64,000 nucleotides of DNA. Origin: an uncultured bacterium (GTDB taxonomy: Bacteria > Babelota > Babeliae > Babelales > Babelaceae). The translations under genes were made by a program, and so were the position numbers. The notes beneath the pieces are model-generated. The model worked only from the letters and a program-made list of their open reading frames with translations. It was not told the DNA's origin and did no database searches. Positions 1 through 64,000 of the stretch are shown one piece after another. The stretch covers positions 736,001 to 800,000 of the forward strand of contig CAWKFG010000004.1 of assembly GCA_963848965.1 (NCBI GenBank), read 5' to 3'. Within the stretch, counting starts at the first letter, position 1. Each line of letters opens with the position of its first letter.

Positions 1-1320
1 CAACCAGGAGAAATTTTAGTTTTACGCAAAGGTAAAATGCAGAAAGTGCTTGATCTCAGTTTTGCTACCGGTGGTCCTATAGTAAAGTTAGGGAACGTTT
101 CAGGTGACGTAACCTATGACGAACGAGGACTCCTTGGCATAGAGTTTCATCCTGATTTTACTACAAATGGCCGCTTTTTCCTTTACTACTCTACACAAGA
201 CAATACACAGAAATTGAGAGAGCTTGTTGATAGTCCAGATCCCTGTAATCCGAAGACGATCACCCATGCTTGGACAGATGAAAGTAAATATAGTCATGTT
301 AACGTAGTAGAAGAGTGGAAATGGAACACTATAGCTGATATTAAGCGAGTAAGAAGACTTTTAAGCATTAAACATCCGTTCTTTAACCACAGCTCAATTA
401 ATAACCTTTTTTGGTCAGAAGAATTTGATAAACTCTTGCTTTTAACAGGTGACGGCGGTTTTCGAGATGGTCCTTTTAATTTATCACAGAATGATAAGTA
501 CTTTCATGGCAAAGTAATAGCGCTTAATCTTAATTCCCCTGTATGGCGTACCTATAAATCACAACCTGTTGCTCGATTTGCTGAACTTCCTCCAAGAGTT
601 CGTAGACAAGTAGAAACGCTTATCAAAGGTGTAAGGAACTGGTCTGGTCTTACTGAGTTCCGTAGTATTAAAGATGAGAGAAGCATTAAGTTTGTAGGAC
701 AACCAGGACAAGATTTTGTTGAAGCAGTTTTTGCCTTTAAGAAGTTTTATACACGGGACAAATATGGCAAAAAGAGGCCACTCAACTTTGGTTGGCGCGC
801 TTTTGAAGGGAGTTGGCCAACAACACATTACCGTGACTGCACAACTAATACTCCTAGCCCACGAGCAAGTCACTTATTAGGTGTCACCTACCCTCAAGAA
901 GCAGTAGCTCTCAATGTAGAACGTAGAATTCCTTATTTCGAATATTTCCATCAGGACAAACGGCCTGGTAAAGTTGAAGGAGTCTGTATTACCGCTCAAC
1001 AAGTATATAGAGGAAATGCTCTTAAAGGGCTTAAAAACCACCTTATTGTCTCTGATTGGGCACAAAATAGCGGTGCTGCATTTCCTACAGGAATGCCTAT
1101 TAGCTTAGGGTTTCTCATTCATGTACCAATAGATCATAAACTTACAAAGCTTCATGACTATGAAAAAATAGATATTGCTTATGACTTTAAAAAGCCTGCT
1201 TTCTTTGTTTCTTTAGGAGCAAATAAGCGGCAAACACGAGTATTTTTAGGAACGTATGAAACAGCCGGGACTACGACCCCTGGTTTAGGTACCGTTTTTG
1301 AACTTGTTCCTGCACCATAA
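1..1320 (+). CDS. PQQ-dependent glucose/sorbosone dehydrogenase-family beta-propeller protein, 5' end probably outside the window
   Basis: Motifs DERGLLGIEFHPDF..NGRFFLYYS, TGDGG, GVRN, NFGWRAFEG. The frame is open from position 1 (QPGEILVLRKGK-M). Confidence 0.75.
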   Translation, partial: QPGEILVLRKGKMQKVLDLSFATGGPIVKLGNVSGDVTYDERGLLGIEFHPDFTTNGRFFLYYSTQDNTQKLRELVDSPDPCNPKTITHAWTDESKYSHVNVVEEWKWNTIADIKRVRRLLSIKHPFFNHSSINNLFWSEEFDKLLLLTGDGGFRDGPFNLSQNDKYFHGKVIALNLNSPVWRTYKSQPVARFAELPPRVRRQVETLIKGVRNWSGLTEFRSIKDERSIKFVGQPGQDFVEAVFAFKKFYTRDKYGKKRPLNFGWRAFEGSWPTTHYRDCTTNTPSPRASHLLGVTYPQEAVALNVERRIPYFEYFHQDKRPGKVEGVCITAQQVYRGNALKGLKNHLIVSDWAQNSGAAFPTGMPISLGFLIHVPIDHKLTKLHDYEKIDIAYDFKKPAFFVSLGANKRQTRVFLGTYETAGTTTPGLGTVFELVPAP

Positions 1321-1322
1321 GC

Positions 1323-1348
1323 AAGGGCTGCTTCAAAGCAGCCCTTTT
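1323..1348 (+). terminator. Rho-independent terminator
   Basis: AAGGGCTGCTT/AAGCAGCCCTT stem followed by T-run immediately after the stop codon. Confidence 0.75.
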
Positions 1349-1576
1349 CTCTTGATTAGAGCTCCCTTAGAAAGAAGTTCAGATGTCTTTTAGATAAACT
1401 TTTTAATTTTTATATCATAATTGTAATAAACACGAAGAAGTGTGTCAAATTTCCTTAACGTAACGCCACTGAAGGTCGAGAACTGATAAATTTGCAGTAA
1501 CTCTACATTGACCACACATTTCTATCAGCCCAGATAAGACAAAAGCTATGCATTTATTAATATAAAGTACATTGAT

Positions 1577-3127
1577 CTATAAAGTCCAAACATTAATTTC
1601 CTTAGAATTGAAAGAAAGAGACTCATGAGAAATCTTTTCTTCCCAGCTTTTGTTTGGATCTCTGTCAAAAATTACGAGATGCCCTTCATGAGCACCACAT
1701 AAATCTATATATTCTGCTGTCTGCTCTAAGCCTTGTTTAAGAGTATCTTCCCCATATTTAATCTTAAGCTCAACAATATATCTGACATTTTTCCAGGAAA
1801 CGAAGAGATCTACTCTTTTTCTTCCTAATGCATACTCCCGATGTAGAGTCCCCCCGCCATTAATAATTCGTTGGAGGAACGCCATTAACAGCAAATGAGG
1901 AAATGATTCCTGATACTGAAACTGCGGTCCTAATGCTTGTGAGTTTTCTCGAAAGAATTGAGTAAATGCAGCAAGTAGTTTATTCATATTAAGCTTACCA
2001 GAAGGCTCTACATACCAAGAAGTTTGATGAGAAATGGTTTCCTGCAATACTGAGGTAAGAGTTCTTGGTATAACTTCTTGATAGATAGGATTAGCGATTT
2101 CCCACTTATTTTTTTTAACCAGGCCAATATCTCGTGTATACTGAATATCATCAATATTCAAAGAAAGAGGTTCTGTAGAGCCACTTATAATAACATCGAT
2201 AACTCGCCTTACTCTATCTTCATTAAGTTTATCAAACAAAGAATCAAGATGTGTATCTCTGCGTATAATAAGCTGCTCTTTTGCACGCTCTATAATCTCT
2301 TTAGTAATAGGCACAGTTCTATCAGTAATATCGTTAAAGCATGCCTGATATGCAAGAGCATTAACGAGCCATGGTTGCCCTTGCGTTAAACAGTAAGCAT
2401 ATTCTAGTGCTTCATCAGTAAATTCTTGCCCTGTTTCTGCTGTATGTTGAAGATAAAGATTTCTTACCTGTTCTTGCGTAAAATTAGAAAGTGTTAAAGA
2501 TAGAGCCTTAATATTAAAAGGACTACTCGTAGAAACATATACTCCAGATTCTTTAGACCACACTCTATAATCTCTTACATCTCTCAGACCAATAAGACAT
2601 ACCGATTGTGGAAATCTTTCTGGCCGTTGATTAAATCCTGCTCGTATTTGTCTGAGTACAGAAAGCAAAGAATCACCAATTAAAGAATCTATTTCATCAA
2701 TAAAAAGAATAACTGGTCTTTTTGATGTTTGCGCAAAAAAGCGTAATGCATTAAGCAAAAGACTGAGGGTAATTGGGTAGATTTTGATCATCTCTTTTAA
2801 ATGATCTGCAATTTCTTGCTGTTCATGAAGTTGTGTAGCAATAGCATTTGAAAGTTCTTCTACAATAGTAAGCAGTGCTTTTTCTACATTATCACGCGCA
2901 GCTTGTGCAGGTTCAATATTCATGTAAAGAGCTGCATACTTACCATTACTGTTAAGATGATGTATAAATTCCTCAATAGCAGTAGTCTTGCCGCTTTGTC
3001 GTGGAGCATGAAGCACAAAATAAAACTTTTGCTCAATAAAACTTTGAAGTTGATCCCAGTCAAGACGCCGAGGAATATAATAGTGATCCTGAGGAATAAT
3101 AGGACCTGCTATACAAAATGTTTTCAC
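1577..3127 (-). CDS. AAA-like ATPase with C-terminal PD-(D/E)XK-like domain
   Basis: Walker A APRQSGKTT, Walker B ILFIDEID, C-terminal REY..G..RVDL...IVELK. GTG start with GGAG RBS. Confidence 0.75.
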   Translation of the reverse strand: MKTFCIAGPIIPQDHYYIPRRLDWDQLQSFIEQKFYFVLHAPRQSGKTTAIEEFIHHLNSNGKYAALYMNIEPAQAARDNVEKALLTIVEELSNAIATQLHEQQEIADHLKEMIKIYPITLSLLLNALRFFAQTSKRPVILFIDEIDSLIGDSLLSVLRQIRAGFNQRPERFPQSVCLIGLRDVRDYRVWSKESGVYVSTSSPFNIKALSLTLSNFTQEQVRNLYLQHTAETGQEFTDEALEYAYCLTQGQPWLVNALAYQACFNDITDRTVPITKEIIERAKEQLIIRRDTHLDSLFDKLNEDRVRRVIDVIISGSTEPLSLNIDDIQYTRDIGLVKKNKWEIANPIYQEVIPRTLTSVLQETISHQTSWYVEPSGKLNMNKLLAAFTQFFRENSQALGPQFQYQESFPHLLLMAFLQRIINGGGTLHREYALGRKRVDLFVSWKNVRYIVELKIKYGEDTLKQGLEQTAEYIDLCGAHEGHLVIFDRDPNKSWEEKISHESLSFNSKEINVWTL

Positions 3128-3306
3128 GTAAACTCCATGGATAAAAGCTGGGTTGGAGTCTTAAATAGACCATTCAAAAGCAGCATACTGAATAACTGCA
3201 CTAGCATTATTACTAAGTTTACAAAGTCTATGTATTATTAGCAAGAGCAGATGCTCTCTACTGCCATTAAGCATCCTTTTGAAGACACCTAATAAAGGCT
3301 GCTCTT

Positions 3307-3843
3307 TCAAAGCTTACAGCAAAGTGAAAGCAATCGGCCTTTTTTTCCTTTTTTAATGAATCCTGCTTTCTTAAACGCTCGTATTGCTGCATAATTATAA
3401 TCAAAGACTTCTAATTTTGCTTGTTTAAGCTTTCTTTTTACTAGTGCTCTTTTAGCGTATTTAAGAAGATAAGCTCCGTACCCTTTCCCTCTAAAAGAAG
3501 GATGAACATATACTAGCGTAATCTCACCTTTCTTGTTATAAGCGATCACCCCTGCTGTTTTATTGCCTACTGCTAACATTTTAATGGAGTCTTTTAACCG
3601 ATCTTTAAGCACCTCTTTTAATGGTATAGAATTTCCTATCCCACCTACTAAGTAATCATATTCTGCTTTATATGCTCTTAACAGAAAGCCACTATCATAT
3701 TTTAGACTAAAGTTACGAATATGAACTTTTTTCTGAGTTTTCTTTTTTGTGTGCTGTGTATGGTGTTTCTTATGAACGGGTAAAAGAGGAGTGCCATAGA
3801 ACAAGACACTTACTACGAATAAGAGCGTTTTTAATTTAAACAT
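3307..3843 (-). CDS. GNAT acetyltransferase with signal peptide and Lys/His-rich N-terminal linker
   Basis: Acetyl-CoA motif VHPSFRGKGYG and N..AIRAFKKAGF; hydrophobic N-terminus. Confidence 0.8.
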   Translation of the reverse strand: MFKLKTLLFVVSVLFYGTPLLPVHKKHHTQHTKKKTQKKVHIRNFSLKYDSGFLLRAYKAEYDYLVGGIGNSIPLKEVLKDRLKDSIKMLAVGNKTAGVIAYNKKGEITLVYVHPSFRGKGYGAYLLKYAKRALVKRKLKQAKLEVFDYNYAAIRAFKKAGFIKKGKKGRLLSLCCKL

Positions 3844-4027
3844 ACAATTTCCTAATTTTTGAGCTATTTTTAAATTTATATTACAATTGTAGCCTATATA
3901 AGGGGTTTGTCAAACCTCTTATGTATACATCATACGCTTAATTTTTTCTTATCCTTATACGTGACAAAAAAAACCAAAATATATACTCTAAAGCTAGAAA
4001 AAACAATTATATTCCTGGAGGCACTAT

Positions 4028-6592
4028 ATGAATCCAGAAAAGTTTACAACAGCTGTGCAAGAGCTTGTTAATAAAGCTATTATGCTTGCCCAAGAGCGTA
4101 AAAATCCAACATTACAACCATTACATTTGCTTGCCGCTGGGCTTGAAAATGAATTTTGCCTTTCATTTTGGCGTGTTCTTCAAGCAGATATAGGCGAGCT
4201 TAAGCGTCTTGTAGAAGATGAATTGCAAAAGCTTCCTGTAGTTACTGGAGGACAACTGAGTAGTGATTATAGTTTAGAAGATTTTTTAAAAGAATGTCAG
4301 AAAGAAGCAGATCAATTAGGTGACAGTTATATAAGTCTTGAACACTTTCTCATTGAATGGGCAGAAACACCATATTTACCTAAGTCTATGCAACAATTTT
4401 TTAAAGCTGCTCGAGTTACACGTTCTGCCATTCTTGCACATATGCAAACATTACGTAAGGGTAAAACAGTGAAAGAGAAAAATGCAGAAAATCAGTACCA
4501 AATGCTTGAACGGTATTGCCAAAATATTACCGATAAAGCACGTCGAGGCGAATTAGATCCTGTTATAGGAAGGCATGAAGAGATACGACGCGTAGTCCAA
4601 ATCCTCTCTCGACGTACAAAAAATAATCCTGTACTTATTGGTGAACCAGGCGTCGGTAAAACAGCTATTGTTGAAGGTATTGCCCAACGAATTATTAATA
4701 ATGATGTACCTGAAACGCTTAAAAACAATACTATCTACGCTCTTGATCTTGGTCTTTTAATTGCTGGTGCTAAATACCAAGGTGAATTTGAAGAGCGTCT
4801 TAAAGGGGTATTGCGAGAAATTGAAGAAGACGGTGACTCTATTATTCTCTTTATCGATGAACTTCATATGCTCGTAGGAGCTGGTGCAGCTGGCGGTGGC
4901 GGTATGGACGCTTCTAATTTACTTAAACCCGCACTTGCCCGAGGAACGTTACACTGTATTGGGGCAACAACTGTCAAGGAATACAAAAAGTATATCGAAA
5001 AGGATGCTGCGCTTGAACGAAGATTCCAAAAAGTGCTTGTAGAAGAACCTACTGTCGAAGATGCACTTTCCATTCTGCGTGGCCTTAAAGAAAAATACGA
5101 AATTCATCATGGAATTCGTATTAAAGATCAAGCACTTGTCAATGCAGTATTGCTTTCTGCCAAAAATATTCCTGAACGCTTTTTGCCAGATAAAGCTATT
5201 GATTTAGTAGACGAAGCTGCTGCTATGGTTCGTATGTCTATCGATTCACAACCAGAAGAACTGGATAGACTCGAGCGTACTATTAGACAGCTTGAGATTG
5301 AAAAAGTAGCATTGAGCAAAGAAAAAGATAATGAAGTAAGTAAAAAGAGGCTTGCAGATCTAGAAAAAGAGCTTGCCGATCTTAAAGAGCAGTTTCAAAC
5401 GCTACTTAATCAGTGGAAAGCAGAAAAAGCACCGCTTGCTACTATCAATAAACTGAAAGAAAAGATTGAATATACCCAGCAGTTATTTGCTCAAGCAGAA
5501 CGTGAAGGCGACTATGCTCGAGCGTCTGAAATTAAATATGGTACTCTGGTAAAATTGCAACAGGAACTTGCTAAAGAGCAAGAGAAGCTCCAAAGCCTTA
5601 AAACCAATCTTATACGAGAAGAAGTAGATGAAAACGATATAGCTATTGTACTTTCACGCTGGACAGGTATTCCTGCAGAAAAGCTACAAACGACCGAAAC
5701 ACAAAAGCTGCTTTCCATGGCAGAAACGCTCCAAGAGCGTGTAATAGGTCAAGATGAAGCAATTGAAGCAGTAACTCAAGCTATTTTACTTCACCGTACT
5801 GGACTTACAGATCCTAATCGCCCTATTGGCTCATTTCTGTTCTTAGGACCAACAGGAGTGGGAAAAACAGAAGTTGCTCGTTCACTTGCAGAATACCTTT
5901 TTGATGATCCAAAGAAAATGATCCGTATTGATATGTCTGAATACATGGAAAAGCATACAGTAGCGCGCCTGATTGGAGCTCCTCCTGGTTATGTAGGGTA
6001 CGAAGAAGGAGGTCAACTCACCGAAGCAGTACGCAGAAATCCTTATAGCGTTATTCTCTTTGATGAAATCGAAAAAGCGCATCCAGATGTATTTAATATT
6101 TTTTTACAGATACTTGATGAAGGACGACTCACTGATAGCCAAGGGCGTACTGTATCATTTAAAAACTGTATTCTTATTATGACCTCCAACATAGGGTCTG
6201 ATATAATACTTGAAGCAGAAGAGATAACACCTGAAGTTAAGCAATCGATTGAAAAGCTTTTACACAAATATTTTAGACCTGAGTTTTTAAATCGTATTGA
6301 TGCAATTGTATTCTTTAGAAGGCTCACACAAGAAGATGTTGCTCGTATTGCTCAATTACAAATTAAGCACCTTCAAGCACGCCTTACAGAACAAACTATC
6401 AAACTTATTGTTACGCCTGAAGCTCTTCAAGAGATAGCAAAATTAGGTTACGAAAAAGAGTTTGGAGCACGACCACTTAAAAGAGCCATTCAACGGTATA
6501 TTACAGTTCCTGTAAGCCAGCTTCTTTTAAAGAATCCAACCATTAAAAAAATAACAGTTTCAGTAGAAGATGGTCGCATTGTAGTAAAATAA
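4028..6592 (+). CDS. clpB: ATP-dependent chaperone ClpB
   Basis: Two AAA modules ([16 protein letters not shown]), coiled-coil middle domain, [30 protein letters not shown]. Confidence 0.97.
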
Positions 6593-6617
6593 TAAGAGCG
6601 GTATTATACCGCTCTTA
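6593..6617 (+). terminator. Hairpin after clpB (terminator or mRNA stabiliser)
   Basis: Perfect 11-bp stem TAAGAGCGGTA/TACCGCTCTTA with no long U tail. Confidence 0.5.
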
Positions 6618-6671
6618 AGCGCACTTAACGATAGAACAGCTACCTACAAACTCTATTACAGGGAGTTATGA

Positions 6672-7409
6672 GTGAAAAAGCTTATTGTTGCTAACTGGAA
6701 GATGCAATTTACGCATAATGAATCGCTTGCATGGGTGCACAAGCATGAACAAGAACTCATAAAAATCTGTAAACAAACAGACTGTACTTTTGTACTCTGC
6801 CCAACATTTACTACCCTTGCCTCTCTTACAGGTTCTTTACTCATCCGAGGAGCTCAAGATTGCTCTATCCACGAACAGGGTGCCTATACAGGAGATGTTT
6901 CAGTACTTTCTTTAAAAGAGCTTGGTTGCTCCTATTGTATTGTTGGTCATAGCGAACGGCGAATATACTGTAAAGAAACTACTGAAGACATTAAACAAAA
7001 AGTAGCGTTACTTATGCACCATAAAATTGAGCCTATCTTCTGTATTGGAGAAACAGCAGAACAAAAAGTACATGGCTCTACACAAAAAGCTCTTGAACAA
7101 CAGCTTCTACCTGTACTTAAACACATACAAAATGAGCCTTTTAATCGCATATGTATTGCTTATGAACCAGTTTGGGCAATTGGAACAGGAAAAATACCCA
7201 CCATAGAGGAGCTAAATTCTGTTATAGATTGGCTTCAGGGTTATGTGAAAAGCTCATTTCCTGCGCTTTCTTTCTCATTACTGTATGGTGGCAGTGTAAA
7301 TGATAAGAATATTCAAGAACTGAAAAACATAGAACGTTTGCAGGGGTTCTTACTTGGTAAAGCAAGTACTGATTTTCACGCTCTTAAATACATCATTACA
7401 GCACTATAA
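6672..7409 (+). CDS. tpiA: Triosephosphate isomerase
   Basis: ANWKM, GAYTGDVS, VGHSERR, IAYEPVWAIGTG, LYGGSV. Confidence 0.95.
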   Translation: MKKLIVANWKMQFTHNESLAWVHKHEQELIKICKQTDCTFVLCPTFTTLASLTGSLLIRGAQDCSIHEQGAYTGDVSVLSLKELGCSYCIVGHSERRIYCKETTEDIKQKVALLMHHKIEPIFCIGETAEQKVHGSTQKALEQQLLPVLKHIQNEPFNRICIAYEPVWAIGTGKIPTIEELNSVIDWLQGYVKSSFPALSFSLLYGGSVNDKNIQELKNIERLQGFLLGKASTDFHALKYIITAL

Positions 7410-7421
7410 CCACAGAAAATT

Positions 7422-7448
7422 TTAAGGCCACTACTAGAGTGGCCTTAA
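7422..7448. terminator. Bidirectional terminator between convergent genes
   Basis: TTAAGGCCACT/AGTGGCCTTAA stem flanked by A/T runs. Confidence 0.7.
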
Positions 7449-7477
7449 TTTGTATGCTTTTAAGATAAACCTTGATC

Positions 7478-8287
7478 CTACTTCTTTAGTCTATCTTCGT
7501 GCTCTTTAATAAGCCTTTCTGCTTTTCCATAGAGCTCGCTTATTTTTCTAAATCGATCTGCCATTTGCCGCGCTTGATCACCTGCTTTATAAACAGTCGG
7601 GTCTTCAGCAATCGAATACTCAAGCTGTACACCTGCATCTAAAAGCATTTTCAATACTTCTAAAGATTTTTCATCACCAGACTTGCTAATATTCATCAAT
7701 GTATAAAACATAATAGGTGGTGTATTTTTATCATATTTGATAGTACGTGGTTCAGCACCAGCATCAATATATTTTTTTATCTCTTTACCATCACCAAATT
7801 TTACTGCATCCATGAGCCGTTCATTCAGCTGATCTTTTGTAAATTGTGAAAGATCCGTTGGCCCTTCTAGTATTTCTTTGAGTTTTTCAATAAATTTTTC
7901 TTTTGGCATAAAACCAACAAGCTTGCCAATTACTTTCCCCATTTTAATGACTGCAAAAGTAGGAATACTATCAATTTCAAGCTTTTGAGCTAGTTCTTGC
8001 TCTTTTTCAGTATCAATTTTGGCAAATGCATAATCTTTGCTAAACTCCTGGGCTACCTCTTCAAAGATAGGAGCCATCATTTTGCAAGGAGGACACTGAT
8101 CTCCAAAACAATCTACGACCATAATTCCTGGAAACTCCAACATCAAAGCTCGCTCTTTGGTAATCTCAATTATAGGCGATGGAGCTTTTGCTGTTAATTT
8201 TACATCCTCAGAAGCTTCTTTTTCCATTGCTCTTACACCTACAGCAGAACAGCATAATACAACTAATAAAAAGAAATATTTTGTCAT
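7478..8287 (-). CDS. Exported thioredoxin-domain protein with C-terminal ankyrin-like helices
   Basis: CPPC active site, cis-Pro loop IDSIPTF; C-terminal LMDAVKFGD..IKKYIDAGA and LKMLLDAG; signal peptide. Confidence 0.75.
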   Translation of the reverse strand: MTKYFFLLVVLCCSAVGVRAMEKEASEDVKLTAKAPSPIIEITKERALMLEFPGIMVVDCFGDQCPPCKMMAPIFEEVAQEFSKDYAFAKIDTEKEQELAQKLEIDSIPTFAVIKMGKVIGKLVGFMPKEKFIEKLKEILEGPTDLSQFTKDQLNERLMDAVKFGDGKEIKKYIDAGAEPRTIKYDKNTPPIMFYTLMNISKSGDEKSLEVLKMLLDAGVQLEYSIAEDPTVYKAGDQARQMADRFRKISELYGKAERLIKEHEDRLKK

Positions 8288-8436
8288 GAAAACTCCTTAC
8301 AGTTAAAGGTAAAAGATCTATAAACATGTAGAAAGTATAGCTTCTTTTTATCTCTTTTCAAAAGCCTAACACATCAATCTACTAACCCATTGAGATTCTC
8401 TCATTTTCATGCTATTGTAAACCATTAAAAGAGGAA

Positions 8437-10185
8437 TTGATGGCTCCATACCTTAAAAATAACGTTACATATTTTTTAACCTTAGTGCTATTTTTTACCA
8501 GTATCCTTAAGGCTGGTATTGTACTTGTCATAGATGTTCCTGCCAATATGCAAAAAACGATCCATTACGCTCAAGAAACGGTAAAAACTGCTATTGGCAA
8601 AGTAAACCAAGCTGCTCAAAATGCTCATTATATTTTTGATCACTCACCATATGCTAGTCATATTACTCTCCGCTACTTAAAAAACGATACCTTAAGTGCT
8701 TCTGGAATGTTAGAAGTAGAACCAGCGCTTTCTTCTATTTTAAGCTCTGTAGCAAGCACTCATACGCCCTTTGGTCTCACTGATGAATTAAAAAAAGCTA
8801 CCTATGATGTGTGGCAAGGAAAATTTGAAGTTACCTGTAATGGTAAAAAGAAAAAGAATTATTTATCTATTGTAGTTATATTAGCACCTTCGGTAAAACT
8901 AACTGCTTTAGCAGATGCATTAAACGATCGTATACGCACTTTGCCTTCCTGTATAGAAAGAACATTCCCTTTTCGTGCTCACATCACTTTAGGTCGTATC
9001 TGTGAAGAAAATGACCAGGATGTTACGGTTCTTATGCAAACAGTTAAGGAAGCTTTACAAGAAAAAGCAGAAGCGCTTGCTGGAACAATTAGAAAACAGT
9101 TTAAGGTTACACATTTTAAGCTTGTTGGTCATGATGAAAATTCTGTAACATTTCCTCTTAATGCCACTGTTGGTTATAAGCAGATACAAACAATAGCTCC
9201 TCGCACGTGGTCACAAATATCTGGCTATCCTATAACGAGCGTTCATGAGCTCGCTTTTTGCCAATCTACAAATCATATAGCTCTTGGATTAGGAAAAAAA
9301 GTAGTTGTGTGTAATAGTACCACAGGAAACTATCTTTATGAAGGAACTATATCTTCTCAAAGCTATGGTGCTATACATAAAATGCTTTTCTCACCTACAG
9401 AAGCCTCCTTAGCAGTTGCTACAAGTGCATCTTTAGAAGTATGGGATGTTTCTAATAAGCAGCAAATAAGACTTTTTAAGCATTGTATTGGTTGGCAACG
9501 GCCTGATAAGGATTCTGATATTCCACCGTTTTACGGACATTATCCACCTTACTATGGATCTTCAATACCCCTCTTATGGCTTTCTCCAGATCAGTTGGTT
9601 TTTTGCTCTTTTAAAGATGCAACACCAAAAATGCACATTTTTAACGTTAAAACGAAAGCTCTATTTACAGTGCCTTATAAGCTTCCATTTAAGCCAGCTA
9701 CGCTAGCAGTTTCTCCTGATGAACGTTATATAGCAATGAGAGGTGATTACGGTGAGCCCATTATTTACACTGGTAATTTAAAGAATGGGCAACTACAGCA
9801 TCATAGATCGCTAAGAAATAACAATGAAAAGATTTTTTTCACATCTCCATTAGCATTTTCTCCCGATAGCTGTACTATCGCTTGTGGAGGTAATGACGGC
9901 TGTACTTATATCTTTGACATAAAGACAGGAAAATGCATAAAAACACTTAAAGTACCTTCATACGATATAACTTATCAAGCACCTTATATAACTATGGTCT
10001 CATATCTTTCTCATAACCTTATTCTTATGAGCACTCACAAAATGGTCTATATATATGATCTTACAAGAGTAGAGCCTCTTTTCCAGCTTAAAGGTCGCTG
10101 TACAGAGGTTTCAGCACAAGGACACCGTTTAGCAGTTGCCCACAAAGATAGTACTGTCTCTATTTGGACTCATAGCGGTACATAA
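8437..10185 (+). CDS. 2H phosphoesterase (2'-5' RNA ligase-like) domain fused to WD40-like beta-propeller
   Basis: Two HxT motifs (ASHITL, RAHITLGR); C-terminal repeats LAFSPDSCTIACGGNDG..YIFDI and LAVSPD; probable signal peptide. Confidence 0.7.
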   Translation: MMAPYLKNNVTYFLTLVLFFTSILKAGIVLVIDVPANMQKTIHYAQETVKTAIGKVNQAAQNAHYIFDHSPYASHITLRYLKNDTLSASGMLEVEPALSSILSSVASTHTPFGLTDELKKATYDVWQGKFEVTCNGKKKKNYLSIVVILAPSVKLTALADALNDRIRTLPSCIERTFPFRAHITLGRICEENDQDVTVLMQTVKEALQEKAEALAGTIRKQFKVTHFKLVGHDENSVTFPLNATVGYKQIQTIAPRTWSQISGYPITSVHELAFCQSTNHIALGLGKKVVVCNSTTGNYLYEGTISSQSYGAIHKMLFSPTEASLAVATSASLEVWDVSNKQQIRLFKHCIGWQRPDKDSDIPPFYGHYPPYYGSSIPLLWLSPDQLVFCSFKDATPKMHIFNVKTKALFTVPYKLPFKPATLAVSPDERYIAMRGDYGEPIIYTGNLKNGQLQHHRSLRNNNEKIFFTSPLAFSPDSCTIACGGNDGCTYIFDIKTGKCIKTLKVPSYDITYQAPYITMVSYLSHNLILMSTHKMVYIYDLTRVEPLFQLKGRCTEVSAQGHRLAVAHKDSTVSIWTHSGT

Positions 10186-10195
10186 TTGCTGTAAC

Positions 10196-11866
10196 CTAAA
10201 GTACTTCTGATTTTACAAGTACTTTTTTGCCATGGAATGCTATACCGTAAGCTATACTCTCTTTAATGCCTTGTGATCGTAGCTCTTGAGCATAGTGTTT
10301 TTGGTGTATCTGATCCAGAGCTTTTTGAGCTGCAGATTCAAGATTCTCTAATTCAGATACCTTTTTGAATTCGATTATTATTCCACGCTTATGCGGTTCT
10401 CGAGGAATCAGCATAATATCATATCGTCCGAATCCGCTTTCACGATTTGACTTTACCTCATATGTATCATTCAGCATAACTAAAAGACCGAGCACAAAAA
10501 GATGATAACTCTTTTCTGGTTCCGAAGCTGGTAAATCATACATACTCATACTATTAAGAGCAAAGCCCTGAAGCAGTTCTTGAAAAACTACTGTATTACC
10601 CTGCACAAGTGCTTTCAATAACTCTTCTGCTTGATGACCAACTATAGCTTCTATGAAAATTGCCTTGATTAAAGAGGCATACAGATGTGATACTTCCTCA
10701 TTTGGAATGATAAGAGAACAAACTTTTTTTCCTTTTATAAGTTCATAATGAATATAGGTAAGATATCCAGTAAAAAGTAACAAACTCCATAAGACATGTG
10801 GAACTTGCTCAATTTCTGAAAAAGTAATTGATTCTTCTATCTCTTTAACAAGTATGTCACCATGTAAAAGATCTTCAAGCTCAGTTTTTGTGGCTCTATC
10901 TGCTCGAGCAATAAGCCTTTTCAAAAGTACGTTATCGCTGGTATTAACCCAATATAATTCTAAAGAGCCTTGATTTTGAGCACATTTCAAAACAGACCAC
11001 GGATTATAGAGAGTAGTCATATGGCCGAAAGTGTATCCGTTATACCAAGCACGAACGTCTTTATAAAGACTTTGTAATGCAAAATCCTGGAAAAGCACTT
11101 TTATTTCTTCATCAGTAAAACCAAATTTATCCGCCAAATGTACACTTGTGAGAGTAAAAACGTTAAGATTATTGAGCCCTGTAAATATCCCTGACTTAGC
11201 AAGAGCAAGAATTCCCGTAAGTACACTGCGCTCTAAATAACGATTATCTTTAAGCACTCCTGTAAGAATAGACCTCATAAACTCAAGCATAGAGGTATAA
11301 TACCCATGCATATATGCTGCATGCAAAGGAACGTCATATTCGTCTAAAAGAACAACAACCCTTTCTTTATAGCATGCATATAAAACTTCTGTTAAAAATA
11401 AAAGACTTCTTTCAAATGCTACCTTATCGGCCGACTTTGACAAGATTGCTTCGTATTCAACTCTTTGGTAAGAAGAAAGCGTCCCTAAAACAACAGACGC
11501 ATGTCGGTGAAATTCATCTGAGATAACATTTATAATATGTTTATAAGCATCTTCCCAGGTAGCAACTTTAACATCTTTAAAAGTAAGAAAAATAACTGGG
11601 TAACGTCCTTGGTAGTGGCGATAATTTGCTTCTTTCCAAATATCCATCGGATGGAAAAGATGATCATTATTTTCTTGAGTACGCTCAAAAAAATATCTGA
11701 GCATTGATAAATTAAGCGTTTTACCGAATCTCCGAGGACGAGGAATAAGAGTCACCTCTCCTCCAACAGTTATAAGATCTTTTACAAGAAATGTTTTATC
11801 AACATAGTAATAATCGCCCTCAATAAGCTTTTTATAATCGCTGATACCTATAGGAAGTTTCTTCAT
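10196..11866 (-). CDS. AAA-ATPase-like protein with C-terminal PD-(D/E)XK nuclease domain
   Basis: LPIGISDY, YYVDKT, PRPRRFGKTLNLSML, LLDEYD, SNRESGFGRYDI...IIEFK. Confidence 0.88.
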   Translation of the reverse strand: MKKLPIGISDYKKLIEGDYYYVDKTFLVKDLITVGGEVTLIPRPRRFGKTLNLSMLRYFFERTQENNDHLFHPMDIWKEANYRHYQGRYPVIFLTFKDVKVATWEDAYKHIINVISDEFHRHASVVLGTLSSYQRVEYEAILSKSADKVAFERSLLFLTEVLYACYKERVVVLLDEYDVPLHAAYMHGYYTSMLEFMRSILTGVLKDNRYLERSVLTGILALAKSGIFTGLNNLNVFTLTSVHLADKFGFTDEEIKVLFQDFALQSLYKDVRAWYNGYTFGHMTTLYNPWSVLKCAQNQGSLELYWVNTSDNVLLKRLIARADRATKTELEDLLHGDILVKEIEESITFSEIEQVPHVLWSLLLFTGYLTYIHYELIKGKKVCSLIIPNEEVSHLYASLIKAIFIEAIVGHQAEELLKALVQGNTVVFQELLQGFALNSMSMYDLPASEPEKSYHLFVLGLLVMLNDTYEVKSNRESGFGRYDIMLIPREPHKRGIIIEFKKVSELENLESAAQKALDQIHQKHYAQELRSQGIKESIAYGIAFHGKKVLVKSEVL

Positions 11867-12114
11867 ATACCTTTTCCTAAGAGTTTTTGAGTTCGTTGTC
11901 TCTTTCTTAAGTCATTATCTTAGTATATCATAGAAGCTAGAGAAATAAGAGCCTTATAACTTTGAGCATTGCATAGTATGCAAAAGTGTTTTATAATGGT
12001 AGTATAGATAAGTTACAATACTCTTATAAAGAAGGCAATAGCCCTTGCTAGAAGGCAAAGTTTGTATCCTAGTCTAAATTAAAGTCATAGTTTAGCGAAA
12101 TTTAAAGGATTTTT

Positions 12115-12456
12115 ATGCTTTACGGTTTACTTATAACATTATTCGTTGTCCTCTGTGCTACACTTATACTTCTTATCCTTATTCAAAAAGGTAAAAGCAG
12201 TATGGGCCTTGGTAACTTGGGCGGTGGTACCCAGCTTTTATTTGGTGGTTCTGGCGGTCAAGATGTGATGCAAAAAGCTACCTGGGTTATGGGAACCATT
12301 TTTATGTGTGGTTCATTAGTTATTGCTATGATTAAAAAGCCTGTTACTTCTGATATCCTTGGACAGCTGAGCACACAACAAGCAGCTCCTGCTATTAAGG
12401 TTCCTGCGGCACCTACAGCACAAGCTCAACAACCAGCACAGCAGCCTCAAAAATAA
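12115..12456 (+). CDS. secG: Preprotein translocase subunit SecG
   Basis: Two TM segments around LIQKGKSSMG...LFGGSG..DVMQKAT. Confidence 0.9.
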   Translation: MLYGLLITLFVVLCATLILLILIQKGKSSMGLGNLGGGTQLLFGGSGGQDVMQKATWVMGTIFMCGSLVIAMIKKPVTSDILGQLSTQQAAPAIKVPAAPTAQAQQPAQQPQK

Positions 12457-12474
12457 CTTTATAGGACGGTACCG

Positions 12475-13254
12475 ATGGAACTGTTTACTGTCCTTGGTAC
12501 TTCAGCCCTCTATGCTTTGTATGGATTAGGCGCCTTTGTTTTATTTGTACTTAATAGCATTTCAACCTTTTTCTCTACAAAGTTAAAAACAAAGCAGCTT
12601 GCTATCCAAATGAAACGTATAGGAGTTGATTCGTTTCCCATCATTGTGTTAAGCAGCCTTTCTGTAGGCTTCGCTCTTGCCTTACAAACCTATATTGGTC
12701 TTATACGCTTTGGTGGTGAAGAGGTGCTTGGTGTTGTCGTAGCTCTAGGTATAACACGAGAATTGGGGCCCGTTCTTACTGCTCTTATGGTTACTGGCCG
12801 TTGTGGTTCTGCCATGGCAGCAGAACTTGGTACTATGCAAATTACTGAACAAATAGATGCCTTACGAACCTTGCGTATTAATCCTTATCAATATCTTGTT
12901 GTACCTCGTATTGTAGCAGCTACTGTTATTCTTCCTTTTCTAACGGTTTTTGCAATGATCTGCGGTATTACAGGAGGATATCTTTATACTGCTTATGCAT
13001 CAGACTTAAATGCAAGCACGTATGTGACAAACATTCAGCAATATATAATGCTCAAAGACATTTTAGGCGGCCTTATAAAGTCGAGCTTTTTTGGCCTTAT
13101 TCTTGCAACAGTAGGTACCTACATGGGTTATACAACATCTGGTGGAGCAGAAGGTGTCGGCAAAGGAACAACACAAAGTGTCGTTATAGGCTCTATAGCT
13201 ATTCTGGTAGCTAATTACTTTTTAAGTTCACTCTTGTTTAAGGTGGGCATATGA
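12475..13254 (+). CDS. mlaE: MlaE-family ABC permease
   Basis: RELGPVLTALMVTGRCGSAMAAELGTMQITEQIDAL, YLVVPR, GAEGVG..T..SVV. Confidence 0.92.
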   Translation: MELFTVLGTSALYALYGLGAFVLFVLNSISTFFSTKLKTKQLAIQMKRIGVDSFPIIVLSSLSVGFALALQTYIGLIRFGGEEVLGVVVALGITRELGPVLTALMVTGRCGSAMAAELGTMQITEQIDALRTLRINPYQYLVVPRIVAATVILPFLTVFAMICGITGGYLYTAYASDLNASTYVTNIQQYIMLKDILGGLIKSSFFGLILATVGTYMGYTTSGGAEGVGKGTTQSVVIGSIAILVANYFLSSLLFKVGI

Positions 13255-14030
13255 TTGAACTTATTGATCTTAAAAAGCAATTTGATGATCGTTGGATTAC
13301 TAATGGCATTACACTCAGCATTCCAACAGGTAAAGCTACGTGCATTATAGGAAGATCTGGAGAAGGTAAATCAGTTTTATTAAAGCAAATTATGGGGCTC
13401 ATTAAGCCTACGTCTGGCAAAATACTCATTGAAGGCAAAGATATAACAACTCTAAAAGAAAAGCAAAAAGAAGAGCTTTTTAAAAAGTGCGGCTATGTAT
13501 TTCAGTTTGCAGCACTTCTTGATTCTTTAAACATCCTTGAAAACGTAGGGCTCACATTGTTAGAGCATGGTGCTTCTTTAGAGCAAGTAACGCCTATAGT
13601 CAAAGAAAAACTCGCTTTAGTAAATCTTGGTGAAGATATTCTTTATAAATACCCTTCAGAGCTTTCTGGTGGTATGCGCAAACGAGTAGGCATTGCCCGA
13701 ACTCTTATTTCTAACCCTTCAATTATCCTCTATGATGAACCGACAACTGGCCTTGATCCTATAACATCTCGACTTGTCTATGAGCTTATCGCAGACACAC
13801 AAAAGCGATTTAAGGTAACTTCAGTAGTTATTTCACATGATGTTGAGATATTCAAGTATGTTGATCATGTAGCACTATTGCAAGAGGGCCAAATAAAATA
13901 CTTTGGTGATGCAAAAACTATTTGGGACTCAGATAATCCTTATGTCTATCAATTCATCCGCGGTCTTTTAAAAGGCCCTATTCAACCTGATGTTACTATA
14001 CGTATGCGTCAACGAAGATTTAAAAAGTAA
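13251..14030 (+). CDS. mlaF: MlaF-family ABC ATPase
   Basis: GRSGEGKS, PSELSGGMRKRVGIAR, LYDEPTTGLDP; overlaps the mlaE stop (ATGA). Confidence 0.9.
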   Translation: MIELIDLKKQFDDRWITNGITLSIPTGKATCIIGRSGEGKSVLLKQIMGLIKPTSGKILIEGKDITTLKEKQKEELFKKCGYVFQFAALLDSLNILENVGLTLLEHGASLEQVTPIVKEKLALVNLGEDILYKYPSELSGGMRKRVGIARTLISNPSIILYDEPTTGLDPITSRLVYELIADTQKRFKVTSVVISHDVEIFKYVDHVALLQEGQIKYFGDAKTIWDSDNPYVYQFIRGLLKGPIQPDVTIRMRQRRFKK

Positions 14031-14032
14031 TA

Positions 14033-14719
14033 TTAGTCTTCGTCGCCTTCTGATCTTCCTAAAATTTCCTGAGCGTCTTGTACAACATCAAGGAAGAACT
14101 CTGCTGTTTTTCGAAAATGCTTTGTCTGCATAGCCTTTGACTGCTTAGCTTCTTGTAGCTGTAAAACACTCAATGCTGGTAGTACCTTTGTAAGGAATTC
14201 AAGCCGCAAATAGTTCATATCTTCTAGAATTTCAGGATCTGTAATAGCTCTTTGCTGTAATAGTGCAGGATTTTCTTTTACTCTTTCAAGAATAGTTCCA
14301 AAACGAGTCAGAAGATTTAGTAACGTTTGTCTATCAGTATCACTTAATACTTCATTTATCTTAGATACTAATATTGCAAAGCTATCTCTTAAGCTTTCGA
14401 TTACATTATCTAATGAATCTTTAAATTCTTCACTTTTGCTAGCCGTTCCTAAAGCACGAACAATATTCGTATAAGGAATAGATACACGCCCTGGTGCACG
14501 AGAAGCTGCAGATCTTTTATCTTTTAACAATTTTGCAACAATGCGCTGAATATCCTCTCTTCTTATGGGCTCTCGCGTTTCAGATACCCGAGCAGTTTCT
14601 TCAGGTTGAATATCAATAATAATCTCTTCCTCATCACCTGCTGTCCTAGATGCTGCATCTTCAAACTCTTGTGCTATGCACAGTGGAGTAAATGTAAGAA
14701 CCATCCATAACTTTTTCAT
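14033..14719 (-). CDS. Hypothetical exported helical protein (start reassigned to MKKLWM)
   Basis: Long ORF; a signal-peptide-like sequence begins at the ATG at 14719, and the upstream extension is AT-rich promoter-like DNA. Confidence 0.6.
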   Translation of the reverse strand: MKKLWMVLTFTPLCIAQEFEDAASRTAGDEEEIIIDIQPEETARVSETREPIRREDIQRIVAKLLKDKRSAASRAPGRVSIPYTNIVRALGTASKSEEFKDSLDNVIESLRDSFAILVSKINEVLSDTDRQTLLNLLTRFGTILERVKENPALLQQRAITDPEILEDMNYLRLEFLTKVLPALSVLQLQEAKQSKAMQTKHFRKTAEFFLDVVQDAQEILGRSEGDED

Positions 14720-14951
14720 ACTCTTTTTCCCTTTGCATAAAAATTGTTTAATACCTTTACTATTTATATTACCATTTTTTAATTTCAAATAGCAATTGTA
14801 ATGCTTATTTGAGGTATAATAATTAAAAAAACCCTTGCTGCTACGCACCTTTTTATGCCATACCGGTAAAAAGAGGGTGTTGAAAAAAACAAATATTTAG
14901 CCTACTATTATTCAATAAAACTGTATAATCCTTATAAATAAAGGGGGCCTT

Positions 14952-15323
14952 ATGCTACATAGATATATTTTATTAGCAACTATAATAACCTTCCTCTTTT
15001 CTCTTAATGCTATGTATAATAAAGAAAATAACTCTCCACTAGCAAACGGTGTAAACTTTCACTCCGTGTGTGGTAATCCAGAAGGATATGTTTTCAGAGG
15101 ACATTATCAAAACAAATTGTCATTCGATTCTCCGCTTGCAGATGGCGGACGTTTGGTAGTAACAAAAGTTGTACGAGGAGATCATGAAGGCGATATAGAA
15201 GCGAAAGTATACCCTTCCAATAGTACAGCGTATGCTCTTCCACTATCCGTAGCTCTCTGGTGCTTTAATCTTTTATCAAAACGATTTTATCAACAATCAA
15301 GCAATATTGTAGAGAAGGCATAA
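14952..15323 (+). CDS. Small exported hypothetical protein, paralog of 18072-18383
   Basis: Signal peptide, GGGGG RBS; C-terminus KRFYQQSSNIVEKA identical to the paralog. Confidence 0.7.
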   Translation: MLHRYILLATIITFLFSLNAMYNKENNSPLANGVNFHSVCGNPEGYVFRGHYQNKLSFDSPLADGGRLVVTKVVRGDHEGDIEAKVYPSNSTAYALPLSVALWCFNLLSKRFYQQSSNIVEKA

Positions 15324-15596
15324 ACTCAGACATAAGTATTCATGCACTTTTCTCTTAGTACTTATCACAGATACGAAAGTTGTTAACAGATAAGCTCTTG
15401 AGCGTAATTTCTTTCTGCTCAAGAGCCTTTCAAGTAGCAATGTCCAACTCTCTAACTTCTTCAGATACTGTTATAGTGCCTTAATATACAAAGATAACCA
15501 TTAAATCCATTATATTATGTAGTATATTTGCTAATAAACGAATTATGTTATATTATAATATAAAATATTTATTAAAATTAAAAATAAAGGCACAGA

Positions 15597-15974
15597 ATGC
15601 TTAAAATAATACTGCTTATAACCCTTATGACACTCAACTTTTTTAGTTACACAATGGAAGAACAGCAATTAAGTTCTCCTCAATCTACTAATACTACCTC
15701 TCTTCAAGAGCAGGAAGTACAAAGACTATTATCTTTTTTACGCCAGTCGGAAGATGAAGATAGAGCCATTTTAGGTTTACATAGTACACGATCTACTTTA
15801 CTCAATATACTACCGCACCTTTCTGCTAACACAGAAATAGATCCTTTAGAAAAGGGGTACATCTTTAGTTCAACATCTACGTATTCTATGGGCAAAAGTA
15901 CTATGCCTGCTCCCGCTTCACCATTATCAGAAGAACAAGGTAAGCGTAAAGAAACCAAGCAAGAAGGTAAATAA
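15597..15974 (+). CDS. Exported hypothetical protein; shares N-terminus with ankyrin protein 18675-20684 (possibly truncated paralog)
   Basis: MLKIILLI...YTME.Q..SSP......QEVQRL shared with 18675. Confidence 0.55.
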   Translation: MLKIILLITLMTLNFFSYTMEEQQLSSPQSTNTTSLQEQEVQRLLSFLRQSEDEDRAILGLHSTRSTLLNILPHLSANTEIDPLEKGYIFSSTSTYSMGKSTMPAPASPLSEEQGKRKETKQEGK

Positions 15975-16068
15975 ATCTTATTGAATATTCTAACTTTAAA
16001 ATACGTGGACAACTTTTTATGCAGATTCTATACTAATATTATTTAAGTATAAGAAAAGAAAGAACTGC

Positions 16069-17658
16069 ATGAAGAAAGCACTTATTATTTTTATCTTATT
16101 AGTTGTTGGTATATACATAGGCTATCGCACTTTACATCCAACTCAACCATCTCCTTACACACTCTATGCCAACCTTATACCAGGTACTTATAGAGTTGGT
16201 TTTACTAACCTTGATAAAGAAGTAGCTCTTGAAGATCTGCCTATCAAAGGAACAATTCCTGTATGGCTCTCTGGGACACTGCTTCGTAATGGTCCTGCAA
16301 AGTTTACCCAAGGCAACAGTGCAGTGTCTAATTGGTTTGATGGACTTGGTATGCTGCATGCATTTTCATTTCATGATGGTAAAGTCTCATACGCTAATAA
16401 ATTTTTACGCTCTGACGATTATGAGACTGTTCAAAGAACAGGTAAGATGTCATACGCAGGCTTTGCGCAAGACCCTTGTAAATCACTGTTTAAAAGATTT
16501 TTCTCGTTCTTTGTTCCAGCTTCTAAAAAGCTATCTATGCCAAATGCAAACGTTAACATCGCACGGTATACAGATACCTTCATAGCATTAACTGAAACTC
16601 CATTACCTATCACATTTGATTCAAAGACACTTGATACGCTTGGTGTCTTACATTACAACGACACATTCCCAAAATCAAAAATACATGAAAGTGCACATCC
16701 GCAGTATGATCCAGAAAGAAAAGAGCATATAAGTTACCTTACTCAATTTGGACGAGTCAGCAAGCTTGTACTTTATCGCATTAAAGATGGAACAACACAA
16801 AGACAGCCTATTGCTACCATAGAAGTAGATAGACCTTCGTATATGCATAGCTTTGCACTTACAAAACAGTATGCAATTCTAACTGCTATCCCTTTAGTAG
16901 TTAATCCACTTGATCTTCTTTTAAAGCAACAAGCATTTATCAAGAACTTTAAATGGCAGCCAGAGCGAGGAACTCAGTTTATTGTTATTGACAGAATTAA
17001 TGATAAACTCATTGGCTCTTTTAAAGGACCTGCATTTTTCACATTCCATCATGTAAATGCATATGAACAAGATGATAGTCTTATACTTGATCTTATAGCA
17101 TATCCTGATGGCAAAGACATTGGACAAGCGTCATTAGATAAAATTTTAGCTCAAAAGCACAAACAAAGTTCTACTCCTGTAGCAGAACCTGACGTTGAAG
17201 TTGTAGAAACTGGTAAGTTAACACGTTATACAGTTGCAATGAAAACAAAGCAGATAACACAAGAGGCTATCTCACAAGAGCTTATTGAACTACCACGTAT
17301 TAATGACTCATTTAATGGCAAAGACTATACGTATGTATACGCTGCAGGCAGAAATGATAAAGAGATGTCTTATGTGTTTGATATGCTTGCAAAAATTAAT
17401 GTAAAAACAAAAGAGGTAAAAAAATGGTATCAAGATAAGTGCTATCCAGGAGAACCTGTATTTGTACCATCTCCACAAGCTCAAAAAGAGGACGATGGTA
17501 TTGTTCTTTCAGTTGTACTTGATGCACAAAAAGGAACTTCGTTTTTACTTATTTTAAACGCAGAAACGTTTACTGAGCTTGGTAGAGCAGAACTTCCACA
17601 CCATGTTCCATTCGGCATTCATGGCATTTATACAAAGAAATCAGATGCTAGATATTAA
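16069..17658 (+). CDS. Carotenoid cleavage oxygenase (RPE65/CCD family) with N-terminal signal or anchor
   Basis: G.IP.WLSGTLLRNGP, WFDGLGMLH, four Fe-ligand His (SAHP, YMHSF, FHHVNAYE, FGIHG), ELPRIN, GEPVFVP...EDDG. Confidence 0.9.
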   Translation: MKKALIIFILLVVGIYIGYRTLHPTQPSPYTLYANLIPGTYRVGFTNLDKEVALEDLPIKGTIPVWLSGTLLRNGPAKFTQGNSAVSNWFDGLGMLHAFSFHDGKVSYANKFLRSDDYETVQRTGKMSYAGFAQDPCKSLFKRFFSFFVPASKKLSMPNANVNIARYTDTFIALTETPLPITFDSKTLDTLGVLHYNDTFPKSKIHESAHPQYDPERKEHISYLTQFGRVSKLVLYRIKDGTTQRQPIATIEVDRPSYMHSFALTKQYAILTAIPLVVNPLDLLLKQQAFIKNFKWQPERGTQFIVIDRINDKLIGSFKGPAFFTFHHVNAYEQDDSLILDLIAYPDGKDIGQASLDKILAQKHKQSSTPVAEPDVEVVETGKLTRYTVAMKTKQITQEAISQELIELPRINDSFNGKDYTYVYAAGRNDKEMSYVFDMLAKINVKTKEVKKWYQDKCYPGEPVFVPSPQAQKEDDGIVLSVVLDAQKGTSFLLILNAETFTELGRAELPHHVPFGIHGIYTKKSDARY

Positions 17659-17675
17659 GTGGTAATAGACCGCTC

Positions 17676-18025
17676 GTGAATTACCTCCACCAGTAGAGGT
17701 GTGACTTCCTAAGAACTCTTGAGCAACCTCAAGATATTGATTAGGCTATCCCCGCCACCCCAGCGGTTCTTATATTTCTAGCAGCATTGATATCTCTGTC
17801 TTGAGAATATCCGCAATGCTGACAATCATACTATCTTTCTGATAGTTCTAGACTTTCTTTTATATTACCGCATGAAGACACGTTTTAGATGAAGGAAACC
17901 ATTTGTCTATCTTTATCAGCTGTTTGCCTCTGTCTGCAAGCTTATAGCCTAGCATTGTAACAAACTTACCCCAACCGTTGTCCGCTCCCACTTATAGAAG
18001 CTGGGAGAACTCTTGCTTAACTTTG
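17676..18025 (-). mobile_element. Internally deleted IS200/IS605-family element (both end hairpins plus 3' part of tnpB)
   Basis: Left-end-like hairpin CTCCCA..TGGGAG (17985-18007) abuts the tnpB fragment. Right-end-like hairpin ACCTC..GAGGT is followed by TTCAC, ending at 17676 on the minus strand. The left boundary is approximate. Confidence 0.75.
17741..17985 (-). pseudogene. tnpB: TnpB C-terminal fragment (zinc ribbon, RuvC-III) with frameshift and nonsense codon
   Basis: Manual translation: ADNGWGKFVTMLGYKLADRGKQLIKIDKWFPSSKTC/(frameshift)SCGNIKESLELSER*YDCQHCGYSQDRDINAARNIRTAGVAGIA*. Confidence 0.9.
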
Positions 18026-18071
18026 TTAAAAAGCTATATATCAGCCTTCCTCCTTCTTTTCTCTTAATGCC

Positions 18072-18383
18072 ATGTATGATAATACACATAGCACTTCTTT
18101 ACTACACGATACCTTTTTTTATATCTTGTGTGGACGCCCGGTAGGGTATGTCTACAGAGGTGAGCTTCAAAGTAAGCTTTCATATGATTCTCAACTTGCA
18201 TTAGGGGGACGTGTAATAGTAACTAAGGTTGTCCGAGGAAGTCGCGAAGGTGAAACAGAAGCAAAAATATACCCATCTATGGGCAATAACTTTGCTTTAC
18301 CGTCCTTTCTTGCTCGCTGGTGCTTTGGTCTTCTAGCAAAACGATTTTACCAACAATCAAGTAATATAGTAGAAAAGGCATAA
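18072..18383 (+). pseudogene. 5'-truncated paralog of 14952-15323 (signal peptide lost)
   Basis: DNA similarity to 14952 extends only about 15 nt upstream of the ATG (TTTTCTCTTAATGC); in-frame TAA at 18027-18029. Confidence 0.55.
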
Positions 18384-18674
18384 GCTCAAACTATCTATGA
18401 GAGCTCATACATTTTTCTCTTAGTACCTATCAAAAATATGACAACTCTTAACAAAAAGCTCTTGAGCATAGAATGATTACGCTCAAGAGCTTTTCAAGTA
18501 ATAGCGTTTCAGGTCTATAGCTACATTCTTTTACTTTTTCAGACCCTGGTATAGTTTCTTGATGTACAAAAATAACTAGTAATCCATTATAGTACCCAAC
18601 ATACTTGCCAATAAATAAATTATATTATAATATAACATAAAATAGTCATTAAAATTTATGAACAAAGGTACCGA

Positions 18675-20684
18675 ATGCTTAAAATAATTTTACTTATAAA
18701 CCTTGTGCTCATAGGTTTCTCTATTTATACAATGGAGAAAGAACAATCACCAAGCTCTCCTCATCTTACTATTCCTGTAAGCTCACAAGAATGGCAGGAG
18801 GTACAAAGGCTTATCTTCCTATTAAACCAATCAATTACTGCTCCTTTAATGCAAGAACAATCAATTAATCAAGAGATAACCAGTAATAGAGGTACCTGTG
18901 CGGCAGAGTCTCAAAGTAGTATACAGCTTGAACAGGAAGAAAGCTCTTCAAGCTCAGCACATAGCCTGACCGGCCCTTATTTTCCAATATCAGCTGCGCT
19001 TGAAAGAGGTAATTCAGGAGGACCAATAATATCTACAAGCGGTTATGTAAGTGGAACAGTACAAGATGATAGAGATTGTAGCTTCCTTCCCTTGATTGAC
19101 ACGGAACCTTATAGTACAAATTCTCAAAACGAAGATCATCCACCGGTCGGTGACAATAGACTAGCAGGTGATAATATTAGTACCCTCACTATTCCGCTTA
19201 GAACAGTTAGAGCACCACAACCGTCACCGATAAACGGAACTTTTCAGTATTTTATTGAGTCTACTGTACATCCTCTTGAAGTTACTGGCCGTATAGAAAA
19301 AAAAGATAAGATAAAGCCTACTTTTTCTATATGTTTTGATGATCATAGTGCCTTTCTTGCTCCAAATGCTACAATTTCTGAAGGAGCAGATCGTAGAAAA
19401 CAGGCCCAAGCAAGGATGGCTCTTACCCTCAAGCAATTAGAAGAAAAAGAAAGCCAAGAAAGAGTCCAAAAGCTTCTTAAGCTAAATTGTAAAGTGATAC
19501 CTTTTGGTAATACACCTGCAAATTTACTTTCACTTGTCATTATTAAGCTTGCTCAAATAGACAAACCAGACGAGCTACAATCGTTACCAAAAGAACTACA
19601 AGATGCAATTAGTACCTTTAAACAGGTTCTAGGAGATAAGAGACATAATCTCCTTAAAGCCATTGATTGTCAGCAATTCAGCATGCCTCTTGTAGAAGCA
19701 CTTATTATCGCAACCCCTGTTCTAAAACGAGAAGTGCTCATTAAACAAATCATCGAAAAAGCAGCTTATAACGCAGATATACCTCTCCTTTCTTTTTTTA
19801 AAGAAAAAGGAATTGATCTCTCTTTACACCGATCCCATAGGCTTGGCAACTCTCTTTTGCATATAGTATGTACCTCGCCAAGCACTAAAGCTCTTGAATC
19901 CATAGCCTTCCTACTTAACCATAAGATCGATATTAATGGCAAAGCTAAGGATGGCGCGACAGCTCTTCGTAGAGCGATAGAGGCTAGTAAAACAAGTATT
20001 GTAGAATATCTTTTAGCACATGGAGCAAGCATACAGACCAAAGATGTTCAAGGTAAAACTGTTCTACATCATGCAATAAACAAAGGACATAAAGAAATAG
20101 TAGACTTACTTATAGCTCATGGCGCTGATGTTAACGCTCAGGATAATAATAACAATACGCCTCTACATTCTCTTGCTGAAGCATTTCCTCTATCAGAAGG
20201 ACATAGCACTATAGTAAAATGCCTTTTAGATCATAAAGCTGATGTTACTATAAAAAACAGGCGCGGCCATACTCCTTTAACATTAGCACGCATAAATGGT
20301 GGAGCATGGCACAGCTCGCGCTCTACTTTGTTTAAAATAATGGCTATTCTAAAAGAATATGCTAAGCAATTAGGCCAGAAAGACGCTGAAAAACAAGAAA
20401 GTTTAACAGAAAGTTTTCTTAATGCAGCAGAAACGGGCAATATAGAAGCATTAAAGAGGCTACAAAACAAAGTATCTGTTAATAGCAAAGGAAAACAAGG
20501 CAATACTGCTCTTATGGTAGCAGCTCGTGCTGGCCGTACTGAGACAGTTCTTTATCTGTTAAGTCAAAAAGCAGATGTTTCGCTCACTAACGTATTTCAT
20601 GAAACTGTTGCTGTTTTAGCGCGCCAAACAGGTCAGCATCACATTGCTTACATAATTGAGAATGGTGTTATGAAACATTTATAA
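18675..20684 (+). CDS. Exported ankyrin-repeat protein with Ser-rich disordered N-terminal region
   Basis: Ankyrin repeats (GKTVLHHAINKGHKEIVDLLIAHGADVN etc.); signal peptide. Confidence 0.9.
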   Translation: MLKIILLINLVLIGFSIYTMEKEQSPSSPHLTIPVSSQEWQEVQRLIFLLNQSITAPLMQEQSINQEITSNRGTCAAESQSSIQLEQEESSSSSAHSLTGPYFPISAALERGNSGGPIISTSGYVSGTVQDDRDCSFLPLIDTEPYSTNSQNEDHPPVGDNRLAGDNISTLTIPLRTVRAPQPSPINGTFQYFIESTVHPLEVTGRIEKKDKIKPTFSICFDDHSAFLAPNATISEGADRRKQAQARMALTLKQLEEKESQERVQKLLKLNCKVIPFGNTPANLLSLVIIKLAQIDKPDELQSLPKELQDAISTFKQVLGDKRHNLLKAIDCQQFSMPLVEALIIATPVLKREVLIKQIIEKAAYNADIPLLSFFKEKGIDLSLHRSHRLGNSLLHIVCTSPSTKALESIAFLLNHKIDINGKAKDGATALRRAIEASKTSIVEYLLAHGASIQTKDVQGKTVLHHAINKGHKEIVDLLIAHGADVNAQDNNNNTPLHSLAEAFPLSEGHSTIVKCLLDHKADVTIKNRRGHTPLTLARINGGAWHSSRSTLFKIMAILKEYAKQLGQKDAEKQESLTESFLNAAETGNIEALKRLQNKVSVNSKGKQGNTALMVAARAGRTETVLYLLSQKADVSLTNVFHETVAVLARQTGQHHIAYIIENGVMKHL

Positions 20685-20934
20685 ATTTTTAAAAAAGCTA
20701 TATATCAGCCTTCCTCCTTCGCTCAAGATCTTCCCGCATACGCTCATAAGCTATTAACCTTCGCCAAAGGCTATGGCTAACATAGCAGCGGACATAAAGC
20801 TAAATTGGTATAAAGCTATAAGCTCCATTACAGTCTAGCGTATCTATTGTTATGAACTTGAAATATACTAATGTTAAATAATTTGATATACTAACAAAAA
20901 TATATTAAATAACTATTAAATTTCCTGGAAACAT

Positions 20935-22335
20935 ATGAAAGTATATATTTTCTTTTCTCTTTTAACACTTTTTAGCCAACTGCTTTGTAGTGAAGGTATA
21001 GAAGTAAGTACGCATCACCATCCTTACTCTCCTAAAGATATACAAAAACTCTTAAGTACGCTTACTGCTGACCCAAAGCATCTTTTAAGTGAGATAGGCT
21101 TTCAAGTAGAACATATACTTGAGGAAAAAATTGATAAGCTACCATTGAGTTTTTTTATAGACAGGCTACCTGATTGGCTCTGCAAGCGGAGTAACACATT
21201 AAAAGCACAATGTGAGCGCAAAACAAAATTACAAAGGCTCTTAAAAGGACCTCAAGAAGCAGGTAATCCAGCACGATTTCTTTATGAGGGGTATACACGA
21301 GCTCATATACTTGCAAAAGTACTTTCATGCAACCCAAGGCTCATTCAAAAAGTTCTTGGTAAGCCATTCGAATTTGATCCACCTACTACAGAAGCAGAAC
21401 TTGCTCAAGCATTTGATATACTAGCTCTTTATAATGATAAAGACCTTCCATTCTTTGCACAGTTATCCTATAGTGATTACAAGCTTTTGAAAGACTATTT
21501 TAGCGATAATACTTTCCTTACTTTCATTCATACAGTAAGAGAATGTATTGGATGCCCTCTTTCTCGACTTGATAAACCTGCTGCAAGAAAGTATTTTGAA
21601 GATGAGGTCGTAACATATACTCAACAAACTTTTACAGATAAAAAGCAAAAAATCACTCTAACCGATTTTGGATGCGGAGAGCTTTTCCAAACAACGGTAC
21701 TTCTTTCAAAAATTCTCAACCAAGGATATCACCATATACGTATTAATCTTATAGACACTGAGTATGCAAAGACTCTACACGTATACCGACATCTCAAGAA
21801 AAAGTTTTCGATCTCATCCTCTATAGCGCTAGACGATTGTACAGCTGAGTTTATACATGAATGGGTAATGGAATGCCTCAAAAAGCAAACTTCTCGTATA
21901 GAACTTATAAAAGATATAAGAGAAATGGTTTTTTCTATAGCATACCACCATATCTTTACTTCTTTTTGTCAATGGTTTAAGGCTCTTGGAAAAGAAGTAG
22001 AAGTAGTCCTTTATGAGCATGTAGATGATTATGTAAAAGATTGCCAATCTTTTACAAATCTTAAGAGTAATATTATCATAAGTTGCGATGCAAGCTCTAT
22101 ATTACTGCAACCCAATTTTGACCTCTTGCACAAGCAGATACTCATGAACTCAGGCATGATCTTTAATATAATCCAATCTGAAGGCGATATCTATTTTGCT
22201 AAGGGATCTCAAGAGGTATATGGTCGCGAACGCTTCCAATTCAATCAAGTATGTAATACTTTCGAATTGCCATCAGCTCTTTCAATTTCTAACGTAGCAC
22301 TTACACTCTTAGATAGCTTTTTATTACTCTCATAA
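20935..22335 (+). CDS. Exported hypothetical protein, possible SAM-methyltransferase-like fold
   Basis: Signal peptide; motif-I-like ITLTDFGCGE followed by INLID. Confidence 0.55.
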   Translation: MKVYIFFSLLTLFSQLLCSEGIEVSTHHHPYSPKDIQKLLSTLTADPKHLLSEIGFQVEHILEEKIDKLPLSFFIDRLPDWLCKRSNTLKAQCERKTKLQRLLKGPQEAGNPARFLYEGYTRAHILAKVLSCNPRLIQKVLGKPFEFDPPTTEAELAQAFDILALYNDKDLPFFAQLSYSDYKLLKDYFSDNTFLTFIHTVRECIGCPLSRLDKPAARKYFEDEVVTYTQQTFTDKKQKITLTDFGCGELFQTTVLLSKILNQGYHHIRINLIDTEYAKTLHVYRHLKKKFSISSSIALDDCTAEFIHEWVMECLKKQTSRIELIKDIREMVFSIAYHHIFTSFCQWFKALGKEVEVVLYEHVDDYVKDCQSFTNLKSNIIISCDASSILLQPNFDLLHKQILMNSGMIFNIIQSEGDIYFAKGSQEVYGRERFQFNQVCNTFELPSALSISNVALTLLDSFLLLS

Positions 22336-22343
22336 AGACATTT

Positions 22344-22368
22344 CACAAGAGCCAAATAGGCTCTTGTG
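22344..22368. terminator. Hairpin between convergent genes
   Basis: CACAAGAGCC/GGCTCTTGTG 10-bp stem. Confidence 0.65.
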
Positions 22369-22415
22369 CTAATAATTTTTACAAGAAAAAGTGCATAGAA
22401 AGCCAATAAGCTTAA

Positions 22416-24092
22416 TTAAGGAATGAGCTGTGCTTTAAGCAACGTTTGCTTGCCTTTAAACGCTATACCAAGAGCATATATATGCTGTATCCTACGTTTT
22501 CTAAGCTCTTGTGTATAATTCTTCTCTATTATTTGCTCTAAAGCTTTTTGAGCTGCACTTTCTAATGTTTCTTGCTGAAAGGAGGAAGCCTTCTTAAACT
22601 CTATGATATAACCCGGTCTAATTCTTTCTTTAGGAATAAGCATAATATCATATCTTCCATAACCACTTTCTTTATTAGACGAAACTTCATAATCATCACT
22701 AAAGCTTACAAGAAGTCCTAAAACAAAAAGGTGATAGCTCCGTTCCGGTTCAGTATCAGGAATATCAAACATACTCATGCTATTTACCACAAACTCCTGC
22801 AAGAGCTCCGCTATCCTATTAATGTTACTAGTCTTGAGGGCATCTAAAAGCACTTGGACACGAGCAGCAGGTAAAGACTGATCAAAAATCTCTTGAATAA
22901 GGTGTTTATAGAGTAACTTTATTTCTTTATTGGGCAATATAAGCGCACAGATGTCCTTCCCTTCTTTTATTTCATGAGAGTTATAAGTTACATAGCCAGT
23001 CCACAAAAGGAGGCTCCACAATGCTGTAGAACTGTGATCTAAATGAGGGAAAACAAGTCTTTCATCAATCTCTTTGGTAACTTGAGTTCCTGTAAGTAGT
23101 AATTCTAATTCTACTTTTACTTCTTGCGTTGAATGTGCAATAAGTCTTTTTACCAAGTAATTATTACTTGTGTTAGCCCAATAAGCTTTCAGAATTCCTC
23201 TTGTTCTTACACATTCAAGAACAGACCATGGATTATAAAGTACTGCACCATTGGCACTGTATCCATTGTACCACATCTTTATATTTTCTTCTTCTTGTAA
23301 AAGCTCCTGCTCTATAAGGAGCTCATGAACTTCATTAGGTGTAAAACCAAATTTATCACAAAAGTTTTTATCAAGCAGCGTAAAAACATTAAGATTATTA
23401 AGTCCTGAAAATATACCTTCTTTTGCTATACGCAAAATACCTGTTAAAATACCTTTCTCAAGATAAGGACTATCTTTTAACACTGCTGTTAACAGCTCCT
23501 GCATGAAGTTGACAAGCTCTTTATAATATCCATGTGCATATGCTGTATGAATAGGTGCATCATATTCATCTATGAGAACCATCACCCGCTGGTTATAGTA
23601 ACGATTAAGAAGCTTACTTAAAAAAAATAAACTACGCCCAAAATCAACAACACTTCCTGTTCTATAAAGGATTGCTTCATAGTCTCTCTGCTCATATTCA
23701 GGCAATTGTGGTAAGACAAATTCAGCATGCCGAGCAAATTCTTCAGCAATAATCGAAATAATATACTCATACGCTTGATTCCAATTATCTGCCTTAATAC
23801 CCTTAAATGTTAAAAATATAATTGGATAAAGCCCTTGTAATGATCTATACTTTGCACGTTCCCAAATATGAGTACCATGAAAAAGATATGAATTGCTTGT
23901 AGATGTAGATTCAAAAAAATATTTAAGCATAGAAAGGTTAAGTGTTTTTCCAAATCTTCTTGGACGAGGAATAAGAATGACATCGCTTGAAAAACCAAGT
24001 AATTCGTCTATAAAAGAAGTCTTATCAACGTAATAGTAATTACCTTCTATAATCTTCTTAAAATCACTAATACCAAGAGGAAGCAGTTTCAT
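22416..24092 (-). CDS. AAA-ATPase-like protein with PD-(D/E)XK nuclease domain, paralog of 10196-11866
   Basis: LPLGISDF, PRPRRFGKTLNLSML, LIDEYD, SNKESGYGRYDI..IIEFK; start reassigned to the ATG at 24092 (GGAG RBS). Confidence 0.88.
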   Translation of the reverse strand: MKLLPLGISDFKKIIEGNYYYVDKTSFIDELLGFSSDVILIPRPRRFGKTLNLSMLKYFFESTSTSNSYLFHGTHIWERAKYRSLQGLYPIIFLTFKGIKADNWNQAYEYIISIIAEEFARHAEFVLPQLPEYEQRDYEAILYRTGSVVDFGRSLFFLSKLLNRYYNQRVMVLIDEYDAPIHTAYAHGYYKELVNFMQELLTAVLKDSPYLEKGILTGILRIAKEGIFSGLNNLNVFTLLDKNFCDKFGFTPNEVHELLIEQELLQEEENIKMWYNGYSANGAVLYNPWSVLECVRTRGILKAYWANTSNNYLVKRLIAHSTQEVKVELELLLTGTQVTKEIDERLVFPHLDHSSTALWSLLLWTGYVTYNSHEIKEGKDICALILPNKEIKLLYKHLIQEIFDQSLPAARVQVLLDALKTSNINRIAELLQEFVVNSMSMFDIPDTEPERSYHLFVLGLLVSFSDDYEVSSNKESGYGRYDIMLIPKERIRPGYIIEFKKASSFQQETLESAAQKALEQIIEKNYTQELRKRRIQHIYALGIAFKGKQTLLKAQLIP

Positions 24093-24333
24093 CAATTCTC
24101 CGCCAAATAGCACAATAAGATCTTATCTTAAGTATGGCACAAGTATGCAAAAAATGAAGTATACTTCTCTATAACCCTTCTGCTATACTAATTATTATTC
24201 ATACATTGCCTTTTAAATTTATTTTAATTTTTTAATTAATAGTAGCACTAAATAAAAAGTAATGTCAACGATTCTTTCCCTGGGATTAAGACAGCAATAG
24301 AGCAAGTTCCTTTTTCTTTATTAAAAGACGCTC

Positions 24334-26124
24334 TCAATCTATAGATTCTAAAAAGATACGTCCTTTTCTACATTCTTTGCTGAGTAAAGCTCGTTGTAAA
24401 TAGCCTTCTTGTGCTTTATCAACAGCTGTTTTTTCTTCATTATCCTTAAGATATATATCTGCTCCTGCATCTATAAGCATATCTATACATTCTATATGCC
24501 TGTGCTTTATTGCATACATAAGCGCTGTATTACCTTGTGCATCTTGCTTATTTATATCTACTTTTAAAGTTATAAGCTTTTCTAGCACTTCTTTGTGACC
24601 TGCAGTTGCTGCATACATGAGTAATGTTTTCCCTTTTTCATCTACAATAGTATCAATAGCATTCTTTAATCTTGTTACTGCTTGCTGTAAGCATACATAC
24701 TTATGTTCTTGCCAATCCTTTCTTTGGCACTCTTGTGAACAGTATTTTACTTTCCTGCAAAGAGAACATTTATAGAACTTCTTTTTATCTTGCTTACACG
24801 TATAGCAGCACCCTATCTTTCTTTGCTCTTCTTTTACAGCTAGTATCTGTTGTGTATTTTGTGCTTTTTGGATAAGAAGAGTTACTATTTCTTTATGATT
24901 TTTCTTTACTGCATATATTATGGCAGTCAAGCCATTTTTATCTTGCGCATTACTATCTGCGCCTGCAGTTAAAAGTTTCTCTACGATTTCTTTATAGCCA
25001 TTACCTGCAGCAATCATTAAAGCAGTAACATTAGCATTTGTTTTAGTATTAGGAGCAGCATTACAAGCTAAAAGCAATTCTACTATATTTTTATAATTAT
25101 TTGCAGCAGCATACATTAAAGCAGTCCAACCATTATCAGTTTGAGCATTAATATCCGCTTTGTGTGCTAAAAGGATTTTCATTATTTCATTACAACCATT
25201 TTGGGCAGCAAAGAGCACAGGAGTCCACCCATTATTACTTTGAGCATTAACATCTGCTCCTGCATTTATAAGTATTTCTACTATCTTCTTGTGTTTCCAA
25301 TCTACAGCCAACATTAAGGGAGTCCCATGATTATGAGCCTTAGCATTACTATCGGCACCATGATTTATAAGTAATTGTACTATTTCTTCATGTCCTATTT
25401 CTGTAACCCAATGTAAGGCTGTATTACCATTATTATCTTGAGCAGTAACATCAGCACCGTGAGCTAAAAGCACCTCTACTACTTTCTTATGCCCTCCCTT
25501 TGAAGCTATAATTAAGGCAGTCCTTCTGAGTCTATCTTGAGTATCAATAAGAGCACCAGCTTGCAAAAGCATTTCTACTATTTCTTCATATCCACTGAGT
25601 GCAGCAAATAGCAGTGCAGTACCATCATCACTTTTAATATTAGTATCAGCGTTATAAGATAAAAGTATTTCTACGATTTCTTTATGACCGGCAAGTACAG
25701 CACATAGTAAGGCGGTACAATTTTTATAATTTCTAGCATTAATGTCAGCTCCTGCAGCTAACAACATTCTTACTATTTCTACATCTCCATACTGAGCAGC
25801 AATCATCAAAGGCGTCCACCCGCTCTTACTCTTAGCATTGACACAAGCATTGTGAGCTAAAAGTGCTAATATTGCTGACTTATGCCTTTTAATTACAGTA
25901 ATCATTAAAGCAGTTCTATCATCACCACCAGTGCGCGCATCAACAGCAACCCCTTTCTTTAAAAGCTTTTTGAGCTGCCCTACATTTCCCTCTTCACTAG
26001 CAATAAAAAATTTAGAAGTTAACGATACATGTTCAGCAGCCATGGGACCACTTTTCTCTTTTTGCATAGCTAAGGATGTAAAGGACACAAGAATGCTTAG
26101 TAAAAGTAATTTTCTATAATTCAT
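24334..26124 (-). CDS. Exported ankyrin-repeat protein with inserted MYND zinc finger
   Basis: About 11 N-terminal ankyrin repeats, then CYTC...KCSLCRKVKYCSQECQRKDWQEHKYVC, then further ankyrin repeats; start at MNYRK. Confidence 0.9.
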   Translation of the reverse strand: MNYRKLLLLSILVSFTSLAMQKEKSGPMAAEHVSLTSKFFIASEEGNVGQLKKLLKKGVAVDARTGGDDRTALMITVIKRHKSAILALLAHNACVNAKSKSGWTPLMIAAQYGDVEIVRMLLAAGADINARNYKNCTALLCAVLAGHKEIVEILLSYNADTNIKSDDGTALLFAALSGYEEIVEMLLQAGALIDTQDRLRRTALIIASKGGHKKVVEVLLAHGADVTAQDNNGNTALHWVTEIGHEEIVQLLINHGADSNAKAHNHGTPLMLAVDWKHKKIVEILINAGADVNAQSNNGWTPVLFAAQNGCNEIMKILLAHKADINAQTDNGWTALMYAAANNYKNIVELLLACNAAPNTKTNANVTALMIAAGNGYKEIVEKLLTAGADSNAQDKNGLTAIIYAVKKNHKEIVTLLIQKAQNTQQILAVKEEQRKIGCCYTCKQDKKKFYKCSLCRKVKYCSQECQRKDWQEHKYVCLQQAVTRLKNAIDTIVDEKGKTLLMYAATAGHKEVLEKLITLKVDINKQDAQGNTALMYAIKHRHIECIDMLIDAGADIYLKDNEEKTAVDKAQEGYLQRALLSKECRKGRIFLESID

Positions 26125-26331
26125 TTTATTAACTTTACTAGTAAGAACGAACAATTAAACTATATATTTGCTAATAGTATATAAGATGATGATTTTTTGT
26201 AAACAAACTTTATTTTTTTGTAGATCTACCGCGTTCTCTATTCCTTGAGAGATAATTTCTTGTCCATTTCCATTCTTCTAATTTTTGAGTACACTAATGG
26301 TGCACATAATCTTTCATTAAGGAATACACAC

Positions 26332-27300
26332 ATGAACGAAAATGATATGCTTGCACAAGAAAGCACTCGCTTTCAAAAATTAACCGAAGAAGTAAGTAAA
26401 GTTATTGTAGGTCAACAAGAAACGATTACCTTTATGCTTCTTGGTATTCTTTGCCAAGGACACATTCTATTGGAAGGTGTTCCCGGAGTTGCTAAAACTA
26501 CTATGATTAAAGCGCTTACAAAGGCCATGAATCTAAGCTTTAAGCGTATTCAATTTACTCCGGACTTGTTGCCTTCAGACCTTATTGGTACTCTTATTTA
26601 CAACCCTAAAACGCAAGAGTTTGAAACGAAACAAGGCCCTATTTTTGCTAATCTTATTTTAGCAGATGAAATTAACCGAGCTCCTGCAAAAGTACAATCT
26701 GCTCTTTTAGAAGCTATGCAAGAACAACAAGTTACCATAGGATCAACAACGTTCAAACTTGATAAACCATTCTTAGTCTTTGCAACACAAAATCCCCTTG
26801 AGCAAGAAGGTACCTATCGATTGCCAGAAGCGCAAGTAGATCGCTTTATGTTCAAATTGCTTATTGGATACCCTACTATGGCTCAAGAGAAAGAGATTAT
26901 CGAAAAGTCTCATAATATTGATACTATCGAGCCAGTACTTTCAAAAGAGGATATTTTTGCAGCACAAGACCTTGTAGCAAAAGTGTACTGTGACCAAAAA
27001 ATTATTGATTATATCGTATCCTTAGTATTTGCTACCAGAACTCCTGAGCTTTTTAAGTTACAAGAGATAAAAAAATATATAGCATATGGCGTTTCTCCAC
27101 GTGCAACGCTTGCACTATACGCAGCTTCGCGTGCTTATGCATTTTTAAAAAAGCGTCCGTTTATTACACCAGATGATGTAAAAGCAGTGGCGCTACCTAT
27201 ACTACGTCACCGCCTTGTACTATCATATGAAGCAGAAGCTGAGGGAATAAGCGCAGATACTATTATTAACAAAATAATAGCAACAGTACCAACACCGTAA
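26332..27300 (+). CDS. moxR: MoxR-family AAA+ ATPase
   Basis: HILLEGVPGVAKT, RIQFTPDLLPSD, LADEINRAPAKVQSALLEAMQE, ATQNPLEQEGTYRLPEAQVDRF; start reassigned to MNEND (AAGGA RBS). Confidence 0.93.
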   Translation: MNENDMLAQESTRFQKLTEEVSKVIVGQQETITFMLLGILCQGHILLEGVPGVAKTTMIKALTKAMNLSFKRIQFTPDLLPSDLIGTLIYNPKTQEFETKQGPIFANLILADEINRAPAKVQSALLEAMQEQQVTIGSTTFKLDKPFLVFATQNPLEQEGTYRLPEAQVDRFMFKLLIGYPTMAQEKEIIEKSHNIDTIEPVLSKEDIFAAQDLVAKVYCDQKIIDYIVSLVFATRTPELFKLQEIKKYIAYGVSPRATLALYAASRAYAFLKKRPFITPDDVKAVALPILRHRLVLSYEAEAEGISADTIINKIIATVPTP

Positions 27301-27386
27301 ATTTCAGAAATCCATAAGTTGATCTTGACAAAATCTTATGAAGAGGAGAGTATTGTGTCATGTTTCTGACCACAAAAAGGAAGTAA

Positions 27387-28514
27387 ATGAGAAGCCCCTT
27401 ATGGATTTTAAATAGTATATTTTTGATCCTTGTACTTACCATAGTAGGATATATTATGTATTCCTGGAGAGCGGTTACCGAGGTTCCACCACGAGTTCCT
27501 TTAAAAACTGGAGCTCCTTCTGAGCCTACCAGACGAGAAGGCGTAAAACCAAAAGATATACAATTTATTTATTCAGAAGGAGATCTCTTTTCAACGTATC
27601 AACCGGTTATTATTCCTCCAAAACCACTAGAGACTCTTCCGGTGCTTCCTCCGCCTCCTCCTAATAAACCGGTAGTATCACAACCAAAACCTACTATACA
27701 ATTTTTAGATCCTTTACCAATTAAAATTACTGGTATCATAGCTTCTACCAATGAGGCAAAGTCACAGGTAACTATAGTAAACACGAATACAAAGAAAACA
27801 GAGTCCTATCGTGTTGGCGATAAAATCTTTGATGCTTATGTAGTACGAATATTCCCTAAAAAAGTTATGCTCATCAGATCAAATGGCCAACAAGAAACAT
27901 TGTATATGTATCCAGCAGATGCTCAAGCTGATATAAAAGCATTACAAGAATCTTCATGGGCTGATGTCATTCAAAAACAGTCAGATACATCGTACTTGGT
28001 AAATCCAAAGGCATTTATCTCGCGCATTGGCAATCTTGCACAGCTTATTGAAATGCTTGACCTTACAAGTGCATTCAGGCGTGGTGAAAGTATTGGATGC
28101 CGTGTTGGCAAAATGGACACTAAATCAATAGGATATGCACTAGGATTCTTGCCAGGAGATATTGTTACAAACATCAATAGTATAATACCAAGCACTACTA
28201 CAAATCGTATAAAGATTTATAATGCACTTTCTGAACTTGATCTTGGAGCACAAGTAAAAGTTCAAATACTGAGAAAAGGGCGCACAATTACTCATGAATA
28301 TACCCTCTTTGCTGTAGGTCAACCTACAGAAACACCACAAGCAAGCACTCTTACTGCTGATGCAGAAGAAGTAAAAGCAAAATACTATAAGAACCTTCAG
28401 GAGAAATATAAGCATACAGCTGATATTCAACAGCTTAAAAGACATGAAAAATTTGCAATGGAACACTATGGAAGTAGACAAGCGGTTCTTAAACGAGTAC
28501 CACTTACAAGTTAG
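27387..28514 (+). CDS. gspC: Type II secretion GspC-like protein (TM, HR domain, PDZ)
   Basis: N-terminal TM, Pro-rich linker, IKITGII...YRVGDKI..VVRI...VMLI.NGQ.ETL, PDZ-like GFLPGDIVTNIN; lies upstream of a secretin. Confidence 0.8.
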   Translation: MRSPLWILNSIFLILVLTIVGYIMYSWRAVTEVPPRVPLKTGAPSEPTRREGVKPKDIQFIYSEGDLFSTYQPVIIPPKPLETLPVLPPPPPNKPVVSQPKPTIQFLDPLPIKITGIIASTNEAKSQVTIVNTNTKKTESYRVGDKIFDAYVVRIFPKKVMLIRSNGQQETLYMYPADAQADIKALQESSWADVIQKQSDTSYLVNPKAFISRIGNLAQLIEMLDLTSAFRRGESIGCRVGKMDTKSIGYALGFLPGDIVTNINSIIPSTTTNRIKIYNALSELDLGAQVKVQILRKGRTITHEYTLFAVGQPTETPQASTLTADAEEVKAKYYKNLQEKYKHTADIQQLKRHEKFAMEHYGSRQAVLKRVPLTS

Positions 28515-28525
28515 ATAGTAGTATT

Positions 28526-31500
28526 ATGAAAACAAACAAAAAAAGCATATTTTTAGTTTTACTTGCACCCTTTTTAAGTGCTGGTTTCTTATTAAGAGCT
28601 CAGGCTCCTGATGCACGGAAAAAGCAAGCACAAGCAGCTCAAACTGCTGCTGCAGTAAAAAAGCAGCAAGCAACGGCTCCTGCAGCTCCTCAACCATCTG
28701 CACCAGCTCCTAGTACAACAGTAACTACAACAGTTACTCAACCAGCAAAGCCTCCTACAGCACCAACAACTACTGCTGTTACAACCACACAAACTGCAGC
28801 CACAGCACCCACCCCCGCTGACACTAAAACTAAAGCTGCAACAGATGGAACATCAACAGTTACTACTACACAGGTTACTACTGATACAACTCCTACCGAT
28901 GCTAAAGCTAAAGCAGCAGATGAAGCTCCAGCAGTTACTACAACCACACAAATTACTGCTACAACACCTGCAGACAAAGCAAAAATAGACGCTGCAACTG
29001 CAGCAACACCTGTAGCTGTTACAACTACACAAACTGTAGATACAGCTTCTACAGATAAAGCAAAAGCAGATGCTGCAGCTTTAGGAGCACCTCCAGCAGA
29101 GGCACTACCTGTACCTTCAGTACCCCCTACAGAAGCAGTACCTCCAGTAAGCACTGCTCTAGAGCCAGTTACCGGTCCAACAGCTCCTGTGACAGCGACA
29201 GCACAAACAGTAACTGTGCCACTAGTAGTGCCTGCAGCTCCAATTTCTGCTGCAGAACTAGCTACCGTTCCACCCATAGCTCCTGCTCCTGTGATAACAC
29301 CAACACAAGCAGTAACTGTTCCACCAGTAGTGCCTGCAGCTCCAATCCCTGCTGCAGAGCCAGCTGTTGTACCGCCAGCTCCTGCTCCTGTAATAATACC
29401 AACTCAAGCAGCACAAGCTCCAGCAGAAAAAGTAAAAGCAGAAATTGCTGCTCTACCAGCACCAGTTCCAGCAGGCCCTAGAACTCCTGTTACTATCACT
29501 CCAAAAGAAGCAGAAACTGGTATCACTCCTGTACGACGTAGAGCAGGAAGAAGACGACGGCCTGCAATAAGCATCATTGACACACCTAAAACTCCAGAAG
29601 AGAAAAGGGTTATAGAGCAAGCACTTGCAGTTCCTGAAACTGGGATTATTGAAGAACAAAAAAAAGAAGCTGATGTTTCTTTAAAAAAATTAAAGGCAGC
29701 AGGAGAAGTATTTCTTTCTCAATATACTGCTCCCTGGCAAGGATTTGATACACAAGAAACCGTCGAAATGAATTTTGAAAATAAAGAACTCAGCGCTCTT
29801 CTTAAATTTTTAGAAGACAATCTTAATATAACCTTCATTCTCGACGACTATATAGAACCTCAAAGAGTTGATGGTACTCAACCTTTAGCAGGTACTAAAA
29901 TATCATTTAGATCAAATGTTCCTCTTACTTTACGGCAAGTATGGGAACTGGGTACCACCTTCCTTGAAATGGCAGGATTTTCAATAATTCCAACAACATT
30001 ACCGCGCACTTATCGTGTAACTCTCAGTGCTTCTAAAGATAAACCTTCTGCTAACAGAGAACCATTACCAACATTCATAGGCACTCAGCCTGACATTCTT
30101 CCTGATAGTGACCTTAAAATTAGGTACGTCTATTTTGCTGAAAATGCAGAATTAACGACTATAAGTCAAATTGTAGAAGCACTCAAAAGTGGCTCTGCAG
30201 GACCTCTTATAGAGTTTCCACAGCTACGCGCTGTTATGATAACTGATAAATCTGCAAATATTAAATCTCTTGTCCAAATATTACAAGAAATTGATCGTGT
30301 AACATTGCCAGAAACTCTTGCAATTATCAGACTTAAGCATACTGATGCCCGAAATGTTCGAGAGCTTTATTATAAGCTTATTGGTAAGGACCCACAAAAT
30401 CCTGTATTTAATCCTTTTGGACGGCAACGTAAGCTAACAACCACACAATATTTTAGTGAAGCTACACGAGTATTTGAAGAGCCACGAACCAACTCGCTTA
30501 TTGTACTTGGTACTCGAGAAAATATTAAACGTTTTGAAGATTTTGTTGTAAAACAAATAGACCGGACACTTGATCTTCCATTCTCACCGCTTCATATTAT
30601 TCAGCTACGGTATATTGATGCTGCTTCAATAGCAAAAATTCTTAATGATGTTATTCAGAAGTTCAATGCAGATCCTGCTAACGCAGCAGCTGCTGCAGTT
30701 GGTGGCGTACGAGACTTTAACAAATTCTTTAGACCAAGCGTACGTATTACTGAAGAGCCAAGTGGAAATAGACTTATTATTAATGCCGATTATGATGAAT
30801 ATCTTAAATTGCGCAAAATCATAGAAGATCTTGATGTTGAACAACCACAAGTAGCAATCAAAGTACTTATCTTAAACGTCGATTTAACTGATGATAAAGA
30901 GTTTGGAACACAGTTACGCAATAGTATTCAATGTTGTGATGGTACTGGCGGTACAACAAGTATCCTTGGTCCAAATATCAACTTCCAGTCAGCACAGTTA
31001 GGACCTGTTATTACCCGTGATACTGCAGGTACTCCACCGCAACCAGTCAACGGAGCAGAGCGGCTTTTAGGTAACCTCATTAATCTTGCAAGTAGTTCGC
31101 AGATAGGAAGTACCCTTGTTACTCTTGGAAAAGATATCTTTGGTTTCTGGGGCCTCTTTAGAGCTCTTGAACGATTGACACGTGTAAGTGTTGTTGCTAA
31201 TCCATTCTTGGTAACAACACATAAGTACAAAGCCGAAGTTAAAGTTGGTGAAATTCGACGGGTAGAAACTGCAATTGTACAAGGACAAACGGCAACAGAA
31301 GCAACTGGTGATTTAGAAGCTAGTCTTCGTGTTGTTATCACTCCACAGATTAGCTATGATGATATGGTAACCCTCACTATTTACATAGAGTTAAGCCAAT
31401 TCTCTGGAGAAGATCTTGGTCTTGGGCCAACACGATTTGTAAGAAAAGTAAGTACAGAAGCACTTCTTGCTAATCGTGAAGTGCTTGCAGTAGGCGGTCT

Positions 31501-31954
31501 CATTCGAGATATCGTTGCAGAAGACGAGACAAAAGTACCACTTCTTGGTGACATTCCTGGAATAGGATGGCTCTTTAAATCAAAATCTAAATCTGTAACG
31601 AGAACGAGCCTTCTCATTCTTATATCTCCCGAGATTATTAAGCCACTTGAGCCTGAAGTTGCACAACGGTATACCTATACCAAAATCAATGATGCAAAAC
31701 AGACGCTTTATGAAATGCGTAATAAAACGAATCTTCGTGATCCAATTCACCGTTGGTTCTTTAATGAACATAAAGAGAAAGAAGCAAGTGCTATCGATAA
31801 GTTTGTAAGTATTCAACAGCGCTATGTCGATGAGAGCCAAAAACAGGCTGCTCGTGTTGTAGCTGTTAATGACCAAAAACAGGCACAGCCTAAAAAGGAT
31901 AGCCTTCTTGACTTTATCGATTCCCATACACCGCACGAGGGAGTAAAAACATGA
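28526..31954 (+). CDS. gspD: Secretin GspD-like #1 with about 330-aa Thr/Ala/Pro-rich N-terminal extension
   Basis: N-domain repeats (EPRTNSLIV, GNRLII), LDVEQPQVAIKVLI, VGGLI...KVPLLGDIPGIGWLFKS. Confidence 0.88.
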   Translation: MKTNKKSIFLVLLAPFLSAGFLLRAQAPDARKKQAQAAQTAAAVKKQQATAPAAPQPSAPAPSTTVTTTVTQPAKPPTAPTTTAVTTTQTAATAPTPADTKTKAATDGTSTVTTTQVTTDTTPTDAKAKAADEAPAVTTTTQITATTPADKAKIDAATAATPVAVTTTQTVDTASTDKAKADAAALGAPPAEALPVPSVPPTEAVPPVSTALEPVTGPTAPVTATAQTVTVPLVVPAAPISAAELATVPPIAPAPVITPTQAVTVPPVVPAAPIPAAEPAVVPPAPAPVIIPTQAAQAPAEKVKAEIAALPAPVPAGPRTPVTITPKEAETGITPVRRRAGRRRRPAISIIDTPKTPEEKRVIEQALAVPETGIIEEQKKEADVSLKKLKAAGEVFLSQYTAPWQGFDTQETVEMNFENKELSALLKFLEDNLNITFILDDYIEPQRVDGTQPLAGTKISFRSNVPLTLRQVWELGTTFLEMAGFSIIPTTLPRTYRVTLSASKDKPSANREPLPTFIGTQPDILPDSDLKIRYVYFAENAELTTISQIVEALKSGSAGPLIEFPQLRAVMITDKSANIKSLVQILQEIDRVTLPETLAIIRLKHTDARNVRELYYKLIGKDPQNPVFNPFGRQRKLTTTQYFSEATRVFEEPRTNSLIVLGTRENIKRFEDFVVKQIDRTLDLPFSPLHIIQLRYIDAASIAKILNDVIQKFNADPANAAAAAVGGVRDFNKFFRPSVRITEEPSGNRLIINADYDEYLKLRKIIEDLDVEQPQVAIKVLILNVDLTDDKEFGTQLRNSIQCCDGTGGTTSILGPNINFQSAQLGPVITRDTAGTPPQPVNGAERLLGNLINLASSSQIGSTLVTLGKDIFGFWGLFRALERLTRVSVVANPFLVTTHKYKAEVKVGEIRRVETAIVQGQTATEATGDLEASLRVVITPQISYDDMVTLTIYIELSQFSGEDLGLGPTRFVRKVSTEALLANREVLAVGGLIRDIVAEDETKVPLLGDIPGIGWLFKSKSKSVTRTSLLILISPEIIKPLEPEVAQRYTYTKINDAKQTLYEMRNKTNLRDPIHRWFFNEHKEKEASAIDKFVSIQQRYVDESQKQAARVVAVNDQKQAQPKKDSLLDFIDSHTPHEGVKT
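28790..29410 (+). repeat. Degenerate coding tandem repeats in the secretin N-terminal extension
   Basis: Four units of about 25 aa (D.K.K.AA...VTTTQ) and two longer units TVP.VVPAAPI.AAE...PAPVI.PTQA. Confidence 0.7.
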
Positions 31955-33564
31955 TAAGAAACATATTTATTCCTGAGAAAATTGGTTCTTATTACCTTTT
32001 TTCAAAGCGTATTGTAGGAATCGATATAGGACTTACAGAAATTTATGCTACTGTATCTCTTGCTAAAGGTTCTACCCGTACTATCGAACGACTTATTGAA
32101 GAGCGTATTGAAGCGGAAGGGACTCATCAAGAGCGACTCACGAAAGCATTACGTACGCTTCATAGCAAATTAGGCTCTTATGATGCTCTTTATGCTGCAC
32201 TGCCAAGTTCACTCGTGGTTTTTAAAGAGCTTACACTTCCTTTTGTAGGACTTAAGAAGATTAAGCTTGTCGTCCCTTTTGAAGCAGAATCGTTATTACC
32301 GTTTACACTCGATCAAGCTGTTATTGATGCTATTGCTACAAAAGAAGATCGAAAAAACAAAACGACAGATGTGCTTGTTGCCGCTGTAAAAAGAGACTAT
32401 CTTACAGAGTATTTGCAACCGTTTGAAGCTGCAGGAATACGTGTAGATAAAGTTACTATCGATATGTTTGAACTTTATGGATTTTACCAATCGATTCCTA
32501 CTTATAAAACGGATACACATACTGTTGCACTTGTTGATCTTGGATTCTATACAACTCGTATTGCTCTTATAACAGATGGACAGTTAAAATATATTCGCTC
32601 AATAGCTAAAGGGTTGGTCACCGTTGCCAAAAAGATAAGCCTTAAACAAAAAACAGATCCAGCAGAAAGTCTTGAAACTCTCATGAGATTTGGTGGCCTT
32701 GAAGATTCTGAACATGCATCATATACAAAAGAAGTATTAGATGAACTTTTACAAGATGTTAAGCTCACTATCCTTTCTTACACTAAGCGACTTAAGCCAG
32801 CAGAAGATCTCCATCAGGTAATTATTACAGGAGCTGGTGCGGATGTTCCTGGTATTATAGGGCTTGTTTCTACTACCATAGGTGTTGGAAGTAAAATACT
32901 ACAAGCAAAAAAGATGGTTCATAATGGTAAAATACAAAGTAAGATAAAAACTATTCCTAACAGCTTTTTAGTAAGTATTGCTACAGCCCTTTCATCACCT
33001 ATAACAGAAGAGTTCAACTTACAACAAGCTCAAGCGCAAGAACGAGAAGATACTGCTTTATATTACCAGCTTATAGCACTTTCTTCACTTGTACTCTTTT
33101 TACTTGGATCATTCTCATTTTATAGCTATTTAAGAACACGTAATTTACGTAATGCCCAGAAAGTAGGCGAAACAGAAGCTATTGAAGAACTTAAGCGAGT
33201 CTTTAAACTTAAACCAAATCAAACAACTACATTAGAAGCTGCTAATAAAGCAGCAACGAATGATTTAAGAAAACAAGAAACTGCTTGGCAACGTCTTTCT
33301 AGTGAAAATAGATATTCGCTCTTGCGGTATCTCACTGAGCTTAGTAAATGTATAGATATTAAAGAGAGTCAACTCTCGCTTACAAGTGTTAATATAAAAG
33401 AAGATACTGTAAGAATTTATGGCTCTGTACCTGGTTATGAACAACTTACTAAACTGCAAAATCAGCTTGAGTGCCCTTTATTTAGAAAAATTCCTAAATT
33501 ACAAGATTTAAACTTCAAATCTGAGCCTATTACCCTCACTATTAACAGAGAGCAGGAGACATAA
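31951..33564 (+). CDS. gspL: GspL-like (PilM actin-like domain, TM, periplasmic domain)
   Basis: IVGIDIG, EAESLLPF, VLVAAVKR, ALVDLG..TT, single TM near the C-terminal third; operon position. Confidence 0.75.
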   Translation: MIRNIFIPEKIGSYYLFSKRIVGIDIGLTEIYATVSLAKGSTRTIERLIEERIEAEGTHQERLTKALRTLHSKLGSYDALYAALPSSLVVFKELTLPFVGLKKIKLVVPFEAESLLPFTLDQAVIDAIATKEDRKNKTTDVLVAAVKRDYLTEYLQPFEAAGIRVDKVTIDMFELYGFYQSIPTYKTDTHTVALVDLGFYTTRIALITDGQLKYIRSIAKGLVTVAKKISLKQKTDPAESLETLMRFGGLEDSEHASYTKEVLDELLQDVKLTILSYTKRLKPAEDLHQVIITGAGADVPGIIGLVSTTIGVGSKILQAKKMVHNGKIQSKIKTIPNSFLVSIATALSSPITEEFNLQQAQAQEREDTALYYQLIALSSLVLFLLGSFSFYSYLRTRNLRNAQKVGETEAIEELKRVFKLKPNQTTTLEAANKAATNDLRKQETAWQRLSSENRYSLLRYLTELSKCIDIKESQLSLTSVNIKEDTVRIYGSVPGYEQLTKLQNQLECPLFRKIPKLQDLNFKSEPITLTINREQET

Positions 33565-34118
33565 TGGCACTACTTACTCGTATAAGAGAGTTTATTAAAG
33601 GTTTAGATGAACGCGATCTCTATCTCTATATGGGAGGTTTTTTTGGAGCATTTCTATTGCTGTTTGGGCTTATTGTATATTTTCATTATAGTAGAATCAG
33701 TCGTTATACAGCAGACCTTAAAAGGCTTGATACGCAACGAACACAAACAAGAAAAATTCTTACAAACTATAAAACAGTAAATTTACAGCAAGCTCGTGTA
33801 GAGGAGATACTTGCAGAAAACAAAAATTTTCGTATTGGCGAAGCATATCAGAGTATTGTTAACAAAGTGAGGCTTGGTACTCATCAACAAGATCAGCCTA
33901 CGCCTACTACAGGTGAAACAGTAAGTGGCAAAACAGAGGTCTTACTTCACACTCATTTAGATCGTATAAGCATGAAGCAACTTACTGATCTTCTTTCAGA
34001 GATTGCAAATGTTACACAAATGTATCCAAAAGAGCTTGTAATTAAAAAAACGCCCAATGCACAAGCTGTGGACGTTGATTTAACTATTGCCACACTTGAG
34101 CCTGCAGCAGCTGAATAA
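33564..34118 (+). CDS. gspM: GspM-like inner-membrane platform protein
   Basis: LDERD motif before a single TM, coiled coil, ferredoxin-like C-terminus (QLTDLLSEI); follows gspL. Confidence 0.65.
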   Translation: MALLTRIREFIKGLDERDLYLYMGGFFGAFLLLFGLIVYFHYSRISRYTADLKRLDTQRTQTRKILTNYKTVNLQQARVEEILAENKNFRIGEAYQSIVNKVRLGTHQQDQPTPTTGETVSGKTEVLLHTHLDRISMKQLTDLLSEIANVTQMYPKELVIKKTPNAQAVDVDLTIATLEPAAAE

Positions 34119-34127
34119 GGGGATTCT

Positions 34128-36575
34128 ATGCTACACATTTTTTCTTACCTATGCATGCTTGTCTGGGCATTTTCAACAGGCATCATAGTTTCTAAAAGCC
34201 CTGTTTCTCCGGTTACTCCTCAAGATGTAACTGCAGTTTCAGCAGGATTAAAGAGCCCTGCAGAGCAAGAGAATTTTAAAAAAGGACAAGAGCTTATCCC
34301 ATTTTCATTTGAAAAAAGGAATCTTGTTGATATTATCGATTTTCTGGCAAGTAAAAAGAACATAAACGTTATTTTGCCTCAACCTGCAGCAGATGCTGAA
34401 GCTATTAGAAAGCAAACAATAACGTTCCAGCCAGAAGGAAGGACTACGCTTCCTCTCGATGAAGCATGGAGCCTTCTTACTATGTTTCTTGAACTTTCTG
34501 GCTTTAGCCTTGTACCCAAGCGTTCTAACCTCTATGCTATTGTACGCACAGGAAGACCAGAAGAAGCTGGCATAAGCAGAGAAACACTGCCTTTGTATGT
34601 AGGAACTGCTCCAGAGCAGCTTCCAAAATCTGAGCAACGTATTCGCTATATTTACTATCTTCGCAATTTAAAAACACCTGGCACTGATGATAGAGATACT
34701 AACCCATTAGCACGAATTTTTAGGGATATGCTTTCTCCAGGAGCACCTGTTATACCAGAACCAAAATCTAATGGTTTTATTATCGTAGATAGAGCAGACA
34801 TTATTACCTCTGTCATGAAAATTATCTCTGAGCTGGATGCAACCGGTTTTCGAGAAACAATTGCTGTTATTCCTATTCACAATTTACCTGCACGCGATAT
34901 CGTAAGAGTTTTTGAATCATTACGAAAAGCTGCAGGCCAAGATGGAACTCAACCACCACCTTTCATTCGTAGTGACAGCAAAGGAGATGTTTCTTATTTT
35001 GCAGCAGATACTAAAATAATTTCAGATGATAGAACAAATGCTCTTATTCTCATGGGTCGCGAAACAGCAGTTGAGCGTATTAGCGATTTTGTACATGAAT
35101 TTATGGATGTACCACAAGAATCAGGACAATCAATCTTACATACCTACGACTTACAGTACCTCGATGCACAAACATTTGCTGGTGTATTACAAAATATAGT
35201 AAGTCCAGCTGCTGCAGGAACACAAGCAACTCAAGGTCCTATAACAGGACCAGAACGATCATTTCAAGGTGTCGTTGTAGCTGCAGAAGAGGTAAAAACA
35301 GTTGATATAAAAACAACAACAGAAGAAGTTACCGTAGAACAACGGGGTGATTTTGCACCGACAGGTATTGAAGGAAAAATATTTACTGGAGGAAACAGAC
35401 TTATTGTAGCTGCAATACAAGATGATTGGATTCATATTAAAGATCTTATTGAAACGCTTGATAAGCCACAGCCTCAAGTAATACTTGAAGTGATGATTGT
35501 AGACTTTAGAACTCGTAGAGATAAACTTATTGCAAGTACGATACGAAATAGAACTGATTCAACAATTTTACCAAATGCAGGAGTACAGTTTTTAGCATCA
35601 CACATTTCTGATCCTGTAAACGTCTTGGCAAATCCACCAACACGGCTTGCAGAAGATCTTCTTACGCTTACTGGAGGACCTGATGCAGTTCCTCGGCCTG
35701 TGACAACACTACTTGCAGAAGGGTCACTCATTATTTCATTTAATGATCCTCGCACTCCTGGTATTTCTGCGTTACTGCAGGTTTTTGATGAGCAAGTAGA
35801 CTCTAAGATTCTTTCTCATCCTTATCTAGTAACTACGAATAACCAGAAAGCTACTATCACTTCCCAAATACTTAAAAGGGACCGCGGTGATGCAGTTCCT
35901 GGAGCAGCAGGTGTTACTACTGTTGAAATCGTTGACGTACCTGCAACGATTCAGGTGCAGATGATTCCACGACTCAGCTCACTTGAACGGTTAGGATTAC
36001 AAATAGCTGTTGATATTAACGAGTTTGTTGCTGTAGGAAGTTTTGACCGCATTACCAGACGTGTGAATGTCAATACCAATTTAGGAACTGGACAAGTTCT
36101 TATTATTGGGGGGCTTACACGAATTGATACAAGCGATCTTGTAACAGAAACTCCGTTTTTCTCAAAGATTCCTCTTATTGGTAATCTCTTTAAGAGAACA
36201 AGCAAGATAACAGTAAAATCTAATATTGCAATTTTCATTGCTCCTACTATTGTACAGCCACGGTTGCGTGCAGGTCTTACTCTCTATACTACTGATAAGA
36301 TACGTAAAGGAAGACGCGATGTTGCTGATGAGAATATTTTCACTAATATGCGCGATCCGATTACCTACCTTTACTTTAGACCAGGACCAAAATCGGATCA
36401 TATTATAGAACAATATCTTTCACATGTTGCAAATCCTCCTGATGCAGAACTTATTAAAACAACGCGTGAGAAAAGACGAGAAAGACGGCGACCTATAAGA
36501 CCACGGCCGTCTACAAAAACACAGCCAGTAGCACTACCACCAGCAGAACCAACAGTTGCTGAAGTGCCTGCATAG
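34128..36575 (+). CDS. gspD: Secretin GspD-like #2
   Basis: DDRTNALI, LDKPQPQVILEVMI, GQVLIIGGL...TPFFSKIPLIGNLFK. Confidence 0.85.
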   Translation: MLHIFSYLCMLVWAFSTGIIVSKSPVSPVTPQDVTAVSAGLKSPAEQENFKKGQELIPFSFEKRNLVDIIDFLASKKNINVILPQPAADAEAIRKQTITFQPEGRTTLPLDEAWSLLTMFLELSGFSLVPKRSNLYAIVRTGRPEEAGISRETLPLYVGTAPEQLPKSEQRIRYIYYLRNLKTPGTDDRDTNPLARIFRDMLSPGAPVIPEPKSNGFIIVDRADIITSVMKIISELDATGFRETIAVIPIHNLPARDIVRVFESLRKAAGQDGTQPPPFIRSDSKGDVSYFAADTKIISDDRTNALILMGRETAVERISDFVHEFMDVPQESGQSILHTYDLQYLDAQTFAGVLQNIVSPAAAGTQATQGPITGPERSFQGVVVAAEEVKTVDIKTTTEEVTVEQRGDFAPTGIEGKIFTGGNRLIVAAIQDDWIHIKDLIETLDKPQPQVILEVMIVDFRTRRDKLIASTIRNRTDSTILPNAGVQFLASHISDPVNVLANPPTRLAEDLLTLTGGPDAVPRPVTTLLAEGSLIISFNDPRTPGISALLQVFDEQVDSKILSHPYLVTTNNQKATITSQILKRDRGDAVPGAAGVTTVEIVDVPATIQVQMIPRLSSLERLGLQIAVDINEFVAVGSFDRITRRVNVNTNLGTGQVLIIGGLTRIDTSDLVTETPFFSKIPLIGNLFKRTSKITVKSNIAIFIAPTIVQPRLRAGLTLYTTDKIRKGRRDVADENIFTNMRDPITYLYFRPGPKSDHIIEQYLSHVANPPDAELIKTTREKRRERRRPIRPRPSTKTQPVALPPAEPTVAEVPA

Positions 36576-36629
36576 CGTATACTAAAGATACTTGTGGTGA
36601 AGGAGTAGACACCTTCACCACCAACTTTC

Positions 36630-38999
36630 ATGCAAGACCGGGTGACTATTATGCGTATTCTTCTTTTATCTCTGTGCTTTGTGGGTACTCTTTACCCAGT
36701 TGTACAAAATGAAGAGCGCGTTCCGTTTTCATTTCAAAAAAGAAATCTTGTTGATATTATCGACTTTTTGGCAAGCAAAAAGAGCGTAAATATTATTTTG
36801 CCTCAACCTGCCTCTGATGCTGAAGCTCTTAGAAAACAAGTAGTAACGTTCCAACCGCAAGGAATGACTACGCTCCCTATACATGAAGCATGGAGCTTAC
36901 TTACGATGTTCTTAGAGCTCTCTGGTTTTGGCTTGGTACCTAAGCGTTCCAATCTTTTTGCTATCGTACGTACTGGCAAACCGGATGAGGCTGGCATAAG
37001 TAGAGAAACATTACCTTTGTATGTAAATACACCTTCTCATGAGCTCCCTCGCTCTGAGCAACGTATTCGTTATATCTACTACTTACGAAATATTAAAATA
37101 CCTATCGGAGAAACACGAGAAAATCATCCGCTTACTAAGATTTTTAAAGATATGCTATCACCTGGCGCTCCTGTTATTTTTGAACCAAAATCTAACGGTT
37201 TTATTATTGTTGATAGAGCAGATAAAGTTGCTTCTTTGGCGCATCTTATAAAGCATCTTGATGAAACAGGATTTCGCGAAGCAATTGAAATATTACCTCT
37301 TGCAGCAGTACCTGTGCAAGATGTAGTACGAGTATTTGATGCATTAAAGAAAGCCTCCGGAGAGCCCGAACAAGCTCCTTTTCCTTTTATTCGACGAGAA
37401 TCACGTCAAGATATTTCGCGTTTTGCAGCCGATACTGTCATAGCAGGTGACGAGAGAACCAACTCTCTTATTCTTATAGGAAGAAGAAATAATATCGAAC
37501 GTATTAGTGAGTTTGTACGTGAATACATGGACGTTTCTCAAGAATCTGGAAAATCAATTTTGCATGTGTATGATTTACAATATCTTGATGCACAAGCATT
37601 TGCACCAGTTTTACAAAATCTTGTCAGCTATCAAGCAAGTGATACACAAGCAACACAAGTTCCAACTACCGGCCCTGAACGGTTCTTGAGGGGTGTACAA
37701 GTAATAGCTGAAGCAGTTATAGAAGTAAAACCAGAGTTTAGAACTGAAGAAGTTACCATAGAAACAAAAACAGCAGATGAAACTCTAGGAATTGAAGGAA
37801 CTATTAGAACCGGCGGCAACCGCCTTATTGTCGCAGCCTTACATGATGACTGGCTCATTATTAAAGATATGATAGAAAAACTTGATAAGCCGCAACCTCA
37901 GGTTATTCTTGAAGTGCTTATTGCAGATTTTAGTTATACTCGTACAGATCGCATTCGCTCTACCGTACGAATTAAAACTGACTCTCTGCTTACACAAGAA
38001 GGTATCCAATTTTTAGCGTCACACATTACTCCAGTAAACGCAGTCTTAGGCACTACACCTACACAGCTTGCTCAAGATCTTTTAGCAATAGTAGGGCCTA
38101 CCAGCCTGCCTGCACGAACAGACAGGGGATCAGTCCTTTTTTCATTTAACGATCCTCAAACGCCTGGTATCTTTGGATTAATAGAGCTTTTTAAACGACT
38201 TTTAAAAACTAAAATTACTTCTCATCCTTATCTGCTTACTTCTAACAATCAAAAAGGTATCGTTGAAGCTCAAGAGATTCGACGTTTTAGAGGAGACCTT
38301 ATTACTTCAACAGAAGGAACATTTACTATTCCTATAGAAGACGTTACTGCAACACTGACGGTAGAAGTAACTCCTCATATTGCATATACAGATCGAACAC
38401 GCCTTGATATTAAATTTACTGATATCCAGTTTGTTAATAGAGCTCAACTTACAAGACTTACACGAGAACTGCAGACGACTGCAACGCTTTCCTCTGGACA
38501 AATATTGGCAATGGGCGGCATTATACGCGACGACATTATTGACACTGTTACTGCAACACCATTGCTTTCACGTATTCCATTAATCGGTCAGCTTTTCAGA
38601 GGAAATTCGGCAGAGCATACACAGGTTGCTATTGTACTTTTTGTATCTCCTACTATTATTCAACCTGCTTTCAACAAAGCAGCAACTAGTTTTACTCAAG
38701 GAAAAATTGCCCAAGTAAATCGAGATCTGAGTGACCGTATGATAGATTGTAATAAAGATCCTATAACACATATCTTTTTCAAGCGCCAAACACCAGATAG
38801 TTTAGTGCATGACTATCTTGATAAAAGCGCTAATCTTTCCTCTGATCTATCAAAACAGATTCTTCAGTCAAAGCCGCTACCCCGTTTACCAGAGCCAGAA
38901 CCACTTCAGTTTGAGAAACTAAAAGAGCTTCTTGCATGTGAAGATAGTACCTTCTTACGAGTCAAGGAGACTCAAAGTAAGAGAATCTTCAATAGCTAG
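36630..38999 (+). CDS. gspD: Secretin GspD-like #3, close paralog of #2
   Basis: DERTNSLI, LDKPQPQVILEVLI, TPLLSRIPLIGQLFR; long identical stretches with #2 (KRNLVDIIDFLASKK). The true start may be 36651. Confidence 0.85.
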   Translation: MQDRVTIMRILLLSLCFVGTLYPVVQNEERVPFSFQKRNLVDIIDFLASKKSVNIILPQPASDAEALRKQVVTFQPQGMTTLPIHEAWSLLTMFLELSGFGLVPKRSNLFAIVRTGKPDEAGISRETLPLYVNTPSHELPRSEQRIRYIYYLRNIKIPIGETRENHPLTKIFKDMLSPGAPVIFEPKSNGFIIVDRADKVASLAHLIKHLDETGFREAIEILPLAAVPVQDVVRVFDALKKASGEPEQAPFPFIRRESRQDISRFAADTVIAGDERTNSLILIGRRNNIERISEFVREYMDVSQESGKSILHVYDLQYLDAQAFAPVLQNLVSYQASDTQATQVPTTGPERFLRGVQVIAEAVIEVKPEFRTEEVTIETKTADETLGIEGTIRTGGNRLIVAALHDDWLIIKDMIEKLDKPQPQVILEVLIADFSYTRTDRIRSTVRIKTDSLLTQEGIQFLASHITPVNAVLGTTPTQLAQDLLAIVGPTSLPARTDRGSVLFSFNDPQTPGIFGLIELFKRLLKTKITSHPYLLTSNNQKGIVEAQEIRRFRGDLITSTEGTFTIPIEDVTATLTVEVTPHIAYTDRTRLDIKFTDIQFVNRAQLTRLTRELQTTATLSSGQILAMGGIIRDDIIDTVTATPLLSRIPLIGQLFRGNSAEHTQVAIVLFVSPTIIQPAFNKAATSFTQGKIAQVNRDLSDRMIDCNKDPITHIFFKRQTPDSLVHDYLDKSANLSSDLSKQILQSKPLPRLPEPEPLQFEKLKELLACEDSTFLRVKETQSKRIFNS

Positions 39000-40211
39000 C
39001 AATCTATTATATTTAGCAAGTCGTTCACCACGAGCACAACTACCTGCTTTTATCTGACCAACACTTGCTCCTACTGCTAAATCAGCTATAAAATTCTCAT
39101 CTGTTTCACCAGAGCGATGTGAGACTATAGTGTTAAGTCCCTGGCTTTTGCAAAAATGAACAGCTTGAAGGCTTTCAGTAATAGTTCCTATTTGGTTAGG
39201 TTTAATAACCACCGATGTTGCTGCTTGTTCCTGAAGCCCTACAGCTATTCTATAAAGATTTGTTGCAAAGAGATCGTCTCCTACTATTTGAGCTTTAGAG
39301 CCCAGTTGCTGCGTCATTTTAGACCAGCCTTGCCAATCATCTTGGCTTAATCCGTCTTCAATAGAATAAATAGGATAGCGTTCAATAAGATCTGCATAGA
39401 GTTCAATCATCTCATCGCTTGTAAGGTGCTTACCGTGCCACACATATAATCCACTTTCGCTTTCATAGAATTGAGAAGCTGCTACATCAAGAGCTATAAC
39501 ACAGCTGAGCGTATTATGTTCACCTGCTCTATTAATCGCTTCAAGTAAATAGTCTAATGCTTCATAATCATTTTCAAATGCAGATGCAAATCCTCCTTCA
39601 TCGCCAACAGCTACTGATTTGCCATTCTGTTTTAAAATACTCTTGAGTTCATGATATACCATCACACCTGCCTCAAAAGCTGCACGGAAATTAGGGGCTC
39701 CTACAGGAACAACAAGAAATTCTTGTATACGTAAAGTATTATTTCCATGGATACCACCATTAATAACATTAAGCAGAGGATAAGGAATACTTACGGTATC
39801 TGCATCCATTAAAACAGCAACAAGTTCGTAAAGTTCCATGTTTTCAACAAGAGCTTCTGCTTTATACACTGCCATACTTACTGCAAGTAGAGCATTTGCT
39901 CCTAATTTGGACTTATCAGGAGTTCCATCAAGCTCAATAATTTTAAGATCCATTTCTATACCGTTAGGCTCATGACCAATAAGAATAGGCGCAATAATAT
40001 GTTCAATATTCTCGACAGCTTTGCGTACCCCTTGACCATAGAGTCTGCTACCACCATCTCTCAATTCTACTGCTTCATAGGCACTAGTAGAGATTCCTGC
40101 AGGAACAGATGCAAGCACAGAACGGCCATTATCGAGCACAATCTCGCATTGTACTGTTGGCCATCCCCGAGAATCAAAAATTTCACGAGCTACTATATGC
40201 GCAATTTTCAT
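38955..40211 (-). CDS. eno: Enolase
   Basis: REIFDSRG.PTV, KLGANA, GDEGGF, LDVAAS, SIEDG, VGDDLF, KPNQIGT, SHRSGET, ERLAKYNRLL; start reassigned to MKIAHI. Confidence 0.95.
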   Translation of the reverse strand: MKIAHIVAREIFDSRGWPTVQCEIVLDNGRSVLASVPAGISTSAYEAVELRDGGSRLYGQGVRKAVENIEHIIAPILIGHEPNGIEMDLKIIELDGTPDKSKLGANALLAVSMAVYKAEALVENMELYELVAVLMDADTVSIPYPLLNVINGGIHGNNTLRIQEFLVVPVGAPNFRAAFEAGVMVYHELKSILKQNGKSVAVGDEGGFASAFENDYEALDYLLEAINRAGEHNTLSCVIALDVAASQFYESESGLYVWHGKHLTSDEMIELYADLIERYPIYSIEDGLSQDDWQGWSKMTQQLGSKAQIVGDDLFATNLYRIAVGLQEQAATSVVIKPNQIGTITESLQAVHFCKSQGLNTIVSHRSGETDENFIADLAVGASVGQIKAGSCARGERLAKYNRLLAIEDSLTLSLLDS

Positions 40212-40309
40212 TTTTATCTCCATATTCAAAACAAAATTCTTGACCCTCTTTATACCTTCCCTCCATACTAACATAAAACGGGTATCACTATTTTTTAAAG
40301 GGTTTAGCT

Positions 40310-40513
40310 ATGATGCTTGATAACACAACGTATGATAAAATTAAACTGATTTATAAGATGAGCGATCTAGCTTGGTTTATTGAAAAGCATGCTCTTATAG
40401 ATGCACGCAATTCAGGTGATCAAGAGTGCATTGACGCGCTTGCGGCAATACAAAGAGATTTACATAAACATATAGAAAAGTTACAAAAGGGTATGTGTAT
40501 CATTTCGCAATAA
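40310..40513 (+). CDS. Small helical hypothetical protein
   Basis: 67-aa ORF with a plausible RBS in an intergenic gap; two amphipathic helices. Confidence 0.6.
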   Translation: MMLDNTTYDKIKLIYKMSDLAWFIEKHALIDARNSGDQECIDALAAIQRDLHKHIEKLQKGMCIISQ

Positions 40514-40572
40514 AGAAAGCATAGTGAGGGTAGGCAGTAACGAACAGATGGCAATAATTTCCATAGTTTCAG

Positions 40573-42039
40573 TTATGCAGAAGGAGAGTCTTCTTTGTGC
40601 AGACTTTCATTAGTAAGAAGCTGTATAAAAGGTGAAGTGCTTGCAGTAAGAGTGCTTGCAAATATCTCAAAGTACAGATCTTCAGAACTTTCTATTGCTA
40701 AAGGTCCAAGAGATGTACCTGCTAATGTATCAAAGAGTGTTGTCTTTAAATTAATGAGCTTACACCACTCTTTATGATCCTCTTGCCAATCAGCTTTTTG
40801 ATGCTCTAAAGAACAGTAGTAAGTCTTATTGCAGCCTCCACAACGCTTAATTGAAACGTTTGGCGAAGCTTGAATCATACAGTAATGACAAAATTTTAGA
40901 CTGTAATGTTCATCAAGAGCAAGTAAAATAGTATAAGGATTAGTAGTATGGAGTACATATTTTACAAAAGCTCTATGTAAAGCTGATATTACTATATATT
41001 CTGAAGGTTTTTTAAATGTCTCTTCAAAGATTCTTTGGCCTATTTCATAAATACGGCCAAGTGCGTTTTTCCTCCGTAAGTCCATTTCACTATCACGAGC
41101 TTCCTTTATGATACTAAGCGCATTATTTAACTCTATTTCAAGAGTTACCGCAAGTGTTCTTGATCCATCAAGAGGAAGAAATGGAAAAGCATCACAGATA
41201 AGCTTTGCATTTTGCTTATCCTTCTCTTGTGCCATTATGGTGCGTGCTTTTACGCTACTTGGTTTCATATCTTTTAATTTTCCTAGCGCAGAGATGCAAG
41301 TCTCTATCTGTTGTCCTGTAAGACGTTTAACCGACAGAAAATAAAATGCTTGTCTAAGTGCACAAAGAGTTTGATCAGGAGCTGTAATTTGCGCCTTTTG
41401 TAATGACATTACGTACTGTTCGTACCGTTGCGCTAAGTGTACAAGCAAAGCTTGTACATCATGGAGTTTTTTTCTTTTTTGTTCTAAATAATCGCAGAAA
41501 TGCTTGAACAGATTCTTTTTGTGTAGTAGTGATTCTGCTTCTTCTTTACTTATAAATGCATCAGTACACAAAGAAATAAGCTCTGTTATATCCAAATTAT
41601 CTTTGTTTACTAGTATTTGATTAAGCTTGTCTACATTCACAAAAGGGCTTATATCTTTCTTAAGGCTTTGAATAAGAGCAATGATTGTACACCAGGTAAT
41701 AATTTTTTGTGCTCTTGGAGATTCTTTCTCTTCTTGAAGTACTTTTTGAATATCTTTTTGTATCTCTTGCTTCAGCAAATCATGTGGCTGAAGAGAAGAC
41801 TGAACAAGGAGCTCGCACTCTTGAAGTACATCGGCTTGTACTTTTTTAAGTGTGGTATAGAGGAGCTTTGTAGCTTTTACTTGTGCAGGAGTAGGCTTCG
41901 TGCTGTTTGGTACCTGAAAATTAAGCTCATCTAGTCTTGATAGGGTTATATGCTGATTGTTGGTATCATACAGTTGCATAGATAGAAGTGTATCTATATA
42001 GAGTAAGCTTATGCAAAAAGCAAAAAATACTTTTCCCAT
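40573..42039 (-). CDS. Exported protein with MYND zinc finger
   Basis: CHYC...KRCGGCNKTYYCSLEHQKADWQEDHKEWC; signal peptide. Confidence 0.8.
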   Translation of the reverse strand: MGKVFFAFCISLLYIDTLLSMQLYDTNNQHITLSRLDELNFQVPNSTKPTPAQVKATKLLYTTLKKVQADVLQECELLVQSSLQPHDLLKQEIQKDIQKVLQEEKESPRAQKIITWCTIIALIQSLKKDISPFVNVDKLNQILVNKDNLDITELISLCTDAFISKEEAESLLHKKNLFKHFCDYLEQKRKKLHDVQALLVHLAQRYEQYVMSLQKAQITAPDQTLCALRQAFYFLSVKRLTGQQIETCISALGKLKDMKPSSVKARTIMAQEKDKQNAKLICDAFPFLPLDGSRTLAVTLEIELNNALSIIKEARDSEMDLRRKNALGRIYEIGQRIFEETFKKPSEYIVISALHRAFVKYVLHTTNPYTILLALDEHYSLKFCHYCMIQASPNVSIKRCGGCNKTYYCSLEHQKADWQEDHKEWCKLINLKTTLFDTLAGTSLGPLAIESSEDLYFEIFASTLTASTSPFIQLLTNESLHKEDSPSA

Positions 42040-42425
42040 TCATCACACTTTCGCAAAAAATTAACAGTGGCTTATTTTACATTTTACAAATTAGCATTAA
42101 TTTTTCATTTTGACAAGAACACTTTAAACCATATCTATACGCAATGCATAAAACTCTAGAGATGGAGCTAGTGTTCCCTTAAGAAGAACAAAAAACGTAA
42201 AGGCTCATTGGCCCGATGCAATAGGTATTGGAGCTGCACTCCTTTAATAGTTTTGTTAAAGCAATTTCTTACAAGTCAAAGCTTCTGGTCATGAACAGAG
42301 TCAGTTGTATAAACCAGATAAGTAGGGTTTTCTTTGTGCAAGAGCCAAAAAACAAAAAAATGTTATGATTATAGAATAGAAGATAGGTGCAAGCACCGGT
42401 AACTTAAGGTAAAAAGAGAAGTCTT

Positions 42426-42908
42426 ATGAAAACATATACAACTATTCAAACAGCTCTAGGAAATATGATAGTGTTATCAAATCCTCATTCACTAGAAGGG
42501 CTTTATTTTGAAGGTCAAAAGCATGGACCAAAAATTGATGCAACATGGCATAATGATCCTACGAGTAAGCTATCCTTACTAGTAAGCACTCAACTACAAG
42601 AATACAGTAATGAAACAAGACAAGAATTTGATATCCCTTATAGCTTCCAAAAAGGGACCGATTTTCAGCAAAAAGTATGGAAAGCTCTTTTACAAATACC
42701 CTATGGCACAACAATGAGCTATCTAGAGCTAGCAGAACTTGTAGGATACCCTAAAAGTGTTCGTGCAGTTGCTGCAGCAGTAGGAAAAAACCCACTCGCA
42801 CTTATTGTTCCTTGCCACAGAATAATTGGTAGTAATGGCTCTTTAACTGGCTACGCTGCAGGTTTAGATCTAAAGAAAAAGCTTTTAACGTTAGAGAAAG
42901 TTCTTTGA
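42426..42908 (+). CDS. ogt: Methylated-DNA--protein-cysteine methyltransferase
   Basis: GTDFQQKVW..L..IPYG, RAVA.A...NP, active site PCHR, LTGYAAG. Confidence 0.95.
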   Translation: MKTYTTIQTALGNMIVLSNPHSLEGLYFEGQKHGPKIDATWHNDPTSKLSLLVSTQLQEYSNETRQEFDIPYSFQKGTDFQQKVWKALLQIPYGTTMSYLELAELVGYPKSVRAVAAAVGKNPLALIVPCHRIIGSNGSLTGYAAGLDLKKKLLTLEKVL

Positions 42909-42939
42909 TAAATTAAGAAACTTTCTTTGACTTACATTG

Positions 42940-43803
42940 TTAACTTGGCTTAATAACAAACTTAGCCAGCTCATTTATTACATCTTGTGGAAGCTTCTTT
43001 ATAAGATTAAAAAGTTCTCCTTGCGCTAGTAATAACTTAATGATTTCCTCGAGAGTAGCTAGCTTTCTTTCTTCTACAAATGTAGATTCACGTTGCATGT
43101 ATGCTTCTAACTCTTTTTTCCTTTCTGCTGCAATCTTAAGAGCCTGTGGCTCAACGTGTGCTCCAGAATAAATAAGGTGTTCTACCAAAGGCTTATTGAG
43201 TGTGTTTATAGCTACCAGAAGAGGTGTTTCTCTTCGCTCATTTTGAATTTCAGTACTAATACCTGCTTTTAAAAGTGAATCTACAATATTTTTAGCACGC
43301 GATCTTGGATCAGATTCCTCAGCAGCAGACCGCGGATCTTGTACTTTTAATACAAAGCTCTCTGGACTTTCTACCGCCTGCCATAAAAGAGTCTCTGCTT
43401 TTGCTCGAACTTCTGGATTACTAAAAATAGCACTTCTTAATTCTTCATGAGCTGCATGCGTTCCTAATAATGCAAGCATAAGTAGTTTAGCTTGTTGACG
43501 ATCAGTTAAAGAAGGAAATTGAGAACGGGAAAGAATCTTATTGATAATACTCTCTACCACCTCTGAAAGTTGTAGCCCTTTAAACTCCAATAAAAAAGGC
43601 TTTAAACGATGAGCAATAAGATTAATTGTGTTGTGTGTCGAAAGATAACCGTGCCTTTTTAATGTGTCTTCTATAAGGTTCTCTATGGTAGGTATAACTG
43701 GCTCTTTTTGTAGCTCTAGTGCAAATCTTGTTCTTGTAGCAGGCTCCATACCATATAAACTACAGTAACAGATAGAAATACTTATAATTAACTTTTTATT
43801 CAT
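42940..43803 (-). CDS. Exported ankyrin-repeat protein
   Basis: ETPLLVAINTLNKPLVEHLIYSGA; signal peptide. Confidence 0.75.
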   Translation of the reverse strand: MNKKLIISISICYCSLYGMEPATRTRFALELQKEPVIPTIENLIEDTLKRHGYLSTHNTINLIAHRLKPFLLEFKGLQLSEVVESIINKILSRSQFPSLTDRQQAKLLMLALLGTHAAHEELRSAIFSNPEVRAKAETLLWQAVESPESFVLKVQDPRSAAEESDPRSRAKNIVDSLLKAGISTEIQNERRETPLLVAINTLNKPLVEHLIYSGAHVEPQALKIAAERKKELEAYMQRESTFVEERKLATLEEIIKLLLAQGELFNLIKKLPQDVINELAKFVIKPS

Positions 43804-44024
43804 TTCTAACCTCTTTAATAAAATAATATATCTATTATAATTAATATAAGGCGATAGAACCTATAAGTCAATAATTACTGGACGGCATTGGACTCAAATT
43901 ATACTACGGAGCTAGCCACAAAGTTTGTATTTACTTTATCTTTGAGTGCATTTGATTGATGGTAAGAAATTTGATACTTTTATCCTATAATTGAGCCTTG
44001 GTATAAATTTTATAAGACCTTACT

Positions 44025-44618
44025 ATGAACCCTATTTTATTAGACTTACCAGTTCCTATTCAAACTCCCCGTCTTCATATTCGGCCTCCACAGCCAGGCG
44101 ACGGCTTACTAGTAAATCAAGCTATTTTAGAGTCGTTTGAAACTTTGCATCAATGGATGCCATGGGCCGATCATAAACCGAGTATCGCAGAATCAGAAAC
44201 ATTTGTCCGTACTGCGCAAGCACAATGGATTTTACGACAAGAGTTAACATTGTTTATCTTTGACTCTTCACAGACAACGTTCTTAGGAGCTACGGGCTTT
44301 CATACCATAAACTGGAAATTGCCGAGTTTTGAAATTGGTTATTGGATTCGTTCATCTTCTAAAGGACAAGGTATTATAACAGAAGCAACAAATGCTCTTA
44401 TAAGATACGCTTTTAGGCAACTAAAAGCAGTACGTGTAGAAATTAAATGTGATGAAGACAATACAGCAAGTAGAAGAGTTGCCGAAAAGCTCTCATTTAC
44501 CTGCGAAGGGATACTCAAAAACAGCGGGGTTAAAACAGATAATAAAACTATCCGCAATACAGTACTCTATGCTCGTTATGCTGCTGATAATCTATCATCT
44601 TTAGAAGTATCTTGGTAA
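44025..44618 (+). CDS. RimJ/RimL-family GNAT acetyltransferase
   Basis: IQTPRLHIRP, FEIGYW...GQGIITEA, N.ASRRVAEKLSF..EG. Confidence 0.9.
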   Translation: MNPILLDLPVPIQTPRLHIRPPQPGDGLLVNQAILESFETLHQWMPWADHKPSIAESETFVRTAQAQWILRQELTLFIFDSSQTTFLGATGFHTINWKLPSFEIGYWIRSSSKGQGIITEATNALIRYAFRQLKAVRVEIKCDEDNTASRRVAEKLSFTCEGILKNSGVKTDNKTIRNTVLYARYAADNLSSLEVSW

Positions 44619-44693
44619 AGTAGTATCTTTGCGCTGTTTATAGCACATCATTTATTATGGATAAAGTGTAAAAATACACAGAAGGATCTTTTT

Positions 44694-45491
44694 ATGGAAC
44701 AAAATGATAAAAAGCTAGAAGCTACTATCGAAGAAACAAAAAAGATATGGCAAGAGCTTGGTATATGGTGGTCAGAAAGCACACGTGAAGGCGATGCCTT
44801 TCACAAGGAATTTATTTTCCCTTATATACAAAAATTAGCTCATGTAAAAAGCGGTGATGTTGTTTTAGATGCAGGGTGTGGTAGTGGTGCATTAGCACGC
44901 ATACTTGCAAAAGAAGGTGCCAAAGTAGTGGCCGTAGATTTCAGCTCAAGCTTACTTAAACAAGCTCAAGAGTATAGCAAAGGGTTAAATATTGATTATC
45001 GAGAAGTTGATCTTACTAATACAGCACAGCTAAAAGCTCTCAGTAATGGGTCTCAATTTGATACAATCATATGTTCAATGGTGCTACAAAATATGCCTAC
45101 AATAGAGCCATTCATTGCATCATTACAACACTTATTAAAGCCCACTGGAAGCTTTATATTTTCTATTCCTCATCCGTGCTTTAATACAGAGATGGTAAAG
45201 TATAATATTTCGCAAACTAATCTTCCTGCTGGCACGTTTGTAACAACAAGTAATTATAGTACAACACAAGTATTCAGGTTAAAATCAAAACCGCATCAAC
45301 CTATAGAACAGCTTTCTTTTGATAGACCATTAACTGAGATATTTAACACTTTGCTTAAAAACAAACTTGTTATGAATGGCTTTGAAGAGCCTGTAACAAA
45401 CCCAACAAGCACGTCAGAGCATAAAGGATTCTGGCATACTTATCCTTATATTCCTCCTGTTCTTATAGCTCGTTGGATATTATTACCATAA
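44694..45491 (+). CDS. Class I SAM-dependent methyltransferase
   Basis: VLDAGCGSG, VVAVDFS, FDTIIC.MVL, LKPTGSFIFSIPHPCF. Confidence 0.9.
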   Translation: MEQNDKKLEATIEETKKIWQELGIWWSESTREGDAFHKEFIFPYIQKLAHVKSGDVVLDAGCGSGALARILAKEGAKVVAVDFSSSLLKQAQEYSKGLNIDYREVDLTNTAQLKALSNGSQFDTIICSMVLQNMPTIEPFIASLQHLLKPTGSFIFSIPHPCFNTEMVKYNISQTNLPAGTFVTTSNYSTTQVFRLKSKPHQPIEQLSFDRPLTEIFNTLLKNKLVMNGFEEPVTNPTSTSEHKGFWHTYPYIPPVLIARWILLP

Positions 45492-45576
45492 GGTTCAACT
45501 ATGCTTGGCAGTACCCACAAGGTTTTTGCTAAAAATTTCTCAACTGCAGCATAGACTATAAATGATTTATACAGTA

Positions 45577-46239
45577 TTACACCTGAATACGATATTTCTT
45601 ATCTTCTTCAAGAACAAATCTTCCTTGTAGATATTGAGCAAAATTCTGCTTTCTCAAAATAAGAGAATCATACCCAGTCTTAAGAGGCCTTAAAGCAAGT
45701 CCTTGAAGAGATTGTTCCATAGCTTTTTTAACCATTTCTAAAGAACTCGTATCCTCTGCCATAAGTTCTATTTCAAGAAATGTTCCAAGATTAACAACTT
45801 CATCTACTGTTATTTTAAATTCATCAGCTTTATAGGATTTTCTCATTTTATCAACAATACGATGTTCAATAAGCTGATTAGCTTGCTTAAGTAACTCAAA
45901 ATTAGCATTACTTAAAGTATTAAGCTCAATAATATGAAGTATTTCGTTTAATCTTCCTAAATCACTTTCACGAAATGGTAACGCAAAAGAATACTCTTCA
46001 CAATAAGGCTGTAATTCAAGCGTTGGATCTTTAATACATTCTCGATTAAACTTTATATCTACCTTTTTATTATCCCGTATTCGTATGTAAATCCCTTTCC
46101 TGATAAGATCTGCATCCTGCGTATCTAAATAAACATCAACCACCCGCTTAGTGCTTACATGCTGCAACTTTGCAGTAAAATCTGATAATTGAGAGCTATC
46201 TACTATCCCGTATCGCAGTTCTATTTCTATAGTTTTCAT
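45577..46239 (-). CDS. CYTH-domain (triphosphate tunnel) protein
   Basis: EIELRY, DVYLD, IRIR, VDEV.NLGTFLEIE; start reassigned to MKTIEIE (AGGAG RBS). Confidence 0.8.
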   Translation of the reverse strand: MKTIEIELRYGIVDSSQLSDFTAKLQHVSTKRVVDVYLDTQDADLIRKGIYIRIRDNKKVDIKFNRECIKDPTLELQPYCEEYSFALPFRESDLGRLNEILHIIELNTLSNANFELLKQANQLIEHRIVDKMRKSYKADEFKITVDEVVNLGTFLEIELMAEDTSSLEMVKKAMEQSLQGLALRPLKTGYDSLILRKQNFAQYLQGRFVLEEDKKYRIQV

Positions 46240-46434
46240 AGCGCTCTCCTTTTGCATTTAGGATACACCTATACCACCAAAACCTGCTCACATTATAGCA
46301 CATTTTAAAGAGTACAAAAACAAAGCCAGTATAAAACTATGAGTAACCAACTGCTCCTTTAGTACGTTTGCAAAAATCAAAAAATACAGTAATCTTAAAG
46401 AAAAATTATTTTATTAATTCTATGAGAAAATCAC

Positions 46435-47658
46435 ATGAACAAACTAATAAAACCAGTTCTTTTACTTTTTACAACTATTTTCGTTCAGACATTGTATCCT
46501 TTTTCTTCATACCGATTACTCAAAAATGGGCAAAGTAACTATGTTCTTCTTTTAGGAGAGATTCATAACTCTGTTGCAAATCCTACAAGAACTGATGTAG
46601 AGACATTTATTCAAACTTTCCTCAAGTATGAATTGAGCAAGCCTATACCATGTGTTGTAGAGCTTGGTAAAGAAGCTCAATCTCTTTTTATGACAGGTAA
46701 GCAACCTGAGGATATAACAGTTGGTAAAACATTTGTTCAATTAGCAGAATATGCACAAACCTATAAAGATGCTCTTAGTTCTCGTCTTAGCTTTGTCCTT
46801 TACGATCCACGAGAACTTGAAAGTGACATAATCAATTCAACTAGCAGTATGCTTTCTCGAGAAATAAAAACACTTAAGTATAATTTTCTTCCTTTTCCAA
46901 ACTCTTTAGAATGGCAAGCGGATAAAAACAAGATTATTTTAACAAGTCATGAGCCGCTATCTCTTTATACTTACTTTTCAAATCTTGGAGACTATCATAG
47001 AAAAATATGTTTTATGAGAGACAGGTTTGCTCTTGACTCTCCTTTTTTACCTATTTTTAATGCTCATATTACTTCTTTAGAAAAAGCAATTTTTCAGGTG
47101 CTCAATTTATTCACTAATATAGATCCAAACATGCGACTAGAAACTGCTCTATTAACACTTTTTGACAGATGTGTCTCATTGCCTGCACAAGAAGCATGGA
47201 ATCGCTACACAGAAGTTATTAAGCTTTTGTTGGATACGGTTGATTATCCGTACGCTCAAATTATGTTTTTAGGCAAACTTCTTGAGTTACTTCAGAATTC
47301 ACGAAAAGTTATTATGATTTTAAGTGAAGATCATGCAGTAAAGCTTTCAGAATTTCTTCAAAAAGGTGGTTATACGCTTTTAAGAGAAGAAGTTATTTTT
47401 AAAGAAGCTGAAGAAAGTTTAAGGAATGCTCTTTCCGTTGGAATCGATGGTTGGCACACAGACTTAGTAAAGCTTGCTACTTTTTCTAAGCACTTAGCAG
47501 AAGAGCTTGAAATCTTCTTAGAAAAACAGTTCCCTTGTACTGTATGTCAAAAAAAGAGTGAAAAAAAAGTCTGCTCTCAATGCAGGACAACTTATTACTG
47601 TAGTAGCCAATGCCAACGATCACATTGGCCACAACATAAGTTAACATGCAAGAAGTGA
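46435..47658 (+). CDS. Exported protein with C-terminal MYND zinc finger
   Basis: CTVC...VCSQCRTTYYCSSQCQRSHWPQHKLTC; signal peptide. Confidence 0.82.
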   Translation: MNKLIKPVLLLFTTIFVQTLYPFSSYRLLKNGQSNYVLLLGEIHNSVANPTRTDVETFIQTFLKYELSKPIPCVVELGKEAQSLFMTGKQPEDITVGKTFVQLAEYAQTYKDALSSRLSFVLYDPRELESDIINSTSSMLSREIKTLKYNFLPFPNSLEWQADKNKIILTSHEPLSLYTYFSNLGDYHRKICFMRDRFALDSPFLPIFNAHITSLEKAIFQVLNLFTNIDPNMRLETALLTLFDRCVSLPAQEAWNRYTEVIKLLLDTVDYPYAQIMFLGKLLELLQNSRKVIMILSEDHAVKLSEFLQKGGYTLLREEVIFKEAEESLRNALSVGIDGWHTDLVKLATFSKHLAEELEIFLEKQFPCTVCQKKSEKKVCSQCRTTYYCSSQCQRSHWPQHKLTCKK

Positions 47659-47668
47659 CATACTTTAA

Positions 47669-47691
47669 GCTGCCACCTCAATAGTGGCAGC
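47669..47691. terminator. Hairpin between convergent genes
   Basis: GCTGCCAC/GTGGCAGC stem. Confidence 0.55.
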
Positions 47692-47697
47692 ACTGTG

Positions 47698-50600
47698 TCA
47701 TTTTTTATCTGTTTTCTTTTTTATCTCATCTTTTAGAAGCTTGATAACGTGTTTATCCTTCCAAAACTCTGCAAGCTGCATAACATCTTGTCCTGTTGAG
47801 CATCTCAGTGATACATCAAGATGAGGAACTTTTAAAAGCATTTTTATTATCTCTAATTTATTTGCTCTATACTCGCTCATTATACCCTTATTTTTTTGTA
47901 TAAAAGTTTTCTTTGCTTCACTCAATATTTTATGAGGCTCAACTTGGCAAGCACTCATAAGCGGAGTTGCTTTTTGTGCATAGGTCTGAATATTAACATC
48001 TGCCTTATGAGCAAGAAGAAGTGCTGCTATTTCTTTGAGGCCCAGAGAACATGCATAATGTAAAGCAGTACAACCTGTATCATCTTGGCTATCAACAGAG
48101 GCTCCAGAATCAAGCAGAAGCTTAACCACCTCTGGTAAGTCATGTTGTACTGCCCATCCAAGTGCAGTACGTCTTAGATTATCAACTTTATTTACATCAG
48201 CTTTATGTTCAACTAAAAGCCGAACAACTGCTTCTCTTTGTGCCTTTGTAAGCACATCATGAGGAGCTGAACACATACATATGAGTGCTGTTCTTCCATC
48301 TCTTGCACTTATATTAGTATCTGCATTATGTGTAAGAAGAAGTTTCATAATAGAGGAGTGTCCATAACTACTTGCTACCATTAAAGCAGTTAATCCTTCA
48401 TTATTTTGCCTATTAACATCAGCATGATAGTCAAGCAAGAGTTTAACACGTACTTCATTATTATTCTGGCAGCATAGTATAAGAGGTGTGTTACCTTGCT
48501 CATTTGCGCAATTAACATTAGCCTTTTGCTCGAGTAACAACTGAGCTACTTCTTTGTGATTATGCTGACAAGCAAGTAACAAAGGAGTTGTTACTGGAGC
48601 TTCATTTGCAGTAAAGCGTAAAAGCGAAGAAAATAATCCTTGTCGTGGCAACGATCCATTAACACATGCTCCATTTTTAATGAGCATACGCGCAATCTCA
48701 GCGTTACCTGACCTTGCAGCCCCGTTAAGAGCAGTCTGCCCACTAGCAGTTACTGCATTACTATCTGCACCATAGTTTATAAGAAGACGCACCACTTCTG
48801 GATTAGGCTCTGGTAAATGACATGCAATTATAAGAGCAGTAATACCCTCTTTAGCTCTCTGATTTACGTCAGCACCATATTTAAGAAGCGTCTCAATAAT
48901 AGCGCTATCTACTTCTTGTAAAACAGCTTGCAGCAGTAGGGGATTACCAGTTGCTGGATCTACAATCATAGTATTTAAGTTTGGCTTTACTATCCCAAGA
49001 ATTTTCTTTAGATCATCAGCAGTACCGCCATAGAGACAAACAAGAGGTACTAATGCTGGAAGATTACTTTTATCAATACGGAGGAATTTATCATCTTTCA
49101 TAGTTCCATTACGCACAGCCTCTTGCATATGGGGGTCTTGCAATGAATCCTTAATCCTAGACACAAAAGTGAAAAAATGTTGTGCTAAAACGAATAAGAG
49201 GCTATCAGGAAATTCTTCAAAGCCTATGCAAACCTTATAGTTCCCTTCAAATACTGCATAAGTAAATAGTACCGACAAAGTATCCTTATGGTAATGATCT
49301 ACTATATAGTTCAAAGAATCAAATTCGGTATGTTTCATAAGATCTTGTAAAGGAACAGATATCCTCTTTAAAAGGTGTTCAAGAAGTTGTGGAGCACGAT
49401 TCTTTACCAAGGTAGCAAGAACATGCGCTTTAACTTTAAGAGAAAGCGATACAAAATCTATCTCTTTATCAAGAGCATCAAAAAGCGCTTGACTATTAGT
49501 GTGCGGTGCTTGACATACCTTCCCTAATAAAGCAGTTAACTGCTGCATTCCATAAACTTCAAGCAGCTTTTGGATACCGCTCGATATATGCTTTGTTATA
49601 GTAAATGCATTTTTGCTTTCGTGACTGCGCAGAAATACAGAAGCTCCTTTAACAAGAAGCTTTTCTACTAAAGATGCTTTACCACCTTGTATAGCTATTA
49701 TAAGAGCTGTTATACCTTTCTTATCTTGTTGATCTATAATAAGATCCTGCTTTGAAAGGAGTATAGCAACTGCTTCTTCATTATTACGCTCTACAGCAAC
49801 CATAAGCGCGGTTCTACCAAGAGGGTCACTATAGTTACTAGTAGTAGATCTATCTTTTTGAAGAGTCTCAACATCATTGCAATAAGCTGCAATCATTAAA
49901 GGTGAATAGCCCAGTCTTTGTAAGCGCTCTACTTCGCTTTTTTGTTCTTGCAAAAGCGTAGTACGCTGTTTTTCCTGTTTTGCATATTCTTCTTGGGTTA
50001 TATGCGATTGTAATTCTTTTAAAGCATTGCTATCAGCAGGTGCATAATTTATAGCAGTTTTACCAGAATTATCTTGCTCATGAAGTTGTAGACCTTTTTT
50101 ATAAAGGTAAGTAATAAGTGATGCATGATCTGATAGAGCTGCTATCATAAGAGCATTTTGACCTTTACCATTTTTGTATGGTAAAACAGAAGGATAGAAA
50201 GTAAGAAGCTGCTCAATGACAGGAAGTACATTATATCGTATTGCCTCTAAGAAGAGCTCTCCAGCCTGAGTCTGAGAAAAATTGATAACACGCTTTTCTA
50301 TAAAAGATAAAAAATATCCAAGAGAGCCTGCGTTTTGCAAAGCTTTTGTCAACGCATAGGGGTAATTAATACCGATGAATGCAAGAAGATTAGTATAATT
50401 TCCTCGTTGTTCTTTATACTGAACTTCGAGGAGTTTTAAGAACCATTCTTCAATAAGCTCTCTTTTTAGAGAGTGATGTTGTATGAGAGTTGAAAATATG
50501 CCTATATTTCTAGTAAATGCTAACGTAAGTGCTTCATGATATACTTCAGGAGCTCTCTGTAATGGTGCTTTTAACAACTGTTCTACAACAGTAGCTTTAC

Positions 50601-52155
50601 TCTCTTTTACCGCAAATAAGAATATTTTATTGAGTATTTTTTCTTCTAAAGAGTTCAATGCTTGTAACGATGAACGAGAGATAGTTCCTTTAAGAATTTC
50701 TTCTTTAAGAGTTTGAAGAAATACTTCTTGCTTTTTTTGTTGCTCTTTATGCTCTGCTAATGCTTTCTTTTCTTTCTCCTTCTCATGTAAAAGAGAAACT
50801 ATTTCTTGAATATTAAGCTGAGTAGCAAGCATATATGCTGTTTCTTCACGTTGGTTTCTTATTGTACAATAATCTGCTTGATGGTCTAATAAGCATTTTG
50901 CAAGCGAAACATTATGATGTGCAAGAGCATGCATAAGTGCAGTATATCCATCACTGTCTTGCGCATTTAACAAACTGCCCTTTTTTAACGTAGCTTCAAT
51001 AAAGGCTTTGCAAGCTTCTAGTTCTTCTTTTGCTAAAGTATGATGCTTAATTGCGTATATAAGAGGGGTACAACCATAATTATCAGAAGTGTTTACATCA
51101 GCACCAAGATAAAGCAACAGCTCTGCGATATCGTACAGCTTTCTTTGTAATGCTCTCATTAAAGGAGTTTCGCCCTTCTTATTCGCTTTATTAATGACAG
51201 CTTGATGTGCAAGCCCAAGAACGGCTTCATACACTTCAGAATCGATAGCATAATGTAACGCCGTATTTCCGACATTGTCTTGTTCCTCTAACAAAATCCC
51301 TCGCTCTAAAAATACATTAATAAGATCACATCTACCTGCTTGAGCTGCAAGCATTAAAGCAGTTTGACCTTTCTCATTTTTTACCTCTATAGCAGACTCT
51401 TCAAGAAGATCTATAACCGAGTAGAGTGAACAATCCTGTTGTGAAAGTATTTTAAATAGTTCTGTAGGCGTTTCTTGCTTATTCTCTCTTACGGTAAGAT
51501 TCTCAGCTCTTTGCTGTACGGCTATCGTTTCTAATGATCCCAAAAGTACTTTTTTTGTTTCTTTTACAATAGGATGAATGGTAAGAATATGAGTACGCAA
51601 GGACTTGTGAAGAACAAGTTTAAGAGGAACTCGTGCAAGATCGTACAGAGCTTTCATAGTAATAGAATAAGTATGTTCTGCTTGCGGTAACGGCATACTT
51701 TCATAAACGCTTTGTTCAGCTAATTCTTGTATATAGGTAGCAACAGCTTTTAAGCTCCAGGTAGAAGGGAAAAAGCTTTTTGGTTGAGCATATACCTTCC
51801 CTTGGTAGATTATATATCCAGTATGAAACGTAGAGATATCGTTGTACGTAAAAATCCAGAGATGTTTATTTACCTTAATAAGAGTTCCATTCAGTACCTC
51901 TTCTATCTTTGGGTTAGTATGTCCATAATAGTGAAATCCTGATATTTTATCATCTTTTTCAAAAGATACTCTTTGATATGTCGTAATATGTTTAAGCACA
52001 TCTTTTAGGGGTAAAATATAGTGATGGCCTCCTAAAGAAAGAGAAATGAGAGAGCTAAAGACATCTGAGCTCTTTTCAGGAGCTTGCATAGTATAGGTGC
52101 TAACACCTATACCTAAAGTGAGTAGAATAAGACAAAAAAAGCGTTGTATATGCAT
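47698..52155 (-). CDS. Large exported ankyrin-repeat protein with N-terminal EndoU-like nuclease domain
   Basis: Many ankyrin repeats in several blocks; N-terminal LKHI...SGFHY...KSFFPSTWS pattern. Confidence 0.85.
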   Translation of the reverse strand: MHIQRFFCLILLTLGIGVSTYTMQAPEKSSDVFSSLISLSLGGHHYILPLKDVLKHITTYQRVSFEKDDKISGFHYYGHTNPKIEEVLNGTLIKVNKHLWIFTYNDISTFHTGYIIYQGKVYAQPKSFFPSTWSLKAVATYIQELAEQSVYESMPLPQAEHTYSITMKALYDLARVPLKLVLHKSLRTHILTIHPIVKETKKVLLGSLETIAVQQRAENLTVRENKQETPTELFKILSQQDCSLYSVIDLLEESAIEVKNEKGQTALMLAAQAGRCDLINVFLERGILLEEQDNVGNTALHYAIDSEVYEAVLGLAHQAVINKANKKGETPLMRALQRKLYDIAELLLYLGADVNTSDNYGCTPLIYAIKHHTLAKEELEACKAFIEATLKKGSLLNAQDSDGYTALMHALAHHNVSLAKCLLDHQADYCTIRNQREETAYMLATQLNIQEIVSLLHEKEKEKKALAEHKEQQKKQEVFLQTLKEEILKGTISRSSLQALNSLEEKILNKIFLFAVKESKATVVEQLLKAPLQRAPEVYHEALTLAFTRNIGIFSTLIQHHSLKRELIEEWFLKLLEVQYKEQRGNYTNLLAFIGINYPYALTKALQNAGSLGYFLSFIEKRVINFSQTQAGELFLEAIRYNVLPVIEQLLTFYPSVLPYKNGKGQNALMIAALSDHASLITYLYKKGLQLHEQDNSGKTAINYAPADSNALKELQSHITQEEYAKQEKQRTTLLQEQKSEVERLQRLGYSPLMIAAYCNDVETLQKDRSTTSNYSDPLGRTALMVAVERNNEEAVAILLSKQDLIIDQQDKKGITALIIAIQGGKASLVEKLLVKGASVFLRSHESKNAFTITKHISSGIQKLLEVYGMQQLTALLGKVCQAPHTNSQALFDALDKEIDFVSLSLKVKAHVLATLVKNRAPQLLEHLLKRISVPLQDLMKHTEFDSLNYIVDHYHKDTLSVLFTYAVFEGNYKVCIGFEEFPDSLLFVLAQHFFTFVSRIKDSLQDPHMQEAVRNGTMKDDKFLRIDKSNLPALVPLVCLYGGTADDLKKILGIVKPNLNTMIVDPATGNPLLLQAVLQEVDSAIIETLLKYGADVNQRAKEGITALIIACHLPEPNPEVVRLLINYGADSNAVTASGQTALNGAARSGNAEIARMLIKNGACVNGSLPRQGLFSSLLRFTANEAPVTTPLLLACQHNHKEVAQLLLEQKANVNCANEQGNTPLILCCQNNNEVRVKLLLDYHADVNRQNNEGLTALMVASSYGHSSIMKLLLTHNADTNISARDGRTALICMCSAPHDVLTKAQREAVVRLLVEHKADVNKVDNLRRTALGWAVQHDLPEVVKLLLDSGASVDSQDDTGCTALHYACSLGLKEIAALLLAHKADVNIQTYAQKATPLMSACQVEPHKILSEAKKTFIQKNKGIMSEYRANKLEIIKMLLKVPHLDVSLRCSTGQDVMQLAEFWKDKHVIKLLKDEIKKKTDKK

Positions 52156-52360
52156 AGTATTAATCCTTATAGCTATTATAAAAAGGGATTTTTAAGTATA
52201 AAGAATATATAAATAATGTCAATATTTTATATTATTATATTTTTACAATTATAATACATTTTATATTAAATTTTCTTTTTGGAAATAAAATAACTGAGAC
52301 ATTTTATACAAAAAAGTAAGATCGCTTTATATCCCTTTTCTTTTTGTTACCGGCAAGCAA

Positions 52361-52385
52361 AAGAGCCCTCTTTATGAGGGCTCTT
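52361..52385 (-). terminator. Rho-independent terminator of the glycosyltransferase gene
   Basis: AAGAGCCCTC/GAGGGCTCTT stem with T-run on the minus strand. Confidence 0.7.
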
Positions 52386-52409
52386 ATTATATACATGTCT
52401 TTTATTATA

Positions 52410-54086
52410 TTATCCTTGGCTACCAAATTTAGGGTCCATCCAAGCTGTATTCCAATAGTGTGCTCCAATAGCTTGAGCTGGTATTTTACCATCTGGAGTT
52501 ACCACTTGTTTTTTTGGATATTCATCTGCCCGTGCAGGATAAATAGTTTGAGGAGGTAAAACTATATCTTGCGTATCCTTACCTGCTGCTAATGCAAATG
52601 CTATAGTAAACATAAAAGGACCTGTTTCAACAATAGTTTTAAACCCATTATTAGGTGCAGATTTTATGTAATCTGGAGCATTCTCGCTCAAGTTACGTTT
52701 GATCATTTCTAATGCCTTATTAACAACAGGATGATCAGGACAAGCTCCAATAAAGGCATTACATAAGTAGACCGACATAGGCTCTAGACCTACAATCATG
52801 TCATACGCCTTGCTATAGGGTAATAATGATTGGAATAGTTCATAATCGGTATCCAAATAATAGCCACCAAAAAGACGAAGCAACTCAAGACGAATAATAT
52901 CAGTAGCTTTACCGAATTTCTTCTCTTTAATTGCAGATTTATACAAGTCACCTGTTACAAATTTTGTTGTATCAAGGTCTTTCAATTCACGTAAGATAAT
53001 AGTTGGATGATTTTCAAGCAATTGTGCAAGCTTAGGTAACTTTTCTTTGCTTTCTATCCAGAAATAGTGAGTCCATCCCTCTGAAGGCATATTATGCTCA
53101 ATACTATTTTCAAGCCATTGAATATACTGAGGTGAAGGATCTTTTGGATTATCATCTGATGTTACCCAGATTTTATGAGTAACAAGAGGCGTTCTATATA
53201 CGGTAGAATCAAGCAAGTCTGGATCTTGCTTTAAAAGTGACGCAATGTTATTACGCGCATATAAAGTTTGTCTTTGTCGATCTATTTCAGCAAGACTGAG
53301 TCCCTCTTTGTGTCCCACAGAATCTGTGTAGTCATAGCTTCCATTAAATTCACGCCTAAATGCTTTTTCTTCATCTGAAATAGTAGGATCATTCAATTGT
53401 TCATCATTAAACTTCTTAGAAGTAAAATCAAAGTGATGATATTGATGAAGGAAATGACGATCTTGTACCATTTCAATATTTACTTGAAGATAGCTATCTT
53501 CAGTAAATTTAGGATTTAAAAAGAAGAGAGGATTATCGTCTACTGGCTTGATAGAACGAACAATAATACCATTCTGCTTTTCAAACACATACAACTCATA
53601 AGGCTTTATAGTAACTTCATCGCTCTTAAAGAAATCAGGTTTATCTTTAGCCTCATACTTTACTTTTAATGTAATTGATTCACTTGTTTTATTTTCAATA
53701 ACAAAACCATCTTCAATACGCAATTTCTTGATAAACGAATTAAAGTCTCTTCGAGCATCATAAAGAGCCTTTTGTGAGAGAATCATTTTCTTAAAGAGAT
53801 TTTTTTCAGATTCCTTCACATGCTTTAATTGAGGTTTTTTAGCTCGTATAAGCTCAAGAAAACTCTTAAGCTTTCCTTGCTTCTTTCTTTTAGATAGTTT
53901 CTTTTTAAAGTTTTTCTCGTGCTTTAACCGAAACCTTTCAGCTTTTGCACGCCTAAAAAAGCTCTTATGCTTTCCTTTCTTCTTTAGACCATGAGCCGGA
54001 GGTGTTTTATGTTTAATAGCTGCATGAGCTTCACACCCTCCAAATGTTAATAAAAGCAAATAGAATATTAAAAAAGATTTATTCAT
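52410..54086 (-). CDS. Exported DXD-motif glycosyltransferase (GT32/GT44-like) with Lys-rich N-terminus
   Basis: TP..THKIWV, TDIIRLELLRLFGGYYLDTD, NAFIGACPDHP, ETGP, HYWNTAW. Confidence 0.85.
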   Translation of the reverse strand: MNKSFLIFYLLLLTFGGCEAHAAIKHKTPPAHGLKKKGKHKSFFRRAKAERFRLKHEKNFKKKLSKRKKQGKLKSFLELIRAKKPQLKHVKESEKNLFKKMILSQKALYDARRDFNSFIKKLRIEDGFVIENKTSESITLKVKYEAKDKPDFFKSDEVTIKPYELYVFEKQNGIIVRSIKPVDDNPLFFLNPKFTEDSYLQVNIEMVQDRHFLHQYHHFDFTSKKFNDEQLNDPTISDEEKAFRREFNGSYDYTDSVGHKEGLSLAEIDRQRQTLYARNNIASLLKQDPDLLDSTVYRTPLVTHKIWVTSDDNPKDPSPQYIQWLENSIEHNMPSEGWTHYFWIESKEKLPKLAQLLENHPTIILRELKDLDTTKFVTGDLYKSAIKEKKFGKATDIIRLELLRLFGGYYLDTDYELFQSLLPYSKAYDMIVGLEPMSVYLCNAFIGACPDHPVVNKALEMIKRNLSENAPDYIKSAPNNGFKTIVETGPFMFTIAFALAAGKDTQDIVLPPQTIYPARADEYPKKQVVTPDGKIPAQAIGAHYWNTAWMDPKFGSQG

Positions 54087-54447
54087 AATTATCCCTACTT
54101 TATATAATTGTATGTTTGTGAATGAAAATTGATCTGAAACGTTCTCTTTTCAGCCAAACATGCTCAAAATAAATATTTTTGAATTAATAGACATGTAATA
54201 ATATTTTATTAGTTTTTTGCTATTTGTCAAATTTAAATTCAAGAATACTGATTTAATGCCCTAAGAGGTCATAGAGCTAGGCCCATTTAAGGTCTAGAAG
54301 GACTTTTGGGAGGTCATGCTTTTAAGTTCCCCTCAAAGTAAACATCGTTTGCAAAAAAGAGTCTAAAAACTATACTTAACTGCATAAGCTTGGGTTTTTG
54401 CCCATTTTACTTGTAACAAGATTTTCACCTTAAACCAAAAGAATAAT

Positions 54448-54999
54448 ATGATTATAGCTATTGGATCAACAAATCCTGTTAAACTACAAGCAGTAGAAGA
54501 AGTTGTTAAAGATTATACGCAGCTTGCTCAAGCCCAGATACAGTCTTTTAACGTACCTTCACAAGTTTCAGATCAACCACTTTCACTTGAAGAAACCATT
54601 CAAGGGGCTAAAAATCGTGCCAAAAATGCTTTCATTGAATGTGGCACATGTACCTATAGCTTTGGCATCGAAAGTGGGCTTATGAAAGCACCGGGGGCCC
54701 AAACAAGTTATATAGAAACAAGTATTTGCTCCATTTTTGATGGAAGCCTTTATGCTATAGGACTATCCTGCGGCTTTGAAGTACCGCCCAAGGTTCTTGA
54801 TCTTGTGCTTAATAAGCATATGAACCTCAGTGACGCTTGCTATCATGCAGGAATTACCACTAATACCAAAATTGGATCTGCTGAAGGGCTTATTGGCATT
54901 CTTACAGAGGGAAGAATTAATCGCAAAGAGTATACTAAGCCGTCAATTATTACTGCTTTAGCTCAGATTCAGCACGCTCAATGGTACAAAAAAGCATAA
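54448..54999 (+). CDS. yjjX: Inosine/xanthosine triphosphatase
   Basis: GSTNPVKLQAV, VSDQP..LEETIQGAKNRA, GIESG, GLIGILT.G.INR. Confidence 0.88.
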   Translation: MIIAIGSTNPVKLQAVEEVVKDYTQLAQAQIQSFNVPSQVSDQPLSLEETIQGAKNRAKNAFIECGTCTYSFGIESGLMKAPGAQTSYIETSICSIFDGSLYAIGLSCGFEVPPKVLDLVLNKHMNLSDACYHAGITTNTKIGSAEGLIGILTEGRINRKEYTKPSIITALAQIQHAQWYKKA

Positions 55000-55004
55000 A
55001 ACCC

Positions 55005-55034
55005 TTGCATTAAATGCTTTATTTCTGCTATACT
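55005..55034 (+). promoter_or_regulatory. Putative sigma70 promoter of the ABC exporter
   Basis: TTGCAT-N18-TATACT with extended TG. Confidence 0.45.
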
Positions 55035-55275
55035 AAAAATATACTGTTTAAAATTTCAAAAATTTATGCGTGTTATGATAATTATTAACGAACAAATCAC
55101 AGTCTTTATTCCCACGAGTGTTTAACTCCCAGACCATTTTTACATGGTACTGGGAAGCAGATCTCTTACTCTTCAATTTTTATTCTAGGTAGAATTCTGT
55201 CTTCCTTTATATTCCCTTTTATTGCTTTTATATACGTCTCTTTAGACGGTCTATGTTTATTTAAAGGAAACAGCT

Positions 55276-56019
55276 ATGAAACAGATACTACTTGCAATTC
55301 AGAATATTTCTAAAGCATATAATCATACTCTTGCAGTCAAAGATGTATCGCTTACTATTTACGAAGGTGAGATACTTGGTCTACTAGGCTCTAATGGAGC
55401 AGGAAAGACAACGCTTTCTTCACTTATTGCAACATTACATCCACCTACAAGCGGCACTATTTTGTATAAGGGCACTTCTATTTATAAAAATGTTCCTGCG
55501 TATCGAATGAATATTGGTTTCTGTCCACAAAAACCAAACTTTGATTCTACAATGACAGTAAAAGAAAATCTTCTTTTTGCAGGAAGATACTTTGGCCTCT
55601 CTTACGAGCAAACAGAGCAAAGAGTAGCATTTCTTATACAAGAGTTTGGTCTTAGTGCACATGCAGATAAGCAACCGGATGTGCTTTCAGGAGGATATAA
55701 ACAGCGGCTTCTTATTGCTAGAGCGCTGGTTCATAATCCTACTATTCTCATTCTTGATGAGCCTACTGTTGCTTTAGATCCACATGTACGCAGACAAGTA
55801 TGGAATTCTATTAAGCATCTTAAAATGCTTGGTATCACTGTTATTTTAACTACTCATTATTTAGATGAAGCAGAGTACCTTGCAGATAGGGTATGTATTA
55901 TGGATAAAGGGGTAATTAAAGTGATTGATACTCCTGAAAACTTGCTTTCTACTTATGGTAAAAAAACGTTAGAAGAAGTATTTATTGATTATATGGAAAA
56001 ACAAGAGGAACTCTCATGA
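55276..56019 (+). CDS. ABC-2-type exporter ATP-binding subunit
   Basis: GSNGAGKTT, LSGGYKQRLLIARAL, LILDEPT, LTTHYLDEAE. Confidence 0.92.
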   Translation: MKQILLAIQNISKAYNHTLAVKDVSLTIYEGEILGLLGSNGAGKTTLSSLIATLHPPTSGTILYKGTSIYKNVPAYRMNIGFCPQKPNFDSTMTVKENLLFAGRYFGLSYEQTEQRVAFLIQEFGLSAHADKQPDVLSGGYKQRLLIARALVHNPTILILDEPTVALDPHVRRQVWNSIKHLKMLGITVILTTHYLDEAEYLADRVCIMDKGVIKVIDTPENLLSTYGKKTLEEVFIDYMEKQEELS

Positions 56020-56801
56020 ATACAGTACAACCATTGAAAACCTTTAGATTTTTATTATGGCGCGATTTACGCCTATTAAGATCTGGTTTTATACACTATC
56101 TCATTGACACGCTTATATGGACAGGCTCTAATGTCATCATCAGTGGTTATTTATTACCTTTGCTTGGCATGGGCCGTTCATATGGTAATTTTATGCTTGT
56201 AGGATCAACTATTAGCATGTGCTTTTTTTATGCAATAAATAAAAGCCATGATCTTGTAGCTGATTTTGAAGGAAGTAAGAATATTACCTATGATCTTGTA
56301 CTTCCTATTGCTTCATGGGCAGTGTTCTTTAAAATAGCCCTGAGCTTTGCACTACAAGCAGCTCTTGTTAATATCTTAGCAATTCCTTTAGGCAAAATAC
56401 TTCTAGGAGAATCTCTGCATATGAGCTTATTTGCATGCAGTAAAGTGATAATGGTATTCAGCCTCATTGCCATTTTCCTTGGCTTCTTTGGTCTCTGGGT
56501 TGCAAGTTGGGTAAAGCATCCATCATTGTATCCTCATGTATGGATGCGCTTTATATTGCCTTTATGGGCTTTTGGCGGCTATCAGTTCTCTTGGTATACA
56601 CTCAAAGGTGCTTATCCTTTGATAGCGTATGCTAGCTTACTAAATCCAATGGTTTACACATTTGAAAGCCTCCGAGCAGTACTATTAGGACAAGAGGAAT
56701 ATATTCCATTAGCAGTATGTATTTTTATGCTTACTATGTTTACTCTCCTGCTTTGGGTTCATACATTGTATCTTTTAAAGAAACGGCTTGACTATATCTA
56801 A
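56016..56801 (+). CDS. ABC-2-type exporter permease
   Basis: About six TM segments, NPMVYTFESLR motif; ATGA overlap with the ATPase. Confidence 0.88.
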   Translation: MNTVQPLKTFRFLLWRDLRLLRSGFIHYLIDTLIWTGSNVIISGYLLPLLGMGRSYGNFMLVGSTISMCFFYAINKSHDLVADFEGSKNITYDLVLPIASWAVFFKIALSFALQAALVNILAIPLGKILLGESLHMSLFACSKVIMVFSLIAIFLGFFGLWVASWVKHPSLYPHVWMRFILPLWAFGGYQFSWYTLKGAYPLIAYASLLNPMVYTFESLRAVLLGQEEYIPLAVCIFMLTMFTLLLWVHTLYLLKKRLDYI

Positions 56802-56803
56802 CT

Positions 56804-56833
56804 ACAGGGTAGGATCTTCCTACCCTGTTTTTT
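56804..56833 (+). terminator. Rho-independent terminator after the ABC exporter
   Basis: ACAGGGTAGGA-TCT-TCCTACCCTGT followed by TTTTT. Confidence 0.85.
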
Positions 56834-56926
56834 GTATCTTTTAAACATGTATTACCTTGTCTTTTTTCACTCTTAAAGTATTATTGAAAAGATAGCGGTA
56901 TGATATAAGAAACCTTAGGTCTTTCT

Positions 56927-57682
56927 ATGTTTTTTTCTTTAAAACAAGGTATATACGCAGCTCAAAGTGATCTTAATGTTATACTTCTTGATGCAAACAG
57001 AGATAAGTACTTTAGTATAAGTTCTGAAGTAGGAACCATTTTATTAAGAATTCTTAATACTGAATTTGATTATAGCAATGGAATGTATCGTGCCCTTTCT
57101 GTTCCTGAGGAAGAAAACAGTTTTGATTACTGGATACAGTATTTTATTGAATCAGAGTTTATTGAGCCTCGAGAAACAAAAAGAGATACCATACACTTTA
57201 CTCGTTCTTTAGTATCTGGAGGTCTTACAGGATATCAATGGGATAGAAAGGATCGATTAGTATCTGTTTTTAAAATTTCTCCTGTACTTATTGTACAACT
57301 TCTTTGGATACTTATGAAAGTAAACTTTGCTTTAAAAAGAAAGGGTATACAAGGTGTTCTCAATATGCTAAGAAAGCTTAGCATAAAGCATAAATCTCAA
57401 GAAGTTCATCCTTCACAGATAGAATACTTATCAAACGCTCTTGATGCAGCATGCGCTTTATATCCAAAAAAAATATATTGTCTAGGCTGGGCTACAACGT
57501 TTACTTTAGTGGCACTTAAAAAAGGTTGGAGATGTAACTTGGTAATTGGAGTACAATCACCACCTTTTTATGCTCATGCATGGGCTGAAATAAACAACCA
57601 CGTAGTTAATGATGATAAAATTATCCAAGAACGGCTTGTTGTACTTCTTAAAGAGCCTTTTACAGATAATGTACCTTACTAG
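56927..57682 (+). CDS. Lasso peptide B protein (fused RRE and transglutaminase-like leader peptidase)
   Basis: N-terminal RRE-like VILLD...DKYFSI; C-terminal YCL...LVIGVQSPPFYAHAWAE...VVND with the Cys-His-Asp triad. Confidence 0.92.
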   Translation: MFFSLKQGIYAAQSDLNVILLDANRDKYFSISSEVGTILLRILNTEFDYSNGMYRALSVPEEENSFDYWIQYFIESEFIEPRETKRDTIHFTRSLVSGGLTGYQWDRKDRLVSVFKISPVLIVQLLWILMKVNFALKRKGIQGVLNMLRKLSIKHKSQEVHPSQIEYLSNALDAACALYPKKIYCLGWATTFTLVALKKGWRCNLVIGVQSPPFYAHAWAEINNHVVNDDKIIQERLVVLLKEPFTDNVPY

Positions 57683-57705
57683 TATCTCTAGCGAAAGAAA
57701 AAGCT

Positions 57706-59493
57706 ATGCCTCTTATTGCAGGAGCATTTTTAAATCATCATAGTAACAGCTCTTCTCTTGTTCATACATTACTTACTTGTGCAGAATCTAAAATTACTCT
57801 TGATAAGCTTGTATTCACTTATACAAACCAAAGAATAGTTTTAGTAGCAGGTAAAAAAATGCATGAATCATCTGCTGAAAAAGTAATAAATATAGGCCAG
57901 GGATCTGGTATACTGCTTGGACGACTTTTTCAAAAAGGTACTAGTACATTAGTACAACACTTAGAAGAAGAGGAACTAGAGAAGATAAGAGAATCGCAAG
58001 GTAGATGGTTAAGTGAGCGGTACTGGGGCAGGTATCTTGTTATACTGCTAGATGAAGAGAGTATAACAATTTATAGAGACCCACTAGGAGGTATACCGCT
58101 CTTTATTACACAGACAGCTCAAGGAGTAGTGTTCTCTACAGAGCTCTCAATGCTCTATGATGCATTAGAAGAAAAGCCAGTACTTGATTGGACTTACTTT
58201 ACTTCCTATGTAGCAGCGTCATTTACGCTTACTACTGCAACGCCATTTAAAGGAATAGAAGAGGTATTTCCAGGCTCTTATGTAAGCATATCAGCAGAAG
58301 GGTATAAAACAGGTCTTTTTTGGGATCCAACACAGATAGATGTAAAAGAGGAGAAAGAGCTAGAGGAGCAAATACTTGAGACATTTTCAAGCTGTATAAA
58401 GGCATGGACACAAGAAACGGAAGGCATAGCACTAGAGCTATCAGGAGGTCTTGATTCTTCTGCTCTTCTTATACTATTAAAACAGGTAGCTCCTCGTATG
58501 AATATCACTTGTTTTAACTATTTTCATCCTCGTGTAGCTTCTTCTGATGAAAGAAACTATGCAGCGCATGTTGCTCAAGAGTGCAATGTAGAGCTTTATT
58601 GTATAGATCAAAGCCAAGTTTTACCTTTAAGCAGCAATTCAATTCATAAAACAAATAAACCAAGTTCATTTTTACTGCAGGAAGCTCTTAATAGAGAAAT
58701 TACTTCTTTGGTATCTAAAAAAGGTACTTATGAATTTATGAGCGGACAAGGGGGTGATCATCTTTTTCTTGCTCCTCCACTCGTTGAATCTCTGGCAGAT
58801 TATTTTCTTGATAACGGTATAAGAGGAATAAGCTCTAAACTTCATGAGATGTGTGCCTATTATCGAACACCATTCTTAAGCACAGTTGGCCAATCATTAA
58901 ACGCTTTAATTTCTTATTACAGAAGTAAAATAGATCGTATAATTGCAAACTCAGAGATAGAAGACTGGATGACTCCCTCTTTTTTAAGGAGTATAGATCA
59001 AACTATTTATCAACCGCCCTTTTGGAGACAATTAAAGCAAGTGTACCCAGCTAAAGCACAGCATATATACGATATGTACAGCGCACTCCTTTATACAGAT
59101 CAAGGGCATAGAATGGAAAGCAGACCTGTAATTAATCCGTTTTTATCGCAGCCATTTGTAGAACTTGCACTTTCTATTCCTACCTATCAGCTGTATAAAC
59201 AAGAGCATGACCGGTTTCCTTTTAGAAATGCAATAAGTAGAATAAGCACAGCACCAAGTATATGGCGTAAAGATAAAGGAGAAACTACAGGCATTAGCGT
59301 CTTTGCTCTCAATACAAACTATAAGTATATTTGTAAATTGTTGCTCGACGGTAAATTTGTGCAGCATAATCTTATTGATAAAGATAAACTCTATGACCAT
59401 ATCAACCATTGTAAAAATGGTAAATCGTTTAACTTATGGCCTCTTATGAATCTTATATCTGTCGAGCTCTGGTTTGATTCATGGAACCTATAA
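57706..59493 (+). CDS. Lasso peptide cyclase C1 (asparagine synthetase-like)
   Basis: LELSGGLDSS, SGQGGDHLF, NPFLSQPFVELALSIP, WRKDKG; no N-terminal glutaminase Cys; follows the B gene. Confidence 0.92.
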   Translation: MPLIAGAFLNHHSNSSSLVHTLLTCAESKITLDKLVFTYTNQRIVLVAGKKMHESSAEKVINIGQGSGILLGRLFQKGTSTLVQHLEEEELEKIRESQGRWLSERYWGRYLVILLDEESITIYRDPLGGIPLFITQTAQGVVFSTELSMLYDALEEKPVLDWTYFTSYVAASFTLTTATPFKGIEEVFPGSYVSISAEGYKTGLFWDPTQIDVKEEKELEEQILETFSSCIKAWTQETEGIALELSGGLDSSALLILLKQVAPRMNITCFNYFHPRVASSDERNYAAHVAQECNVELYCIDQSQVLPLSSNSIHKTNKPSSFLLQEALNREITSLVSKKGTYEFMSGQGGDHLFLAPPLVESLADYFLDNGIRGISSKLHEMCAYYRTPFLSTVGQSLNALISYYRSKIDRIIANSEIEDWMTPSFLRSIDQTIYQPPFWRQLKQVYPAKAQHIYDMYSALLYTDQGHRMESRPVINPFLSQPFVELALSIPTYQLYKQEHDRFPFRNAISRISTAPSIWRKDKGETTGISVFALNTNYKYICKLLLDGKFVQHNLIDKDKLYDHINHCKNGKSFNLWPLMNLISVELWFDSWNL

Positions 59494-59494
59494 A

Positions 59495-59650
59495 CTACAT
59501 GCCCTTTGGTTTAAAATAACCATAATTTTCTGCACATGGTGTTGCTTTACCTAAGGTATATTCTGAAACTTTTGCAAGCTCTGTGATAAGGGCAGCTTTC
59601 TGATCTTCCATAATCTTTACAATTGGCTTTTGCTTTGTATTTTCTTCCAT
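59495..59650 (-). CDS. Lasso precursor A1: MEENTKQKPIVKIMEDQKAALITELAKVSEYTL-GKATPCAENYGYFKPKGM
   Basis: Manual translation (51 aa, absent from ORF track); GAGGAGG RBS; Thr(-2), Gly1, Glu8. Confidence 0.9.
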   Translation of the reverse strand: MEENTKQKPIVKIMEDQKAALITELAKVSEYTLGKATPCAENYGYFKPKGM

Positions 59651-59680
59651 AGTTTTTCCTCCTCTTATAGAATTACTTGT

Positions 59681-59711
59681 AGCAGAAGTAGATTTTATAT
59701 CTACTTCTGCT
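59681..59711. promoter_or_regulatory. 13-bp perfect hairpin between precursors A2 and A1
   Basis: AGCAGAAGTAGAT-TTTAT-ATCTACTTCTGCT. Confidence 0.7.
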
Positions 59712-59716
59712 TACAT

Positions 59717-59863
59717 TTACCGTATTTGTCTTCCTATATTTTCTGCAAGTCTACCACTTTTTCCTAAGGTAGTTTTTGAAACAGTGCCTATCTCTGTAAT
59801 AAGAGTAACTTTAGAAGATACCTTTTGCTTTTTACGAAAGCACCAATTACTAAGTATTTTCAT
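59717..59863 (-). CDS. Lasso precursor A2: MKILSNWCFRKKQKVSSKVTLITEIGTVSKTTL-GKSGRLAENIGRQIR
   Basis: 48 aa from the ATG at 59863 with GAGGAG RBS (track ORF is over-extended); Gly(-8), Thr(-2), Gly1, Glu8. Confidence 0.9.
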   Translation of the reverse strand: MKILSNWCFRKKQKVSSKVTLITEIGTVSKTTLGKSGRLAENIGRQIR

Positions 59864-59961
59864 AAGACCTTCTCCTCTATTTATAAAGTGAAACAATGTA
59901 TAGCACATGCAAAAACCATATATACTAATCTTGTACATCAAACTTTTGTAGCTTTTGCTTA

Positions 59962-60132
59962 CTAATTATCTTTTAATGGAGGCCAATAAGTGCGTTTAAA
60001 AGTTTTTTGAAGGCTCTCTAAGTATTTTCCGCCTCTGCCCAGAGTAATTTTTGAAACAGCTCCTAACATTTCAATAGGAGACACCTTATAGGAGGCATCT
60101 TTTTTATTAATGAATATAATAGATCTTTTCAT
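59962..60132 (-). CDS. Lasso precursor A3: MKRSIIFINKKDASYKVSPIEMLGAVSKITL-GRGGKYLESLQKTFKRTYWPPLKDN
   Basis: Manual translation (56 aa); AAGGAG RBS; Tyr(-17), Gly(-8), Thr(-2), Gly1, Glu8. Confidence 0.9.
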   Translation of the reverse strand: MKRSIIFINKKDASYKVSPIEMLGAVSKITLGRGGKYLESLQKTFKRTYWPPLKDN

Positions 60133-60160
60133 AGGTGTTTCTCCTTACTCTAAACAATAT

Positions 60161-60337
60161 TTATACAGGGTTCCAAGGATGTTTCTTAAAGGTCCTTCGA
60201 AGACTTTCTAAATATTTTCCTCCTCTACCTAAAGTAAGCCTTGAAACGTTTCCTAACATTTCAACAGCAGATACTTTGTAAGAAGCACTTTTCTGTTGAA
60301 CGCAACCTGTTGTGTGTAAATGTTTTTTCTTTTGCAT
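60161..60337 (-). CDS. Lasso precursor A4: MQKKKHLHTTGCVQQKSASYKVSAVEMLGNVSRLTL-GRGGKYLESLRRTFKKHPWNPV
   Basis: Manual translation (58 aa); AAGGAGGT RBS just after the C2 stop; Tyr(-17), Gly(-8), Thr(-2), Gly1, Glu8. Confidence 0.9.
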   Translation of the reverse strand: MQKKKHLHTTGCVQQKSASYKVSAVEMLGNVSRLTLGRGGKYLESLRRTFKKHPWNPV

Positions 60338-60354
60338 GACACCTCCTTACGTTA

Positions 60355-62112
60355 TTAAGAGATATTCCATGTTTTAAACCATAGTTCTGTAGAAAGTAAA
60401 TTTATTAATGGCCCTATATTTACTGGGCTACTATGACACCATTGATTAATATACGTATAAAGTTTATCTTTATCAATGAGATTATGTTGCACAAATTTAC
60501 CTTCAAACAAGAGCTCACATATCTGCTTATACTGAACATTAAAAGCATAGATAGTAACTGCAGTTGTATCCCCTTTATCTTTACGCCATATATTTGGTGC
60601 CTTACTTATCCTACTTATCGCATTTCTAAAAGGGAATCGGTCATGTTCCTGCTTATACAGCTGATAGGTAGGAATAGAAAGCGCAAGCTCAACAAGCGGT
60701 TGAAATAAAAATGGGTTAATTACCGATTTACCTGGTATTCTTTGTACCTTATCCACAGTAACAAGTGCATCATAGAGCGAAACTATATGAGAAAGCTTAC
60801 CTGGATATATTTTAGTATTATCGTGCAAAAAAAGCGTATCATTCTTTACTTGCTCCATAAAAGCGCTATTCATCCAATGTTCACGCTCTAAAGATGCAAG
60901 AAGATGCCTTTTATGTGAAGTATAGTAACGCATTATCTCCATACCTGTATCTTTTATAACTTGTATAAGCGACATTCGATAATAAGCTGCTATCTCAGAT
61001 ATTTTAGAGCTTATTCCTCGTGTACCGCGAATAAAAAAATAATCTGCAAGAGATTCAACAAGTGGAGGTGCAAGAAAAAGGTGGTCCCCTCCATGCCCAC
61101 TCATAAATTCACAGTTCTTCTGAGCAACTAAAGCAGCAGTATGCTTACACATTGCTTCTTCTAATAACAAAGGATGAGGCTTACTAGCTCTTAATTGAGG
61201 AAGCATACTCAATGATATATGCTCACTCAAATCTATACAATGCAGTTCTGCATCACATTCCTGAGCAACTTGAGTTGCATAGTTTCTTTCATCAGAAGAA
61301 GCTACTCGAGAGTGAAAGTAATTAAAGCACGTGATAGGTAGAGTAGGAGCTACCTGTTTGAGCAGTATAAGAAGAGCAGAAGAATCAAGACCTCCTGATA
61401 GCTCTAGTGCTATGCCTTCTGTTTCCTGTGTCCATGCCTTTATACAGCTTGAAAACGTCTCAAGTATTTGCTCCTCTAGTTCTTTCTCCTCTTTTACACC
61501 TATCTGTGTTGGATCCCAAAAAAGACCTGTTTTATACCCTTCTGCTGTTATGCTTACATAAGAGCCTGGAAATACCTCTTCTATTCCTTTAAACGGAGTT
61601 ACTGTAGTAAGAAAATCTGCTGCTACATAGGAGGTAAAGTAAGTCCAGTCAAGTACTGGCTTTTCTTCTAATGCATCATAGAGCATTGAGAGCTCTGTAG
61701 AGAACACTACTCCTTGAGCTGTCTGTGTAATAAAGAGTGGTATACCTCCTAGTGGGTCTCTATAAATTGTTATACTCTCTTCATCTAGCAGTATAACAAG
61801 ATACCTGCCCCAGTACCGCTCACTTAACCATCTACCTTGCGATTCTCTTATCTTTTCTAGCTCCCATTCTTCAAGATTTTCTTTAAGAACTGAGCTTCCC
61901 TTTTCAAAAAGTCGGCCTATAAGCATTCCAGTAGTATGGGTAAAGACCTTGAGCTTTTCGGCAGAAGATTCTTCATTTCTCACCCCACTTTGTATGATAA
62001 AGTTATAGTTTTCTACCGTTGCCCACTGCTTACAAAGCTCTTTAGTAACCGGGTTAATTGACAATGTACGAGCAGTTTTTTCCTTTAAAAAAGCCCCTAG
62101 TAATAAAGGCAT
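60355..62112 (-). CDS. Lasso peptide cyclase C2
   Basis: LELSGGLDSS, SGHGGDHLF, NPFLFQPLVELALSIP, WRKDKG; paralog of C1, directly upstream of A4. Confidence 0.92.
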   Translation of the reverse strand: MPLLLGAFLKEKTARTLSINPVTKELCKQWATVENYNFIIQSGVRNEESSAEKLKVFTHTTGMLIGRLFEKGSSVLKENLEEWELEKIRESQGRWLSERYWGRYLVILLDEESITIYRDPLGGIPLFITQTAQGVVFSTELSMLYDALEEKPVLDWTYFTSYVAADFLTTVTPFKGIEEVFPGSYVSITAEGYKTGLFWDPTQIGVKEEKELEEQILETFSSCIKAWTQETEGIALELSGGLDSSALLILLKQVAPTLPITCFNYFHSRVASSDERNYATQVAQECDAELHCIDLSEHISLSMLPQLRASKPHPLLLEEAMCKHTAALVAQKNCEFMSGHGGDHLFLAPPLVESLADYFFIRGTRGISSKISEIAAYYRMSLIQVIKDTGMEIMRYYTSHKRHLLASLEREHWMNSAFMEQVKNDTLFLHDNTKIYPGKLSHIVSLYDALVTVDKVQRIPGKSVINPFLFQPLVELALSIPTYQLYKQEHDRFPFRNAISRISKAPNIWRKDKGDTTAVTIYAFNVQYKQICELLFEGKFVQHNLIDKDKLYTYINQWCHSSPVNIGPLINLLSTELWFKTWNIS

Positions 62113-62155
62113 ACTCTCGATCTTTCCTATACAAATGTATGGCGCTCATTCTTCA

Positions 62156-63586
62156 CTACAGTAAGTTATATCTTACAAGAGCAAGATCAAACCACTTACC
62201 ATTAAAAGAGTCACCCGCAACTATCACTTTTCCATTCTCTTGCAGTGCTATAGCAAAACTTCTATCATCACCCCCTCTTAAGGAGGTAACCAGTATGCCA
62301 TCGTTGGAAGTACCAAAAGTAGTATCCAGCATCCCTTCAGATGTATAGCGCACAAGGGTAAACTTTTTATGCTTATCCCACTGCACTACCCCGGTAATGA
62401 GTATTTTACCATCTTTTTGTAATACTACACTTTTAGCAAAAGCATTATCAGTACCTAATGGAGTTAAAACTATACCAGTACGACTTTTTCCAAATGTAGT
62501 ATCGGGTGACCCATCTACATTGTACCTCACAAGAAGAAATTCCGCTTTCTGGCTAGTTGTGTTTTTTGCAGAACCTATGGCAAGAATTTTGCCATCTGGC
62601 TGTATTATAACGTCTACAAAAAAATTACATTCTCTACTTGCGGATGTTATGACCATTCCACTTTTATCAGGAGCAAAAGAAGTATCAAGATTTCCATGAG
62701 AATCATATTGTACAATCGCACAATCTGAACTTGCTGACGCAGCCAGAGCAAGATCCCCAAATGAGGTACAATCATCGCTTAACCCTACAACTACGATCTT
62801 CCCACCTTGTTGTAAAGCTGCTGCTAGAGCCTCATCATCTTCCTTACCTATAACTCTGGGCTTAGGTCTCTTGTTTACCTGCAAGATAGTCTTTACATGC
62901 CCCTTTGTTCCAAAAGATATATCAGGAGTTCCATCACTATTATAGCGACTTACAAAGAAGCTACAGTTTATAGCATCCAATGACTCTGGACCTTTATTAA
63001 GGCCTTGGTTTCCTACAGCAATAATTTTTCCATCGTCTTGTAGCACAACTTTAAAATAGTTAGACCAGCTCTTTCCTAGTTTTTCTTTTATTACTCCACC
63101 GCAGCCAAAGGAGCTATCTAAGTTTCCATTTGGATGTAATCTCAAAAGGCCTGCATTACCAAAACCATCATCTCGGTCAAATATTCTTATTACTGCAATA
63201 ATTTTACCATCTTTTTGTACAAGACAATCAATACCAAAAAGCTGAGTATTACTTTGACCAAGAGTTATCAACATTTTACCTCCTAAACCAAAAGAGGTAT
63301 CTAGAGTCCCATTACTATTATAGCGCGCTAAAGCACAAGCAACCCCAGTTGGTTTATTAGTAAAATCCTTATAGGCATCCCCTATTACAAGTATTTTGCC
63401 ATCTTGCTGCACTCTTACATGAATTGAAGGTACTATTTTGTTCACAGTTCCTGAATTCATACCAAAACTGGTCGTAACGATTCCATTATCACCAAAGGTT
63501 TTATCTAAAAGACTCTTAGTTTCCTCCATAGCCTTTATGTATAATGAAATAAAGAGAGAAAGTACAAAAAGCTGTCGTATATTCAT
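62156..63586 (-). CDS. Exported delta-60-repeat (beta-propeller-like) protein
   Basis: Repeated Q.DGKI....G....LARY...G.LDTSFG units; signal peptide. Confidence 0.85.
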   Translation of the reverse strand: MNIRQLFVLSLFISLYIKAMEETKSLLDKTFGDNGIVTTSFGMNSGTVNKIVPSIHVRVQQDGKILVIGDAYKDFTNKPTGVACALARYNSNGTLDTSFGLGGKMLITLGQSNTQLFGIDCLVQKDGKIIAVIRIFDRDDGFGNAGLLRLHPNGNLDSSFGCGGVIKEKLGKSWSNYFKVVLQDDGKIIAVGNQGLNKGPESLDAINCSFFVSRYNSDGTPDISFGTKGHVKTILQVNKRPKPRVIGKEDDEALAAALQQGGKIVVVGLSDDCTSFGDLALAASASSDCAIVQYDSHGNLDTSFAPDKSGMVITSASRECNFFVDVIIQPDGKILAIGSAKNTTSQKAEFLLVRYNVDGSPDTTFGKSRTGIVLTPLGTDNAFAKSVVLQKDGKILITGVVQWDKHKKFTLVRYTSEGMLDTTFGTSNDGILVTSLRGGDDRSFAIALQENGKVIVAGDSFNGKWFDLALVRYNLL

Positions 63587-64000
63587 AAAAGCTCCTGAGG
63601 AATAGATACGAGTTTTATAAGCAGCTTACTTGAGTTAACTTAACTTTTCAAGGCTGCTAATATGAATAAATACTTTCTCTAAAACTATCTCCAAGACTTT
63701 AGAATTATTCAAAGGTCAGGGTTATAATATTGCTTAAATTGAGGAAAAGTAGCTTTTACCAAAGTAGTTTTTCCCCATTGTCGTGGCCCTAAAATAACAA
63801 CAACCGGAAATTACAAACTATCTTAAATAAGTGCTTTTGAAAGTTCTCTTTTAATCATAGTGCACCCTAAAATACTTGACAGATTCAGCCATCGAGTACC
63901 TAATTTGTCAAGCTTTTTACCTCCTTTTTAACATTAAAGCAACCCAGATACCAAAAATAATAACCTAGCAGACCTTTACTTGACTTAGCTAAGAAAGTGA

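Follow-up and report, generated by a model that had tools for sequence, protein, structure and literature searches.

A probable class II-type lasso peptide locus with four precursors and two duplicated cyclases in a Dependentiae genome

Does an intracellular parasite with a reduced genome carry the genes to make lasso peptides, when specialised peptide pathways are not expected in such bacteria? The question is raised by a window of 64,000 nucleotides (the whole stretch of DNA that was analysed) in which positions 56927-62112 hold one B gene, two cyclase genes on opposite strands (C1, plus; C2, minus) and four tandem short genes. Our analysis indicates that these genes very probably form a lasso peptide biosynthetic locus of class II type, and that the genome is one of the Dependentiae. 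The lasso pathway is a known one, and the unusual feature is the presence of four precursors and two duplicated ring-closing enzymes in one cluster.

Host genome and gene content

The source genome (1.73 Mb) belongs to the Dependentiae (TM6/Babeliales) and comes from a metagenome-type assembly (88.7% complete, 1.18% contamination). The locus has the same GC content as the rest of the window (0.35-0.37) and lies on a contig of 872,875 bp, and is therefore no binning artefact. Dependentiae are described in the abstracts of three papers (PMC12172432, PMC4776705, PMC6561590) as strictly intracellular protist parasites with reduced genomes. This placement agrees with the host type first proposed from the sequence, and the open reading frames initially described (ABC-2 pair, B, C1, C2 and four short genes) are all present in the window:

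55276-56019, plus strand: ABC transporter ATPase, DrrA-like (PF00005, 131.5 bits; TIGR01188 drrA, 235.9 bits, below cut-off)
56016-56801, plus strand: ABC-2 type permease (PF01061, 20.9 bits, below the cut-off of 26.9)
56804-56828, plus strand: terminator-like hairpin of 11 pairs (6 G-C) then a T-run, between permease and B (consensus scan)
56927-57682, plus strand: lasso B protein, 251 aa, N-terminal RRE (about residues 1-85) fused to a transglutaminase-fold cysteine protease (about 118-251)
57706-59493, plus strand: cyclase C1, 595 aa, Asn-synthetase-like, PP-loop S246-G-G-L-D-S251, no Cys after Met1
57964-58608 (left arm) and 61231-61872 (right arm), no strand: inverted repeat from the homogenised middle of C1 and C2 (I3, 254 nt, 97%; I1, 381 nt, 90%)
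59495-59650, minus strand: precursor A1, 33-aa leader and 18-aa core GKATPCAENYGYFKPKGM (HMM E 8.8e-4; called gene, singleton cluster)
59682-59710, minus strand (transcript strand): 12-bp perfect hairpin between A2 and A1
59717-59863, minus strand: precursor A2, 33-aa leader and 15-aa core GKSGRLAENIGRQIR (ATG behind GAGGAG; HMM E 1.2e-3)
59962-60132, minus strand: precursor A3, 31-aa leader and 25-aa core GRGGKYLESLQKTFKRTYWPPLKDN (HMM E 6.1e-5)
60161-60337, minus strand: precursor A4, 36-aa leader and 22-aa core GRGGKYLESLRRTFKKHPWNPV (HMM E 1.6e-6)
60355-62112, minus strand: cyclase C2, 585 aa, paralogue of C1, sharing the strand of the four precursors and lying upstream of them

The B protein scores 67.7 bits against NF033537 (curated NCBIfam cut-off for lasso B2 proteins, 33), which makes it a member of this family, and 61.1 bits against PF13471 (cut-off 26). 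Its putative triad C185, H217 and D229 is invariant in the 24 aligned sequences, and a profile of 24 B homologues matches TfuB1 (6jx3_B) at positions 3-73 (E 3e-4). In the structure model (pLDDT 90.6), residues 1-85 align with TfuB1 6jx3_B over 74 of 85 residues (Z 8.3, rmsd 2.4 Å; VIA-align). TbiB1 reaches Z 7.4 and the next rows are all RREs, while the C-terminal domain resembles papain/transglutaminase-like proteases (Z 5-6). On the profile and fold matches the N-terminal domain is classed as an RRE, and leader binding is predicted. The fold of residues 1-85 matches those of TfuB1 (6jx3, fusilassin/fuscanodin pathway) and TbiB1 (5v1v, 5v1u), with 74-78 of 84-88 residues covered, but sequence identity is only 15-23% and the RRE of these proteins is separate (split B1), whereas B is a single fused chain of 251 aa. 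RRE-protease fusion is a proteobacterial habit (McjB, CapB), the solved RREs being separate proteins of Actinobacteria and Firmicutes.

The four cores read exactly as initially given, each behind a leader ending in VSxxTL and each with Gly1 and Glu8. All four precursors have Thr at -2, Gly as the small first residue of the core and an Asp/Glu within positions 7-9. The strong ribosome-binding sites noticed earlier are also there, with an AGGAG-type site 5-9 nt ahead of each ATG. We then used a loose regular expression (Thr at -2, Gly1, Asp/Glu at 8-10, Met 12-60 residues upstream), which matches 59 times in the 1.73 Mb genome and four times in the 64 kb window. As these four matches all fall in 59495-60337, the grouping is more than chance. 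Moreover, an HMM built exclusively from 52 precursors of 16 other genomes, and searched against 33,819 six-frame ORFs, recovers A1 to A4 (E 1.6e-6 to 1.2e-3). A4 also has a weak match to NF033525 (14 bits, below cut-off). In a collection of 15 billion proteins, A1 to A4 are present as called genes, each a singleton cluster; A2 is there in its 48-aa ATG form, while the longer 74-aa TTG form found among the ORFs is absent. No relatives of the four cores at 90% identity were found among these 15 billion proteins, and the four cores do not appear in the published lasso table of PMC12214591.

In the genome as a whole there is a second B-C locus, which brings the enzymes to three cyclases and two B proteins, and precursor-like genes number at least 11. 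Outside the four-precursor locus, the whole-genome HMM search gives at least seven precursor-like genes with E < 0.01. The total of precursor genes would be 11 to about 17, a number of them with no enzyme gene nearby.

Two mosaic cyclases and the proposed pathway

C1 and C2 score 76.1 and 72.7 bits against PF00733 (Asn_synthase; Pfam cut-off 21). Against NF033561 (albusnodin/ikarugamycin family macrolactam cyclase), they reach 118.9 and 108.4 bits for a curated cut-off of 300, and against NF033535 (lasso peptide isopeptide bond-forming cyclase), 84.9 and 81.9 bits for a curated cut-off of 525. By sequence, both are distant relatives of these two curated subfamilies and lie outside them. Since the scores are far below the NCBIfam lasso cyclase cut-offs, the cyclase assignment rests on the superfamily, the conserved residues and the context. 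Each cyclase keeps all 43 positions that are conserved at ≥90% in 30 related cyclases, including SGGxxS. In addition, SGGLDS is present in both and Cys2 occurs in none of the 32 cyclases of the clade, as expected of lactam cyclases.

We also looked at true asparagine synthetase B (TIGR01536/PRK09431), a reading already raised in the initial annotation, and rejected it. C1 and C2 score 94.4 and 97.7 bits against TIGR01536 (cut-off 267.1), their best model being the lasso-type lactam cyclase, and they start with MPLIAG and MPLLLG, respectively, so Cys2 is lacking.

The two cyclases are 65% identical and sisters in the tree (SH-aLRT 100), and their genes are mosaics. Codons 91-150 are near-identical (98.9% DNA identity, one synonymous difference per 30 identical codons) and are flanked by old, diverged segments. 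Purifying selection is indicated by the codon block 481-510, where the proteins are 93% identical although 28 identical codons show 11 synonymous differences. C1 and C2 derive from an old duplication within the host lineage, and a recent gene conversion has homogenised their middle, including the start of the ATP-binding domain. Two cyclases beside a single B were found in none of the 83 fetched related loci, so that the layout of one B and two C genes is indeed as unexpected as first stated.

The steps of the proposed pathway are taken from established lasso biochemistry, what the sequence shows being the gene content and the motifs. The precursors A1 to A4 would be produced by translation of a minus-strand unit, C2-A4-A3-A2-(hairpin)-A1. 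The hairpin at 59682-59710 is a possible attenuator or processing site; the fold of 59651-59725 on this strand reaches -21.9 kcal/mol (z -5.98), and none of 200 shuffles was equally good. The N-terminal RRE of B would bind the conserved leader segment ..LG/A-x-V-S-x-x-T-L, and the Cys185-His217-Asp229 protease would cut after the residue following Thr(-2), giving a free Gly1. C1 or C2, with ATP, would then adenylate the side chain of Glu8 and join it to the amine of Gly1, the resulting bond closing an 8-residue macrolactam that encircles the tail. Four cationic lasso peptides, each 15-25 residues long, would result, with predicted monoisotopic masses (core minus H2O) of 1942.907, 1635.928, 2963.577 and 2607.430 Da. 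The initial proposal of a lasso-type locus making up to four 8-residue rings is supported as a prediction, through the enzyme domains, the motifs and the HMM. For A2, the seven residues beyond the ring form a tail near the shortest known for lasso peptides, so this precursor might instead yield an unthreaded branched-cyclic peptide.

How the four substrates are divided between the cyclases can be read in two ways. Most likely, we infer, the diverged N- and C-terminal segments of C1 and C2 split the substrates between them. It is quite unlikely that one cyclase only acts on A1 to A4, the other making a second modification or serving other substrates such as the orphan precursors elsewhere in the genome. 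Two cyclases are needed by none of the 83 related loci, and the further precursor-like genes could provide such substrates, but the cores of A1, A2 and A4 each contain a single acidic residue, so that no second ring can form in these three. Furthermore, C1 and C2 both keep every conserved position and are each other's closest relatives, and the recent conversion tract suggests that the two genes are kept up as enzymes of one kind.

The ABC-2 pair and export

The initial annotation counted the ABC-2 exporter as part of the locus, and this was not borne out. Of the 261 genomes of the phylum, 239 have the permease family and 16 the lasso B. As the single copy, in the source genome, of a near-universal family, the permease is probably a housekeeping gene. 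In addition, the terminator-like hairpin at 56804-56828 separates the permease from B and is followed by promoter-like sites ahead of B. The fold of 56795-56930 reaches -34.3 kcal/mol (z -3.83), with none of 200 shuffles equally good. Given the family's spread and this hairpin, the ABC-2 pair is probably a neighbour and no dedicated exporter, and the membership of the ATPase gene (55276-56019) in the lasso locus is doubtful.

That the ATPase and permease form a dedicated exporter and self-immunity pump, giving a complete A4-B-C2-transporter cluster, is possible, though we rather doubt it. The pair shares the strand of B and lies 125 bp upstream of it, no other transporter is present in the locus, and two of the 17 other Dependentiae loci (L025, L031) have orthologous ABC-2 pairs (ATPases 60% and 51% identical) within 6-9 kb of the lasso genes. 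Nevertheless, besides the family's spread and the strong hairpin, the closest permease match (54%) is in a genome without lasso B (G033), and the exporter of the relatives is of a different, fused ABC type.

This fused exporter (about 574-604 aa) lies beside the A, B and C genes in six of the seven mapped loci of relatives, and just beyond the precursors in the seventh (L021). No fused permease-ATPase ABC exporter of the McjD type was found in 55000-62400, and, unlike most of its relatives, the locus holds no dedicated exporter or immunity gene. Its complete look, noted at first, is therefore doubtful, given that all seven mapped relatives have the fused exporter. The nearest homologue of this exporter in the source genome is 56% identical and about 730 kb away (G000:C4:62094-63929). 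Export may proceed through it or through the neighbouring ABC-2 pump.

The missing exporter and the patchy presence of the family in the phylum, which fits frequent loss, would also be compatible with a locus that is decaying or silent as the genome shrinks, a remnant whose genes are intact by chance and yield no peptide. We consider this very improbable, as none of the seven ORFs is interrupted or truncated, the catalytic triad and the conserved cyclase positions are kept in B and in both paralogues, and the block 481-510 is under purifying selection. The four precursors have strong SD sites and the same genome retains a second B-C pair and further precursor genes.

Distribution and comparison with known systems

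The family combining B, C and multiple precursors is found in 16 of the 261 Dependentiae genomes. It also occurs in a Rhabdochlamydiaceae chromosome, which is nested within the Dependentiae branch of the B/C clade, and in Holosporaceae-like Alphaproteobacteria, with distant members in mycetohabin-producing endofungal Burkholderiaceae. A C gene is present in the stretch around B in 80 of the 83 fetched loci, the other three having B at the end of the stretch. In each of the 16 related Dependentiae loci there are 1-8 short ORFs whose leader ends in the same way and whose core has Gly1 and Glu8 or Glu9. Like the source locus, the other Dependentiae/TM6 loci have B and C of the same clade (B 35-43% identical) and Gly1; their leaders end in LGxxSxLTL, the ring residue is Glu8 or Glu9, and the 1-8 precursors form tandem arrays. 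They have one cyclase and the fused ABC exporter, whereas the source locus has two mosaic cyclases and lacks that exporter.

The initial surprise at a RiPP pathway in such a host has to be tempered: the family is scattered in the phylum, one relative bears the automatic NCBI protein name 'lasso peptide biosynthesis B2 protein [Candidatus Dependentiae bacterium]', and the precursor of TM6 GW2011_GWE2_36_25 appears in a RODEO-derived table, in Supplementary Data of PMC12214591, as LP_13922 with phylum 'Undefined'. Our literature searches found no paper connecting Dependentiae with lasso peptides, the traces being this name and this one unlabelled row.

Taken with the second locus and the scattered precursor genes, the locus suggests that the peptides matter for life inside the host cell; they may also serve in competition among bacteria that infect the same host. 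Its cationic cores are new and have no counterpart in public data, and its mosaic cyclases, with a common peptidase and four substrates, could serve to map what decides the substrate choice of lasso cyclases. A broader reading, which we regard as unlikely, is that lasso peptides are a horizontally shared tool of bacteria living inside eukaryotic cells, with the source genome as an extreme case and C1/C2 as a natural domain swap. If so, the targets of the peptides would lie within the host cell, being either the host itself or co-infecting microbes. C1 and C2 would share B and a near-identical ATP-binding core, their diverged N- and C-terminal segments setting the cores that each accepts, and the inverted repeats of 0.25-0.4 kb could invert the intervening segment and reshuffle the cyclase halves.

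Microcin J25 and capistruin ABCD clusters have, as here, a fused B, an Asn-synthetase-like C, a Gly1 ring with Glu8/Asp9 and Thr at -2. They also have one precursor, one cyclase and an McjD-type exporter giving immunity, and none of these three features holds for the source locus. The mycetohabin-15, mycetohabin-16 and burhizin-23 loci of endofungal Mycetohabitans and Mycoavidus were reportedly described by Bratovanov et al. in 2020. PMC7549694 and PMC12306442 cite this work, and the former, a review, states that mycetohabin-type peptides were isolated from endosymbiotic bacteria. In the Mycoavidus/Mycetohabitans loci that we scanned, the cores are identical to published mycetohabin-15, as given among the mycetohabin cores in the table of PMC12214591. 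Distant B relatives thus adjoin mycetohabin-15 cores, which ties the clade to lasso peptides of that published table. The mycetohabin loci differ from the source locus by their sequences (B 25-29%, C 26-28% identical; an outgroup clade in both trees), by a leader ending in ..CASExTx rather than ..LGxVSxxTL, and by one cyclase with an ABC gene downstream. Like the source locus, they have a fused RRE-peptidase B followed by a single-domain cyclase, a Gly1-Glu8 ring, several precursor genes each, and a producer that lives inside a eukaryotic cell.

Gene organisation, host genome and transporters

Every gene named in the initial annotation was found in the ORF list and the minus-strand sequence: an ABC-2 transporter pair, the leader peptidase gene B, two cyclase genes (C1 and C2) and four precursor genes (A1 to A4).

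Genes of the locus (window coordinates; from the ORF list and the minus-strand sequence)
55276-56019, +, ABC ATPase
56016-56801, +, ABC-2 permease
56927-57682, +, B, 251 aa
57706-59493, +, C1, 595 aa
62112-60355, -, C2, 585 aa
60337-60161, -, A4
60132-59962, -, A3
59863-59717, -, A2 (start taken as the ATG after GAGGAG)
59650-59495, -, A1

The host genome (1.73 Mb, 5 contigs, 88.7% complete) belongs to the Dependentiae. The initial guess of a reduced-genome protist parasite is consistent with this phylum, because published abstracts describe its members as strictly intracellular in protists (PMC12172432, PMC4776705, PMC6561590). The 64-kb window, at 736001-800000 of contig C4, contains no tRNA gene and no composition shift, and therefore no sign of a genomic island.

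C1 and A1 are convergent, with stop codons 1 base apart. The genes probably form three transcription units: the ABC-2 pair, terminating at a hairpin; B-C1; and C2-A4-A3-A2-A1. The gap between A2 and A1 carries a perfect 12-bp hairpin (-21.9 kcal/mol; z -6.0 for the fold against shuffles), which could tune transcript levels or stability. A search of sequencing runs for sampled words returned one DNA metagenome run with 10% of the words and no RNA run. Three contigs from public reads (151-216 nt) lie on 59070-59699, with 0 differences and 0 joints.

Two neighbouring genes are on the minus strand. The first (52410-54086) encodes 558 aa, with an N-terminus that is hydrophobic, a stretch rich in Lys and a glycosyltransferase DXD region (PF04488, 26.7 bits). 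The catalytic glycosyltransferase domain of TcdA/TcdB also matches it weakly, below the cut-off, and the protein may be secreted and act on the host as a glycosyltransferase. The second (62156-63586) directly adjoins C2, with no evident connection to the lasso genes; its 476-aa product starts with a signal-like sequence and contains at least four DUF5122 beta-propeller repeats (142.9 bits).

The ABC-2 pair had been taken for the exporter of the locus, a reading that the comparison with other genomes does not favour. The permease family occurs in 239 of the 261 genomes of the phylum, and the best match of the host copy (54%) comes from a genome without lasso B. Directly 3' of the permease, an 11-bp G+C-rich hairpin followed by a T-run (56804-56828; fold z -3.8) resembles a terminator, and promoter-like sites lie between this hairpin and B. 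Moreover, the exporter of related loci is of a fused type (~574-604 aa): it adjoins the precursor, B and cyclase genes in six of the seven mapped loci and stands just past the precursors in the seventh (L021). No fused exporter was found at the window locus, and its nearest homologue in the host genome (56% identical) is ~730 kb away, among housekeeping genes. Co-option of the ABC-2 pair for export therefore appears rather unlikely, and its membership of the cluster is doubtful. Many Dependentiae genomes have several copies of the permease gene, with up to 6 matches each; the host genome has one.

The leader peptidase and its precursors

The firmest assignment of the locus is that of B, which scores 67.7 bits against the NCBIfam model 'lasso peptide biosynthesis B2 protein' (curated cut-off 33) and also exceeds the cut-off of Pfam Transglut_core3. 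In an alignment of 24 B homologues, C185, H217 and D229 are invariant. A profile of these homologues, searched against PDB sequences, gave a single match over positions 3-73 (E 3e-4), TfuB1 (6jx3_B), the RRE that binds the leader in another lasso pathway. The AlphaFold2 model of B (pLDDT 90.6, pTM 0.88) had no Foldseek match in the PDB at E <= 0.001. With VIA-align, the top structure for model residues 1-81 was again 6jx3_B (Z 8.3, rmsd 2.4 A, 74/85 residues), followed by TbiB1 (Z 7.4) and further RREs, and residues 118-251 aligned with papain/transglutaminase-like Cys proteases (Z 5-6). Together, the family score, the triad, the TfuB1 profile match and the VIA-align folds identify B as a predicted fused RRE-peptidase. 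When an alignment of B residues 1-95 was modelled in complex with A4, a run without controls, the score was 0.00, a value that carries no verdict. The nearest relative (P0002) is 69% identical. In metagenome contigs, a scan with one close-relative alignment gave no match and a scan with a second alignment gave 49 loci, the full-length matches all being at or below 43% identity.

Each of A1 to A4 has an AGGAG-type ribosome-binding site, and all four have a leader ending in VSxxTL and a core with Gly1 and Glu8; every core agrees exactly with the one first read from the sequence. The cores are cationic, with 3-6 Lys/Arg vs 1-2 Asp/Glu, one acidic residue being assigned to the predicted ring. As cyclised products (loss of H2O from the core), they would have neutral monoisotopic masses of 1942.907 (A1), 1635.928 (A2), 2963.577 (A3) and 2607.430 (A4). 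We searched with a loose regular expression (Thr at -2, Gly1, Asp/Glu at 8-10, Met 12-60 residues upstream), which matched four times in the 64-kb window, always within 59495-60337, and 59 times in the whole 1.73 Mb genome. All 16 related loci taken from other genomes of the phylum contained matches (1-8 each, 54 in total), mostly in tandem beside B and C, with LGxxSxLTL-like leader ends and cores combining Gly1 with Glu8 or Glu9. From 52 precursors of other genomes (L033:5506 and L028:10738, where the leader motif is absent, were left out), an HMM was built on the last 12 leader and first 12 core residues and run on every six-frame ORF of 25 aa or more in the host genome (33,819). The window genes were recovered at E 1.6e-6, 6.1e-5, 8.8e-4 and 1.2e-3, among 11 ORFs at E < 0.01 and 13 at E < 0.1. 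Judged by their sequences, A1 to A4 are more than a pattern match.

The four genes are called in a collection of 15 billion proteins, each as a singleton at 90% identity. A homologue search with A4 returned A4 alone, a weak blank since the same search missed even its paralogue A3. Initially not recognised as known lasso peptides, the cores have starts that are indeed absent from three supplementary files of PMC12214591, of which Supplementary Data 1 comprises, by the paper's description, 4749 RODEO-mined lasso sequences. At one related locus (L034:13885-14112, genome G254), two leader-core units share one open frame, a leader ending in TLTM with a Gly core and then a leader ending in QLTQ with a Gly core, which points to a double precursor made by fusion or to the loss of a stop codon.

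The same contig carries a second lasso region (G000:C4:82978-99784, G000 being the host genome); the stretch L003 spans 84000-103000. The region has about 8 precursor-like genes, scattered across 17 kb and interleaved with genes for two MutS-domain paralogues of 1168 and 1193 aa, for an LRR protein and for an ankyrin protein. Five further precursor-like genes are orphans, remote from all B and C genes. The HMM gives E 2.6e-4 to 5.8e-3 for three of them and 0.041 for a fourth; the fifth matches the regular expression only. Lasso precursors dispersed in this way would be unusual.

Further lasso genes in the host genome
L003:8681-9430, B', 52% identical to B (NF033537, 66 bits)
L003:9440-11242, C', cyclase of the second region
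G000:C1:407470-407640, orphan precursor-like gene
G000:C1:432484-432687, orphan precursor-like gene
G000:C1:448461-448619, orphan precursor-like gene
G000:C4:417232-417366, orphan precursor-like gene
G000:C4:421309-421461, orphan precursor-like gene

Two mosaic cyclases

C1 and C2 have an Asn_synthase domain above the Pfam cut-off. Their best scores are with models of lasso-type lactam cyclases: 118.9 and 108.4 bits, respectively, for NF033561, and 84.9 and 81.9 bits for NF033535; the AsnB model gives 94.4 and 97.7 bits. All of these are far under the curated cut-offs, and both proteins therefore fall outside these curated subfamilies. Of the 43 positions conserved to 90% or more in 30 related cyclases, they retain every one, the PP-loop S246-G-G-x-x-S251 among them, and Cys2, which true AsnB requires, occurs in none of 32 sequences. 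The one PDB sequence matched by C1 was a hydroxyamidotransferase (7ylz_A; phmmer, 3.9e-5); nothing labelled as a lasso cyclase was hit.

The layout of one B and two C genes, already singled out as unusual, proved to be so: no second cyclase was found at 17 other Dependentiae loci, nor two cyclases at any of 83 B-containing loci of 6 kb or more, about 15 of which are the same contigs taken twice. C is missing in three of the 83, where B sits at the end of the stretch. We found no literature on lasso loci with two cyclases or orphan precursors, in a search that covered subscription journals thinly.

C1 and C2 are 65% identical overall, and this identity is unevenly distributed. Codons 1-90 show 33-47% protein identity, whereas the DNA of codons 91-150 is 98.9% identical, synonymous differences amounting to 1 per 30 identical codons. 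Up to about codon 240 identity remains high, and it decays beyond. In the block 481-510, 93% protein identity goes with 11 synonymous differences among 28 identical codons. The near-identical DNA of codons 91-150 marks recent gene conversion, and the conserved protein with diverged codons at 481-510 marks an old duplicate under purifying selection. Since C1 and C2 point towards each other, the converted tract shows up as inverted repeats, one of 254 nt (97%) and one of 381 nt (90%), ~2.6-3.4 kb apart within 57964-61872.

Two cyclases installing two rings were ruled out, since A1, A2 and A4 each have one acidic residue. The simplest reading is that substrates are divided between C1 and C2. The steps would be those of established lasso biochemistry: the RRE of B would bind the precursor leader (what is seen here being the parts), the Cys-His-Asp domain would cleave after the residue following Thr(-2), and a cyclase would adenylate Glu8 and close the Gly1-Glu8 lactam around the tail.

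Distribution and comparison with known lasso systems

Lasso B is above the cut-off in 16 of the 261 genomes of the phylum (11 of the 189 high-quality ones). Outside the phylum, B homologues were found on a 1.9 Mb Rhabdochlamydiaceae contig (42% identical, leader ..VVLGQASKLTL), in Alphaproteobacteria MAGs and a Holosporaceae MAG (31-32%) and in Mycoavidus, Mycetohabitans and Pandoraea (25-29%). The Rhabdochlamydiaceae locus (L037, 2147-6909) places a lasso set of the Dependentiae type on a chlamydial chromosome: a fused ABC exporter, B, the precursor (VVLGQASKLTL) and, on the opposite strand, C.

Quick maximum-likelihood trees (SH-aLRT only, Burkholderiaceae root, long-branch and composition warnings) place C1 and C2 as sisters (support 100), grouped with the second-locus cyclase of the host genome and the cyclase of another genome, G143 (support 95). 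The Rhabdochlamydiaceae genes are nested among those of the Dependentiae for C and B alike; support is 100 for the 16-row clade of the C tree and 95 in the B tree. This nesting, in trees that are not rigorous, suggests horizontal transfer between unrelated intracellular bacteria.

We found no papers on lasso peptides in Dependentiae, subscription journals being thinly covered. NCBI already labels one Dependentiae homologue as lasso B2, and the TM6 precursor of locus L031 is LP_13922, listed with phylum 'Undefined' in a supplementary table of PMC12214591. At the Mycoavidus and Mycetohabitans loci, the scan recovered cores identical to mycetohabin-15 as given in PMC12214591. The lasso pathway itself is of a known kind; what is new is the cores, the layout of one B with two mosaic C genes, and the lasso gene load of a 1.7 Mb genome.

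Follow-up and report, generated by a model that had tools for sequence, protein, structure and literature searches.

Microcin J25-type gene clusters (mcjABCD) are characterised, in the scheme given in PMC13352647, by a fused B protein, an Asn-synthetase-like cyclase C, a leader with Thr at position −2 and a G1–E8 ring, all of which recur in the locus described here. In contrast to mcjABCD, the window (the whole stretch of DNA that was analysed, 64 kb long and part of a contig of 872,875 bp) holds two C and four A genes, its precursor genes lie downstream of a cyclase gene and on the strand opposite to B, and its ABC genes form a split ABC-2 pair, no McjD-like fused ABC exporter being found in the window. 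The caulosegnin enzymes are reported to make rings of 8 and of 9 residues natively (PMC13352647), and FusC is reported to cyclise millions of variants. Caulosegnin-type clusters resemble the window in that several precursors are served by one B; there, however, one cyclase handles all precursors, whereas the window has a second, diverged cyclase.

Two-component lanthipeptides, such as haloduracin, have a dedicated LanM for each LanA, and this pairing has been shown experimentally. The logic of paralogous enzymes, each matched to one precursor family, would be the same in our locus under the proposal of the preliminary description, which infers it from the genes, although the enzyme class and the chemistry are different. 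The counter-model is provided by ProcM, a single tolerant RiPP cyclase that accepts many substrates, the prochlorosins (PMC10306099); it is a lanthipeptide synthetase and not an Asn-synthetase-like lasso cyclase. The rules of substrate compatibility of lasso cyclases have been described as poorly understood (2025 paper), and so are their choice of substrate and its pre-folding. Here one cluster supplies two cyclases for a natural comparison: their catalytic centres are identical, three of their segments diverge sharply, and they are accompanied by two subfamilies of precursors and one protease. Among the entries listed by a full-text search, taken as the best 12 of a longer list of matches for Babeliales-type names, none dealt with lasso peptides in Dependentiae/Babeliales, and the matches listed for two-cyclase lasso clusters were genome descriptions of Streptomyces. 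The entry listed for lasso peptides and Dependentiae concerned fish-gut bacteriocins, and in the one listed entry that has both lasso and TM6, the latter appears to denote a receptor helix.

Judged from its sequence, the locus is a lasso-peptide biosynthetic gene cluster, given its Pfam and NCBIfam matches, the anatomy of the precursors, the invariant triad of B and the fold of the N-terminal part of B, which is nearest to the lasso RRE TbiB1. The host is a Dependentiae (Babeliales) bacterium with a small genome and an intracellular lifestyle; among the 120 enolase matches listed, the four that carry a taxon name are all assigned to Dependentiae, Babeliaceae or Babela, and the nearest cyclase loci come from Babeliales or TM6 MAGs. 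Four precursor genes of two subfamilies lie head to tail on the minus strand (59495-60337), flanked by the convergent cyclase genes C1 (57706-59493, plus strand) and C2 (60355-62112, minus strand), the latter directly upstream of A4-A3-A2-A1 and on the same strand. Across the 64 kb, homologue counts are two for the cyclase and one for B (56927-57682, plus strand), which was the single HMM match of the profile search, as the preliminary description had assumed. No Rfam family was matched in the window. The stop codons of C1 and A1, which are convergent, lie 1 nt apart.

All four precursors, encoded on the minus strand, have a predicted G1–E8 ring and vary in the tail that follows it. A1 (59650-59495, 51 aa) has the core GKATPCAENYGYFKPKGM, with 10 residues past the ring, and A2 (59863-59717) has the core GKSGRLAENIGRQIR, with 7; the length of A2 is 48 aa when counted from the ATG behind GGAGAAGG, the ORF call beginning further upstream at a TTG. 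The core of A3 (60132-59962, 56 aa) is GRGGKYLESLQKTFKRTYWPPLKDN, with 17 residues past the ring, and that of A4 (60337-60161, 58 aa) is GRGGKYLESLRRTFKKHPWNPV, with 14. Every precursor ATG is preceded by a Shine-Dalgarno-like sequence (AGGAGG, GGAGAAGG, AAGGAG or AAGGAGG). The two subfamilies drawn up earlier match the four ORFs letter for letter: A1 and A2 share the leader LITE(L/I)xxVSxxTL and the core GKxxxxAEN, while A3 and A4 share the leader ASYKVSxxEMLGxVSxxTL and the identical core start GRGGKYLESL. A3 and A4 are 76% identical across 107 nt, and A1 and A2 are 39% identical as proteins. The earlier proposal of two leader types holds in that the leaders of the subfamilies differ, but it overstated the difference, since one recognition core, xLGxVSxxTL, is common to all four.

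In each of the four precursors the leader ends in VSxxTL, with Thr at −2, and is followed by a core running from G1 to E8; V, S, T, L, G1 and E8 are the invariant columns in the alignment of all four. They thus combine the penultimate leader Thr, a core beginning with G, A, S or C, and an Asp or Glu at core positions 7–9, by which lasso precursors are recognised. The pattern [AGK]..[ST]..T.G.{6,7}[DE] has five matches in the six-frame translation of the 64-kb window, four of them being the precursor ORFs and the fifth falling inside a 796-aa secretin frame. With A3 as query, a collection of 5.8 billion proteins gave no match besides A3 itself. Between A2 and A1 there is a strong RNA hairpin (59678-59715, minus strand; −21.9 kcal/mol, z −5.66, 0 of 200 shuffles as stable) with no U tract, which is possibly a partial terminator or a transcript-stabilising element.

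The B protein appears to fuse an RRE-like leader-binding domain to a transglutaminase-like cysteine protease. Its residues 121-240 match the NCBIfam model NF033537, lasso_biosyn_B2, with 67.7 bits against a cutoff of 33, and Pfam Transglut_core3 is matched at 1.2e-16. A Cys-His-Asp triad is the defining feature of the B2-type protease, and all 16 B proteins of the alignment have the corresponding residues C185, H217 and D229. Pfam PqqD gave no match in B at E <= 0.01. In the predicted model of B (pLDDT 85.1), residues 2-82 form strands and helices, and among PDB folds the model comes closest to leader-bound TbiB1 (5v1v_A; E 0.03, prob 0.99, TMt 0.58), none of the matches reaching E <= 0.001; the lasso B1 protein 6jx3_B ranks 12 (prob 0.96). 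A predicted complex of B with C2 has a score of 0.49, which lends weak support to an interaction, and the best of three controls scored 0.00. Of 157 solved complexes, 116 reach the mark set for docking, as do 2 of 215 mismatched pairs, and scores <=0.60 account for only 18 of the 157 but for both passing mismatches; the B-C2 runs, with at least 77% contact agreement and a partner pLDDT of at least 80, were made with alignments of our own, so that these benchmark counts are only a rough guide. Since a B2-C complex is known for fuscanodin (PMC13352647), the prior for docking of B and C2 is favourable.

C1, the conservative copy (595 aa), and C2, a divergent long-branch paralogue (585 aa), score 76.1 and 72.7 bits against Pfam Asn_synthase (cutoff 21), and C1 also matches GATase_7. 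Both are Asn-synthetase-like cyclases with a PP-loop, in which SGGLDS is invariant, and both are devoid of the N-terminal glutaminase Cys, since they begin with MPL(I/L), in C1 MPLIAG, with no Cys after the Met. The curated NCBIfam lasso-cyclase models are matched below cutoff by C1 and C2, respectively (NF033535, 84.9 and 81.9 against 525; NF033561, 118.9 and 108.4 against 300). The predicted model of C2 has two domains (pLDDT 89.6, pTM 0.91), and its closest PDB folds are TsnB9, beta-lactam synthetase and AsnB, with E values from 4e-20 to 6e-16; a sequence search of the PDB with C1 found TsnB9 (7ylz) alone, at E 3.9e-5. No lasso cyclase was found in the PDB by the sequence of C1, nor among the fold matches listed for C2, and a review of June 2026 (PMC13352647) reports no experimental structure for the lasso cyclase class.

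The picture of two cyclases with a near-identical central block and divergence elsewhere, given in the preliminary description, is borne out by an overall identity of 65% (384/595) and by 95-100% nucleotide identity in the windows of the block. When windows of 20 codons are compared, C1 codons ~91-160 and ~181-250 are 95-100% identical to C2, whereas nucleotide identity is 20-57% over codons 1-90 and 35-60% over codons 301-340 and 381-460. The dS between C1 and C2 is 0.063 for codons 88-160 and 0.092 for codons 181-250, as against 0.52 to saturated elsewhere, and this contrast indicates that the central block was homogenised by recent gene conversion between the old paralogues C1 and C2. In C1 the block occupies 57964-58608 (plus strand) and consists of the inverted-repeat arms I3 (57964-58217, 97%) and I1 (58228-58608, 90%), whose partner arms lie in the block of C2 (61231-61872, minus strand). 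The repeat arms differ at 7 positions out of 254 nt and at 37 out of 381 nt, with a divergent island at codons 161-180. The youngest parts of the block, codons 88-160 and 181-250, carry 3.0 and 4.0 synonymous versus 2.0 and 2.0 non-synonymous differences. The homogenised stretch of ~160 central codons takes in the last part of the N-terminal domain together with the SGGLDS ATP-binding loop.

Outside the block, the identity between C1 and C2 is 30% over C1 residues 1-75, 37% over 293-339 and 33% over 373-467. Across the family, the same three segments have medians of 24%, 24% and 30% and 90th percentiles of 36%, 35% and 44%. By this measure, the three fast-evolving segments (C1 ~1-87, 293-339 and 373-467) are about as different as the cyclases of unrelated clusters. 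The dN/dS in the divergent segments, ~0.5-0.7, is unreliable because dS is near saturation, and it was left out of the evidence. A small divergent island is also seen at C1 residues 161-180, beside the three fast segments.

A tree built on 296 unconverted columns places C2 as sister to C1 plus P0002 (SH-aLRT 98), although this position could have been helped by an older conversion, and gives branch lengths of 0.72 for C2 and 0.21 for C1. P0002, which comes from a metagenome contig of 5,442 bp, is a full-length orthologue of C1 with 73% identity and sides with C1 rather than C2 in each of the divergent segments. The colinearity of P0002 and C1 extends to either side of the block, so C1 as it now stands is not a recent chimera. 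As for orthologues of C2, a search with C1 as query returned only C2 itself between 43% and 65% identity, and C2 searched against 1.84 billion representatives had a best non-self match of 42%; since that library is clustered at 50%, a close relative could hide in C2's own cluster. C1 keeps 97 and C2 93 of 101 family-conserved columns, and within the divergent segments C2 keeps 29 of 33; the 37 columns invariant across 30 sequences are by definition present in both. The residues W578 and G572 (C1 numbering), which 93% and 96% of 27 relatives have, are missing from C2, and their loss could signal decay. Taken together, C2 is an old paralogue that is still constrained, and both cyclases look intact.

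The closest loci, L001-L017, come from MAGs of Babeliales/Dependentiae, with cyclases that are 32-36% and B proteins that are 34-42% identical to those of the window. Their leaders end in the same way, with LGxxSxxTL before a G, the E stands at position 8 or 9 of the core, and several precursors per locus are common; unlike the window, 12 of the 17 have a fused ABC protein of ~575-667 aa nearby. Two full-length cyclase ORFs were found in none of 80 related loci, and all 17 closest loci carry one cyclase, although 12 of these have 2-10 candidate cores that differ from each other as much as A1/A2 differ from A3/A4. The number of cyclases, then, does not track the number of precursor subfamilies across the related loci. 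Over the first eight core residues, mean identity is 1.8-4.0 of 8 in most multi-core loci and 3.7 in the window. L006 has five candidate rings of nine residues and three of eight, and L016 also mixes both sizes. The tail past the ring measures 6-15 residues in 45 of the 47 ORF-terminal candidate cores of the 17 closest loci (median 10), so that A1 (10) and A2 (7) are typical, whereas A4 (14) and A3 (17) are at or beyond the upper end; in L005 one candidate with a tail of 15 residues stands beside tails of 8 and 10. The gene order of L001 is colinear, B-C-A-A-A-A.

By analogy with microcin J25 and fusilassin-type systems, B would bind the conserved leader motif and cut after TL. The cyclase would adenylate the E8 side chain and join it to the G1 amine around a pre-threaded tail, and the transporter would export the products. 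Both cyclases would work with the single B, and their substrate preference would differ through the three fast segments: the conservative C1 would favour the clade-typical, short-tailed A1/A2 and the derived C2 the unusually long-tailed A3/A4, this preference probably being a bias and not strict exclusivity. We are evenly divided as to whether this is a lasso cluster in which B serves two active cyclases of differing substrate preference (C1 with A1/A2, C2 with A3/A4), and the assignment is a guess, made by pairing typical with typical and from adjacency only. The long retention of an intact, diverged C2 in a small genome favours different roles. In a stricter form, which seems to us rather unlikely, the segments would be a substrate-folding surface kept apart by selection, with C1 threading A1/A2 and C2 threading A3/A4, each rejecting the other pair. 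Against the need for two cyclases, all four cores of the window require the same G1–E8 ring.

We give limited credence to redundancy, in which C1 and C2 would each handle the four precursors with about equal success; the second copy would then provide only dosage or robustness, or would be a relic of a tail-to-tail fusion of two clusters with the loss of one B and some of the precursors. Relatives do handle 2-10 diverse candidate cores with one cyclase, the four cores have one ring type and one leader motif, published lasso cyclases can be highly tolerant (PMC13352647 for caulosegnin; FusC), and gene conversion means that the two genes are still exchanging sequence. However, a spare gene of 1.76 kb is unlikely to stay intact up to saturated synonymous divergence in a small genome (872,875-bp contig), and C2 keeps 93 of the 101 conserved columns while its three fast segments are about as far from those of C1 as unrelated cyclases are from each other; the persistence of such a copy argues against plain redundancy. 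Its long branch (0.72 vs 0.21 for C1), the missing W578 and G572, the departure from 8 of the 101 conserved columns against 4 in C1, and the failure to find an orthologue by the C1-query search or among the 1.84 billion representatives clustered at 50% would fit a C2 that no longer cyclises, whether decaying or turned into a non-catalytic scaffold, a precursor chaperone or one half of a C1-C2 heteromer. We consider such a loss of activity in one copy, most likely C2, improbable, given that C2 has a full-length frame, retains SGGLDS and every one of the 37 invariant columns, yields a confident two-domain predicted model and shows mostly synonymous differences in the block, and that of the two copies it is C2 that is co-transcribed with the precursors.

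The near-identical block itself could have been produced by assembly or polishing, the reads of one paralogue being copied onto the other, since the source is probably a metagenome-assembled genome, as its relatives are, and identity falls sharply at the block edges. An artefact of this kind is very improbable in our view: the block is imperfect (7/254 and 37/381 nt mismatched, with the island at codons 161-180), the frames of both genes are kept and C1 is colinear across the block with the independent P0002. The segment 58.5-61.3 kb lies between the inverted repeats I3 (254 nt, 97%) and I1 (381 nt, 90%), which might act as recombination sites, so that the segment flips, alternately placing the precursors behind B-C and swapping the C-terminal halves of the cyclases; the flipped form would be colinear B-C-A-A-A-A as in L001. 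We give this inversion very little credence: P0002 comes from a different organism and matches C1 colinearly to either side of the block, there was no sign of a second isomer, and 54-64 kb contains no recombinase gene.

If C1 and C2 do have strictly separate substrates, their segments would mark out specificity determinants in a lasso cyclase, the first to be delimited naturally. The block is evidence that one part of a RiPP enzyme pair can be homogenised by gene conversion and other parts left distinct. Moreover, the locus shows that obligately intracellular Dependentiae of small genome size devote resources to lasso clusters with several precursors.

Upstream of B, an ABC transporter ATPase (55276-56019, plus strand; Pfam ABC_tran 4.1e-38, best NCBIfam match drrA-like and under cutoff) is followed by an ABC-2 type permease (56016-56801, plus strand), which overlaps the end of the ATPase gene, stop codon included, by 4 nt and matches Pfam ABC2_membrane at E 2.9e-4, with 20.9 bits against a cutoff of 26.9. 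Just past the permease, a terminator-like hairpin of 11 pairs followed by a T run (56804-56828, plus strand) separates the transporter pair from B-C1. A role of the pair in export or immunity is possible, and its membership of the cluster is uncertain. Two of the 17 related loci, L015 and L016, have a close homologue of the ATPase no more than 10 kb from B-C, and permease homologues are present in both.

Four short open reading frames on the minus strand, A1 (59650-59495), A2 (59863-59717), A3 (60132-59962) and A4 (60337-60161), are each preceded by a Shine-Dalgarno-like sequence ahead of the ATG. The precursor of a lasso peptide has Thr at position -2 and an isopeptide ring between Gly1 and Glu8. 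All four ORFs fit this plan, with VSxxTL at the end of the leader, Gly as the first core residue and Glu at core position 8. When the whole window was translated in six frames, a regular expression for this anatomy matched five times, and four of these matches are A1-A4. The leader and core motifs by which a preliminary description had divided them into two subfamilies, A1/A2 and A3/A4, match the translated ORFs exactly, and tail length is one predicted feature that does set the pairs apart. There are 10, 7, 17 and 14 residues after the ring in A1, A2, A3 and A4, respectively. In related loci, where candidate precursors come from a motif scan and not from annotation, 45 of 47 ORF-terminal candidate cores have 6-15 (median 10), the other two lengths (33 and 48) being scan artefacts. 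A1 and A2 are thus typical, whereas A4 and A3 lie at or above the top of this range.

The window holds one B gene (56927-57682, plus strand), encoding a fused RRE-like/protease protein, and two cyclase genes, C1 (57706-59493, plus strand) and C2 (62112-60355, minus strand), and no more, as had been described. B passes the curated NCBIfam lasso B2 model (67.7 bits, cutoff 33), and its triad C185, H217 and D229 does not vary among the 16 aligned relatives. When the N-terminal part of the B model was compared with the PDB, the closest fold was that of TbiB1, a lasso leader-binding protein in complex with its leader; the match is weak (E 0.03, probability 0.99). Both cyclases belong to the Asn-synthase family (Pfam 76.1 and 72.7 bits, cutoff 21) and have no glutaminase Cys following the start Met; neither reaches the cutoffs of the narrow NCBIfam lasso-cyclase models. 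At 101 columns conserved in at least 80% of 27 relatives, C1 keeps 97 residues and C2 93 (32 and 29 of the 33 inside the divergent segments), with C2 lacking the conserved G572 and W578 near its C terminus. The structure predicted for C2 is confident (pLDDT 89.6, pTM 0.91), with a two-domain fold like that of AsnB, beta-lactam synthetase and TsnB9. Docking of B to C2 scored 0.49, against 0.00 for the best of three controls, with at least 77% of contacts agreeing between runs and partner pLDDT of at least 80. This is weak support: of 157 solved complexes 116 attained the docking mark, as did 2 of 215 mismatched pairs; only 18 of the 157, and both of those mismatched pairs, attained it with a score of 0.60 or below. 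These counts are only a rough guide because the alignments were our own.

Overall, C1 and C2 are 65% identical, but this figure hides large differences from one part of the gene to another. The central near-identity and outer divergence noted previously are borne out by dS, which is 0.063 at codons 88-160 and 0.092 at codons 181-250, with 2.0 non-synonymous differences in each, and ranges from 0.52 to saturated in every other part. As inverted repeats, the shared block shows up in two stretches, one of 254 nt (97%) and one of 381 nt (90%); within it, codons 161-180 diverge as a small island. It takes in the last part of the N-terminal domain together with the ATP-binding loop SGGLDS. Such a low-dS block amid a diverged remainder indicates gene conversion, the two inverted paralogues lying 2.6-3.4 kb from each other; a polishing artefact in the block is an unlikely alternative. 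In segments 1-75, 293-339 and 373-467 of C1, the two proteins are 30, 37 and 33% identical, against family-wide medians of 24, 24 and 30%, a divergence similar to that between cyclases from unrelated clusters.

The metagenomic protein P0002, a C1 orthologue, is 73% identical to C1 and sides with it and not with C2 in all divergent segments; inside the block its identity to either cyclase is about 70-80%. C1 is therefore the conservative lineage. A quick IQ-TREE run (LG+G4) on 296 columns outside the similar blocks, with 34 rows (30 close relatives and 4 distant outgroup rows, from 120 matches listed), placed C2 as sister to C1 and P0002 (SH-aLRT 98), a grouping that older conversion could have inflated. 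The branch of C2 is longer than that of C1 (0.72 versus 0.21), and protein searches found no C2 orthologue.

Segmental divergence and long retention in a small genome speak for different roles of C1 and C2. Against a need for two enzymes stand the related loci and published work. Two full-length cyclase ORFs occur in none of 80 related loci (one, L019, has a partial second match at its edge), and each of the 17 closest loci has one cyclase, although 12 of them carry 2-10 candidate cores mutually as unlike as the two subfamilies of the window; in one (L006), five 9-residue and three 8-residue rings accompany a single cyclase. In published accounts, caulosegnin enzymes produce both ring sizes (PMC13352647) and FusC is reported to be highly tolerant. 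Our best guess is that A1/A2 would be substrates mainly of the conservative C1 and A3/A4 mainly of the derived C2, without either cyclase having to be exclusive. There are precedents for lasso clusters, for several precursors and for fused B proteins; a lasso cluster with a second cyclase that has been partly homogenised was found neither in literature searches nor among the 80 related loci, and full-text searches found no discussion of lasso clusters of Dependentiae. The main value of the C1/C2 locus is as a ready-made design for specificity experiments.

On the plus strand, an ABC ATPase (55276-56019), an ABC-2 permease (56016-56801) and a strong terminator-like hairpin closing this pair (56804-56828) precede B and C1. 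Membership of the pair in the lasso cluster is uncertain: it has a terminator to itself, and only 2 of 17 loci have homologues close to B-C. On the minus strand, C2 is followed by A4, A3, A2 and A1. The convergent stop codons of C1 and A1 (59491-59497) are 1 nt apart, and a scan of this junction on both strands found no terminator-like structure; opposed transcription would collide or yield RNA antisense to the precursors and to the 3' end of C1. A 13-pair RNA hairpin (59678-59715, minus strand) lies 2 nt past the A2 stop and ahead of the ribosome-binding site of A1; its folding energy is -21.9 kcal/mol (z -5.66), and 0 of 200 shuffles gave an equally stable fold. The hairpin is not accompanied by a U tract. 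It may control how much A4/A3/A2 transcript there is relative to A1, or stabilise the message upstream of it. A promoter-like site, TTGATA-17-TATATT (60448-60476, minus strand, 10/12 match), inside the 3' end of C2 and upstream of A4, could allow C2-independent expression of the precursors; it is only a lead, because the scan found 25 sites against a shuffle mean of 32.6, fewer than by chance.

Some single-cyclase relatives have several leader-core cassettes per stop-free precursor frame. L002 (2858-4110, plus strand) has three such ORFs directly after B-C, of 128, 111 and 148 aa, which hold 3, 3 and 4 cassettes and together 10 cores. L010 (11665-12281, plus strand) has two, one of 75 aa with 2 cassettes and one of 113 aa with 3. 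Their internal cassettes have no Met, so core release would also need a cut on the C-terminal side of each core. We know of no description of multi-core precursors for lasso peptides, and a full-text search gave none among the matches listed, judging by titles and abstracts.

The closest cyclase loci among 185,579 species genomes are in Babeliales or TM6 MAGs (32-36% identity). Dependentiae-type-clade cyclases also occur in MAGs labelled Rhabdochlamydiaceae (L011, contig CAVQHD010000001.1) and Phycisphaerales (L012), which may reflect movement of this type of cluster between protist-associated bacteria, or errors in binning. The lasso region, on a contig of 872,875 bp, has 30-40% G+C, and other products of the window include ClpB, enolase, ankyrin-repeat proteins and three secretin paralogues. 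Among the 120 enolase matches listed, the four that carry a taxon name are all from Dependentiae, Babeliaceae or Babela. The GspD-like secretins (1142, 815 and 789 aa; 28526-38999, plus strand), whose genes form a row with GspC-like and PilM-like ones, are an unusual multiplicity for a small genome. On the strand of C2 and 43 nt upstream of it, a gene (62156-63586, minus) encodes a 476-aa DUF5122 beta-propeller repeat protein (Pfam 3.1e-42) with a hydrophobic N terminus, and its internal repeats of about 180-190 nt are the direct-repeat families D1 and D2. A 558-aa protein (52410-54086, minus strand) with a DXD glycosyltransferase region (Gly_transf_sug 9.2e-6; weak TcdA_TcdB catalytic-domain match, 0.0036) adjoins a 1485-aa ankyrin-repeat protein (47698-52155, minus strand), and both look like candidate host-directed effectors of an intracellular bacterium.
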